Source: Marinobacter alexandrii | GTDB taxonomy: Bacteria; Pseudomonadota; Gammaproteobacteria; Pseudomonadales; Oleiphilaceae | Length of the DNA stretch: 40,000 nt | Direction: 5' to 3' | Assembly (NCBI RefSeq): GCF_005871205.1 | Contig: NZ_SWKM01000014.1 | Coordinates: 1 to 40,000, forward strand | Shown here: positions 1-40,000 of the stretch, in pieces | How the letters are laid out: every line of letters begins with the position of its first letter | Position numbering within the stretch: position 1 is the first letter of the stretch | Translations under genes and position numbers: made by a program | Notes under the pieces: generated by a model | Databases searched by the model: none | What the model saw: only the letters and a program-made list of their open reading frames with translations | What the model was told of the DNA's origin: nothing

Positions 1-45
1 GTAGGGCAGAACTCAATAATTAACCTAGAAGAAATATCTGGCCCC

Positions 46-129
46 ACATAACCAGGCCAGTCACGGCGACGCCTACTACATTGCGGCTTCGCCTCCATTT
101 CGTAGCCGCGCATGCTGGCAGGCGTTAGC
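46..129 (+). other. attC recombination site (family A)
   Basis: CATAACCAGGCCAGTCACGGCGAC...GCGCATGCTGGCAGGCGTTAGC. TAAC box at 49-52, GTTAGC core at 124-129. Confidence 0.8.
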
Positions 130-143
130 ACTTAAGGAGCTTC

Positions 144-587
144 ATGGAGCAGCTTCAGAAAATCGATTCACTTGGGCTCACCGACAAGTACTACGATCTT
201 TGCAGCGAATACCCATTGAGAGTCGGTAGTCCCATTGAAAAGATGCCCTCGCGGGAAGTATTAAAGGCCGCAGATGGAAGAGTCGGTATTCAAAAGTTAA
301 AGGGCCCTGGAACTTGCTATGAGGTTCAAGATGTACCTGATTCTATTCTTTTGAGGTTCATCGTACAAAGCCGAACACGGGTTGAGACGCACTTGGAAGT
401 CCGGGGTCTGAAATTGGAGCACGTGTCCAGTTTCGCCACCCTGTGTTTAGCCGCTAGAGAGGCTGCTGGCAAAGAAAGGCCAGCCCCTCCGTATCCTCGA
501 CCTGAGGCGCACTCTTTGAGTGAGTTGATTGAGGTATTTACTAAACTGCGAGATCTGGCGCTGGAAATTGAAAGGTGTGCACAGTGA
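144..587 (+). CDS. hypothetical cassette protein (147 aa)
   Basis: AAGGAG at 134-139 precedes the ATG by 4 nt. It is the only long ORF in this cassette and an attC follows. Confidence 0.6.
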   Translation: MEQLQKIDSLGLTDKYYDLCSEYPLRVGSPIEKMPSREVLKAADGRVGIQKLKGPGTCYEVQDVPDSILLRFIVQSRTRVETHLEVRGLKLEHVSSFATLCLAAREAAGKERPAPPYPRPEAHSLSELIEVFTKLRDLALEIERCAQ

Positions 588-591
588 CAGG

Positions 592-680
592 TGCTAACCA
601 AGCGGTCAACCGGACACCAAAAGCGTACCGCTTTTGGTTCCCTCCGCTGCGCTCCGGCGCCGGTTACCATCAGCGTTAAT
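592..680 (+). other. attC recombination site (unique type)
   Basis: GCTAACCAAGCGGTCAACCGGAC...CATCAGCGTTAAT. GTTAAT core at 675-680. Confidence 0.75.
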
Positions 681-887
681 GGGCCAAGGCCTCGGAAGGA
701 TTCGGCAGTTAAGCAGGGAGTTGCTTTCAAATGTTCACCACCGTCCAGCTCGTCTCCCCGCAAAACACTGCAAAATCCTTAAGTTTCGTGTTCTGGTTCC
801 TCGCGCCATGGGCTAGTGTGAGTGCAAGCTATTTTGGAGTAGGCATTCGCGTTGGGATGCCAGGGATAAGCCGCCGGGTAACCGGCC
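676..887 (+). repeat. ORF-less cassette body, copy A (candidate structured RNA family)
   Basis: Begins TTAATGGGCCAAGGCCTCGG directly after the crossover G675. Aligns over its whole length with 1302-1513 and 3722-3933. No conserved ORF. Confidence 0.75.
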
Positions 888-969
888 ACTAACAAGGCCA
901 GGCACGGCGACGGCTTTTTCGTTGCGGCTCCGCCTCCACTACAAAGCCGCGCATGCTGGCGGCGTTAGC
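888..969 (+). other. attC recombination site (family A)
   Basis: ACTAACAAGGCCAGGCACGGCGAC...GCGCATGCTGGCGGCGTTAGC. Confidence 0.8.
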
Positions 970-989
970 ATGATAGAGGGATCCAAATT

Positions 990-1208
990 ATGCCGACAAT
1001 CAGAGTGTTTCCATTTACATACTACGATGCAGAGCAGGGCGTTCGCCGTGAAGGCGCAGGAATGTGTACCGAAGAAAGCATTCGAGGGATGCGGGAAAAA
1101 GATCCAACCAAAGATCATCAAGTCATTGAGTCGCGCTCAATCGAGATTCACGAGTCTGATCTGAGCGAGACAGGCAGATATTATCCGCCGCCTGCAGATC
1201 AGGATTAA
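990..1208 (+). CDS. hypothetical small cassette protein (72 aa)
   Basis: ATG lies 9 nt after AGAGGG. It starts just inside the cassette, unlike the competing ORF 922-1164, which starts inside the attC. Stop is in an ATTAACC box. Confidence 0.45.
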   Translation: MPTIRVFPFTYYDAEQGVRREGAGMCTEESIRGMREKDPTKDHQVIESRSIEIHESDLSETGRYYPPPADQD

Positions 1209-1221
1209 CCAAATAAAACGT

Positions 1222-1306
1222 GCTAACAAGCCGCTTAAGGTCGTTCCCGGCCTGGCGGCCGTCCACCGGACGTCCCTGACGGGCCGCCGCTTAGCTCAGC
1301 GTTAAT
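1222..1306 (+). other. attC recombination site (family B)
   Basis: GCTAACAAGCCGCTTAAGGTCGTTCCCGGCC...CCACCGGACG...GCCGCTTAGCTCAGCGTTAAT. Confidence 0.8.
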
Positions 1307-1513
1307 GGCCAAGGCCTCGGAAGGATTCAGCCAGTAAAGCAGGGAGTGGCTTTCAAATGTTTACCACCGTCCAACTCGTCTCCCCGCAAAACACTGCAAA
1401 ATCTGAGAGCTTCGTGTTCTGGTTTCTCGCGCCATGGGCTAGGGTGAGTGAAAGCTGCATTGCAGAGGGCATTCGGATTTGGGTGCCAAGGATAAACCGC
1501 CGGGCAACCGGCC
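1302..1513 (+). repeat. ORF-less cassette body, copy B (candidate structured RNA family)
   Basis: 13 differences from copy C by hand alignment over about 222 nt. Hairpins at 1468-1487 and 1499-1512 (GCAA tetraloop). Confidence 0.75.
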
Positions 1514-1595
1514 ATTAACAAGTGCAGGCACGGCGACGCCCATTACATTGCGCCTTCGGCTCCATTTCATGGGCGCGCATGCTGCAAGCGTTATG
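1514..1595 (+). other. attC recombination site (family A)
   Basis: ATTAACAAGTGCAGGCACGGCGAC...GCGCATGCTGCAAGCGTTATG. Confidence 0.8.
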
Positions 1596-1916
1596 AAGAA
1601 AAATAGCAGAGTAAACCTCATATACATTGTCGGACTGATCCCGGTTGTCTTTGTGGTGGGGTTACTGCTTTTCCTGACCTTGGAAAACTTCCTATCAGGT
1701 CAAGCGACTTACGGCGATAAGTTCGGTAATGCCTATGAGGTGGAGGGGGTAGCTGCAGTAATAGTCAACTTGGGGATACTGGGGCTTGTGTGTTGGTTGG
1801 TCCTCTATATGGTTTATCTCTTCAAGCGATCCCCGGGACTCTTTCGTCTGCATTGCGGCGTTGGAGCAATTAGTAGCTTATGCATCGCGGCAGGCCTGTT
1901 TTATGGACTGTCATAA
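1593..1916 (+). CDS. small integral membrane protein (107 aa)
   Basis: Hydrophobic segments throughout. The ATG lies inside the GTTATG core of the upstream attC. The TAA stop is in the ATAAC box of the next attC. Confidence 0.55.
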   Translation: MKKNSRVNLIYIVGLIPVVFVVGLLLFLTLENFLSGQATYGDKFGNAYEVEGVAAVIVNLGILGLVCWLVLYMVYLFKRSPGLFRLHCGVGAISSLCIAAGLFYGLS

Positions 1917-1996
1917 CAAGCCGCTTAAGTTTGTTCCCGGCCTGTCGGCCGTCCACCGGACGCCACTGTCGTGGCGCCGCTTAGCTCAGCGTTAAT
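1912..1996 (+). other. attC recombination site (family B)
   Basis: 83 nt (1913-1995) identical to 4342-4424. Confidence 0.85.
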
Positions 1997-2017
1997 AGAA
2001 CTCAAGGACCAGGCATC

Positions 2018-2500
2018 GTGAGATTTGAACACATTCTCTTCGCATTTCTCTGCATCCTCGGGGCGGAGGCGTTCGCCTGTGACCCTGCCTCGACGGAGTA
2101 CGGAATCCCCTCTAACGTTAAATCATGCCAGTCCGACTTTAGAAAAATTCATGATCGCCTGGATGAATTTCAGGTCAATCTTACTGATAAAAAAACAGGT
2201 TTGATCGTCAAATTGAGTTCATACCTCGAGGAAAATGCAGATAGGGAAATCGAATGCACGATTCTCGTGACGGGCTGGCTCCCCGGAGAGCTCTGGAAGG
2301 AACAACCGACCAGCTTCATCATGCTTGAGGGAGATTTCAGTAGGTATCTTCGAGTTGCTGATGAGAATGTGCCCGAAAGCTTTAAAAAAATGTTGTACGA
2401 AACTGCAGCGACGAATTTAGCAAAGTTAAAGAGTTTCATTGGAGAGCTCGTCAGCAAAGAACTCAAGCCTCGAGACTACGAAACTGGATCGTGCTCATGA
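2018..2500 (+). CDS. secreted hypothetical protein (160 aa, GTG start)
   Basis: N-terminal signal-like peptide MRFEHILFAFLCILGAEAFAC. AAGGA lies 9 nt upstream. Confidence 0.6.
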   Translation: MRFEHILFAFLCILGAEAFACDPASTEYGIPSNVKSCQSDFRKIHDRLDEFQVNLTDKKTGLIVKLSSYLEENADREIECTILVTGWLPGELWKEQPTSFIMLEGDFSRYLRVADENVPESFKKMLYETAATNLAKLKSFIGELVSKELKPRDYETGSCS

Positions 2501-2510
2501 GGCTAAGTCT

Positions 2511-2593
2511 ATTAACAAGTTGTTGTAGTTCGTTCCGGCCTGCGGCCTCCACCGGACGCCCCTGTCGGGGCGCCGCTAAACAAAAGCGTTATA
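2511..2593 (+). other. attC recombination site (family B)
   Basis: ATTAACAAGTTGTTGTAGTTCGTTCCGGCC...CCACCGGACGCCCCTGTCGGGGCGCC...AGCGTTATA. Confidence 0.8.
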
Positions 2594-2612
2594 AATCAGG
2601 GAGTAGCCATCA

Positions 2613-3026
2613 ATGGAGTGGCGCAAGGACGATTACCTAATCACTGACGATAATTCCAAGGTGCAACTGGATATCGTCCACCGCTTGCTTGCGGCAACCT
2701 ATTGGGGTGACCGCCGTCCCCGAGAAACCGTAGAGCGCATGGTTGCTGGCTCCATCTGCTTCAGTCTTTACCGTGGTGCCACGCAGATTGGTTTTGGGCG
2801 TGCAGTCACCGATAGTGCTACGTTTACCTGGGTTGCGGACATTGTGGTTGAGCCGGAGTTTCGGGGCGCTGGCCTGGGACAGTGGATCATGGAATGTTTG
2901 GTTTCGCACCCTGGCATAACGGGAACTCAAATGGTGTTGCAAACACGCGATGCTCAGGGGTTGTACGAGAAGTTTGGCTTCTCTAGAAATAGTGCTCTCA
3001 TGAGCACCAAAGCCACTGATTTATAA
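2613..3026 (+). CDS. GNAT family N-acetyltransferase
   Basis: Acetyl-CoA motif-A-like segment VVEPEFRGAGLGQWIMECL. The 137 aa size is typical. Stop in the TATAAC box. Confidence 0.8.
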   Translation: MEWRKDDYLITDDNSKVQLDIVHRLLAATYWGDRRPRETVERMVAGSICFSLYRGATQIGFGRAVTDSATFTWVADIVVEPEFRGAGLGQWIMECLVSHPGITGTQMVLQTRDAQGLYEKFGFSRNSALMSTKATDL

Positions 3027-3097
3027 CAAGGCGCATCAGTACGCGGCCTGCGGCCGCCGGACGCCACTGTCGTGGCGCCGCTGTGCTCGGCGTTACT
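3022..3097 (+). other. attC recombination site (family B-related)
   Basis: TATAACAAGGCGC...CCGGACGCCACTGTCGTGGCGCCGCTGTGCTCGGCGTTACT. Confidence 0.75.
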
Positions 3098-3109
3098 GGG
3101 AAGGAGCCC

Positions 3110-3655
3110 ATGAATCAGAATCTTGCGGATGAGCTGTTCACGATGATGACCGAAGACCAGCGGTTGTTGCAGCAACTCTTCGATTCCGGAGAACTGCCAT
3201 TGGACTCTTATCATCCCCGGATGAAAGCCCTGCATGAGCAGAATGCTTCTCGCCTGAAAGAGATTATTGGTGCGCACGGTTGGCCCAGCGTTTCGTTAGT
3301 TGGGGAAGAGACTGCCAAAGCCGCATGGCTGGTCGTTCAGCATTCTGTTTCAGATCCTGAGTTCATGGGCAAGTGTGTCTCCCTGCTAGAAGATGCCGCC
3401 GCGAGAGAGGATGTGGCGGGCTGGCAGTTGGCATTCCTCAAGGATCGGGTGCGCACTCTATCCGGCGAGCCTCAATACTACGGTACCCAGTTTGATACTG
3501 ATGAAAAAGGTTGGCCAACACCGTTTCCTATTGAGGATTCTGCTACGGTTAATGAACGCCGTGCGCGTCTTGGGCTTAACTCCATCGAGGAACGCCAGGA
3601 ACAAATGACTGAGCAGGAGCGGAAGCGCCGTGCCAATGTCGAACAAACCAGTTAA
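3110..3655 (+). CDS. hypothetical cassette protein (181 aa)
   Basis: GGAAGGAG precedes ATG 3110. The upstream part of the tracked ORF (from 3083) lies inside the attC. Stop in the GTTAAC box. Confidence 0.65.
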   Translation: MNQNLADELFTMMTEDQRLLQQLFDSGELPLDSYHPRMKALHEQNASRLKEIIGAHGWPSVSLVGEETAKAAWLVVQHSVSDPEFMGKCVSLLEDAAAREDVAGWQLAFLKDRVRTLSGEPQYYGTQFDTDEKGWPTPFPIEDSATVNERRARLGLNSIEERQEQMTEQERKRRANVEQTS

Positions 3656-3726
3656 CAAAACGCGGCACTCGGACGCCCTTGTCTCCGCTTCGCTGCGTCA
3701 AGGTCGCCGGTGCGCTCTGCGTTAAT
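3651..3726 (+). other. attC recombination site (unique type)
   Basis: GTTAACAAAACGCGGCACTCGGACGCCC...GGTGCGCTCTGCGTTAAT. Confidence 0.75.
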
Positions 3727-3933
3727 GGCCAAGGCCTCGGAAGGATTCAGGCAGTAAAGCAGGGAGTGGCTTTCAAATGTTTACCACCGTCCAATTCGTC
3801 TCCCCGCAAAACACTGCAAAATCTGGAAGCTTCGTGTTCTGGTTCCTCGCGCCATGGGCTAGGGTTGGTGCAAGCTGAATTGCAGAGGGCATTCAGATTT
3901 GGGTGCCAGGGATCAACCGCCGGGTAACCGGCC
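3722..3933 (+). repeat. ORF-less cassette body, copy C (candidate structured RNA family)
   Basis: Aligns end to end with copy B. Hairpin at 3919-3932 has a GUAA tetraloop where copy B has GCAA. Confidence 0.75.
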
Positions 3934-3991
3934 ATTAACAAGTGCGGTCAAGGGACGCTCCTTTCGTCGCGCCCCTGCCGCTGGCGTTATA
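3934..3991 (+). other. attC recombination site (short, 58 bp)
   Basis: ATTAACAAGTGCGGTCAAGGGACGC...GCCGCTGGCGTTATA. Confidence 0.7.
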
Positions 3992-4018
3992 TTTCTTAAA
4001 CCTCAATCAAGGAAGATC

Positions 4019-4345
4019 ATGCGAATATCTACATTACCCCTAATCGTTCTCTGCCTGTTCATGGGCTTCACCTTTTGGGTTATGGCAGGCGCAGAACAGT
4101 CGCTTCTGGCTTTCGGTGCCCAGCTCATGTCCAGCCCTGACACCGCTCAGGTCGTCGTTGATCTCTACATTCTGGCCGCGCTGGCTTGTGTTTGGATGTA
4201 CCAAGACGCCAAAAGCCGTGGCAAAGGTTTGGGCTATCTCATCCCATTCTTCGTCGTAACAGCGGTGTTTGTATCTGCTGGGCCGCTGCTATATTTGGTG
4301 CTGCGTGGCGGGCGAGAGCCGGAAGCCGAAGCCAGCAAAATATAA
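4019..4345 (+). CDS. DUF2834-like small membrane protein (108 aa)
   Basis: AAGGAAGATCATG start context. Three hydrophobic helices. About 88 percent identical by eye to the product of 23717-24046. Family name is from memory. Confidence 0.7.
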   Translation: MRISTLPLIVLCLFMGFTFWVMAGAEQSLLAFGAQLMSSPDTAQVVVDLYILAALACVWMYQDAKSRGKGLGYLIPFFVVTAVFVSAGPLLYLVLRGGREPEAEASKI

Positions 4346-4425
4346 CAAGCCGCTTAAGTTTGTTCCCGGCCTGTCGGCCGTCCACCGGACGCCACTGTCG
4401 TGGCGCCGCTTAGCTCAGCGTTAAA
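4341..4425 (+). other. attC recombination site (family B)
   Basis: Identical over 83 nt to the attC at 1912-1996. Confidence 0.85.
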
Positions 4426-4439
4426 TTTCTAGAGGCAGT

Positions 4440-4967
4440 ATGAAATATTTTCGTTATTTTTTGATCGCTATCCTTGCTGGTGCAGGGTTTTCTCTTGGTA
4501 TTTTATTCGTCTTCTCGTACGCCTTGCCCCATTTTGAAAGCGAGTATCTTGACCCACACAATGCTACAAACGATATGTTTGAGGAAAGAATTAATGAAGT
4601 GGAGTCGAGCATCGGAATGAGTTGCAAGCAACTCCACCGTGAAGCCTACGAATTTGCGATCGACGATATCGGAAACATCATCGACGCAGGCCTGCAAGGG
4701 CGAGATTGGATAAAAGAGATTAGCCCAGATCAAAAACGCTATATCGACGAGGTTACTGAACAACTCTACCAATGTATGCTTTTGGAGCGGCCGGCAGAGC
4801 AATACCTTCAATTGCAATGGCCTGAGTTTTCGGAGTTACAAAGAACATATTCAGCACTCAAAACTTTTTCAACGTCATATGGTGATGGTGAAGCCACTGC
4901 AGAAAAGCTTAAACCTCAGGCACTGGAACGAATGCAGTTCCACTATCAAAATTTAACAAGGCCATGA
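4440..4967 (+). CDS. membrane-anchored hypothetical protein (175 aa)
   Basis: AGAGG lies 4 nt before the ATG. N-terminal TM helix YFLIAILAGAGFSLGILFVF. The stop lies a few nt inside the attC. Confidence 0.6.
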   Translation: MKYFRYFLIAILAGAGFSLGILFVFSYALPHFESEYLDPHNATNDMFEERINEVESSIGMSCKQLHREAYEFAIDDIGNIIDAGLQGRDWIKEISPDQKRYIDEVTEQLYQCMLLERPAEQYLQLQWPEFSELQRTYSALKTFSTSYGDGEATAEKLKPQALERMQFHYQNLTRP

Positions 4968-5033
4968 AGGTTGTTCCGGGCCGATGGCCCTCCACCGGAC
5001 GCCCTTGTCAGGGCGCCGCTTATGGCTGGCGTT
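4952..5033 (+). other. attC recombination site (family B), R' core interrupted by an IS
   Basis: TTTAACAAGGCCATGAAGGTTGTTCCGGGCC...GCGCCGCTTATGGCTGGCGTT, then the IS. The core resumes as GTTACAC at 6865. Confidence 0.75.
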
Positions 5034-6864
5034 GAGGCTGTAGAAAAACCCCGAAATCCCCCCTCGGGTTTGATAGGATCAGGCAAACAGACAAGGAGTC
5101 GTCGGAATGCCCCGTTTCAAGCATTACAATTACGATCAGGACGCCATGGTCGTGATCAACTACCAGGAACAGCTTCAGCCCGGCACCTTTGAACACGCGG
5201 TGCACTATCTCATCGAACACAAGCTGGACCTGTCAGTGTTCCACCCCAAGTACCGCAACGAAGACACTGGTCGGCTTGCCTACGATCCGGCGATCCTGCT
5301 GAAGATCATCCTGTTCGCCTATTCCAAGGGCATCAAGACCAGCCGCGAGATGCAGTGGTGCTGCGAGACCAACATCACCTTCAAGGCCCTGTCCTGCGAT
5401 ACCGTTCCCCACTTCACCACCCTGGCGAAGTTCGTCAGCAGCCATGCGGATGAGATTGAGGCGCTGTTCGAGCAGGTGCTTTTGGTGTGCCACGAACAGG
5501 GGTTACTGGGGAACGAGCTCTTCGCCATCGACGGCTGCAAGATGCCCTCGAATGCCGCCAAGGAATGGTCCGGCACGTTCAAGGAACTGGAAGAGAAACG
5601 GAAGAAGTTGCGACGACTGATCCGCCACCACTTGAAGGAGCACCATGAGCGGGACGAGGCGGAAACCGAAGCCGAACTGGACCGGAACATCCGCCGGGCA
5701 AAGACGGTTCTCTCCCTGGACGAATCCCTGAAGAAAGTGGACCGCTTCCTAAAGACGAACCGCCCAAGGATGGGCCGGGGGAAGCGGAACAAGGAAGTGA
5801 AGAGCAACATCACCGATAACGAAAGCGCCAAGATGACGACCAGCAAGGGCACGATCCAGGGCTACAACGGTGTGGCCACGGTGGACAAGAAACACCAGAT
5901 CATTATTGATGCCCAGGCCTTTGGCGAAGGCCAGGAACACCACACCTTGCAACCGGTGCTGGAAACGGTCGAAGCCCGATTCAGGAAACTGGGTATCGCC
6001 GATAACATCTACCAGCAGGGTACGGTCATCACCGCCGACACCGGCTTTTCCAACGAAGCCAACATGAAATACCTGCACGAACGACAGATCAACGGCTACG
6101 TACCGGACAACCGATTCCGCAGCCGAGACCCGAAGTTCCAGAATCAGAAAGGCAAGTACGGCAAGCGCCATCAGAGCCAGCTGAACACGGGCTGGAAAGA
6201 CATCATTCCGGCCAGTGAGTTTCAGTTCGATCCGGTCAACCTGACCTGCATCTGCCCAGCGGGCGAAAGCCTGAAATACCATGCAACCCGCACGGACCCA
6301 AACGGCCAAAGCCGGGCCTACTTCCAGGGACGTCTGATGCAGTGCCGGAACTGTCCAAAGAAACATCAGTGCATGCAGAACCCGGAGGCTGCCAACCACC
6401 GGAAGGGTAAAGGCCGACAGGTTTCGTTCACCCTCGAGAACAAGCGCCTGCCTAATTACACCGACTGGATGAAGCACCGCGTCGACAGCCAAAAGGGCAA
6501 AGAGATTTATAGTCACCGGATGTCGGTGGTGGAGCCGGTGTTCGGCAACATTGGCACCAACAAACGGCTGAACCGGTTCAGCTTGCGGGGCAGGAAAAAG
6601 GTCCAGGGCCAGTGGCAGCTATACTGCCTGGTGCACAATATTGAGAAACTGGCGAATTATGGGCGGTTAGCCGCGTGATACAGGGATCAGAAGACTGGAA
6701 ATGTGGCTCTTGGGTGCCAGCAATACCGGCACTGAAAGCGGCAAGGAGTCGAATTGATGCGCTGAGCACTGAAATTGGAATCATCGGTCAGTTGATGGCC
6801 GCGACAAATAATTTTAAGAACCAGGCGCTGGGAACGGCTCGAAATCGGGTTTTTCTACAGCCTC
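5034..6864 (+). mobile_element. IS1182-family insertion sequence (1831 bp)
   Basis: Perfect 18-bp terminal inverted repeats GAGGCTGTAGAAAAACCC (5034-5051 and 6847-6864). GTT flanks both ends (5031-5033 and 6865-6867). Single transposase ORF. Confidence 0.85.
5107..6678 (+). CDS. IS1182-family DDE transposase (523 aa)
   Basis: N-terminal YSKGIKTSREMQWCCETNITFKALS... and C-terminal RFSLRGRKKVQGQWQLYCLVHNIEKL match the IS1182/IS5-like transposases I remember. Confidence 0.85.
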   Translation: MPRFKHYNYDQDAMVVINYQEQLQPGTFEHAVHYLIEHKLDLSVFHPKYRNEDTGRLAYDPAILLKIILFAYSKGIKTSREMQWCCETNITFKALSCDTVPHFTTLAKFVSSHADEIEALFEQVLLVCHEQGLLGNELFAIDGCKMPSNAAKEWSGTFKELEEKRKKLRRLIRHHLKEHHERDEAETEAELDRNIRRAKTVLSLDESLKKVDRFLKTNRPRMGRGKRNKEVKSNITDNESAKMTTSKGTIQGYNGVATVDKKHQIIIDAQAFGEGQEHHTLQPVLETVEARFRKLGIADNIYQQGTVITADTGFSNEANMKYLHERQINGYVPDNRFRSRDPKFQNQKGKYGKRHQSQLNTGWKDIIPASEFQFDPVNLTCICPAGESLKYHATRTDPNGQSRAYFQGRLMQCRNCPKKHQCMQNPEAANHRKGKGRQVSFTLENKRLPNYTDWMKHRVDSQKGKEIYSHRMSVVEPVFGNIGTNKRLNRFSLRGRKKVQGQWQLYCLVHNIEKLANYGRLAA

Positions 6865-6874
6865 GTTACACCGC

Positions 6875-7291
6875 ATGAATACAACTGAGTTCGTCGTTTA
6901 CTATCTAATAGCGGTATCAGCGATCTTTTTGCTGATTTCACTGGTGCGTTTTTCTAAGCTGAAACCATTGTTTGGGGCCCGACAAGCCTTGGCATTGGTT
7001 GAGCAGAATCATCGCGCTCGTCTGGACCGGTTGGTTCAGTTGGGAATCAGAATTGAAGGCAGGGGCCCTATACACTTTATCGCGCCTCCACCCTACACTC
7101 CCGACGAAGAATTGGAGGTTGGTGCCGAGATGGAAGTTTGGGTTTCAGATGAACTTCCCGGTGTGGTCTTGAACACAAAGCCTACCTTCTCGTCATTGGT
7201 GGGTAGGGCATTGTATCCAGCGGTCTGTGTCGCGTTCGTTCTCCTGATGCCCATCTTCTTCATTGTGCAGGGCCATTTCGATGGGGTGTAA
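6875..7291 (+). CDS. membrane hypothetical protein (138 aa)
   Basis: ATG lies 7 nt after the restored GTTACAC core. TM helices at both ends. TAA stop in the GTAAC box. Confidence 0.55.
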   Translation: MNTTEFVVYYLIAVSAIFLLISLVRFSKLKPLFGARQALALVEQNHRARLDRLVQLGIRIEGRGPIHFIAPPPYTPDEELEVGAEMEVWVSDELPGVVLNTKPTFSSLVGRALYPAVCVAFVLLMPIFFIVQGHFDGV

Positions 7292-7368
7292 CAAGGCCAG
7301 TCACGGCGACGCCTACTTCATTGCGGCTTCGCCTCCACTTCGTAGCCGCGCATGCTGGCGGCGTTATA
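7287..7368 (+). other. attC recombination site (family A)
   Basis: TGTAACAAGGCCAGTCACGGCGAC...GCGCATGCTGGCGGCGTTATA. Confidence 0.8.
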
Positions 7369-7398
7369 GCAATTAGGTGTCCACAAAAAGGATAAGGG

Positions 7399-8349
7399 AT
7401 GCAGGAAAAACCGAATTATTTTGTTCGTGCAATGATCGTTGCATTTGTTTTGGCGCTTTTCATAATGGCTTTTTTGAGCTTTTATTTGGGCAACCCGAGG
7501 TACCAGATAACTGCAGGGGTTATTACAGTTCTGGGTTTTATTGTTATCTTGGTTTTGTCGGAGTCTTTTAACAACCTAAGTATTGGGAAAGTCTTGTCTC
7601 TGAGTCGAAAGGTTGAGGAAAAAGAAAAAGAGAAGAATCAGGTAAAAGCGGAAAATGGTGAGCTCAGGCAAGAGCTCTTCAAAATTGTATCCAATATCCA
7701 GCAATCTCAAGTAAATAATACCTATAACGCTCCATCAGATGAGTGGCTAAAGCTCCTTGGGGTGGTCAAGGCAAAAGACTCTGAGAAAGAAGAAGAACAA
7801 GAAGAGCAAAAAGAAGCCCAAAGAGCAATGGCGTATGTGGCTGAAAGAGAGAAGGCACGGGAGGAATCGCGTGCTCGAATGAAATTGCGACGTGCTGCTG
7901 AGAATATTGGTATTCAAAAGTATGCTGAGACCTTCAATGTTCCGCAGTCCGAAATAATGCAAGGTGCCGAATTTTCACAAGCCTTCGATGAAATTGACCC
8001 TATTATGAATAGGCGAATAATATTTGATGGCTATTATAAAGATCCAAGCCAAGAGCGTTTCATTGAAGTAAGATCTAAAGGCTCTGTGTCACCTATTTTT
8101 TATGATCGCTTGTACGTAATGCTAAACAAAATTCATCTCTATAGGCGAGCTAAGGCTATATATGCTGAGCTAGTTCTTGTATTGCTTGATATAGAAGGGG
8201 AAGATACGGATAGGCCGTGGGGTAACGACCGATTTATTGATTACTTCCAGTCTGCTATTTCCAATAAGCTACTAAAAATTGAAACAATAAAAGTATCGAA
8301 GGAAGAGCTTTCAAATTATGAAGAAAATGGGCAGCAAAGCCTGCTATAA
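7399..8349 (+). CDS. 2-TM, coiled-coil protein with a C-terminal globular domain (316 aa), function unknown
   Basis: AAGGA lies 5-6 nt upstream. Two N-terminal hydrophobic helices, a Lys/Glu-rich coiled-coil middle, and a C-terminal segment IIFDGYYKD...FIEVRSKG. Confidence 0.65.
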   Translation: MQEKPNYFVRAMIVAFVLALFIMAFLSFYLGNPRYQITAGVITVLGFIVILVLSESFNNLSIGKVLSLSRKVEEKEKEKNQVKAENGELRQELFKIVSNIQQSQVNNTYNAPSDEWLKLLGVVKAKDSEKEEEQEEQKEAQRAMAYVAEREKAREESRARMKLRRAAENIGIQKYAETFNVPQSEIMQGAEFSQAFDEIDPIMNRRIIFDGYYKDPSQERFIEVRSKGSVSPIFYDRLYVMLNKIHLYRRAKAIYAELVLVLLDIEGEDTDRPWGNDRFIDYFQSAISNKLLKIETIKVSKEELSNYEENGQQSLL

Positions 8350-8420
8350 CCAAGGGCTGCAGCGGACCGATTTTCCGGCGTGGTGCGCCTCCAAATCGGC
8401 CGCTGAGCCCAGGCGTTAGG
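8345..8420 (+). other. attC recombination site (unique type)
   Basis: TATAACCAAGGGCTGCAGCGGACCGATTT...AAATCGGCCGCTGAGCCCAGGCGTTAGG. Confidence 0.75.
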
Positions 8421-8450
8421 CCTATAGGCCGAAAAGGTTGAGTTGAATTT

Positions 8451-9557
8451 ATGGCCTCAAATAAAAATCAGCATTTCGTGCCGAGGTGCTACCTCCGGGA
8501 GTTCACTCATGACTCTGAAAACAAGGCCATAAATTTATTTAACATAGATAACAAGAAGTTCATTTCAAACGCACCAGTAAAGAGCCAGTGCTCCAAGGAC
8601 TATTTTTACGGTCAGGATGAAAAGCTAGAGGCGGCTATTCAATTTTTGGAGGGCTCTTATGCCACTATATTGAGGGAAATCCTCGAGGGTCCCAGAGAAC
8701 TTAGTGACGACCAAAAAATTGTGATTAGACGTTTCTGGCTATTCCAATATTTGAGGACTGAAGCGGCATCGAAGCGATCAGTCGAAATGTCTAATGACTT
8801 TACTAAAACAGCAGGTGTAAGTCCTGAGGAGTTTAAATTTGAGATAAAAGAGGCTGTACAAACGGCGATGCACACCTTCGCTGAAAATATGGACATCGTA
8901 GACGATTTAAAGATTTGCTTTATTTTAAACAAGACAAAGGTTCCATTTTTAACTTCCGACAATCCTGCGATTTTAACTAATAGATGGCACTTAAATGACG
9001 CGAGAACAAAATTTAAGTCGTTTGGGCTGAACGCTTGTGGCGCCATGCTTTTTCTACCACTTACTCCAGAAATTATGTGTGTAGGTTATGATGGTGATGT
9101 ATATAGTATTCCACAGAAAAATGGCTGGGCTTCCATCTCCAAAGAGAGCGATGTTAAGGCATTTAATCAACATCAATTTTTGGAATGTAGGGCAAACATT
9201 TTCTTCAAGAATTCAGAAGACTGTAGCTTTGTAGAGGAGTCTTTTGGAGGTGTGATCGACAATCGACCATCTGAAAGGCACCGTATTCACTACGCCGTTT
9301 TTGACTATACTGATGGACAGCACTCGCGCTATAAAGTTGTAGACTCTAGCGAAGCAGGTGAGCATGAGCGAGCTATTGTTCACAGTGAAACAGTGCATTC
9401 AAGGCCATTGTCATGGCCTAGTGTCATTCGATGGAGAAATAGTGGAACTGTTTACACGAACGATACTGGGCTCGGCTACGTTCGGAAAGGACAAATTCTT
9501 CCTGAATACGAAGGGTTCTATAAAGAGCCGGTAAAATTAAGAAAATCGCGGGCCTGA
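8451..9557 (+). CDS. DUF4238 domain protein (368 aa)
   Basis: The N-terminus NQHFVPRCYLREF matches the H-x-V-P-x-x-Y-L-x-x-F signature I associate with DUF4238. TGA stop in the R'' position. Confidence 0.75.
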   Translation: MASNKNQHFVPRCYLREFTHDSENKAINLFNIDNKKFISNAPVKSQCSKDYFYGQDEKLEAAIQFLEGSYATILREILEGPRELSDDQKIVIRRFWLFQYLRTEAASKRSVEMSNDFTKTAGVSPEEFKFEIKEAVQTAMHTFAENMDIVDDLKICFILNKTKVPFLTSDNPAILTNRWHLNDARTKFKSFGLNACGAMLFLPLTPEIMCVGYDGDVYSIPQKNGWASISKESDVKAFNQHQFLECRANIFFKNSEDCSFVEESFGGVIDNRPSERHRIHYAVFDYTDGQHSRYKVVDSSEAGEHERAIVHSETVHSRPLSWPSVIRWRNSGTVYTNDTGLGYVRKGQILPEYEGFYKEPVKLRKSRA

Positions 9558-9634
9558 CAAGTGCAGGCACGGCGACGCCCATTATATTGCGCCTGTGGCT
9601 CCATTCGATGGGCGCGCATGCTGCAAACGTTAGG
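9553..9634 (+). other. attC recombination site (family A, R'' reads TGAC)
   Basis: CCTGACAAGTGCAGGCACGGCGAC...GCGCATGCTGCAAACGTTAGG. Confidence 0.75.
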
Positions 9635-9647
9635 AGTTACAAGACTC

Positions 9648-10334
9648 GTGAACTTCTTAATCACACCTCCCTCTTCCCATTTTGATGGTGGCATCGGTAT
9701 TACAGCATGCAACTTCAGAAATGCTGCAGAAACCTTGCGGGAGCATGGTTCATCTCTAGATGGTGTGCTACCTCTGTGTTATCTCTATCGCCATGCCGTA
9801 GAGCTTTTTCTAAAATCAGTAACGTTTATTCTCCATAAAAAATACGCGATCGAGTTCGGTAGTGGGTTCTCCCTTGATAAGCCTGGAATAAAAGTTCGCG
9901 ATAAATGGGTAGCTATGGAGAATACCCACAACTTATCGGACCTTTATGCATACTTCGAAGTACTTTTTGATCAATGCGAGACGTTACTGCCTTCAACAAC
10001 GAGGTGGGAACTGCCGGCAGATATAAGGTCAAAAATTGATTTGGTTAGCGGAACTGATCCTAAGAGCACCTTCTTCAGGTACCCAAAGTCTGGAAGCCAA
10101 CAACAAGATAAAAAGAAATCAAAGATTCAAAAAACCGACTTCCAAAAAGCGTTTGATAACCCAGAAAAGCCTGCAAGGCTTGTTGTTATGCTTGATGAGA
10201 ACGACAATTTAATAGAGTCATACGATCTGGATGCTGACACTTTGAGCAAGGTCCAAAGCGCTCTGGCCGACCTTTGCGAGTTTCTCTACGGAGTGCATGC
10301 AGCATTCAGAGGAGAATTGACTAAGGGCTCCTAA
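9648..10334 (+). CDS. HEPN-like domain protein (about 228 aa; start uncertain)
   Basis: GTG 9648 lies 11 nt after AGGAG. The tracked ORF start 9561 is inside the attC. Helix patterns YLYRHAVELFLKSV and NTHNLSDLYAYF resemble the PF05168-type HEPN fold. Confidence 0.5.
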   Translation: MNFLITPPSSHFDGGIGITACNFRNAAETLREHGSSLDGVLPLCYLYRHAVELFLKSVTFILHKKYAIEFGSGFSLDKPGIKVRDKWVAMENTHNLSDLYAYFEVLFDQCETLLPSTTRWELPADIRSKIDLVSGTDPKSTFFRYPKSGSQQQDKKKSKIQKTDFQKAFDNPEKPARLVVMLDENDNLIESYDLDADTLSKVQSALADLCEFLYGVHAAFRGELTKGS

Positions 10335-10433
10335 CCAGTCAATCCAGTTCGTTCCGGCCCTGTAAGGGCCTCCACCGGACGGCCTTTTCTTCGCTTCGCT
10401 ACGCAAAGGCCGCCGCTAATTATCGGCGTTAGG
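10330..10433 (+). other. attC recombination site (family B, long 104 bp)
   Basis: CCTAACCAGTCAATCCAGTTCGTTCCGGCC...CCACCGGACGGCC...GCCGCTAATTATCGGCGTTAGG. Confidence 0.8.
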
Positions 10434-10447
10434 CATTTGGAGGAATT

Positions 10448-10585
10448 TTGAGCAGGCTCTATACCTACATCGTCAAGGTCGATTCAGGATTAGCGCCAAA
10501 TCCATTTAGCGGTCTGTACTCCGAACCACCAAGGAAGCGCTGTGCAACCAGGAGATTGGATCGCTGGATTTTCTCCCAAGAGTGA
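10448..10585 (+). pseudogene. possible displaced N-terminal fragment of the downstream gene (frameshift candidate)
   Basis: TTG lies after GGAGG and opens MSRLYTYIVKVDSGLAPNPFSG..., which reads like the conserved N-terminus of the family encoded by 10542-11063 but in another frame. Confidence 0.35.
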
Positions 10586-11063
10586 TGGCTACCGGTTCAT
10601 CTATGCGATGAAGGTAGATGAGCGCATCCACATGAATGACTATTTCCACGATCCTCGGTTTGAATCCAAGAAGCCAATAATGAGCGGGGGATGGAAAGAA
10701 AGATGCGGCGACAACTTTTATCGGCAAGATGGCCAAGGGGCGTGGCTTCAGCTGGCCAATCCCTTTCATGGGGGAATGCTGGATCAAGACACCCGTGTCC
10801 CATTCGTGTTTGTTGGTGAAGAGTTTTGGTATTTGGGAAGAGCTCGTTCAGACGTACCAAAGGAATTCTTAGCTATGATCGGAGGTCGGGGCGCAAGGGT
10901 AAACCATCCTGCAGGTTTACCGGAAAGCTTTATGTGGTGGGTCCGCAAGAACTTTAAGCCAGGTATCACCGCGGATCCCTTGGATGCAGAGGCCAAGAGT
11001 TGCACGCAATCAGGGGCCGCGCTATCCAGCACTTGCGAGCTGAGTTCATGCAACAATGCCTAA
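10542..11063 (+). CDS. conserved hypothetical, Nmad2-like (family name from memory); possibly N-terminally truncated by a frameshift
   Basis: The GDWIAGFSPKS...FIYAMKV...DPRF...CGDNFY pattern matches that family. GTG start has no RBS. TAA stop in the CTAACC box. Confidence 0.55.
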   Translation: MQPGDWIAGFSPKSDGYRFIYAMKVDERIHMNDYFHDPRFESKKPIMSGGWKERCGDNFYRQDGQGAWLQLANPFHGGMLDQDTRVPFVFVGEEFWYLGRARSDVPKEFLAMIGGRGARVNHPAGLPESFMWWVRKNFKPGITADPLDAEAKSCTQSGAALSSTCELSSCNNA

Positions 11064-11133
11064 CCAACCCATGCACCGGATGCCAAAACCTCCGCTTCGC
11101 TGCGGTTTTGTCACCGGTGATGGCGGGCGTTAG
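11059..11133 (+). other. attC recombination site (unique type)
   Basis: CCTAACCAACCCATGCACCGGATGCCAAAACC...GGTTTTGTCACCGGTGATGGCGGGCGTTAGG. Confidence 0.8.
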
Positions 11134-11139
11134 GCTCGT

Positions 11140-11577
11140 ATGGGACTTGAGAGTATCAGACCAGTTTTCAGTGGGTTGCTCGGCGGTGTAATAGCCATTT
11201 GGGTTGGTAATTACATGGCTCGAAAACTGCCGAGATCTTGGTCGGGCATATCGACCGAGGCTTTGGTGAGAAAGCATAAGGCAGCCATTTATTTGTCTAA
11301 TTCGGCTTTCATCATTGGGATATTCTTTGGGTTGTTTCTCTACATTCAGGGATATTTTGAGAGGAATGATTGGCGAGGAATGGGGATCGGTTTCGGTGTG
11401 AGTTGCCTTGGGCCAACCTTGATACTACTGACTTGGTCGATAATTCGGGGGCATAGAATCACAGAATCGTTTTTTGCCTACGGCGTTGCCCAAAAAATGC
11501 CTCTGTGGCTGCTAATGCCCTTACTCGGTTCGGGAATTGCTGCGCTAATTGCGAGCTTGAACAGTATCTTAGCCTAA
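11140..11577 (+). CDS. integral membrane protein (145 aa)
   Basis: Four predicted hydrophobic helices. ATG lies 5 nt after the AGG of the GTTAGG core. TAA stop in the CCTAAC box. Confidence 0.6.
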   Translation: MGLESIRPVFSGLLGGVIAIWVGNYMARKLPRSWSGISTEALVRKHKAAIYLSNSAFIIGIFFGLFLYIQGYFERNDWRGMGIGFGVSCLGPTLILLTWSIIRGHRITESFFAYGVAQKMPLWLLMPLLGSGIAALIASLNSILA

Positions 11578-11650
11578 CAAATTGTTGTAGTTCGTTCCGG
11601 CCGTTGGACTCCACCGGACGCCCTTTTCAGGGCGCCGCTTAGCTCAGCGT
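11573..11650 (+). other. attC recombination site (family B), R' core split by a group II intron
   Basis: CCTAACAAATTGTTGTAGTTCGTTCCGGCC...GCGCCGCTTAGCTCAGCGT, then the intron. The core is completed by TATG at 13521. Confidence 0.8.
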
Positions 11651-13520
11651 GTGTGCCGGGCATGGCACAGAACTAGGGAGGTGAAAGTCCTCCTGCCAGG
11701 TGTTCGCAGAGCCGAAGGCTAGGAGAAGGGCAAGGGCGTCATCGCGAGGTGGGGTCTCCGGAGCGCCGGCCGGAAGTAAGCCCAATCCAAAGCGGCGGGG
11801 CGACGAACAGGAACCCGATACGAGGTGTGGTACATCCGGGGCGAGCGGGCACGTGACCGCGAAGCCCTCCGTCTGCGACCGGGATGTGCTTTATAAATCG
11901 GGTCGGGCCGCGTTCGGATTCATGCCGTGAAAGCTCTGTGCCTTACCCCGGGAGGTCTGCCGCGTGTGGACGGAGCCACTGAGAGACGAGCGATCGCCTC
12001 TGATCGCGTGGCAGAAATCAGCCGAGGGCATAGTAGGTTCGCCCGTGAACCGAAGGCCCGAACAGAGACAGGAGTCGAGATTCCGTGCAGGGTAACGGGA
12101 TGGCATCCGCAAAGCAGCTAGCGCTGCCCCTGGAGTTTCCAGGGGATGAACCCGTTGCCGGAAAGCGGGAAAACTTGCACTCCGTTCAATCCTCACCGTG
12201 GATGGCGCGTGTATTGAGTAGGGACAACCTCAATCGCGCCCTGAAACAGGTTCGACGTAACAAGGGAGCGCCGGGTATCGACGGTATGACCGTGGATGCA
12301 TTGCCGGATCATCTGCGCCAACACTGGCCCGAGATCCGGCAACAACTGCTCCAGCAGACCTACCGACCGAAACCGGTGCGGCGGGTGACCATCCCCAAAG
12401 CCAACGGCGGTTCCCGCCCCCTGGGCATCCCGACGGTGCTGGATCGCTTCATCCAGCAAGCCATCGCTCAGGTTATCCAGCAGGATTGGGACCCCCGCTT
12501 CCACCCACACAGTTATGGCTTCCGCCCGGGGCGCTCCGCCCATCAGGCGGTCCGGTACGGACAACGTTGCGCCCGGGAAGGCCGTAACTGGGTGGTGGAT
12601 CTGGACCTGGAAGCCTTCTTTGACCGGGTAAATCACGATCGCCTGATGGCCCGGCTGAAACGGCATACGCCGGACAGGCCGCTGCTCAGGTTGATCAACC
12701 GGTACCTGAAGGCAGGTGTACAGATCGATCACCGCAAAGCCCCGACACCAGAAGGCGTACCGCAAGGCGGGCCACTGTCTCCGGTGTTGGCGAATGTGGT
12801 GCTGGACGAACTGGACTGGGAGCTGGAGCGGCGCAACCTTTGTTTCGCCCGCTACGCGGATGATTGTCAGATCTACGTTGGCAGTCACCGGGCAGGTGAG
12901 CGAGTGATGGTGAGTCTGACGCGCTTTATCGAGGACTCGCTGAGGCTCACAGTGAATACACGAAAGAGCGCAGTGGATCGGCCCTGGAAGCGAAGCTTCC
13001 TGGGCTTCACCCTCAGCCGGAAAGGGCAGCGACTGAAAGTGGCTAGCAAAGCTATCACCAAGCTGAAAACCCAGATCCGGATACTGAGCCGCCGAACACG
13101 GGGCCACTCTCTGGCCCAGGTGAACGCAGACCTGAAAGAGACCCTGCTTGGTTGGAAAGCGTACTTCGATGAAGCCGAAGTACTGAGCCCGCTGCGGGAC
13201 CTGGACAAGTGGATACGGCGGAGAATGAGATGTTACGTGTGGAAGCAATGGGGCCGAAGGGGGTATCGTGAGCTGAGAAAGCGGGGTGTCTCAGTCGAGC
13301 TGGCCTGGAACACCGCGAAATCAGCCCATGGACCGTGGCGCCTGAGCCGATCACCGGCGCTGGCGCAGGCACTGCCGGCCCGGGTCTTCCGGAGCTATGG
13401 ATTGCCAAAATTGGCAGTGCGGTAACGGGTTGAACCAAGTCACTGAATCGCCGTGGTACGTGATCCGTATGCCCGGTGATGTGGGAGGAGGGGCATCGTG
13501 AGGTGCCTCCCTATCCCGAT
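11651..13520 (+). mobile_element. Group II intron, class C (attC-targeting type) candidate, 1870 bp
   Basis: 5' end GTGTG and 3' end ...CCCGAT. The terminal hairpin (from about 13483) has a bulged A 7 nt before the 3' end (DVI-like). The internal RT/maturase ORF has YADD and no endonuclease domain. Removing the intron restores GCGT|TATG. Confidence 0.8.
12085..13425 (+). CDS. group II intron reverse transcriptase/maturase (446 aa)
   Basis: RT motifs are present, including FARYADDCQIY. There is a maturase X-like C-terminus and no HNH domain. The start could be ATG 12100. Confidence 0.9.
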   Translation: MQGNGMASAKQLALPLEFPGDEPVAGKRENLHSVQSSPWMARVLSRDNLNRALKQVRRNKGAPGIDGMTVDALPDHLRQHWPEIRQQLLQQTYRPKPVRRVTIPKANGGSRPLGIPTVLDRFIQQAIAQVIQQDWDPRFHPHSYGFRPGRSAHQAVRYGQRCAREGRNWVVDLDLEAFFDRVNHDRLMARLKRHTPDRPLLRLINRYLKAGVQIDHRKAPTPEGVPQGGPLSPVLANVVLDELDWELERRNLCFARYADDCQIYVGSHRAGERVMVSLTRFIEDSLRLTVNTRKSAVDRPWKRSFLGFTLSRKGQRLKVASKAITKLKTQIRILSRRTRGHSLAQVNADLKETLLGWKAYFDEAEVLSPLRDLDKWIRRRMRCYVWKQWGRRGYRELRKRGVSVELAWNTAKSAHGPWRLSRSPALAQALPARVFRSYGLPKLAVR

Positions 13521-13528
13521 TATGTGCT

Positions 13529-13557
13529 TTGACACCTGATACGTTACAGGGTACATT
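13529..13557 (+). promoter_or_regulatory. sigma70-type promoter of the higBA cassette
   Basis: TTGACA (13529-13534), a 17-nt spacer, then TACATT (13552-13557). Only 6 nt separate the -10 from the higB ATG. Confidence 0.55.
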
Positions 13558-13563
13558 CAAGGA

Positions 13564-13842
13564 ATGATTCGAAGCTTCAAACACAAGGGCTTGGCAAAAT
13601 TTTTCAAGTCCGGCAGCACTGCAGGGATTCAGGCCGCTCACGCGAAGAGGCTTCAGCTCATTCTCGGTAGATTGAATGCAGCGGCGAATGCCAAAGATAT
13701 GGACTTACCCGGTCTTCGTTTGCACGAACTCTCTGGCACCCGAGCCGGAATCTGGTCAGTGACAGTCAGTGGTAACTGGCGAGTGACCTTCCGGTTCGAA
13801 GACGGAGATGCCGAGATTGTAAACTACGAGGATTATCACTGA
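13564..13842 (+). CDS. higB: HigB-type toxin (RelE/ParE superfamily, killer protein)
   Basis: [14 protein letters not shown]...[21 protein letters not shown] is typical of HigB. The toxin gene lies upstream of the antitoxin gene. Confidence 0.85.
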
Positions 13843-13852
13843 GGTACCGCCA

Positions 13853-14140
13853 ATGTTAATGCACAACCCTCCGCATCCGGGTGAAGTACTGCGAGAGCTT
13901 TGTCTTGAGCCCCTTGGTCTCTCTGTCACGGCGGCGGCAGAGGCATTGGGCGTTAGCCGCAAAACGCTGAGTGCCGTGTTGAATGGCAAGGCCGGTATCA
14001 GTCCCGAAATGGCGATCCGGCTCTCTATTGCTTTCGATACTTCAGCAGAAAGCTGGCTGAATCAGCAGTCCCAATATGAACTCTGGCATGCAGAACAACA
14101 TCGCAAAGAGCTCAATGTAAAGAAGCTTGTTGCAGCCTGA
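13853..14140 (+). CDS. higA: HigA-type antitoxin (XRE-family HTH)
   Basis: HPGEVLRE...[37 protein letters not shown] is an HTH motif, 10 nt downstream of higB. Confidence 0.85.
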
Positions 14141-14145
14141 AGTGG

Positions 14146-14167
14146 CACATAACCAAGCCATGCACCG
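14146..14167 (+). other. attC remnant (R''/L'' half only)
   Basis: CACATAACCAAGCCATGCACCG matches the left arm of the attC at 11059 (CCTAACCAACCCATGCACCG). No right arm or GTT core follows. Confidence 0.5.
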
Positions 14168-14178
14168 AGGAGAATGAA

Positions 14179-14583
14179 GTGCCGATAACCGGCGAGTGTT
14201 TCTGTGGTGAGGTGAGCTACCAAGTCGATGGCAGGCTTCGTGATGCCAGGTCCTGCCACTGCTCCCGCTGCCGTAAAGCCTTCAGCTCCCAGGCTTCAGC
14301 ATATGCATTGGTTGAACCATCTGAGTTCAGTTGGTTGTCCGGCGAGGAGTTGCTTACATCCTATGTGGGCAGCCATGGCTTTGGGCTTCGGTTTTGTAGC
14401 AAATGCGGGTCTACGCTCTGTGGCATTTTTAATGGAGTCATTCATGGTGTGACTTTGGGATGCGTGAACGGCGATCCGGAAATCGAGATTGGCATGCACA
14501 TCTTTGTGGGCTCCAAGGCTACGTGGGAAGTTTTGCCAGACACGGTGACTCAATATCATGAGCAGGGCCCAAACAATGCATAA
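14179..14583 (+). CDS. GFA (glutathione-dependent formaldehyde-activating / CENP-V-like) family protein
   Basis: Cys-rich pattern GECFCGEVSY...CHCSRCRK...CSKCGS. GTG start lies 6 nt after GAGGAG. Confidence 0.8.
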   Translation: MPITGECFCGEVSYQVDGRLRDARSCHCSRCRKAFSSQASAYALVEPSEFSWLSGEELLTSYVGSHGFGLRFCSKCGSTLCGIFNGVIHGVTLGCVNGDPEIEIGMHIFVGSKATWEVLPDTVTQYHEQGPNNA

Positions 14584-14613
14584 CCAGGCGGTCAACCGGA
14601 CGCTGGCGTTAGT
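14578..14613 (+). other. minimal attC-like site (36 bp)
   Basis: GCATAACCAGGCGGTCAACCGGACGCTGGCGTTAGT. CCAG(G)CG pairs with CGCTGG. The left arm equals that of the attC at 592. Confidence 0.55.
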
Positions 14614-14881
14614 GCTGGTCGTAGTGCCCACCGATGGCGAAAACATAAATGGATTTGTCGTCGAATCGGTAGATGAGTCTGTCTTTCTGTGAGATGCGTC
14701 GTGACCACAAGCCTGATAAGTTGTGTTTAAGCGGTTCAGGTTTTCCGATGCCAGTTGATGGTTCATCAGAACAAAGCATCTCTTTCAGTAGCTTGCAGAG
14801 AGCTTTGTGCAGCTTCTTGTCCTTCTCTCGCATCTTCTCATAGGTTTCCCAGGTGCTGCCCTCAAATACCAGTGATCTCAT
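14609..14881 (-). CDS. yoeB: YoeB/Txe-family toxin
   Basis: GKPEPLKHNLSGLWSRRISQKDRLIY matches the YoeB signature. The stop codon overlaps the GTTAG core. Confidence 0.85.
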   Translation of the reverse strand: MRSLVFEGSTWETYEKMREKDKKLHKALCKLLKEMLCSDEPSTGIGKPEPLKHNLSGLWSRRISQKDRLIYRFDDKSIYVFAIGGHYDQH

Positions 14882-15134
14882 TCATCTGCTCATCATTAGG
14901 TGTATATCCTTGGCCACGGCTGTGAGTATCGAGGGAGGCCGCAATTTGCTGCATCAGGTCTCTGCTCTGAAGAACATGCAGGGTTTCTTGTTCCCTTTCC
15001 CAGTCTTCAGCACTAATAATCACGAAAGCCTCTCCAGCGCGGCGTGTCACCTTGAGAGGCTCGTGTCTATTAATCACCTGTTCTACAAGGCTTTTCAGGT
15101 TGTCTCTGAATTTGTTTACACTGATGATATCCAT
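14862..15134 (-). CDS. yefM: YefM/Phd-family antitoxin
   Basis: MDIISVNKFRDNLKSLVEQV...VIISAEDWE is a typical Phd/YefM N-terminus. Overlaps yoeB by 20 nt. The upstream extension of the tracked ORF runs into the attC. Confidence 0.8.
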   Translation of the reverse strand: MDIISVNKFRDNLKSLVEQVINRHEPLKVTRRAGEAFVIISAEDWEREQETLHVLQSRDLMQQIAASLDTHSRGQGYTPNDEQMNEITGI

Positions 15135-15182
15135 AACTCCACCATTACGTACGGAAACACCGTACAACCATATCGCAATAGC

Positions 15183-15264
15183 CCTAACAAGGCCAGTCAG
15201 GGCACGGTTACTGCATTGCGGCTTCGCCTCCATTCCGTAACCGCGCATGCTGGCAGGCGTTAAA
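15183..15264 (+). other. attC recombination site (family A)
   Basis: CCTAACAAGGCCAGTCAGGGCACGG...GCGCATGCTGGCAGGCGTTAAA. Confidence 0.8.
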
Positions 15265-15577
15265 TGCCAGTGATAGCCATGTCCAAGGCTCCGACAATCT
15301 GGTCCCTGAAATGTGCGAGGGAACCAACCGGGTTTTTGAGGTGCTTTTCAGAGACAGAGGAAATTTGCGGGGTTAAAAGTAGAAGCTCTTGGTCTGCAAA
15401 GCTGATTTCCGGCGTGAGTCCCTGCATGGCTTCGCCACCAAATGCGGAGCGTTTTCCCAAAGGGATTATGATGCGAGTTGCCAGCTCACTCAGCAGACTG
15501 CTCTGAATATCGACAAGGTAAGGGTAGTGCGCTTTGCTGGTCTTGCTTGGGTTAGGGTAGACATCGAACTGTGCCAT
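15260..15577 (-). CDS. ccdB: CcdB-family toxin
   Basis: MAQFDVYPNPSK...YPYLVDIQS is the CcdB signature. The ATG overlaps the ccdA stop (TGATG). Its own stop overlaps the GTTAA core. Confidence 0.85.
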   Translation of the reverse strand: MAQFDVYPNPSKTSKAHYPYLVDIQSSLLSELATRIIIPLGKRSAFGGEAMQGLTPEISFADQELLLLTPQISSVSEKHLKNPVGSLAHFRDQIVGALDMAITGI

Positions 15578-15822
15578 CAAAACTCCCTAAATTCGTCGCC
15601 GAAGCATCCATGTTGTTCGACAAAGTCGTTGTAACTTTTTATGGCAGCGCGGTTTTCTTCAACCCATAGTTCTGTTTCGCGTTTGGAGAGCTCTTCTTTC
15701 AACGCTCGCTCCAGGGTAGCAGAAAGGTTGATGTTCAGTTCACGGGTCTTACGCAGCAGATCGCTATTGATTGAGAGATTCGCCGCTTTTTTCGGTGCGG
15801 CTGCGTTGTAGAGTTCGGCCAT
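15577..15822 (-). CDS. ccdA: CcdA-family antitoxin
   Basis: KKAANLSINSDLLRKTRELNINLSATLERAL is CcdA-like. GGAGG lies 6 nt before ATG 15822. Confidence 0.8.
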   Translation of the reverse strand: MAELYNAAAPKKAANLSINSDLLRKTRELNINLSATLERALKEELSKRETELWVEENRAAIKSYNDFVEQHGCFGDEFREF

Positions 15823-15888
15823 TTGAGCCTCCAAGTGGCTATTTAATGCATGGTCTAGTCTATGCGCATGGAAGTGCGCATTCAAGCA

Positions 15889-15958
15889 TTTAACCAAAGG
15901 CTGTTGTCGGACGCACCTACGCTGGCGCTCCGTTGCGCCGCAAAGCAAAGGCGTTATG
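15889..15958 (+). other. attC recombination site (unique type)
   Basis: TTTAACCAAAGGCTGTTGTCGGACGC...GCGCCGCAAAGCAAAGGCGTTATG. Confidence 0.75.
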
Positions 15959-15983
15959 TGAATCAACCAAGGGGAGGATCAGC

Positions 15984-16220
15984 ATGAAGAGTATGACTTG
16001 TAAACAGTTAGGCGGAGCTTGTGACCTAGAATTTCGCGCAAACACATTCGATGAAATGGCGGCCCTAAGCCAGAAACACGGAATGGAAATGCACCAGAAG
16101 CAAGACGCCGCTCATCTGGAAGCAATGCAGGCAATGGGGGAGCTCATGAAGACTCCAGATGCAATGAAAAATTGGCAGGACTCAAAGCGCAAAGAGTTCG
16201 ATGAGCTGCCGGAGATCTAG
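15984..16220 (+). CDS. DUF1059-like small protein (78 aa)
   Basis: GGGGAGGA precedes the ATG. The N-terminus MKSMTCKQLGGACDLEF resembles the DUF1059 pattern as I remember it. Confidence 0.6.
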   Translation: MKSMTCKQLGGACDLEFRANTFDEMAALSQKHGMEMHQKQDAAHLEAMQAMGELMKTPDAMKNWQDSKRKEFDELPEI

Positions 16221-16237
16221 TCTGCACCAAAAAATCA

Positions 16238-16337
16238 CATAACAATCACAGGCAGTCGGAAAAGTTGGAACGTCACCCGTTTTGCAAAAAACGCAAAACC
16301 GCCGCCACACCACTTTTCCGCTGCTGTGGGCGTTAAT
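16238..16337 (+). other. attC recombination site (unique, 100 bp)
   Basis: CATAACAATCACAGGCAGTCGGAAAAGTTGG...CCACTTTTCCGCTGCTGTGGGCGTTAAT. The arms are complementary with extrahelical bases. Confidence 0.8.
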
Positions 16338-16480
16338 AGCCAAGGCCTCGGAAGTATTCAGGCAGTAAAGCACGGAGTTGCGTTCAAATGTTCACCACTG
16401 TCGAGCTCGTCTCCCCGCAAAACACTGAAAAATCTGAGAGGTTCGTGTTCTGGTTTCTCGCGCCATGGGCTAGGTTAGGT
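16333..16480 (+). repeat. ORF-less cassette body, copy D (3'-truncated, no attC); last recognisable cassette
   Basis: Aligns with the first ~145 nt of copies A-C, then similarity stops near 16480. Confidence 0.7.
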
Positions 16481-16615
16481 CAATTGTCGCTCTACACATG
16501 GGATTCACATGGACAGCGTAAGCGAGAAAGGAAAGTTCGGTGTTATTCTCATGAATCTGGGCATTAAATGACAGGAGCCATTACTCCTCATCTCGGGTAA
16601 TCTCGACTAATGTGA

Positions 16616-17974
16616 TTGGCACTGCAAAGAGGCATCGGCGAGTTGGACCACTTACACCACCCGAAGAAAACCGATACACGCGGTGTCGCAACTGCCTATT
16701 TTGATGCCCAGAGGCGTTTTCTTGACCTGTTCCTAAGGCGCCATCTGTCCCGCCTGTCCCAGCAGGAGTTACGTCGCAGTCGGGTGATGGTGGCTTTGTT
16801 GATTTTCGGCATCTTGGCAATTTCGGCCATGGCCGTTGTCCGCTTGTCGACAGAAGGGATTGGACCAGTGTCCCTGGTGGTGTGTTTCGGGGTACTTGCC
16901 ATCGTTGCCAGCCTTGTGTTCTTTGTCCGAACAGGAAAGAGCGGGGCGGCTGGGGATCTGCTGATTCTGAGTGGTGTTGCCGTTATCTTCATGACGGCCA
17001 TTAACGACAACGGGCTGCATTCCCGGGTGCTCACCTGGCTGCCTTCGTTGCCGCTGATTGCTAATTTCACCTCAGCCCGACTGACTGCTATGCGAACGAC
17101 CCTGCTCGTGTTGTTTGGGTTGTTGATGCTTTTGGCGGCCCATGAAATGCAGTGGATCGCTAGCAGCTACCCGGACGAATCGTTGGTCGGGCGTCTAACA
17201 GCCGGTTTTGGTTCCATGCTTTTTGTCTCGGCCATTGCCTATGCGTACGAGGATTCCCGGCGCCAGGCCGATAAGGAAAGGGACGCCTTGAGTCGTACCC
17301 GGAGTGATTGGGTGAGCATGGTCAGTCATGAGTTGAGAACGCCCCTTACTTCCCTTTACGGCGGCCTCAAACTGCTGGCCAATGGCAAACTGGACGAGCA
17401 GCCGGAAACGCAGCAAACATTGCTGACGATGTCGACCCGCAATACCGAACGACTAATTGGTCTGGTTAATGATGTTCTGGATGTTGAGCGATTGTCCGAA
17501 AGCCGCTTTGAGCTGAATCTGAAAACCATTGATCTGGCGGGCGTCATCGACGAAGCCGTGAAAATTCAGCAATACCTGGCAGACGAAGGGGGCATTGTAC
17601 TGCGCACCCGGCTCGAGCCCGTGTCGTCGGTAATGGCCGATCCTGATCGTCTGTTACAGGTGGTACAAAACCTCTTGTCCAATGCCATCAAGTTTTCTCA
17701 TGCCGGTGGTGAGGTAGTGGTCCATCTGGCACCGTCAGAGGCAGGGATCATGTGCAACGTCCAGGATGAAGGGGAGGGTGTGTCAGAGGCGTTCAGCAAC
17801 CATCTGTTTGAGCGTTTTGCCCAGGAAACGTCCGACACACGTCGACGCTCCGGAGGCTCCGGGCTCGGTCTGTACATCAGCAAGGGGATAATTGAGTTGC
17901 ACGGTGGACAAATTGGTTATCGGTCCAGAGAGACGGGCGGTAGCGAGTTTTTCTTCACCCTACCGGACCGCTAA
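16616..17974 (+). CDS. membrane sensor histidine kinase (orphan; start uncertain)
   Basis: H-box SHELRTPLTS and G2 box GGSGLGLYISKGIIELHGG. Several N-terminal TM helices. TTG start as tracked. Confidence 0.85.
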   Translation: MALQRGIGELDHLHHPKKTDTRGVATAYFDAQRRFLDLFLRRHLSRLSQQELRRSRVMVALLIFGILAISAMAVVRLSTEGIGPVSLVVCFGVLAIVASLVFFVRTGKSGAAGDLLILSGVAVIFMTAINDNGLHSRVLTWLPSLPLIANFTSARLTAMRTTLLVLFGLLMLLAAHEMQWIASSYPDESLVGRLTAGFGSMLFVSAIAYAYEDSRRQADKERDALSRTRSDWVSMVSHELRTPLTSLYGGLKLLANGKLDEQPETQQTLLTMSTRNTERLIGLVNDVLDVERLSESRFELNLKTIDLAGVIDEAVKIQQYLADEGGIVLRTRLEPVSSVMADPDRLLQVVQNLLSNAIKFSHAGGEVVVHLAPSEAGIMCNVQDEGEGVSEAFSNHLFERFAQETSDTRRRSGGSGLGLYISKGIIELHGGQIGYRSRETGGSEFFFTLPDR

Positions 17975-18044
17975 GAACCAGGCCATGAACCGGATCCTTC
18001 TATCAGGGCAGGTTCCGCATAATCTGCATCACCTCAGGTGTGGC

Positions 18045-18977
18045 TCAGATGAACGTCCAGGCCAATATCCGCGTGATCTTATTTCCCTGCTTCATCTCTA
18101 TTTCCCGCACATCAACTGCACCGAGCTTTCGAATCAATTTCTCCGCAGGCTTAACATTGTCGGTTTTTGAAACCAGGCTGGTGAACCAGCGGCATTGAGT
18201 TGAATACCGCTCGCTTTCTCTTATTAGCTTTTTAAGAAATAGCTGTTCGCCCCCTTTACACCAAAGCTCTGCTCCCAATCCGCCAAAGTTCAGGGTAGGA
18301 GATTTGGTTTTTGCGTTTTGTTCACCGCGACTACGAGCAAGGTTATTGAGCTTAAGCTGGCTACCTTTAAGTGCTTCATTGAGCGAAGCATGAAACGGTG
18401 GGTTGCACACGCTGACGTCAAAGAACTCCCCAGCCTGAATGATCCCTTCAAAAATGTGGTTTTTATCGTGCTGCGTGCGCAGGGTGAAGCGGTCTTTGAG
18501 TGCGGGGTTGTTGGCGATAATCGTGACTACGTTCTCAAGCGACTCAGAGTTAATGTCACTCCCCACGCACTGCCAGCCATAAATTTGGCAGGCCAGTAGC
18601 GGGTAGATTCCATTGGCTCCCGTTCCTATATCGAGCAGCTTGATGCCGGACTGTTCAGGCCCAAGCAAGTCAGCCATGTGATGGATATAATCCGCTCTGC
18701 CTGGGATTGGGGGGCAGAGCGCGCCCTCTGGAATATCCCAATCGACAATGTTGTAGTATTGGTTTAACAACGCGGCGTTGAGAGTTTTTACCGCCAACGG
18801 GTCTGCGAAATCGATGGAAAGGTCGCCATGAGCGTTCGGTTTCACATGAGGGGCTAGTGCTGGGTGGCTTTTTACGAGGCCTTGGAAGTCATAGCCCTGG
18901 TTGTGTAGATTCCTCGGGTGCAGACCTTTGTTAGCCGGCCTGGCTTGGCGTTTTTCACTTCGATGCAGGTTGCTCAC
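18045..18977 (-). CDS. rlmF: 23S rRNA (adenine1618-N6)-methyltransferase
   Basis: GLHPRN...DFADPLAVKTLNAALL...WDIPEGALCPPIPGRADYIHHMADLL closely parallels E. coli RlmF/YbiN. Confidence 0.85.
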   Translation of the reverse strand: MSNLHRSEKRQARPANKGLHPRNLHNQGYDFQGLVKSHPALAPHVKPNAHGDLSIDFADPLAVKTLNAALLNQYYNIVDWDIPEGALCPPIPGRADYIHHMADLLGPEQSGIKLLDIGTGANGIYPLLACQIYGWQCVGSDINSESLENVVTIIANNPALKDRFTLRTQHDKNHIFEGIIQAGEFFDVSVCNPPFHASLNEALKGSQLKLNNLARSRGEQNAKTKSPTLNFGGLGAELWCKGGEQLFLKKLIRESERYSTQCRWFTSLVSKTDNVKPAEKLIRKLGAVDVREIEMKQGNKITRILAWTFI

Positions 18978-19128
18978 AGTAATAGGCCCGAGGCTTGGAG
19001 TTCAGTAGTAGAGTAGGTCTGGCTTGGTCCGTGATTATATTCTCAATGCAGGTGTTGGGCATACCCGGCAATTTGAGGGTCGTGAGAGCCCTCTGACTGT
19101 ACATTCATTTCCCCAAAAGGCGACAGCA

Positions 19129-19479
19129 ATGACTATTGAGCGCATTTCCACAAATAGCCGCATGAGCAAGATCGTAAAACACAATGGCACCGCTTACCTT
19201 TGCGGCCAGGTGGCCAAGGACAGAAACGGTGACATTCATACCCAGGTAACCGGGATGCTGGAGAAAGTGGACGAGCTGCTGGAGAGTATCGGTTCCGGCC
19301 GGAACAAAATTCTGTCGGCAACCATCTACCTTGCGGATATGGCTGACTTCAAAGCCTTAAACGAGGTGTGGGATAACTGGATACCTGAAGGCGAGGCTCC
19401 AGCCAGGGCCTGTGTGCAGGCGCAGATGGCGTCTCCGGAGCTGAAGGTCGAAATTTCGGTAGTGGCTGCCACTTCCTGA
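19129..19479 (+). CDS. RidA/YjgF-family protein (YoaB-like)
   Basis: [24 protein letters not shown]...ARACVQA...KVEISVVAA resembles E. coli YoaB. ATG 19129 lies 8 nt after AAAAGG. Confidence 0.8.
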
Positions 19480-19554
19480 TCGAGAAGCGTCGCCCAATTA
19501 ATCACCTCAGTCAATTCAGCCAGGAGGCGCGCCATTACTGTCGCACTGCATCGT

Positions 19555-20208
19555 TTGTACTCTTTCCGCCGTTGCCCGTACGCCATGCGCGCTCGTTTCG
19601 GTATCTTGTTTGCCGAGCTGAAGGTGGAGCTGCGGGAGATAGTGCTGAAAAACAAACCGGCGCAGATGCTGGCTATCAGTCCTAAAGGCACGGTTCCTGT
19701 TCTGGAGCTGGCCGAGGGTGGTTACTCTGGGAGCCTCGTTATTGAGGAAAGCAGGGAAATACTGGAGTGGGCGCTGCAGCAGAGCGATCCGCAAGGTTTG
19801 CTAAACGTCGATTTCGTAAGCGCTAACGCCCTGATCGACCGTAACGATAACGAATTCAAACACTGGCTGGATCGCTATAAATACGCTGACCGTCATCCAG
19901 AACTAACCCAGCTCGATTACCGGCAAAAGGGCGAGGTGTTTTTGCAGGAGTTGGAAAGCTTATTGGCTAAGAATAGGTATCTCCTGGGGGAAAACATCAG
20001 CATCGCTGATGTTGGCATCATGCCGTTTGTACGCCAGTTCGCCCATGTCGATCGGGAGGTGTTTTACAGCCTGCCTTATCCGAATCTACAGCAATGGCTG
20101 CGGGGTTGGCTGGAACACCCAGTATTCCAGCAGGTTATGGTCAAATATCAGCCCTGGCACGAAGGTGATGACCTGGTGGTGTTTCCAGGCGACAGCCGCC
20201 AAATCTGA
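19555..20208 (+). CDS. glutathione S-transferase-like protein
   Basis: N-terminal LYSFRRCPYAMRAR...SPKGTVPVLE is a thioredoxin-fold GST motif. TTG is the first possible start in frame. Confidence 0.75.
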   Translation: MYSFRRCPYAMRARFGILFAELKVELREIVLKNKPAQMLAISPKGTVPVLELAEGGYSGSLVIEESREILEWALQQSDPQGLLNVDFVSANALIDRNDNEFKHWLDRYKYADRHPELTQLDYRQKGEVFLQELESLLAKNRYLLGENISIADVGIMPFVRQFAHVDREVFYSLPYPNLQQWLRGWLEHPVFQQVMVKYQPWHEGDDLVVFPGDSRQI

Positions 20209-20253
20209 ACACCTGTGCCCGCCGGCATCGATTTTTACTGGAGAAAACGCAAC

Positions 20254-21177
20254 ATGAACACGACGCCCACGCCCTATCCAATCGGCACGCCTGGCACTCC
20301 CTGGGGTGACGCTGAACGTGCCGAGTGGTTGTCTCGACAGACTCGGCAACGCAGCTACGAGTCCGAGGTGTTGAGTGTGATCGAGCGCCTGCGCCCGCGC
20401 TTCGACGTGGAAGAGTATGGCCATCTGGACTACGGCTCCGATGACTATCCGTTGATGGCGATCCGGAGCCGCGACTGGCGTGACGAGTTGCCGGTGGTGC
20501 TGATAACCGGGGGCGTACACGGCTACGAAACCAGCGGTGTGCACGGCGGGCTGCAGTTTCTCGATCAGCATGCAGAAGCATACGCGGGCCGCGTTAACCT
20601 GCTGGTTGCACCCTGTGTCAGCCCCTGGGCTTACGAGCGCATCCACCGCTGGAACCCGAACGCAGTGGACCCGAACCGTTCGTTCCGCGAAGACAGTCCG
20701 GCTGAAGAGTCGGCTGCACTCATGCGACTGGTGGCGCCTGTGGGTGATGGTGCGCTGTTGCATATCGACCTGCACGAGACCACGGACACCGACGAATCTG
20801 AGTTTCGCCCCGCGCTCGCCGCCCGGGATGGCAAGCCGTTTGAGCCGGGCGGGATTCCCGACGGTTTTTATCTGGTCGCTGACAGCGAGAACCCGCAACC
20901 TGAATTCCAGCAGGCGATAATCGAAGCGGTCGAGCCAATCACTCATATCGCTCCGGCTGATGACAGTGGCGAGATTTTCGGCTCAACGGTAGTCGCTCGG
21001 GGTGTGATTCAGTATCCGCTCAGTCAATTGGGCCTGTGCGCCAGTGTCACCAGGGCGCCCTACAAAACCACCACTGAGGTCTATCCGGACAGCTCCCGTT
21101 CAACTCCCGAGCAATGCAATGCCGCACAGGCTGCGGCGGTGTGCGCCGCGATTGATTATGCGTTGGCGAACCGGTAG
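20254..21177 (+). CDS. M14-type zinc carboxypeptidase / AstE-AspA superfamily protein
   Basis: HxxE zinc motif GGVHGYETSG and the downstream HIDLHETTD. ATG 20254 lies 10 nt after GGAG. Confidence 0.7.
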   Translation: MNTTPTPYPIGTPGTPWGDAERAEWLSRQTRQRSYESEVLSVIERLRPRFDVEEYGHLDYGSDDYPLMAIRSRDWRDELPVVLITGGVHGYETSGVHGGLQFLDQHAEAYAGRVNLLVAPCVSPWAYERIHRWNPNAVDPNRSFREDSPAEESAALMRLVAPVGDGALLHIDLHETTDTDESEFRPALAARDGKPFEPGGIPDGFYLVADSENPQPEFQQAIIEAVEPITHIAPADDSGEIFGSTVVARGVIQYPLSQLGLCASVTRAPYKTTTEVYPDSSRSTPEQCNAAQAAAVCAAIDYALANR

Positions 21178-21192
21178 AAAGGGGCTTTTCCA

Positions 21193-21525
21193 TTGCTTGA
21201 ACTAAAAACAATCGGTCTGTTTCTGGTCACCGCACTGGCAGAGATCGTAGGTTGTTATTTACCTTACCTCTGGCTTCGTGAGGGCAAAAGCATCTGGCTG
21301 CTGGTGCCGGGCGCGCTGAGTCTGGCAGCATTCGCGTGGTTACTGTCGCTTCACCCCACGGCAGCTGGCAGGGTCTATGCTGCTTATGGTGGTGTGTATG
21401 TTTTCATGGCAATCGTGTGGCTTTGGGCCGTCGATGGTATTCGGCCAACCCTTTGGGATTTGGTTGGCTCGGGCGTTGCGCTGTTGGGTATGGCTATCAT
21501 CATGTTTGCGCCGCGCACCACATAA
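21193..21525 (+). CDS. ynfA: YnfA family (UPF0060) inner membrane protein
   Basis: [25 protein letters not shown]...[12 protein letters not shown] parallels E. coli YnfA. The TAA stop sits in a CATAAC box. Confidence 0.8.
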
Positions 21526-21601
21526 CTAGCTGTTGTAGTTTGTCTCGGACCTTGCCCCGCGGGGTGAGTGCCGGTTCCTAATCGGGCAGGGCTACGTTAT
21601 G
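21520..21601 (+). other. attC site outside the main array
   Basis: CATAACTAGCTGTTGTAGTTTGTCTCGGACC..CCCCGCGGGG..GGGCAGGGCTACGTTATG. The left arm resembles family B (TTGTTGTAGTTCGTTCCGGCC). It is 82 bp. Confidence 0.6.
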
Positions 21602-21632
21602 TTCTCATCTTCACTCAGTATTTAATGTAAGC

Positions 21633-22151
21633 ATGACAAAAGACACGTGCCATAGAGTTTTAGAGCTTTTCAGTAAGCACAGAAAATCGCCTGGTGCCGA
21701 GTTTGATGACTCGCATTTCTTCGATTACTTGCTGGATAAACCAAAAGGAAAGGGCGCCTTCCGAAACAGTTTTTCGGGCCTGCGCCGCTTCAACGCATTT
21801 TGGGATGAGGTGCAGCTAGAGTTCGGCGTTTGCTTTTCGATAAATGATAGAGAAACTGACTTCTCTCTTGAGAAGTATTGTGATCGGATTGAACAACTGT
21901 GCGGGTCAATCCGGTCATCGAAAGCTTCACTCCGGAACCGTGCTAAATGTGGTTTTGAGTGGAACGCTTTCGTCTTTGGCAATCTACTTTTAGTGGTTCT
22001 CGCTTTTGCTCTGAAGGACTTTTGGGGTCTTTCCGTGCTCCTCTTGCTTGGCGTCGTCGCTCTGAATTACACGCTAGTGCTGGGGCATGTAAAGGAAAGA
22101 AAATATCTAAGGGAGCTGGAAACCAGGATTGTTAGCCCAGGCAACACTTAA
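21633..22151 (+). CDS. hypothetical protein with C-terminal TM helices (172 aa)
   Basis: Only long ORF here. The TAA stop sits in a CTTAAC box. Confidence 0.55.
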   Translation: MTKDTCHRVLELFSKHRKSPGAEFDDSHFFDYLLDKPKGKGAFRNSFSGLRRFNAFWDEVQLEFGVCFSINDRETDFSLEKYCDRIEQLCGSIRSSKASLRNRAKCGFEWNAFVFGNLLLVVLAFALKDFWGLSVLLLLGVVALNYTLVLGHVKERKYLRELETRIVSPGNT

Positions 22152-22201
22152 CTAGTGCAGCTGTTCGCATCCTGCGGCCGCAGCCAAACAAAGGCATTGG
22201 G
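22146..22201 (+). other. degenerate attC-like element
   Basis: ACTTAACTAGTGCAGCTGTT..CTGCGGCCGCAG..CCAAACAAAGGCATTGGG. The tail resembles the family B end (CTAAACAAAAGCGTTATA) but the core reads ATT instead of GTT. Confidence 0.35.
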
Positions 22202-22208
22202 AGGAAGA

Positions 22209-22304
22209 ATGATATCTAGAATACTTATCACTCTGGCTGTCGCGGCATTTTTCTTGGGAGGTCGGCAACCTGCTGCGCAGTCCAGCAGAGAATTTGCCTC
22301 CTAA
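22209..22304 (+). CDS. possible 31-aa hydrophobic peptide
   Basis: GGGAGGAAGA precedes the ATG. Sequence MISRILITLAVAAFFLGGRQPAAQSSREFAS. Ends 3 nt before the next gene. No other support. Confidence 0.2.
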   Translation: MISRILITLAVAAFFLGGRQPAAQSSREFAS

Positions 22305-22307
22305 CTC

Positions 22308-22769
22308 ATGAAAGCACTTGAGCTCAAAGTTCCACCAGCTGTACTCGTCGCCATTGCAGCTGGCGGTATGTGGGCAGCTTCTGGTATCTCGCCTAATCTG
22401 CATTTTGCGATTCCTGGTATAGCGTTGTGGTCAGCCGGCATTGCAGTGGTCGGTGTTTGCATTGCCATTCTCGGTGTTTTGCAGTTCAGAGTAGCCGGAA
22501 CAACGGTAGACCCTCGGGTGCCGGGCCAATCCACGAATCTGGTGGTGAATGGAGTCTACCGGTATAGCCGAAACCCGATGTATTTGGGGTTTTTCCTGGC
22601 CTTGTGTGCTTGGGGCCTGTACTTGGGGAGTGTAATTTCTCTACTAATCCTTCCCGTGTTCATTGTTTATATGACCCGGTTTCAGATCGTCCCTGAGGAG
22701 CGATTTATGCACGATCAGTTTGGGGAGTTGTACGACAAGTACAGGTCTCAGGTGCGCCGGTGGCTATAA
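22308..22769 (+). CDS. isoprenylcysteine carboxyl methyltransferase (ICMT)-family membrane protein
   Basis: GVYRYSRNPMYLGFFLALCAWGL is the typical ICMT/PEMT-like motif. Confidence 0.75.
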   Translation: MKALELKVPPAVLVAIAAGGMWAASGISPNLHFAIPGIALWSAGIAVVGVCIAILGVLQFRVAGTTVDPRVPGQSTNLVVNGVYRYSRNPMYLGFFLALCAWGLYLGSVISLLILPVFIVYMTRFQIVPEERFMHDQFGELYDKYRSQVRRWL

Positions 22770-22803
22770 AGAGGTTGTTCGGAACTGCTTGAAATTAGTT
22801 AGG
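22764..22803 (+). other. degenerate short attC-like element
   Basis: CTATAAAGAGGTTGTTCGGAACTGCTTGAAATTAGTTAGG. GAGGTTGTTCGG resembles the family B left arm. It ends in GTTAGG. Confidence 0.3.
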
Positions 22804-22831
22804 CCAAGATTAGAGAGGCCAAGATTAGAGA
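22802..22831 (+). repeat. perfect tandem duplication, 2 x 15 bp
   Basis: GGCCAAGATTAGAGA occurs at 22802-22816 and 22817-22831, just upstream of the 22844 start. Confidence 0.9.
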
Positions 22832-22843
22832 GGGGATAAATCC

Positions 22844-23212
22844 ATGGACGTAGAATTTCAGCCCGGTCGTAACATTGCGATGAAAATCCCACCCCACGAG
22901 CATCAGAACATGGTGCGCTTTTACAGAGATATTCTGCGCTTCAAAGAGATGCCTGCCACTGGCGATGATGACACTCCAAGGTTCGAATTCGGGGACAAGG
23001 TGCTATGGCTCGATAAGGTGCCTGGTTTGAGCCAGGCTGAGATTTGGCTGGAAGTCATTGCCAACGACATTGGCGAGGCGGCCAAGTATCTCATGCAACA
23101 GGGTTGCCATCGCCGAGATGAAATTGAGCCACTCCCGGATGACTTGAAAGCCTTTTGGATATCAAGCCCGTCCAACATCATTCACCTGGTAGCGTCTGGC
23201 GATGACACCTGA
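22844..23212 (+). CDS. VOC/glyoxalase-like small protein (122 aa)
   Basis: The size and the beta-alpha-beta-like pattern (VRFYRDILRF...) fit weakly. Confidence 0.5.
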   Translation: MDVEFQPGRNIAMKIPPHEHQNMVRFYRDILRFKEMPATGDDDTPRFEFGDKVLWLDKVPGLSQAEIWLEVIANDIGEAAKYLMQQGCHRRDEIEPLPDDLKAFWISSPSNIIHLVASGDDT

Positions 23213-23229
23213 CTACTGGTGCTGAGTAC

Positions 23230-23568
23230 ATGAAGGCGACAAGCGAATTTGTTAAGAACCTCAACGATGTTTTTACACTGTTCGGTGCTATCGAAGCCAA
23301 ACGTATGTTCGGCGGGTATGGCATCTATCACGACGGCCTGATGTTTGCGCTTGTCGCCGATGATGTTCTTTATTTGAAAGCGGACGACAGTACGTCCGGT
23401 GCATTTGTCGAACTCGGGCTTCAGCAGTTCGAGTATGAGAAAAACGGTAAGCTTATGCGGATGTCTTACTACGCCGCGCCGGAGGAGATTTTTGATGATC
23501 TGGAACAAGCGCGGGAATGGGCTGCTCAAGCATATGGCGCAGCGTTGAGGGCAAGGAAGCCGAATTAG
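23230..23568 (+). CDS. TfoX N-terminal domain protein
   Basis: KRMFGGYGIYHDGLMFALVADDVLYLKADD is the TfoX_N signature. Confidence 0.7.
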   Translation: MKATSEFVKNLNDVFTLFGAIEAKRMFGGYGIYHDGLMFALVADDVLYLKADDSTSGAFVELGLQQFEYEKNGKLMRMSYYAAPEEIFDDLEQAREWAAQAYGAALRARKPN

Positions 23569-23576
23569 AAGTCCTG

Positions 23577-23689
23577 CAATTAAGTCGTCAGGTTGTTCCG
23601 TGTTTTCAGTCTGCGAGTGCACAATTACTCTGGAATGAGTGTGGTGCACTTAAAGTCTGAGCTCGGGTGCTGCAATATTGGATGTTACT
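23577..23689 (+). other. decayed attC-like element preceding the DUF2834 copy
   Basis: CAATTAAGTCGTCAGGTTGTTCCG (family B-like left arm), then the long imperfect hairpin AGTGCAC..TACTC/GAGTG..GTGCACT (23616-23650), ending in GATGTTACT. Confidence 0.4.
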
Positions 23690-23716
23690 TTTCTAAGACG
23701 TCAATCAAGGAAGATC

Positions 23717-24046
23717 ATGAGAGTATCTACGTTTCCCCTAATTATTCTTTGCCTGTTCATGGGTTTCACCTTTTGGGTTATGGCCGGTGCAGAGCAGTCG
23801 CTTCTGGCCTTTGGTGCCCAGCTCATGTCGAGTCCAGATACAGCCCAGGTTGTTATCGATCTCTACATACTCGCTGCATTGGCTTGTGTCTGGATGTACC
23901 AGGATGGAAAAAGCCGTGGCAAAGGATGGGGCTACCTCCTTCCGTTTTTCATAGTGACAGCAATCTTCGTGTCTGCAGGGCCGCTGCTATATCTGGTGCT
24001 GCGTGGCGACCAGCGTGAGGCTGATGCCTCGCCTAGCAAGGTTTAA
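23717..24046 (+). CDS. DUF2834-like small membrane protein (paralogue of cassette gene 4019-4345)
   Basis: Same TCAATCAAGGAAGATCATG leader and same GTTAY-TTTCT 5' boundary as the cassette copy. The protein is nearly collinear with it. Confidence 0.75.
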   Translation: MRVSTFPLIILCLFMGFTFWVMAGAEQSLLAFGAQLMSSPDTAQVVIDLYILAALACVWMYQDGKSRGKGWGYLLPFFIVTAIFVSAGPLLYLVLRGDQREADASPSKV

Positions 24047-24133
24047 TTATCCATACCGTGATTTGGCTAATGGGCATCAAATGTTCTTCATGGGGTGTCT
24101 GATGGCTGAGGTTTTCAAACAGGGAAGTAGACT

Positions 24134-24229
24134 ATGAAGCATTCAGGAAGTTGTCTTTGCGGTGGCGTTCAGTTTGAAATACACGGTGCCCTCACCGATG
24201 TGCTCCCGCAGCATGCGGAGTACGACTGA
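24134..24229 (+). pseudogene. GFA-family gene fragment (31 codons)
   Basis: MKHSGSCLCGGVQFEIHG is a GFA N-terminus. The frame ends before the CHCxxC motif, and downstream frames carry only scraps. Confidence 0.4.
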
Positions 24230-24330
24230 GCTGGCGGAATCAATCTATGTAATGCGGATGGATTTCAGTCAAGCCTTCGTCTCGCCCACATACAACTATA
24301 ATCGTATGGAACCTTTAGGGAGGGAGAGAG

Positions 24331-24756
24331 ATGGGCACTTGCTACAACAAAATCGAAATAAATTCGTCGGCTGATAAGGTCTGGAATACGGTTTCTAACT
24401 TTCACGATATGTCCTGGGCACCGGATGTTATTGCCTCGCTGTCAAAGGTGGGAGAAAAAGGTGGCCATGAAGTAGGTGCAAAGAGAGTTCTTAATGAAGC
24501 CATTCATGAAACTTTGATCGAAATCGATCCGCAGCGAAGAACCTTTTCATACAGCATTGATGATGGCCCCGGACCGGTATCGAAAGATGCGGTGAGCAAT
24601 TACAAAGGTGTCGTCAAGGTGACTGAATCTGACAACGGTTGCCTGGTGGAGTGGTCATCGACATTTGAATCGGAGAACGATAATGAGGTCTCGGAATTTT
24701 GCGATCCAATCTATATGGCGTTGCTCAATGCACTGAAAAAAGCTGCAGAGCACTAG
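24331..24756 (+). CDS. SRPBCC (Bet v1-like/polyketide cyclase) family protein
   Basis: The 141 aa size and the pattern IEINSSADKVWNTVSNFHDMSWAP...SYSIDDGP fit the family. Confidence 0.65.
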   Translation: MGTCYNKIEINSSADKVWNTVSNFHDMSWAPDVIASLSKVGEKGGHEVGAKRVLNEAIHETLIEIDPQRRTFSYSIDDGPGPVSKDAVSNYKGVVKVTESDNGCLVEWSSTFESENDNEVSEFCDPIYMALLNALKKAAEH

Positions 24757-24785
24757 ATATTTTAGAGCAATTTGAAGGCCGATGA

Positions 24786-25082
24786 ATGATGATTGGTTTG
24801 TTATTGCTACTTCTGCCGCCTGTGGTCTATTTGGCTTCACTGTCGTTCTCTGGGAAGTTTGAGCCCTTGTTGCGTTGGCTGTATCGAATAGTCGGTGCGA
24901 TCATCGTATTTTGTGGCAGCGCAACATCCTATTATTTTGCGGCCTACACGGGCGATCAGGGCGGTATCGCGGCCTTCTTTTTTCAGCTTTTCGTTATTGC
25001 TGCATTTACTTTGTTTGTCGCCGTGTTGTTGGCGATAAATTGGTTAATGCGCAAAGGGAAACAGAAGAATTCTGGAGCCTGA
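24786..25082 (+). CDS. small membrane protein (98 aa)
   Basis: Three hydrophobic helices. No recognisable family. Confidence 0.5.
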   Translation: MMIGLLLLLLPPVVYLASLSFSGKFEPLLRWLYRIVGAIIVFCGSATSYYFAAYTGDQGGIAAFFFQLFVIAAFTLFVAVLLAINWLMRKGKQKNSGA

Positions 25083-25157
25083 CTAACGGCTTTCAGCAGG
25101 CGTTGTTTCTCGACGTGTACCGTTAACCCTTAACTGCCCGAAGATATCAATTGACCC

Positions 25158-25694
25158 ATGATTACGACAGAACGGCTGCTACTGCGCCAATGGGATGATG
25201 CCGATCTCCAGCCATTTGCAGAGATGTGTAGAGATAGCGAGGTAATGGAGTTCTTCCCGCAGCTGTTAACTGAGGTGGAAAGCTACAGGCTGGCTAACAG
25301 GATGCGATCTCTCATTGCCGATCGTGGCTGGGGGTTCTGGGCACTCGAGGTTCCAGGTCAAGCCAGGTTCATAGGTTATGTTGGCTTGCACATTCCCCGG
25401 GCATCGATGCCGTTTCATCCGTGTGTTGAGGTGGGCTGGCGATTGGCCAAAGAATATTGGGGCCGGGGCTATGCCACAGAGGCTGCGAGAGCGTCGCTGG
25501 ACTATGCTTTTGCCCATCTCGATTTGAAAGAGGTGGTGTCTTTTACCACTATCCGAAACCTTCGCTCCCAGGCGGTTATGAAAAAGATTGGCATGACCTT
25601 TGACAGGCATTTCATGCACCCGGATCTGGATGTGTCCAGCCCGCTAAGGGAGCACGTTCTGTATAAGGTAAGCGCAGCGCAGCATCTTGGTTAA
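25158..25694 (+). CDS. GNAT N-acetyltransferase (RimJ/RimL-like)
   Basis: ITTERLLLRQW... and WGRGYATEAARASLDYAF are typical of Acetyltransf_3 proteins. Confidence 0.8.
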   Translation: MITTERLLLRQWDDADLQPFAEMCRDSEVMEFFPQLLTEVESYRLANRMRSLIADRGWGFWALEVPGQARFIGYVGLHIPRASMPFHPCVEVGWRLAKEYWGRGYATEAARASLDYAFAHLDLKEVVSFTTIRNLRSQAVMKKIGMTFDRHFMHPDLDVSSPLREHVLYKVSAAQHLG

Positions 25695-25734
25695 AACCAT
25701 TTGCCCTTGCCTTCGTGTGTACGTCCAATAGACT

Positions 25735-25783
25735 AATAACAGCTGTCGGCCAGGTTTCTTCGGCCCAGGCCGCAGCGTGAAAG
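25735..25783 (+). other. compact attC-like hairpin (core reads GTG)
   Basis: AATAAC-AGCTG-T-CGGCC..loop..GGCCG-CAGC-G-TGAAAG. The arms pair with single extrahelical bases. It could equally be a plain hairpin. Confidence 0.3.
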
Positions 25784-25791
25784 CCTCAAGA

Positions 25792-26736
25792 ATGAACCAA
25801 CGACCAAGAGGAATGGCCGTGTTTCCAATTTCCCGCTTTCGCCGCGCCGCGGCTTTGACCCTTCTGGCACTCGCCGGGCCGACAATGGCTGCGGACCCGG
25901 TAGTGGTATCGTCCAAGATCGATACCGAGGGCGCCGTGCTGGGCCAGATGGTACTGCAATCCCTGGAAAAGGCCGGTATTCCGGTTGAGAACCGAATCCA
26001 GCTGGGGGCAACTAACATTGTTCGTAATGCCATCAAGGCGGGTGAAATAGACCTTTACCCGGAGTACACCGGCAACGCGGCTTTCTTTCATGATCAGGCG
26101 GACAGGGATATCTGGAAGGATGCCGATAAGGCGTACGAGCAGGCGGCAAGCTTGGATAAAGAAGCACACAACATCGTCTGGCTGACGCCAGCCAAGGCCA
26201 ACAACACCTGGGCCATGAGTGTGCGCGGGGATCTGGCGCGGGAGAACAATCTGGAGACGCTTGAGGATCTTGCGAATTACGTTAACAACGGTGGCGCCTT
26301 CAAGTTTGCGGCCAGCGCCGAGTTTGTCGAATCCGCAAGTGCGTTGCCGGCGTTCCAGAAGGCCTACGGCTTCACGCTGAATTCTGACCAGTTACTGGTT
26401 CTCTCCGGCGGCAACACCGCCGCGACAATTCGGGCCGCAGCCCTGAACAACAACGACGTAAATGGTGCCATGACCTACGGCACCGATGGCGGCCTCAACG
26501 CGCTTGACCTGAAGGTGATGGATGACACTCTCGGCGTTCAGCCGGTTTACCAGCCTGCGCCCATCGTGCGCGCCGAGGTTTTGGAAGCCTATCCGAAGAT
26601 TCGTGAGGTTCTCGAACCCATCTTCGAATCCCTGGACCTGGAAACCCTTCAACGCCTGAATGGGCAGGTCGCGGTAAACGGTGTGCTGGCCGAGCAAGTG
26701 GCCCGGGACTATCTGGAATCCCTGGGCCAGGACTGA
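25792..26736 (+). CDS. yehZ: osmoprotectant (glycine betaine-type) ABC transporter substrate-binding protein, YehZ/OsmF-like
   Basis: VVSSKIDTEGAVLGQMVLQSLEKAGIPVENRIQLGATNIVRNAIKAGEIDLYPEYTGNAAFF parallels E. coli YehZ. Signal peptide present. The start could be 25777 or 25813. Confidence 0.8.
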   Translation: MNQRPRGMAVFPISRFRRAAALTLLALAGPTMAADPVVVSSKIDTEGAVLGQMVLQSLEKAGIPVENRIQLGATNIVRNAIKAGEIDLYPEYTGNAAFFHDQADRDIWKDADKAYEQAASLDKEAHNIVWLTPAKANNTWAMSVRGDLARENNLETLEDLANYVNNGGAFKFAASAEFVESASALPAFQKAYGFTLNSDQLLVLSGGNTAATIRAAALNNNDVNGAMTYGTDGGLNALDLKVMDDTLGVQPVYQPAPIVRAEVLEAYPKIREVLEPIFESLDLETLQRLNGQVAVNGVLAEQVARDYLESLGQD

Positions 26737-26739
26737 GGT

Positions 26740-27927
26740 TTGCCCGTTACCAAACCCGCTTTCAACCTAATGGTGCCGAATCGGGTCGTTCCAGCCTTGG
26801 GTGTGCTTGCCCTCGCGCTGGTCTGGCTACTCGATGTTGGCTCCATACAACCTAACCGCATTGTTCCCGGTACCGGCCATGGCCTGCTGTCAGCTGTTGG
26901 ATGGCTGGGGGCAGGGCTGGTCACCCTGACACTGGCTGCGTCCATCCTGATTTCCGTCTTGCCGTTGCGGCGGCGATATTCACTTCTTCTTGGTGTCGTG
27001 GGCCTTTCGCTGGCAGCCTTGCCTTTGCTGCTCGACATGTTTGCCGGCCGCCATCTGCCAGAGGCATCGCCCTATGCGCGCTCGACCATTGCTTCGGGTT
27101 TCTGGTGCTTGCTGTTTCTGTTGTCACTGATGCTGATTGAGATCCTTAGTCGGCTCCGGGCCGGACGTGCGCTGCAGCTCATGCTGTTGGTGCTGATTGT
27201 TGGAAGCTGGCTGGTGCTGTTGCGTGGTGATGGCCTGGCGAGCCTTTCACTGGTGCGGGAATTCAATGCCCGGCCGGATAAGTTTGAGCAGGCGCTGTGG
27301 ACGCATCTGGCGCTGGCCTTCGGTGCTGTGGCAGTCAGTGCCTGCCTGGCGTTTGTTCTGGCGCTGAAAATGATCCGCAGTCCTGCCTGGCAGAGGCCTC
27401 TTCTTGGCGCCGTCAGTTTTCTGCAAACCATCCCCAGCCTGGCGGTGTTTGGCCTTTTGATTGCGCCTCTGGGGGCGCTGTCGTCGGCGTTCCCGTTGCT
27501 GCAGTCGCTGGGTATTCGGGGCATTGGCTGGGCGCCGGCACTGCTGGCACTGATCGCCTACAGCCTGCTGCCGATGGTGCGAAATACCTTCGTTGCGATC
27601 ACCGAAGTTCCGGAAAACCTGGCCGATGCTGGCCGGGGCATGGGCATGACCGAGCGGCAGTTGTTCTTCCAACTGAAATTACCCTTGGCGCTGCCGGTGA
27701 TCATCGAGGGTGTGCGCATTACTACCATTCAGGCCATTGGCCTGACGGCGGTCGCTGCCTTGATCGGTGCAGGCGGTTTTGGAGGGTTTATCTTTCAGGG
27801 GCTGGGGCAGGCGGCAATGGATCTGGTTTTGTTGGGCGCCTTGCCCACCATCGCGCTTGCGCTGCTGGCGGATGCCTTATTTACGATGCTTGCTGACAGT
27901 CTCAAGCCGACGCCGGCGGCAACCTGA
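26740..27927 (+). CDS. yehY: osmoprotectant ABC transporter permease, YehY-like (long form)
   Basis: Polytopic membrane protein with a BPD-type EAA loop (ENLADAGRGMGMTERQLFFQLKLPLALP). Position matches the yehZYXW order. Confidence 0.8.
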   Translation: MPVTKPAFNLMVPNRVVPALGVLALALVWLLDVGSIQPNRIVPGTGHGLLSAVGWLGAGLVTLTLAASILISVLPLRRRYSLLLGVVGLSLAALPLLLDMFAGRHLPEASPYARSTIASGFWCLLFLLSLMLIEILSRLRAGRALQLMLLVLIVGSWLVLLRGDGLASLSLVREFNARPDKFEQALWTHLALAFGAVAVSACLAFVLALKMIRSPAWQRPLLGAVSFLQTIPSLAVFGLLIAPLGALSSAFPLLQSLGIRGIGWAPALLALIAYSLLPMVRNTFVAITEVPENLADAGRGMGMTERQLFFQLKLPLALPVIIEGVRITTIQAIGLTAVAALIGAGGFGGFIFQGLGQAAMDLVLLGALPTIALALLADALFTMLADSLKPTPAAT

Positions 27928-27948
27928 TATTGGAAAGGACTTGCCTGG

Positions 27949-28896
27949 ATGATTGAACTGAAACATGTCACCCGGCGCTTCGGCAATACCGTCGCCGTGG
28001 ACAACATCAACCTGACCATTGAGACCGGCGAGGTCTGCGTGCTGGTAGGCAGCTCCGGCTGTGGCAAGTCCACCACGCTGCGGATGATCAATCGCCTGTT
28101 GCCTCATAGTGCCGGCGAGATTCTGGTGGATGGTGAGGACGTAACCGCCATGAATCCGGAGCAACTGCGCCTGAATATGGGTTACGTGATTCAGGGGACA
28201 GGACTGTTTCCCCACTGGACGGTGGCACGCAACATCGCCATGGTCCCTCACTTGTTGAAGTGGCCAAAGGAGCGGATTGATGCGCGCGTGGAGGAGCTCA
28301 TGACCTTGCTGGATCTTGATCCAGCTTCTCACGCCAGCAAATATCCCCAGCAACTCTCTGGTGGTCAGGCCCAACGGGTAGGTGTGGCCAGGGCACTGGC
28401 GGCAGACCCCAACATACTGTTGATGGATGAACCCTTTGGCGCGCTGGATGCTATCACCCGGGATAACCTGCAGATGGAGATGCTGCGGATTCAGAAGCAG
28501 GTTCGTAAAACCACGGTGTTCGTGACTCACGATATCGATGAAGCCCTGAAGCTGGCCACCCGTATTGCCGTGATGGACCAGGGCCGCATCATCCAGCACG
28601 ACACGCCAGAGAATATTCTCCGGCATCCCGCCTCGGACTTTGTTGAGAACCTCGTGGGCAAGCAAGATCGTGGCCTGAAGCTGATGAGCCTGCGGCCAGT
28701 GCGTGACCTGATGCAGCCCCACGCCGAGCCAAAGCATTCGGAAGCCGGGGAGGGTGGGGTCAACGAGGAGGACAGCCTGCGCCAGGCGTTGTCCGTTATG
28801 CTCTGGAAGGACTTGCCTGAAGTGGTGGTGTTCAACGCACGTGGTCTGGAAACCGGTGTCATTACCCGCGCAAGCATCATTCAGGAAGGCGTCTGA
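27949..28896 (+). CDS. yehX: osmoprotectant ABC transporter ATP-binding protein, YehX-like
   Basis: Walker A GSSGCGKST, signature LSGGQAQR, Walker B ILLMDEP. Confidence 0.9.
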   Translation: MIELKHVTRRFGNTVAVDNINLTIETGEVCVLVGSSGCGKSTTLRMINRLLPHSAGEILVDGEDVTAMNPEQLRLNMGYVIQGTGLFPHWTVARNIAMVPHLLKWPKERIDARVEELMTLLDLDPASHASKYPQQLSGGQAQRVGVARALAADPNILLMDEPFGALDAITRDNLQMEMLRIQKQVRKTTVFVTHDIDEALKLATRIAVMDQGRIIQHDTPENILRHPASDFVENLVGKQDRGLKLMSLRPVRDLMQPHAEPKHSEAGEGGVNEEDSLRQALSVMLWKDLPEVVVFNARGLETGVITRASIIQEGV

Positions 28897-29648
28897 TGCG
28901 AATCTGGCTGCCTCCTGCGTTATTTGCCGCTCTGCTGTTCGGATTGAGCGTCGGGATGCCGGTATTGGAGCCGTTGTTTCAGTGGCTTCAGCCCGACAAG
29001 CAGCGAGTGGTCTATGAGCGGGAGAGCTTTCTGTTCCTGCTGCAAAATCACCTGCTGCTGGTAGCTGTGTCTGCCGCTGTTGGCACATTCGTGGCGGTGG
29101 CCGGTGGAATCTTCGCTACCCGTCCCTCGGGCCGTGATTTCCTGCCCCTGGTTAGTCAGGTGGCTTCCATTGGCCAGACTTTCCCTCCGGTGGCGGTCCT
29201 GGCGCTGGCGGTGCCGGTGCTCGGCTTTGGTGAGGCGCCAATCCTCGTCGCCTTGATCCTGTACGGCTTACTGCCCATTCTGCGCAACACCCTGGCGGGC
29301 CTGGAAGGCATTGATCCCACCGTGCGCGAGGCTGCACGAGGCATGGGCATGTCATCGGGGCAGGTATTGTTTCGGGCAGAGTTACCGTTGGCAGGGAGGG
29401 TGATCCTGGCTGGCATCCGGACTTCAGTCACCATCAACATCGCCACTGCAGCCATTGGCTCAACCATAGGCGCGCGTACTCTGGGAGATCCGGTCATTGC
29501 CGGGCTGGTGAATGGCAACACAGCCTACGTGTTGCAGGGGGCCATTCTGATTGGGCTGCTGGCCCTCACCACCGATAGTTTGTTCGAGGCACTGGAGCGG
29601 ACCTGGGACCGTCGGTTTTCGCCTCAGGTGGCCACTATGAGCCTTTGA
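28896..29648 (+). CDS. yehW: osmoprotectant ABC transporter permease, YehW-like
   Basis: EAA loop PTVREAARGMGMSSGQVLFRAELPLA. The start overlaps the upstream stop (ATGA). Confidence 0.85.
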   Translation: MRIWLPPALFAALLFGLSVGMPVLEPLFQWLQPDKQRVVYERESFLFLLQNHLLLVAVSAAVGTFVAVAGGIFATRPSGRDFLPLVSQVASIGQTFPPVAVLALAVPVLGFGEAPILVALILYGLLPILRNTLAGLEGIDPTVREAARGMGMSSGQVLFRAELPLAGRVILAGIRTSVTINIATAAIGSTIGARTLGDPVIAGLVNGNTAYVLQGAILIGLLALTTDSLFEALERTWDRRFSPQVATMSL

Positions 29649-29761
29649 AATCGGCTTTGCGCCCGAGGTTGCGAGTCTAATAATCTTATTAAAAATTTAA
29701 GTTAAATTTAAGCTTCTTGAAAGGTTGCAGATACTATCCATTGCTTCTAAAGTTGGTCACG

Positions 29762-29777
29762 ACTTAATCAATTAAGT
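29762..29777. promoter_or_regulatory. candidate operator half-palindrome pair (site 1)
   Basis: ACTTAATCAATTAAGT is 14 of 16 symmetric and related to site 2. Confidence 0.4.
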
Positions 29778-29896
29778 AGTGATTTCATTGATCCAATTTT
29801 CGATAGCTGAATGTCCAGGATACACAGCGTCGAGCTTGAACCGAGTGTCAGGATTAGTTCCATCGGTGAGGGCAACGATTTTTTTTAGCCTTTAAA

Positions 29897-29912
29897 ACTT
29901 AATGCATTAAGT
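29897..29912. promoter_or_regulatory. candidate operator, perfect 16-bp palindrome (site 2)
   Basis: ACTTAATGCATTAAGT lies 53 nt upstream of the porin start. Confidence 0.45.
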
Positions 29913-29922
29913 CAACGATTAG

Positions 29923-31368
<1,446 letters not shown>

Positions 31369-31398
31369 GACAAACAACAACAAAATGAGGTAACTGTT

Positions 31399-32670
31399 AT
31401 GTCTCGTTTTACGATCAAACACTTGATGTTCGGCGGTGCGGCTGTCTGCCTTCTCGCCGGTGGCTTGCACGCCAAAACCGTCACCATTTCGTGTGGTGCA
31501 GTGGGTGCCGAGCGCCAACTCTGTGAAGAAGGCACTCGTTTGTGGTCGGAAAAAACCGGTCATGATGTGCAGGTGGTGTCTACGCCAAACTCGGCCACTG
31601 AGCGCCTGTCACTTTATCAGCAGTTGCTCGCTGCCCAGTCCGGTGATGTCGACGTTTTCCAGATTGATGTGGTTTGGCCGGGCATGCTGGCCAATCACAT
31701 GATTGATCTGTCCGAGTACACCGAGGGAACTGAGAGCGACCATTTCCAGCCCTTGATCCGTAACAACACTGTGGATGGCAAGCTGGTGGCCATGCCCTGG
31801 TTTACCGATGCCGGCGTTCTCTATTACCGCAAGGATCTGCTCGAAAAGTACGGCCAGTCAGTGCCGGAGACCTGGGAGCAACTGACCACCACGGCTGAGA
31901 CAGTGATGGCCGCAGAGCGTGAAGCCGGTCAGGACAAGTTCTGGGGCTTTGTGTGGCAGGGCAGGGCTTATGAAGGTTTGACCTGTGATGCCCTGGAATG
32001 GGTGGCCAGTTACAACGGCGGTACCATTGTGAATGCCGAAGGTGATGTGACTATCAACAACCCTCAGGCCCGGAAAGCCCTGGCGTTGGCGAGTGAATGG
32101 ATTGGCACCATTTCTCCCCAGAGTGTGCTCAATTACACCGAAGAGGAAGCCCGCGGGGTATTCCAGTCCGGCAACGCCCTGTTCATGCGCAACTGGCCTT
32201 ATGCCTGGAGCCTGGCCCAGAGCGATGACAGCCCGGTGAAGGGAAAGGTTGGTGTGGTCGCCTTGCCCCGCGGCGGCGAGAATGGCCGGCATGCGGGTAC
32301 TCTGGGTGGCTGGCAGCTGGCGGTGTCAAAGTACTCTGACGACGCCCCGCTGGCGGCCGATCTGGTGCGTTACCTGACCAGCTATGAGGAGCAGAAGCGT
32401 CGGGCAATACAGGGCAGTTACAACCCAACCATTCCCGCGTTGTACAAAGATGACGAGGTTTTGGCGGCGGTTCCGTTCTTTGGCGAATTGTTCGAAACCT
32501 TCAAGAATGGGGTTCCCCGTCCTTCCTCCGTGACCGGTGAGAAATACGGGCGGGTATCCAATGCTTTCTTCAACAGTGTGCACGATGTGTTGTCGGGCGA
32601 TGCGAACCCGGAACAGGCGCTGAGTGGCCTGGAACGCGATCTTCGTCGTCTGAGCCGTCGGGGCTGGTAA
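31399..32670 (+). CDS. aglE: sugar ABC transporter substrate-binding protein (alpha-glucoside, AglE/ThuE-like)
   Basis: Signal peptide, family-1 SBP pattern (DVFQIDVVWPG, PWFTDAGVLYYRKDLL), and synteny with aglEFGAK. Confidence 0.75.
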   Translation: MSRFTIKHLMFGGAAVCLLAGGLHAKTVTISCGAVGAERQLCEEGTRLWSEKTGHDVQVVSTPNSATERLSLYQQLLAAQSGDVDVFQIDVVWPGMLANHMIDLSEYTEGTESDHFQPLIRNNTVDGKLVAMPWFTDAGVLYYRKDLLEKYGQSVPETWEQLTTTAETVMAAEREAGQDKFWGFVWQGRAYEGLTCDALEWVASYNGGTIVNAEGDVTINNPQARKALALASEWIGTISPQSVLNYTEEEARGVFQSGNALFMRNWPYAWSLAQSDDSPVKGKVGVVALPRGGENGRHAGTLGGWQLAVSKYSDDAPLAADLVRYLTSYEEQKRRAIQGSYNPTIPALYKDDEVLAAVPFFGELFETFKNGVPRPSSVTGEKYGRVSNAFFNSVHDVLSGDANPEQALSGLERDLRRLSRRGW

Positions 32671-32676
32671 GTCATC

Positions 32677-33669
32677 ATGGCACATTCAACTTCGGCACCT
32701 GCAGAAACTGAAGCGCTCGGCACATCGCCGGTCGCTTCGTCCACCGCTCACCGGCGGCCCAGCAGAATTCACCGGCAGCGCCTGTTCGCAGCGTGGATGT
32801 TCCTGATTCCCATGCTGCTTGTGCTGGCTGCGGTGGCTGGCTGGCCTCTGCTGCGCACCATCTGGTTCAGTTTCACCGACGCCAGTTTCTCAAACATCAG
32901 CGAATACAGCTGGGTGGGGTTGGAGAACTATCTGGTCTATGAGGACGGCCTGTGGTTCGGTGTGCTTGCCGACCCCGCCTGGTGGCAATCGGTATGGAAC
33001 ACGTTGTTCTTCACGGTGGTTTCCGTGGGTGCGGAAACCGTCCTCGGGCTGATCATCGCCCTGACCCTGAATGCCCAGTTCCGAGGCCGGGGGCTGATCC
33101 GGGCTGCCACGCTTATTCCCTGGGCTGTGCCCACCATTGTTTCGGCCAAGATGTGGGGCTGGATGCTGCATGACCAGTTCGGAATCATCAACGACATGCT
33201 GATGACCCTGGGCATCATTGCCGAGCCCCTGAACTGGACCGCCAATGCTGACCTGTCGATGTGGGCAGTGATCATGGTGGATGTCTGGAAAACAACACCC
33301 TTCATGGCCCTGCTGACATTGGCAGCCCTGCAAATGTTGCCTTCGGACTGTTACGAGGCGGCAAAAGTGGACGGAATCCATCCGGTGAGCGTGTTCTTCA
33401 AGGTGACCTTGCCGTTGATCATGCCGGCCCTGATGGTGGCCATTATCTTCCGGGTTCTGGATGCCTTGCGAGTCTTTGATGTGATCTATGTGCTCACGTC
33501 CAACAGTGAGGACACCATGTCGATGTCGGTTTACGCCCGGCAGCAATTGGTGCAGTTCCAGGATGTGGGGTATGGCTCGGCGGCGTCCACTGTGTTGTTC
33601 CTGATTATCGCGCTGCTAACTATCAGTTACCTGTACCTTGGCCGTAAGAAAATCGGAGGCGAATCATGA
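32677..33669 (+). CDS. aglF: sugar ABC transporter permease (AglF-like)
   Basis: MalF-type permease with EAA loop CYEAAKVDGIHPVSVFFKVTLPL. Confidence 0.8.
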   Translation: MAHSTSAPAETEALGTSPVASSTAHRRPSRIHRQRLFAAWMFLIPMLLVLAAVAGWPLLRTIWFSFTDASFSNISEYSWVGLENYLVYEDGLWFGVLADPAWWQSVWNTLFFTVVSVGAETVLGLIIALTLNAQFRGRGLIRAATLIPWAVPTIVSAKMWGWMLHDQFGIINDMLMTLGIIAEPLNWTANADLSMWAVIMVDVWKTTPFMALLTLAALQMLPSDCYEAAKVDGIHPVSVFFKVTLPLIMPALMVAIIFRVLDALRVFDVIYVLTSNSEDTMSMSVYARQQLVQFQDVGYGSAASTVLFLIIALLTISYLYLGRKKIGGES

Positions 33670-34508
33670 ACCTCAAACTGGCTAAAAAGCTGCTCGCCAA
33701 GGTCGCTTTCCTGATTCTGCTGGCGGCGATCCTGATCTTCACGGTGTTCCCGTTCTACTACGCGATTCTGACCTCGTTCGAGAGCGGTTCGGACCTGTTC
33801 ACGGTGGAGTACTGGTTCAGTTCGTTTGATCTGGCCAACTACAAGTCAGTTTTGGGCGAAGCTTCGTTTGTCACGAGCATCTGGAACTCCATTCTGGTGG
33901 CGTCCTCCACGGTGGTCATTGCCATGGCGTTCGGCCTGACCGCGGCCTACGCCCTTGGCCGGGTGAAGTTCCGCGGGCGCGGCGCCGTGCTGATGATTGT
34001 TTTGAGCGTTTCCATGTTCCCTCAGGTGGCGGTGCTTTCGGGCCTGTTCGAGGTGATTCGCGCCATGAACCTGTACAACGATCCGCTGGCCCTGATCTTC
34101 TCCTACACCATTTTTACGCTGCCGTTCACGGTCTGGATCCTGACCACCTTCATGAGGCAACTGCCCAAGGAGCTGGAGGAAGCCGCCATTGTAGACGGTG
34201 CCTCACCACTGACCACCTTGTTCCGGGTGTTCATCCCGTTAATGTGGCCGGCCATGGCAACCACCGGGTTGCTGGCTTTCATTGCCGCCTGGAACGAGTT
34301 TCTGTTTGCACTCACCTTCACCCTTACCAACAGCGAGCGCACGGTGCCCGTAGCCATTGCCCTGATTACTGGCGGCTCCCAGCACGAATTGCCCTGGGGC
34401 AACCTGATGGCTGCCTCCGTGATTGTGACGGTGCCACTGGTGGTACTGGTGTTGATCTTCCAACGTCGTATCGTATCCGGCCTTACGGCGGGTGCGGTGA
34501 AAGGTTAA
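33666..34508 (+). CDS. aglG: sugar ABC transporter permease (AglG-like)
   Basis: MalG-type permease with EAA loop ELEEAAIVDGASPLTTLFRVFIPL. The start overlaps the upstream stop. Confidence 0.8.
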   Translation: MNLKLAKKLLAKVAFLILLAAILIFTVFPFYYAILTSFESGSDLFTVEYWFSSFDLANYKSVLGEASFVTSIWNSILVASSTVVIAMAFGLTAAYALGRVKFRGRGAVLMIVLSVSMFPQVAVLSGLFEVIRAMNLYNDPLALIFSYTIFTLPFTVWILTTFMRQLPKELEEAAIVDGASPLTTLFRVFIPLMWPAMATTGLLAFIAAWNEFLFALTFTLTNSERTVPVAIALITGGSQHELPWGNLMAASVIVTVPLVVLVLIFQRRIVSGLTAGAVKG

Positions 34509-34523
34509 TTAAGGAGTTACTGT

Positions 34524-36143
34524 ATGACCCATTCTCTGCCCTGGTGGAAAGGTGGCATTATCTACCAGATCTATCCCCGCAGCTTTCTCGACAGTACTGG
34601 GGATGGCATCGGTGACCTGAGAGGCGTTACCCAGAAGTTGTCCTATGTCGCCTCGCTTGGGGTGGACGCGATCTGGCTATCGCCATTTTTCACTTCACCG
34701 ATGAAAGACTTCGGGTACGACGTTTCCGATTACCGGGGCGTGGATCCGACGTTCGGAACCATGGATGACTATCGTGCACTGGTAGCGGAAGCGCATCGTC
34801 TGGGGCTGAAGGTGATCATTGATCAGGTTCTCAGCCACACCGCGGAAAGCCATCCTTGGTTCGAGGAAAGCCGCGCCAGTCGTGACAACCCAAAAGCCGA
34901 TTGGTTTGTCTGGGCCGATCCGAAACCGGATGGCACTCCACCGAACAACTGGCTTTCGATTTTCGGTGGCAGCGCCTGGGCTTGGGACAGCCGTCGGGGG
35001 CAGTATTACCTGCACAACTTCCTGACCAGTCAGCCTGATCTGAATTTCCATAATCCGGAAGTGCGCCAGGCGCAGTTGGACAACATGCGCTTCTGGCTGG
35101 AGCTGGGCGCCGATGGCTTCCGTCTGGACACCGTGAATTTCTACTACCACAGCCAGGGGCTCGAGGATAATCCGCCCGTTCCGGTAGGGGAGAACAAGAC
35201 TTTCGTGGCCAATGGTGTGAATCCTTACACCTACCAGCGCCACGTGTACGATCTTAGCCAGCCGGAAAACCTGGCCTTCCTGGAGGACCTGCGGGCCCTG
35301 ATGGATGAGTTTCCGGATTCCACCCTGGTCGGTGAAATCGGTGACGACAAACCGCTTGAGCGAATGGCCGAGTACACCCATGGCGATCAGCGATTGCACA
35401 TGGCCTATTCGTTCGACCTGCTGTCGGACCGGCAGGGGCCGGACTGGGTCCGGGATGTGGTCCGCCGGTTCCAGGATGGCCTTGGTGATGGCTGGCCCTG
35501 CTGGGCTTTGAGTAACCACGATGTAGTGCGGGTGGTATCACGATGGGGTGAAGGCGTGGATGACCCTCAAGCTCATGCCCGGGTGCTCATGGCCTTGCTG
35601 CTGAGCCTGCGCGGCAGTGTCTCGCTGTATCAGGGCGAGGAGCTGGGGCTGCCTGAGGCCGAAGTGCCGTTTGAGGCCCTGCAGGACCCATACGGCATCG
35701 AGTTCTGGCCAGAGTTCAAGGGCCGGGACGGTTGTCGCACGCCCATGCCCTGGACCGCCGATGAACATGGCGGATTTACCGCCGGCAACAGCCCCTGGTT
35801 GCCGTTGGATCGTCGACATCTGGAAATGTCGGTACAGATCCAGGAAGACGATTCCGAATCTACCCTGAATCAGGTTCGCCGTTTGATTCGTTGGCGTCAG
35901 CAGCAGCCAGCACTGATCCGGGGTGATCTGAGCCTGATTGAGGACACGGGTGAAGCTCTGTGCTGGGTTCGCCGCAGTGGCGATCAGGCCATTCTGGTGG
36001 CGCTGAACCTGACCGGAAAACCGCTGCGGCTGCCCGCACCCTGTGACGTAAAGCGAGTGTTCTCCGAACCGGGTTTCGCCGGCCGTATTGACGAGGGCGA
36101 ACTGGTATTACCGCCGTATCAGGCGTTGTTCGCGGAACTGTAA
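34524..36143 (+). CDS. aglA: GH13 alpha-glucosidase (AglA / oligo-1,6-glucosidase-like)
   Basis: WWKGGIIYQIYPRSFLDSTGDGIGDLRG, GVDAIWLSPFF, DGFRLD and GEIGD are conserved GH13 regions. Confidence 0.9.
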   Translation: MTHSLPWWKGGIIYQIYPRSFLDSTGDGIGDLRGVTQKLSYVASLGVDAIWLSPFFTSPMKDFGYDVSDYRGVDPTFGTMDDYRALVAEAHRLGLKVIIDQVLSHTAESHPWFEESRASRDNPKADWFVWADPKPDGTPPNNWLSIFGGSAWAWDSRRGQYYLHNFLTSQPDLNFHNPEVRQAQLDNMRFWLELGADGFRLDTVNFYYHSQGLEDNPPVPVGENKTFVANGVNPYTYQRHVYDLSQPENLAFLEDLRALMDEFPDSTLVGEIGDDKPLERMAEYTHGDQRLHMAYSFDLLSDRQGPDWVRDVVRRFQDGLGDGWPCWALSNHDVVRVVSRWGEGVDDPQAHARVLMALLLSLRGSVSLYQGEELGLPEAEVPFEALQDPYGIEFWPEFKGRDGCRTPMPWTADEHGGFTAGNSPWLPLDRRHLEMSVQIQEDDSESTLNQVRRLIRWRQQQPALIRGDLSLIEDTGEALCWVRRSGDQAILVALNLTGKPLRLPAPCDVKRVFSEPGFAGRIDEGELVLPPYQALFAEL

Positions 36144-36152
36144 ATCCTTCGA

Positions 36153-36173
36153 GCGCCCGGGTTGGCCGGGCGC
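36153..36173 (+). other. GC-rich intercistronic stem-loop
   Basis: GCGCCCGG-GTTGG-CCGGGCGC has an 8-bp perfect stem and no T tract. It lies between aglA and the ATPase gene. Confidence 0.5.
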
Positions 36174-36193
36174 CCAACAGAGGAGTCCCCACC

Positions 36194-37336
36194 ATGGCGT
36201 GTGTGGAACTGAAAAAAATCAACAAAACCTTTGGTGGAGTAGAAGTTCTGCCGGGCGTAGACCTGCGAATTGAAGATGGTGAATTCGTAGTGTTTGTCGG
36301 TCCGTCGGGCTGCGGTAAGTCCACCCTGTTGCGCCTGATTGCCGGCCTGGAAGACCCCACCGCCGGTGACATTGATATCGATGGCGAGGTGGTAACAGAC
36401 CTCTCGCCGAAAGAGCGGGGCGTGGGCATGGTTTTCCAGTCCTATGCGCTTTATCCGCACATGTCGGTGTATGAGAACATCGCTTTCGGCTTGAAGCTGG
36501 GCAAGGCTAAAAAGGAAAAGATTCGGGAGTGGGTGGAAAAAACAGCGGAAGTGCTGCAGCTGGATAAGCTGATGGACCGCAAGCCCCGGGAACTGTCCGG
36601 TGGTCAGCGCCAGCGGGTGGCGATTGGCCGTGCCATGGCCCGAGAGCCGAAGATCATGCTCTTCGACGAGCCGCTTTCGAACCTGGATGCCAGCCTGCGG
36701 GTTCAGATGCGTACGGAGATCGCCAAGCTTCATGATCGCCTGCAATCAACCATGATTTACGTCACTCACGACCAGGTTGAAGCTATGACCCTGGCGGACA
36801 AGATCGTGGTGCTGAATCGCGGCAACGTCGAGCAGGTGGGCACCCCCTATGAGCTCTACGAAACTCCGGCCAGCCTGTTTGTAGCCGGTTTTATCGGTTC
36901 GCCTAAGATGAACCTGATGCCCGGTAAAGTCATCGGTTCCACCGGTGGTGCCACCACCAGAGTGGCCATTGATGGCCTGGGCCAGGTGACAGCCGACCGG
37001 GATACCTCTGCGCTGGAGACTGGCGACGACGTGACCGTGGGTATCAGGCCTGAACATTTTCAGCTCAGCCTGGGCGGACAGGACACCGGCCTTGAGGTGG
37101 TCAATGTGGAATACCTGGGAAATGAGGCTTATGTTTATGCAGCACTGCCCGGCATGGATGAACTGATGGTTGTGCGCCAGCCGGTTCCCTGCGAAGTTAA
37201 GCCAGGTCAGCGTGTAACATTAACCACTGAGCCGGCTTGTGTGCATCTGTTTGATAGCCAGGGCTTGGCCCTGGGGAGCAAAGCCGAGCGGGTAGCAGGC
37301 GATGATGCCGAGCAGGCCGCCGTTCGGAGAGCCTGA
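36194..37336 (+). CDS. aglK: sugar ABC transporter ATP-binding protein (MalK/AglK-like)
   Basis: Walker A GPSGCGKST, LSGGQRQR, Walker B IMLFDEP, and a MalK-type C-terminal regulatory domain. Confidence 0.9.
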   Translation: MACVELKKINKTFGGVEVLPGVDLRIEDGEFVVFVGPSGCGKSTLLRLIAGLEDPTAGDIDIDGEVVTDLSPKERGVGMVFQSYALYPHMSVYENIAFGLKLGKAKKEKIREWVEKTAEVLQLDKLMDRKPRELSGGQRQRVAIGRAMAREPKIMLFDEPLSNLDASLRVQMRTEIAKLHDRLQSTMIYVTHDQVEAMTLADKIVVLNRGNVEQVGTPYELYETPASLFVAGFIGSPKMNLMPGKVIGSTGGATTRVAIDGLGQVTADRDTSALETGDDVTVGIRPEHFQLSLGGQDTGLEVVNVEYLGNEAYVYAALPGMDELMVVRQPVPCEVKPGQRVTLTTEPACVHLFDSQGLALGSKAERVAGDDAEQAAVRRA

Positions 37337-37349
37337 TGGAGAAACCGGC

Positions 37350-38405
37350 ATGAACGTCAGCGACAAGCCAAAACGCCTGACGGTGAAACGGATGGCGGAG
37401 ATGCTCAACGTCTCCACTGCCACTATTTCTAACGCCTTCAATCGGCCTGACCAGTTGTCGGAGGCCCGTCGCCGTTGGATTCTGGAAGAATGCCGGCGCC
37501 TTGGTTACATGGGGCCGAATGCCGCGGCCCGAAGCCTGCGCACGGGCAGGACGGGCAACGTCGGTGTGATGCTGGCTGATAACCTGGCCTACAGTCTGAC
37601 CGATCCTGTAGCCAGCGAATTCCTGCACGGCCTGGCTGAGGTGTTTGACCGACGGAAGATGAATATGCTGCTGCTGTCGTCGCAGGATGACGACGAGGAT
37701 CGCAGCCGGTTGCAGGAATCGATGGTGGACGGATTCATCATCTATGGTTGGCTCAAGAAGGGGCGCACCTACGACCGACTGTTGCAGCATGGAAAGACCA
37801 TGGTTGCCGTGGACTTTGATCTGGAAGGCTGCACCTGGGTGAACATCGACAACTATGAGGGAGCCCGGCATAGCGCTGAGCACGCGCTTAAACAGTCGCC
37901 GAATAACGTGGCGATCCTTGGACTTCGGCTGGTGGACACTGATCGGGTTTGCCGGGTTCGTGACCGGGAACTCTTCAACGAAGCCAGGGCAATTTCGGTA
38001 CGCCGGCTGCATGGTTACACTGACGCGCTGGAGGCTGCTGGTTATCGGGTGTCGCCAGATCGCATCTGGTCCACACCCACCAATACCCATCAGGATGCCT
38101 ATCAGGCCGCACGGGAAGCGCTAACTTCCAGCCCAAGACCTGACCTGCTCTTGTGCATGAGTGATCGCATTGCCCTGGCGGCTATCCAGGCCGCCCTGCA
38201 AATGGGGCTGAAGGTACCAGAAGACCTTCGCATTGTCGGCTTTGACGGTATTCCCGAGGGCGCCAACCTGCACCCTTCGTTAACCACCGTTTACCAGCAA
38301 AGCGCTGAAAAGGGCCGTATTGCTGCTCGGTTGTTCCTCGGTGAACAGGAAGATCGCAACGTGTTGCTGCCAACTTGCCTGCAAGTCCGGGAGAGTTGTC
38401 CCTGA
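37350..38405 (+). CDS. LacI-family transcriptional regulator
   Basis: N-terminal HTH VKRMAEMLNVSTATISNAFNRP and a periplasmic-binding-like core. GGAGA precedes ATG 37350. Confidence 0.85.
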   Translation: MNVSDKPKRLTVKRMAEMLNVSTATISNAFNRPDQLSEARRRWILEECRRLGYMGPNAAARSLRTGRTGNVGVMLADNLAYSLTDPVASEFLHGLAEVFDRRKMNMLLLSSQDDDEDRSRLQESMVDGFIIYGWLKKGRTYDRLLQHGKTMVAVDFDLEGCTWVNIDNYEGARHSAEHALKQSPNNVAILGLRLVDTDRVCRVRDRELFNEARAISVRRLHGYTDALEAAGYRVSPDRIWSTPTNTHQDAYQAAREALTSSPRPDLLLCMSDRIALAAIQAALQMGLKVPEDLRIVGFDGIPEGANLHPSLTTVYQQSAEKGRIAARLFLGEQEDRNVLLPTCLQVRESCP

Positions 38406-38452
38406 CCGGTCTATTATGATGTGACAGAACCTTGATCGTCGGGAAAGGAATC

Positions 38453-38857
38453 ATGAAGCCAAAGATCAGCATAGTCACACTGGGTGTTGATGACCTGGAC
38501 CGAGCCACCCGTTTTTACGGCGAAGGGCTCGGCCTGCCACGGCATGAGTTCGAAGGTGGTGGAATCTCCTTTTTCAGCCTGGAAGGAACCTGGCTGGCTC
38601 TGTATCCGCGAGAGGAGCTGGCCAAGGACATTGGATTGCCAGTTCCTGTTGAGGTTGGATTCTCCGGAATTACGCTGGCCCATAATGTCGCCAGCAAGTC
38701 AGACGTTGATGCCGTGCTACAGCAGGCGATTGCGGCGGGCGCGACTCTGATCAAGCCGGCGCAAGAGGTATTCTGGGGTGGGTATTCCGGGTATTTTCAG
38801 GATACCGAAGGGCACTACTGGGAAGTGGCGTACAATCCCTATCAGGACCTGACGTGA
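38453..38857 (+). CDS. VOC (glyoxalase/bleomycin resistance) family protein
   Basis: ISIVTLGVDDLDRATRFYGEGLGL...DTEGHYWEVAYNP is typical of VOC proteins. Confidence 0.75.
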   Translation: MKPKISIVTLGVDDLDRATRFYGEGLGLPRHEFEGGGISFFSLEGTWLALYPREELAKDIGLPVPVEVGFSGITLAHNVASKSDVDAVLQQAIAAGATLIKPAQEVFWGGYSGYFQDTEGHYWEVAYNPYQDLT

Positions 38858-38923
38858 ATTCTGGTTTGAACCTCGTTAGGCTGACGCCAACCCAATAAAA
38901 CCCGGTAGAAAGGCATCCTCAGA

Positions 38924-39568
38924 ATGTATGTGCCCAAGCACTTTAAGGAAGATGGCCCAGAGACGCTGCATCGCTATATCCGCGATTACAGCTTTGGCTT
39001 GTTTGTGATTGCCGACGAAAATGGCATCGAGGCGAATCACGTCCCATTCCATTTGCAGGTGGAGCCAGACGGCTCACTCGGTACCTTGCAGTGTCATTTG
39101 GCGCGAACCAATCCGGTGTGGCAGCGCATAGAGAAGGGCAGTTCTGTATTGGCTATTTTTCAGGGGCCGGACGCCTATGTGTCCCCCTCCTGGTATGCCT
39201 CCAAGGCCGAAACCGGCCGGGTAGTGCCAACCTGGAATTATCTCGCGGTGCATGCCAAGGGCACAGCTCGGGTGGTGCAGGACCCAAGCTGGCTCAAAGA
39301 GCACCTCCACAAGCTCACTGACCAACACGAACGCGATCGTGCGCAGCCCTGGTCCGTGGACGATGCCCCGGAGGAATACACTGAGCGCCTGATGCAGGGA
39401 ATTGTGGGTATTGAGATCTGCATTGAAGAACTGACCGGGAAGCTTAAGGCCAGCCAAAACCAGCCCGAACGCAATCGAGCTGGCGTTAAAGCCGGCCTCA
39501 AGGCCGAAGGCGTTACGCACGCCGAAGCCATGGCTGACTTGATCAGCGAGCCGGATACCAAGGAATGA
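38924..39568 (+). CDS. paiB: FMN-binding negative transcriptional regulator (PaiB family)
   Basis: MYVPKHFKE...VPTWNYLAVHAKG...KLSQNQ-like pattern, as in PaiB proteins. Confidence 0.75.
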   Translation: MYVPKHFKEDGPETLHRYIRDYSFGLFVIADENGIEANHVPFHLQVEPDGSLGTLQCHLARTNPVWQRIEKGSSVLAIFQGPDAYVSPSWYASKAETGRVVPTWNYLAVHAKGTARVVQDPSWLKEHLHKLTDQHERDRAQPWSVDDAPEEYTERLMQGIVGIEICIEELTGKLKASQNQPERNRAGVKAGLKAEGVTHAEAMADLISEPDTKE

Positions 39569-39747
39569 TGGCCGGCTTCGTCCGGTAACGTTTCTGCAGT
39601 CTCGGTTGAAGATTTAATTATGGGGTGAATAAGGATATGGGCATCGTTGGTGTACTGGTGGCATTGCTTCATACATGGATCGGTGTCGACAGCTTCGGTT
39701 TGTCCCTGGGTCTGGGGCTTTGAGAAGATCTGCAAGGATCGGTGCGC

Positions 39748-40000
39748 ATGAAGAAGGTAATGATAGTAACCGGCGGCAGCCGCGGAATTGGCGCCGTGAC
39801 AGCAAAGCTCGCGGCGTCGCGCGGCTATCAGGTCTGTGTGGATTTTCACAAGAACGAGGCTGCGGCCAATCAGGTTGTTGATGACATTACGGCAGCCGGA
39901 GGAGCTGCGATTGCGGTTCAGGCAGATGTGTCAGATGAATCGGATGTAAAGCGCCTGTTCAGCTCCGTCGACGAGGAGCTGGGGCCGATCACCGCACTGG
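39748..40000 (+). CDS. short-chain dehydrogenase/reductase (SDR), 5' part, runs off the window
   Basis: MKKVMIVTGGSRGIGAVTA is a Rossmann TGxxxGIG motif. Confidence 0.8.
   Translation, partial: MKKVMIVTGGSRGIGAVTAKLAASRGYQVCVDFHKNEAAANQVVDDITAAGGAAIAVQADVSDESDVKRLFSSVDEELGPITAL

Follow-up and report, generated by a model that had tools for sequence, protein, structure and literature searches.

Large chromosomal integrons contain many cassettes without a recognisable gene. A cassette array of Marinobacter alexandrii raises the question of what such a unit does, as one short element recurs four times within it. We asked whether this element is a small gene, an RNA, a promoter, a cassette that serves its own spread or a remnant of a former gene. 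Its pattern of conservation makes it improbable that a protein is what is conserved, and the four copies probably represent a regulatory or RNA element.

A mobile cassette family of Marinobacter and marine chromosomal integrons

The window (the whole 40,000-nt stretch of contig NZ_SWKM01000014.1 that was analysed) begins with an integron cassette array on the plus strand (1-16480), in which short ORFs, each with a TAACAA end, are followed by an imperfect inverted repeat and GTTA. The array includes an insertion sequence (transposase at 5107-6678) and a group II intron (Rfam D1-D4 matches at 11753-12058; reverse transcriptase/maturase at 12085-13425). It ends at ~16480, ahead of a chromosomal histidine-kinase gene (16616-17974). 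No integrase or intI gene was found within the window; in two related loci (L015 and L018) the array adjoins an integrase of the IntI type, accompanied by a LexA box.

Repeat finding across the window returned a family (D2) at 661-823, 1287-1449, 3707-3869 and 16318-16480, the copies of which align over a common body of ~220 nt. This agrees with the preliminary description of this DNA, which had reported three full cassettes and a truncated copy. Copy A is a complete plus-strand cassette (676-964) with its body at 676-886 and an attC extending from R'' CACTAAC (887-893) to the R' G at 964; database protein P0002 and a metagenome copy at locus L061 are both identical to it. Copy B, also complete and on the plus strand (1302-1590), has its body at 1302-1512 and an attC from R'' CATTAAC (1513-1519) to the R' G at 1590. 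The third complete cassette, copy C (3722-3986, plus strand), carries a short attC of a different type, with R'' CATTAAC at 3933-3939 and the R' G at 3986. Copy D (16333 to ~16480, plus strand) is a 5' fragment equivalent to positions 1-148 of the family model and forms the last unit of the array, without an attC. Its homology ends at ~16480 and its 3' part was not found anywhere in the window.

Each copy starts with TTAAT(G)GCC directly 3' of the crossover G, i.e. the G of GTT (G|TTAATGG at 675/676, 1301/1302, 3721/3722 and 16332/16333). All four boundaries had been so described, and the same 5' boundary was present in 34/34 aligned relatives. The attC core sites of copies A, B and C read CAYTAAC ... 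GTTAGCA, GTTATGA and GTTATAT, respectively, and belong to two or three attC types. A start at the core-site G, an own attC (copies A-C, as previously claimed, with R'' boxes and R' G positions now located) and flanking genes that differ among loci together mark these units as cassettes, 265-289 bp long in the window.

A protein search with the four window peptides returned nine clusters. Eight of them are exactly 53 aa long, 72-91% identical and labelled hypothetical protein (NCBI and JGI sources), one being identical to copy A, and the contigs behind the clusters are cassette arrays. At the DNA level, a pattern scan in which each species was represented by one genome detected 16 loci, 13 of them in Marinobacter and the others on single MAG contigs labelled Erythrobacter, Halioglobus and Rhodopila; a second pattern gave 41 marine metagenome loci. 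A profile search of all loci then yielded 57 distinct full-length copies plus fragments, always at cassette boundaries. The two loci analysed from the contig of Marinobacter sp. SS21 contain nine matches of any length; three copies stand in a row in L027, tandem pairs occur in L018, L029 and L082, and in L015 the element occupies the first position of the array, directly at attI beside intI. The body is joined to six attC types, with an apparent attC length of 52-95 nt among relatives, and is itself more conserved than its attC. No match to the element was found by blastn in a plasmid collection. The family is also present in cultivable Marinobacter strains; M. salarius R9SW1 (CP007152) is one carrier.

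The unit was found between different neighbours across loci, as the preliminary description had argued from the window. The elements are independent cassette insertions, mobile, multi-copy and widespread in Marinobacter and marine chromosomal integrons.

The annotated small reading frame

The preliminary description had called these cassettes ORF-less, stating that the plus-strand frames lacked starts or were broken by indels in copy A. This does not hold. Copy B carries a 53-codon ORF on the plus strand (1357-1518; MFTTVQLVSPQNTAKSESFVFWFLAPWARVSESCIAEGIRIWVPRINRRATGH) with a Shine-Dalgarno-like GGGAG 10 nt 5' of its ATG and a TAA stop inside attC R''. The same 53 codons are present in copy A (731-892, plus strand), with an intact ATG and the stop in the R'' TAA, and the indels of this copy are located upstream of the ATG. 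In copy C the ORF is shortened to 33 codons (3777-3878, plus strand) by a TGC to TGA change at codon 34, and two metagenome copies share the identical nonsense change; in copy D the frame continues into unrelated sequence.

A small protein or micropeptide cassette, perhaps with only the first ~30 residues functional and with about half of the copies being decaying pseudogenes, is a reading that these data address directly, and we consider it unlikely. The GGGAG ahead of the ATG, the eight clusters of exactly 53 aa and the position of the stop, which lies inside attC R'' in neighbouring coding cassettes as well, are what a coding cassette might look like. The integrity of the ORF across the family argues otherwise. 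It is intact in 30/57 copies and disrupted in 27/57, as against a neutral expectation of 27.2 intact copies, calculated from the substitution spectrum and the distance of each copy to the consensus. In the disrupted copies the start is replaced by ATT, ATA, ACG, TTT or AAG, stops occur at codons 11, 27, 29, 34, 40 and 42, or the frame is shifted. The start codon, with 12 parsimony steps, is among the most variable codons, and nine distinct copies of one subgroup have ATT in its place. The length changes in the aligned copies, read by eye, are 1-nt shifts.

When each variant was counted once, no synonymous excess was detected over the ORF (0.292 vs 0.266 expected, p = 0.24) or in codons 1-29 (p = 0.08). 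Distinct variants included 5 stops (5.7 expected) and were distributed 64/56/70 over the three codon positions, and no other frame surpassed the plus-strand ORF frame in synonymous excess after correction. Counted as events on the tree, codons 30-53 behave neutrally, with a synonymous fraction of 0.31 vs 0.31 and 7 stop events where 3.2 were expected.

Codons 1-29 are the part of the ORF that speaks for the micropeptide. Pairwise pN/pS is 0.55 overall and 0.37 in this segment, where tree events give a synonymous fraction of 0.42 vs 0.27 expected, 4 stops vs 9.4 expected and non-synonymous changes that are more conservative than expectation. Parsimony steps at codon positions 1/2/3 number 65/46/103, with a site-permutation p = 0.013 for codons 1-29, and the three-base signal is concentrated in codons 1-8 (site-permutation p = 0.002). 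Against this, synonymous sites are nearly invariant in codons 9-15 and 20-22. A profile search against 1.8 billion representative proteins returned only read-through ORFs over the same DNA family and no distant protein family, Pfam gave no match for the 53-aa ORF, and AlphaFold2 predicted a single helix at low confidence (pLDDT 64, pTM 0.27).

The coding-like signal in codons 1-29 appears real but weak. In these alignments it could reflect translation of a leader, a peptide of ~30 aa or coding in the past, and on the same evidence it leaves the conservation of the element unexplained. The annotated small ORF seems largely incidental, and at most a leader.

The preliminary description had based its non-coding argument on the minus strand. 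The counts it gave are correct: there are exactly 13 differences between copies B and C, of which 10 lie in codons that change non-synonymously in the 64-codon minus-strand frame (1327-1521), and copy A has a stop in that frame. We rejected this frame as a gene and regard it as incidental, as neither tree events nor distinct variants show a synonymous excess and other copies contain stops. A 39-codon minus-strand ATG frame (MPSAMQLA...) was also set aside; its start is conserved, but it is stopped at codon 6 in 12/57 copies and at codon 34 in 21/57. A 69-aa minus-strand ORF in a distant relative (L084, see below) has no homologue in the protein database. The non-coding call had therefore been reached by overlooking a real plus-strand ORF, and is nevertheless consistent with the decay of that ORF at a neutral level. 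A conserved ORF under purifying selection in homologues had been named beforehand as an observation that would refute it; what the homologues hold is neutral-level disruption together with a weak coding signal confined to codons 1-29.

Nucleotide-level constraint and conserved hairpin potential

Substitutions are unevenly spread along the element. Parsimony placed 593 steps on 224 columns with a variance/mean of 3.5, and 69 columns are invariant where a Poisson expectation gives 15.9. The invariant columns are clustered (lag-1 autocorrelation 0.26, equalled in 0/2000 permutations) and fall into conserved blocks, namely the cassette start, AGCAGGGAGT, TCTCCCCGCAAAACACTGCAAAATC, TTCGTGTTCTGGTTYCTCGCGCCATGGGCTAG, GTGCAAGCT, GGCATTC with GGGTGCC, and CCGGGTAACCGGCCATTAAC. 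The near-invariant blocks CAAAACACTGCAAAATC and TTCGTGTTCTGGTTYCTCGCGCCATGGGCTAG occupy 1388-1443 of copy B. The ORF is no more conserved than the 55-nt leader (2.66 vs 2.41 steps per column).

Two sets of more distant relatives bear on the nature of this constraint. A sister family (family 2; L059, L076 and L028) consists of longer cassettes that have only the 3' ~120 nt in common with the window family (family 1), including TTCGTGTTCTGGTTYCTCGCGCCATGGGCTAG. Its blocks are near-identical and its spacers differ by single bases, which places the blocks in other reading frames, and no frame is open in all of its copies. The distant relative L084/L085 follows a 346-aa gene and stands beside a degenerate attC; L084 is 72% identical over 89 nt ungapped, and its mismatches, 7/8/10 by phase, have no three-base periodicity. 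In both family 2 and L084 the flanks are unalignable while the blocks are kept. As the blocks persist in reading frames other than that of family 1, or show no three-base periodicity, we conclude that nucleotides are what is constrained, which also weighs against the micropeptide. Across the alignments the element is under nucleotide-level constraint, extending to the 5' leader, synonymous sites and the two hairpins that abut attC.

These two hairpins had been described from the window and are present where they had been placed; each occurs in copies A, B and C. The first is a 7-bp hairpin, GGCATTC-N6-GGGTGCC, at 1468-1487 of copy B (plus strand), and also at 842-861, at 3888-3907 and in family 2; its stem is conserved, with two U.G pairs on the plus strand, and its loop is variable (-9.9 kcal/mol, z = -3.0 on plus; -4.1 on minus). 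The second, a 5-bp hairpin GCCGG-GNRA-CCGGC directly 5' of attC R'' (1499-1512 of copy B, plus strand; also 873-886 and 3919-3932), has a predicted energy of -10.4 kcal/mol with z = -2.4 on plus. Its loops are GUAA, GCAA or GUGA, and one relative (L033) carries a compensatory CCAG/CTGG change in the stem. In both 3' hairpins stems are kept while loops change, one family-2 copy having a 6-nt loop, and matches to the hairpin patterns exceed chance (5 vs 0.82 expected and 3 vs 0.05 expected).

Further upstream, the invariant segments GCAGGGAG (1339-1346) and CTCCCCGC (1380-1387) could form a helix enclosing the start codon together with a variable loop of 33 nt. This GGGAG/CTCCC helix contains an A.C mismatch on the plus strand (-10.1 kcal/mol) and comprises 8 bp with one G.U on the minus strand (-17.6 kcal/mol). 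RNAalifold on 34 copies predicted R'/R'' pairing, GCAGGGAG/CUCCCCGC around the start codon and AACAC/GUGUU, together with two small helices in the central block, the 7-bp hairpin and the GNRA hairpin beside attC. Apart from the two 3' hairpins, these helices are lost in L084, as read by eye from the sequences.

Covariation was at the level of shuffled alignments. The RNAalifold covariation term was -0.4 kcal/mol with one compensatory pair among 39, and a pair-count score of 0.052 compared with 0.051 after shuffling (114/500 shuffles as high), at a low divergence that limits power, most copies of the family being 83-92% identical. Dinucleotide shuffles fold about as stably as the whole body (z = -0.8 for plus and minus alike). 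The consensus folding energy does stand out, with z = -4.2 on plus and -4.9 on minus, and the conserved blocks are mutually complementary; the null for this comparison was column shuffling within conservation classes, since the clustering of conserved columns could inflate a simpler alifold z. Strand preference is mixed, the two 3' hairpins favouring plus and the GGGAG/CTCCC helix favouring minus.

Of the claimed structured plus-strand RNA, the two 3' hairpins hold as conserved hairpin potential; covariation and the fold of the body lend the claim no support, and the strand signals are divided. A further stem that had been put forward (1405-1408/1423-1426) does not hold across the family. The change from A-U to G-C between copies B and C is real; some relatives break its pairs, their 5' columns varying while the 3' partner stays TTCC/TTTC (read off the alignment), and RNAalifold lends it no support. 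An apparent compensatory change in L076b was discounted as the product of a local duplication in that copy. Extended pairing of the 5' and 3' ends beyond R'/R'' looked promising between two family-2 copies and was rejected, being unsupported in family 1 and with four sequences too few to judge.

Hairpin potential, as computed from these alignments, is conserved, and on this footing we hypothesise that the element is a structured RNA.

Candidate roles and relation to known cassettes

Our preferred reading, offered tentatively and at somewhat less than even confidence, is that of a small mobile cassette family acting through its sense-strand RNA as a leader-, attenuator- or sRNA-like element. 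The cassette would be transcribed within the sense-strand array transcript and act through its RNA. The invariant GGGAG would pair with an equally invariant CUCCC located 33 nt further 3', so that the helix surrounds the start codon. A short leader of at most the first 8-29 codons would be translated, and the 7-bp and GNRA-capped hairpins would form just ahead of attC. Together these parts may constitute a cis-acting leader/attenuator-like or an sRNA-like element that affects how strongly array transcripts are expressed or how stable they are. We infer that RNA, made from the plus strand, is the active molecule, and likewise infer the role of the element.

A promoter cassette that drives its neighbours in a long, otherwise silent array is a doubtful alternative. 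Most of 29 gene-less cassettes tested from Vibrionaceae superintegrons act as sense-strand promoters, and their in-silico prediction is unreliable (Blanco et al. 2024, PMC11014356); ORF-less Treponema cassettes also carry promoters, as relayed by a review (PMC8876359). The presence of several copies at scattered positions of an array would suit a function as internal promoters. A sigma-70 consensus scan of both strands found no site in any window copy, and sigma-54, sigma-E and sigma-32 motifs gave no convincing spacing in an informal inspection by eye. The element has a G+C content of about 0.53-0.56, like its surroundings, and is not AT-rich; its eight conserved blocks over 220 nt go far beyond what a promoter needs, and the Vibrio cassettes do not have comparable family-wide conservation. 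A promoter role keeps some probability because the promoters of gene-less Vibrio cassettes are unpredictable in silico.

Other searches of the element returned little. A terminator scan made one weak terminator-like call, which is the GNRA hairpin on the minus strand of copy B. A tRNA/tmRNA scan found none, and antisense pairing with the intI/attI region was limited to chance matches of 12 nt or less. In line with the preliminary description, which had recognised no Rfam family, a scan of window 600-4100 gave no match at gathering or at E <= 10; on family 2 there were chance-level matches only.

A self-propagating, 'parasitic' cassette, whose inverted repeats fold in single-stranded DNA and raise its own excision or integration with no benefit to the host, seems very unlikely. 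The numerous and often tandem copies, the copy in first position at attI, the occurrence in several genera, the joining of the body to six attC types and the strand-symmetric complementarity of the blocks would all suit such a cassette. We know of no precedent for a self-propagating cassette of this sort. The best hairpin needs two G.U/G.T pairs on the top strand, not the recombining bottom strand, and extended pairing with attC is unsupported in family 1 on a by-eye reading of the variable 5' columns. Least probable of all is a functionless remnant of a once-coding cassette whose similarity reflects recent spread, since the neutral decay of the ORF, the weak periodicity in codons 1-8 as a possible trace of past coding, the truncated copies and the degenerate genes among gene-less Vibrio cassettes (PMC11014356) are outweighed by the strong, clustered rate heterogeneity (69 invariant columns vs 16 expected), by the same blocks in family 2 and L084 despite unalignable flanks, and by a body that is better conserved than its attC.

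Among known systems, the preferred reading of an RNA leader or attenuator comes close to the control of translation by short ORFs in integrons, as in ORF-11 of attI1 and the cmlA attenuator (review PMC8876359). Like the Marinobacter element, these leaders combine a short ORF and a good ribosome-binding site with a peptide sequence of little importance and stem-loops able to mask such a site. They control one fixed downstream gene, whereas the Marinobacter cassette is independently mobile and lies before unrelated cassettes, and in contrast to them it does not maintain its start codon and reading frame.

An sRNA-like role has a counterpart in sRNA-Xcc1 of Xanthomonas, a trans-acting sRNA carried on an integron cassette (Chen et al. 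2011, as cited in PMC8876359 and bioRxiv 10.1101/2025.06.18.660453). As far as these secondary accounts describe it, sRNA-Xcc1 is conserved across species, horizontally transferred and cassette-borne, and the Marinobacter element is similar to it as a candidate non-coding cassette function. By the same accounts sRNA-Xcc1 lies beside symE and is oriented against Pc, whereas the Marinobacter element fills its own cassette and its favoured strand, if any, is sense. As to likeness with sRNA-Xcc1, no Rfam match of any kind was obtained at E <= 10, and Rfam 15 presumably holds a model for it.

The gene-less cassettes of Vibrio and the ORF-less cassettes of Treponema (Tansirichaiya et al. 2019, as summarised in PMC8876359) are alike in being attC-bounded units of sedentary chromosomal integrons with unrelated coding neighbours. 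They measure 491-666 bp, and the Marinobacter cassettes are shorter. Unlike them, the Marinobacter family is not AT-rich, lacks a sigma-70-like site, and is large, conserved and multi-copy, with invariant blocks and a small ORF annotated in databases. Gene-less cassettes have been defined as having no ORF longer than 210 bp and no annotated gene (Blanco et al. 2024, PMC11014356). In the Marinobacter family the longest ORFs confined to the body are 162 bp (plus) and 195 bp (minus), within this limit, but the 53-aa ORF is named a hypothetical protein by NCBI and JGI.

We found no description of this family in Rfam or in the literature searched; it adds a well-delimited new family to the known class of gene-less or small-ORF integron cassettes. 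That it represents a new class of cassette-borne functional nucleic acid, either a structured sense RNA that modulates long arrays or a self-promoting 'parasitic' cassette, is a rather speculative proposition to which we give a minor share of our confidence. To our knowledge, the functions so far shown for gene-less cassettes are limited to promoter activity (Vibrio, Treponema) and one sRNA (Xanthomonas). The Marinobacter family offers a clean test case: it is short, abundant and easily aligned, and demonstrable constraint on its nucleotides contrasts with the decay of its annotated 'hypothetical protein'. A promoter function, if established, would carry the Vibrio result over to another genus. 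If it is an RNA regulator or a self-propagating cassette, a functional category would be added to integron biology, and many small 'hypothetical proteins' in cassette arrays would be mis-annotations. An array-modulating RNA or a parasitic cassette would also explain why a ~290-bp unit with a decaying ORF and many attC partners has been kept, multiplied and spread among integrons of the Marinobacter type.

Cassettes and mobile elements around the family

The cassette following copy B of the small-cassette family (copy B, 1302-1590 of the window) occupies positions 1591-1916 and carries an ORF (MKKNSRV...) whose ATG lies only 2 nt past the crossover point. This ORF therefore lacks a ribosome-binding site within its own cassette, and one, if present, would be located in the attC of copy B. 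The cassette following copy C (copy C, 3722-3986) spans 3986-4285 and has a second copy, 82% identical, at 23684-23983, approximately 7 kb past the point where the array appears to end. This duplication beyond the array end suggests a further cassette cluster at ~21.6-24.8 kb in the window, with chromosomal genes for a histidine kinase and an RNA methyltransferase between the clusters.

An insertion sequence (IS) transposase of 523 aa (5107-6678; domains DUF772, DDE_Tnp_1 and DDE_Tnp_1_6) is found in the array two cassettes further downstream than copy C. The order of family element, 108-aa gene, 195-aa gene and 523-aa transposase is repeated in L011, L013 and L014, all three of them contigs from metagenomes. 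Just upstream of the family element, L011 and L013 additionally carry an inserted member of the IS110 family. A group II intron is located further along the window array at 11753-13425, just after an attC-like repeat at ~11575-11652. Rfam matches to its domains D1-D4 were found at 11753-11941 and 11979-12058, followed by the reverse-transcriptase/maturase ORF of the intron (12085-13425), and the element appears to be a group IIC intron of the kind that targets attC sites.

At another locus with family members, L018, attI is followed directly by two identical tandem 424-bp cassettes (~1376-2160) and then by two copies of the studied family. No gene was called in either 424-bp cassette, and a perfect LexA box (CTGTATATATAAACAG) is present in both.

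Related and truncated elements

Longer cassettes of ~355-440 bp, forming a sister family, were found in L059 (303-574, 1-240, 3555-3737 and 1871-1970), L076 (1822-2092 and 7337-7594) and L028 (3918-4186). Only the 3' ~120 nt is common to the two families, the 5' module of the sister family being different, and no conserved ORF was found in the sister-family cassettes of these three loci. In one of the L059 copies, an IS has inserted at a CTAG in the most conserved block and splits the copy in two. A more distant relative, 72% identical to the family element over 89 nt, is present in L084 (1376-1500) and L085. It does not form a separate cassette: upstream of it, without an intervening attC, lies a 346-aa gene of unknown function, and a degenerate attC comes after it.

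Fragments from the 5' end of the studied family occur in two different genomes, at 16333-16480 of the window, where the fragment is the last array unit, and at 3287-3445 of L034. Their homology to full-length copies ends at different points, and the downstream flanks are unrelated.

Junctions between body and attC

Six different attC types, about 52-95 nt in length, are joined to the conserved body among the 57 distinct full-length copies (in 40, 9, 4, 2, 1 and 1 copies). Homology among the copies ends exactly at the R'' box, the attC box abutting the body. Integrase crossover at R' would not by itself produce six attC types with a homology break at R''.

Follow-up and report, generated by a model that had tools for sequence, protein, structure and literature searches.

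The published class C group II introns that invade integron attC sites (IIC-attC introns), namely the S.ma.I2 lineage, insert into the bottom strand of attC at R'' and lie antisense to the cassettes (Leon, Quiroga, Centron, Roy 2010, PMC3001079; PMC7923331). Their consensus target is given as TTGT/T in the latter source (throughout, a slash marks the insertion point), and integron reviews present the antisense, bottom-strand arrangement as the rule for attC introns. Members of this lineage settle between a gene and its attC, block Pc transcripts and supply an outward promoter. Sense copies are on record as well: a sense, top-strand IIC intron in an attC of E. cloacae was described by Rodriguez-Martinez, Nordmann and Poirel (2012, J Bacteriol 194:150), as reported in PMC7923331, and a sense copy on a plasmid of S. 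algae KC-Na-R1 was noted in 2022 (PMC9229058). Other class C introns, those of the B.h.I1 type, target transcription terminators (Robart, Seo, Zimmerly 2007, as cited in PMC4424553).

Here, we describe a IIC intron in a 40,000-nucleotide stretch of Marinobacter DNA (the window), which forms the first 40 kb of contig C14. We believe, with a probability of about 85%, that this element is an intact and probably still mobile IIC intron and that it entered an attC of a sedentary chromosomal integron by retrohoming into the top (cassette-sense) strand. It is a further example of the already reported sense attC introns and not a new type of element. Like the S.ma.I2 lineage, it combines a class C ribozyme with a reverse transcriptase (RT) that lacks an endonuclease (En) domain; both use an attC hairpin plus an IBS1 of 3-4 nt ending in GT, followed by the T of the GTT core, both split the attC, and both the window's kin and the S.ma.I2 lineage occur in chromosomal as well as class 1 integrons. 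However, the S.ma.I2 lineage enters the bottom strand at R'' (TTGT/T), whereas the window intron occupies the top strand at R' (GCGT/T) and reads in the same direction as the cassettes.

The intron comprises positions 11651-13520 on the + strand (1870 nt), begins with 5' GUGUG and ends with AU 3', and its junctions read ...CTCAGCGT / GTGTGCC...CCCTATCCCGAT / TATGTGC. The initial annotation had proposed the same boundaries from the GTGTG start, the ...CCCGAT end and the GCGT/TATG core recreated on removal, and they are borne out by exon joining and by an empty allele (see below). In the comparison with group II intron models suggested by that annotation, Rfam models matched domains D1-D4 at 11753-11941 (RF02001, 78.5 bits) and 11979-12058 (RF01998, 50.9 bits), both in excess of their gathering scores, and the D5/D6 model RF00029 gave a match that ends at exactly 13520. 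Although this last match scored 24 bits, which is under the gathering score of 40 bits, the D5/D6 assignment has independent support from the stability of the fold relative to shuffled sequences (z = -3.1) and from compensatory changes, which we found in 7 of 26 pairs in an alignment of 15 introns (the window intron and 14 relatives). Domain V (34 nt, 13447-13480, +; Rfam, fold and covariation) contains the CGC catalytic triad at 13449-13451; a CGC rather than an AGC triad is characteristic of class C, as in the O. iheyensis intron. Domain VI (13482-13518, +; fold and covariation) has its bulged A at 13513, and the predicted spacing of 7 nt between this residue and the 3' splice site was found. 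At the level of sequence and modelled structure, we therefore regard 11651-13520 (+) as confirmed to be a complete class C group II intron.

The intron encodes an RT/maturase of 446 aa at 12085-13425 (+), which starts with GTG and has an ATG 5 codons later. The frame is uninterrupted, the Pfam domains RVT_1 and GIIM are both matched over their full length, the YADD motif is present (in the peptide YADDCQIY), and a Pfam search of this ORF returned no endonuclease domain, all of which agrees with the earlier description of a YADD-type RT without En. The class C assignment made at that time is likewise upheld by comparison with RTs of solved structure: the best match is the GsI-IIC RT with 427 bits, and three other class C RTs scored 299-338 bits, whereas IIA and IIB RTs reached just 122-125 bits. 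A second RT had been considered in the window for the ORF at 16616-17974 because of its size; this ORF was ruled out, as it encodes a histidine kinase.

The intron interrupts the R' core of an attC, with GCGT on its 5' side and TATG on its 3' side. Its 5' exon, the 5' part of the attC (11572-11650, +), holds the hairpin-forming arms and runs from R'' GCCTAAC (11572-11578) through ...GCTCAGCGT, as recognised from repeat families D4, D8 and D12 and from alignment with intact paralogous attCs. The final three bases of this exon, CGT (11648-11650, +), constitute IBS1, and the 3' exon (13521-13527, +) begins with the T at the IBS3 position and continues with the remainder of the R' core, TATGTGC. 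In silico joining of the exons yields ...CAGCGTTATGTG, and intact attCs elsewhere in this array can be aligned with it over the full length from R'' to R'. Moreover, Marinobacter genome G415 carries an empty allele, in which the upstream cassette (95% identity) is followed by the uninterrupted attC ...AAGCGTTATGTG, and this suggests that the intron was inserted after the two genomes had split. The upstream cassette is an ORF of 145 aa (11140-11577, +) that matches no Pfam family and has its TAA stop inside the R'' box of the interrupted attC. The next cassette (13564-14140, +) contains, by Pfam, higB (13564-13842) and an HTH antitoxin (13853-14140), and just upstream of higB lies a putative sigma-70-like promoter at 13529-13557 (+; TTGACA, 17 nt, TACATT), identified by consensus match only. 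These observations are in line with the initial annotation, which had placed the intron in the R' core, sense to the cassettes, directly upstream of a self-promoted higBA cassette and at the mirror image of the bottom-strand TTGT/T site (PMC3001079; PMC7923331). The + strand carries the intron and the cassette ORFs and is also the top strand of the attC.

How the intron may find this site is suggested by the pairing between its EBS1 and the exon. In an alignment of 36 related introns (460 nt from the start of each), we sought 3-nt stretches complementary to the end of the respective 5' exon (final 3 nt), and one column block stood out, holding the exon complement in 32 of 35 related introns. 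In the window intron, this block corresponds to ACG at 11851-11853 (+), located in a D1 hairpin whose loop reads GCACGUGA. Among the relatives, loop and exon covary (ACG/CGT, AAAG/CTTT, AUA/TAT, AAC/GTT and CAC/GTG), which identifies the D1 loop as EBS1 pairing with IBS1. EBS1 is ACG in 17/17 introns inserted at CGT/T, and the 3' exon opens with T in each of the 15 members of this set with a covered 3' junction, as well as at 4/4 sites in kin strains. CGT/T is the sole sequence common to these targets, i.e. they consist of a hairpin plus an IBS1 of 3-4 nt rather than a long homing site. We propose that, as with other IIC introns, a DNA hairpin and a very short exon sequence would be recognised, and that EBS1 ACG would pair with CGT, made up of the C before the conserved GTT core and the first two bases of that core. 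Such pairing would direct insertion to the GT/T position of R', a single base away from the point of integrase crossover (G/TT). In the antisense clade, the homologous loop reads GCACAAGA and EBS1 is ACAA, which pairs with TTGT and would lead to landing at TTGT/T on the other strand, at R''. The contrast between EBS1 ACG and ACAA, pairing with opposite-strand sequences, therefore offers a simple and testable account of strand choice.

The sense orientation had been flagged as unusual at first, and this part of the initial annotation does not hold. A 5' exon ending in CGT was found for 17 related introns, all 17 of which are inserted at CGT/T of attC-like sites, and at loci with long enough flanks most neighbouring ORFs share the strand of the intron. 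The hosts include Marinobacter, Rhodoferax and other Burkholderiales, Povalibacter, Amphritea, Thiodiazotropha and other lineages. Two of these introns reside in plasmid class 1 integrons, one in the aadA1 attC of pR148 (...CAAGCGT/TAGATG) and one in the aac(6')-Ib attC of pPp47 (...CAAACGT/TAGATG), and in both plasmids ltrA has the orientation of the cassettes and is opposed to intI1. A second RT match in pPp47 was discarded as a reference (36% identity and a stop). The RTs of the plasmid copies (pR148, pPp47 and the S. algae plasmid) are 62-67% identical to the window RT; that of the S. algae plasmid (CP033574) is 62% identical, and pR148 scored the same (62.1%, 532 bits). The E. cloacae intron reported in 2012 is presumed to be a copy of the pR148 type. 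The window intron resembles the E. cloacae/S. algae type in its use of the attC top strand and its co-orientation with the cassettes, the E. cloacae copy being compared as described in PMC7923331; it differs in location, since its host is an environmental Marinobacter, where it occupies a sedentary chromosomal integron and not a class 1 resistance integron. Every close relative that could be placed, including those in plasmid class 1 integrons, thus shares the sense arrangement, and sense copies had already been published for E. cloacae (via PMC7923331) and for the S. algae plasmid (PMC9229058). Within the clade of this intron at least, the sense orientation at R' is the norm.

For the antisense lineage, we used S.ma.I2-type stand-ins rather than S.ma.I2 itself (L095, L099, L106 and L110-L112), and the antisense copies in class 1 integrons were found by tblastn with the L095 RT. 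Antisense-type introns with 5' GUACG at a TTGT/TA exon occur in gammaproteobacterial genomes (L095, L097, L099 and L106). Their plasmid relatives (66-71% RT identity) are located in class 1 integrons and are antisense to the cassettes, with L111 and L112 lying directly after aadA. An aadA-type attC has been invaded by both clades on opposite strands, at ...GCGT/TAGATG on the top strand (pR148) and at ...GAATTGT/ on the bottom strand (pENT-812c).

Phylogenetic analysis of 43 RTs (IQ-TREE; supports given as UFboot/SH-aLRT) placed the window RT within a core sense clade of 14 (99/95), and 17/17 CGT/T introns fell on the same side of one branch (79/65). The antisense clade, which unites the copies from class 1 integrons with their chromosomal relatives, was recovered with 100/100 support; it adjoins different terminator-type introns. 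One of the three terminator-type rows in this tree is L096 from the unpublished genome G141, and no claim depends on this row. With regard to the placement of the RT, the class C type proposed at the outset was retained, and its position proved to be outside the S.ma.I2-type antisense clade and inside the sense clade. These results bear on the idea that the window harbours a classical S.ma.I2-type intron which entered the wrong strand of a nearly palindromic attC by accident. The ends of attC are indeed palindromic (TAAC...GTTA), and GT/TA follows the hairpin on either strand. However, the antisense clade excludes the window RT at full support, the window intron has 5' GUGUG and EBS1 ACG where the antisense stand-ins have 5' GUACG and EBS1 ACAA, and the sense habit is common to all its relatives, and we consequently give such an accident almost no credence. 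The two attC-targeting clades are apart in the maximum likelihood tree, but a common grouping was not rejected by the AU test (p 0.246), and we do not claim that attC targeting originated twice.

A further possibility is a terminator-targeting IIC intron which landed behind the attC hairpin by chance and has no specificity for attC; in its favour, remoter relatives of the window intron (about 53-56% RT identity) follow hairpin-plus-T-run terminators. The window intron is like B.h.I1-type introns and GsI-IIC in belonging to class C, in using a hairpin and a short IBS1, in its CGC triad and in having no En domain. Another target type of IIC-attC introns was reportedly described by Leon and Roy in 2009 as transcription terminators. 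That IIC-attC introns keep a target type besides attC is stated in PMC7923331. In contrast to terminator-type introns, which are found after a terminator stem and T-run and have an A-rich EBS1, the window intron is fixed on the CGT of the attC core; its site has no T-run, EBS1 is constantly ACG in 17/17 introns and matches the CGT of R', and at least 20 independent insertions occupy the same position of attC-like sites. We regard a chance landing of this kind as highly improbable.

Evidence that this intron may still move comes from kin strains, in which copies with 98% nucleotide identity are inserted at GCGT/T of four distinct attCs, one genome accounting for three of these. In its own genome, the intron is present once. 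This single copy, in spite of the many empty GCGT/TA attCs in the same array, could point to a structurally complete but immobile relic that is no longer spliced and is merely inherited with the array, and a copy with a broken RT frame in M. oulmenensis agrees with such a fate. In the array of the window, two intact and mutually identical attCs (1913-1995 and 4342-4424) have a right arm that matches the intron-occupied attC of kin strain L121 (...GCTTAGCTCAGCGT/), so that the array offers empty preferred targets although its genome has just one intron copy. We nevertheless think it unlikely that the window intron is a relic, since the 446-aa ORF is uninterrupted with full-length RT and maturase matches, D5/D6 is conserved, the element is 98% identical to an intron with three copies in one kin strain, and the empty allele of G415 suggests insertion after the genomes diverged. 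The M. oulmenensis copy (L003:3596-5435) is the same intron at 91% nucleotide identity in another attC (...CTCTGCGT/TAGCAG); judging from its longest RT ORF of 312 aa, it is probably decaying.

The orientation of an attC intron has consequences for its expression and for that of its neighbours. A consensus-match scan of 10900-14300 detected no promoter-like site on the + strand upstream of the intron or within it (10900-13528), and this, together with the sense orientation, implies that the intron is probably transcribed by read-through from upstream cassettes; it may be driven by an internal or cassette promoter. The intron would then be spliced out of the read-through transcript. In this manner, a sense intron can leave the cassette transcript without necessarily silencing the cassettes downstream. 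The attC is nonetheless lost in the DNA: the insertion splits R', which probably inactivates the site and would weld the upstream cassette to higBA.

The strand on which the intron lies may also be linked to replication. GC skew is positive on the + strand over ~500 kb of C14, which would place the attC top strands on the lagging-strand template; skew is an indirect measure of strand, and local skew is confounded by coding-strand bias. The intron-bearing strand would be the G-rich (leading) strand, and the parental copy would accordingly have been the lagging-strand template. This is the template that En-less introns would favour, and it would hold the attC top strands in most sedentary integrons. 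En-less RmInt1 is reported to enter the lagging-strand template (PMC5010178), and in 25/30 sedentary integrons the bottom strand is on the leading-strand template (PMC5371416). Skew was noisy with flanks of ~2-7 kb and was therefore repeated with 20-kb flanks, for which few loci were available; under these conditions, the skew of the intron strand was positive on both sides in 5/6 chromosomal loci (both clades). This result fits the possibility that the orientation of an array decides which clade can invade it. Taken together, the relatives form a coherent sense-strand clade that extends from environmental chromosomal integrons to clinical class 1 integrons. [quoted passage not shown]

The cassette array extends from window position 1 to about 16.5 kb on the + strand, and its attC sites, which read TAAC...GCGTTA in the repeat families, were called from these families and from alignments; a simple regex-and-fold scan overlooked many of them. 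The integron integrase was found on a separate contig of the same genome (G000 C17:5234-6169, TIGR02249, 425.7 bits), indicating that the array was divided by the draft assembly. GC skew of C17 has the opposite sign, which fits a reversed C17 joined to the start of C14 via small repeat contigs. The array is interrupted at 5107-6678, just past the attC at 4951-5037, by an IS whose transposase (523 aa) is of the DDE_Tnp_1_6 type; in kin strains (L121 and L124), a transposase ORF of equal length and Pfam domain content adjoins intron copies. A ccdA/ccdB pair at 15260-15966 is on the - strand, inverse to most cassettes.

Several related introns showed further arrangements. At L005:1559-5421, an intron is apparently interrupted, with intron positions 1-384 at 1559-1913, positions 576-1870 at 4133-5421 and ~2.2 kb of other DNA between them. 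Tandem or nested copies were seen in L021, L068 and L069, where an intron starts right after the ...CCCGAT 3' end of another. Finally, two related IIC subgroups, mainly from Acidobacteriota and Alphaproteobacteria MAGs (L051, L054, L064, L067, L069, L073 and L075-L079), are inserted after the motif ...GCCGCGC..AGCGGCTTCGTT/ and have EBS1 AAC(G); this motif seems to be a conserved hairpin target distinct from both T-run terminators and attCs.
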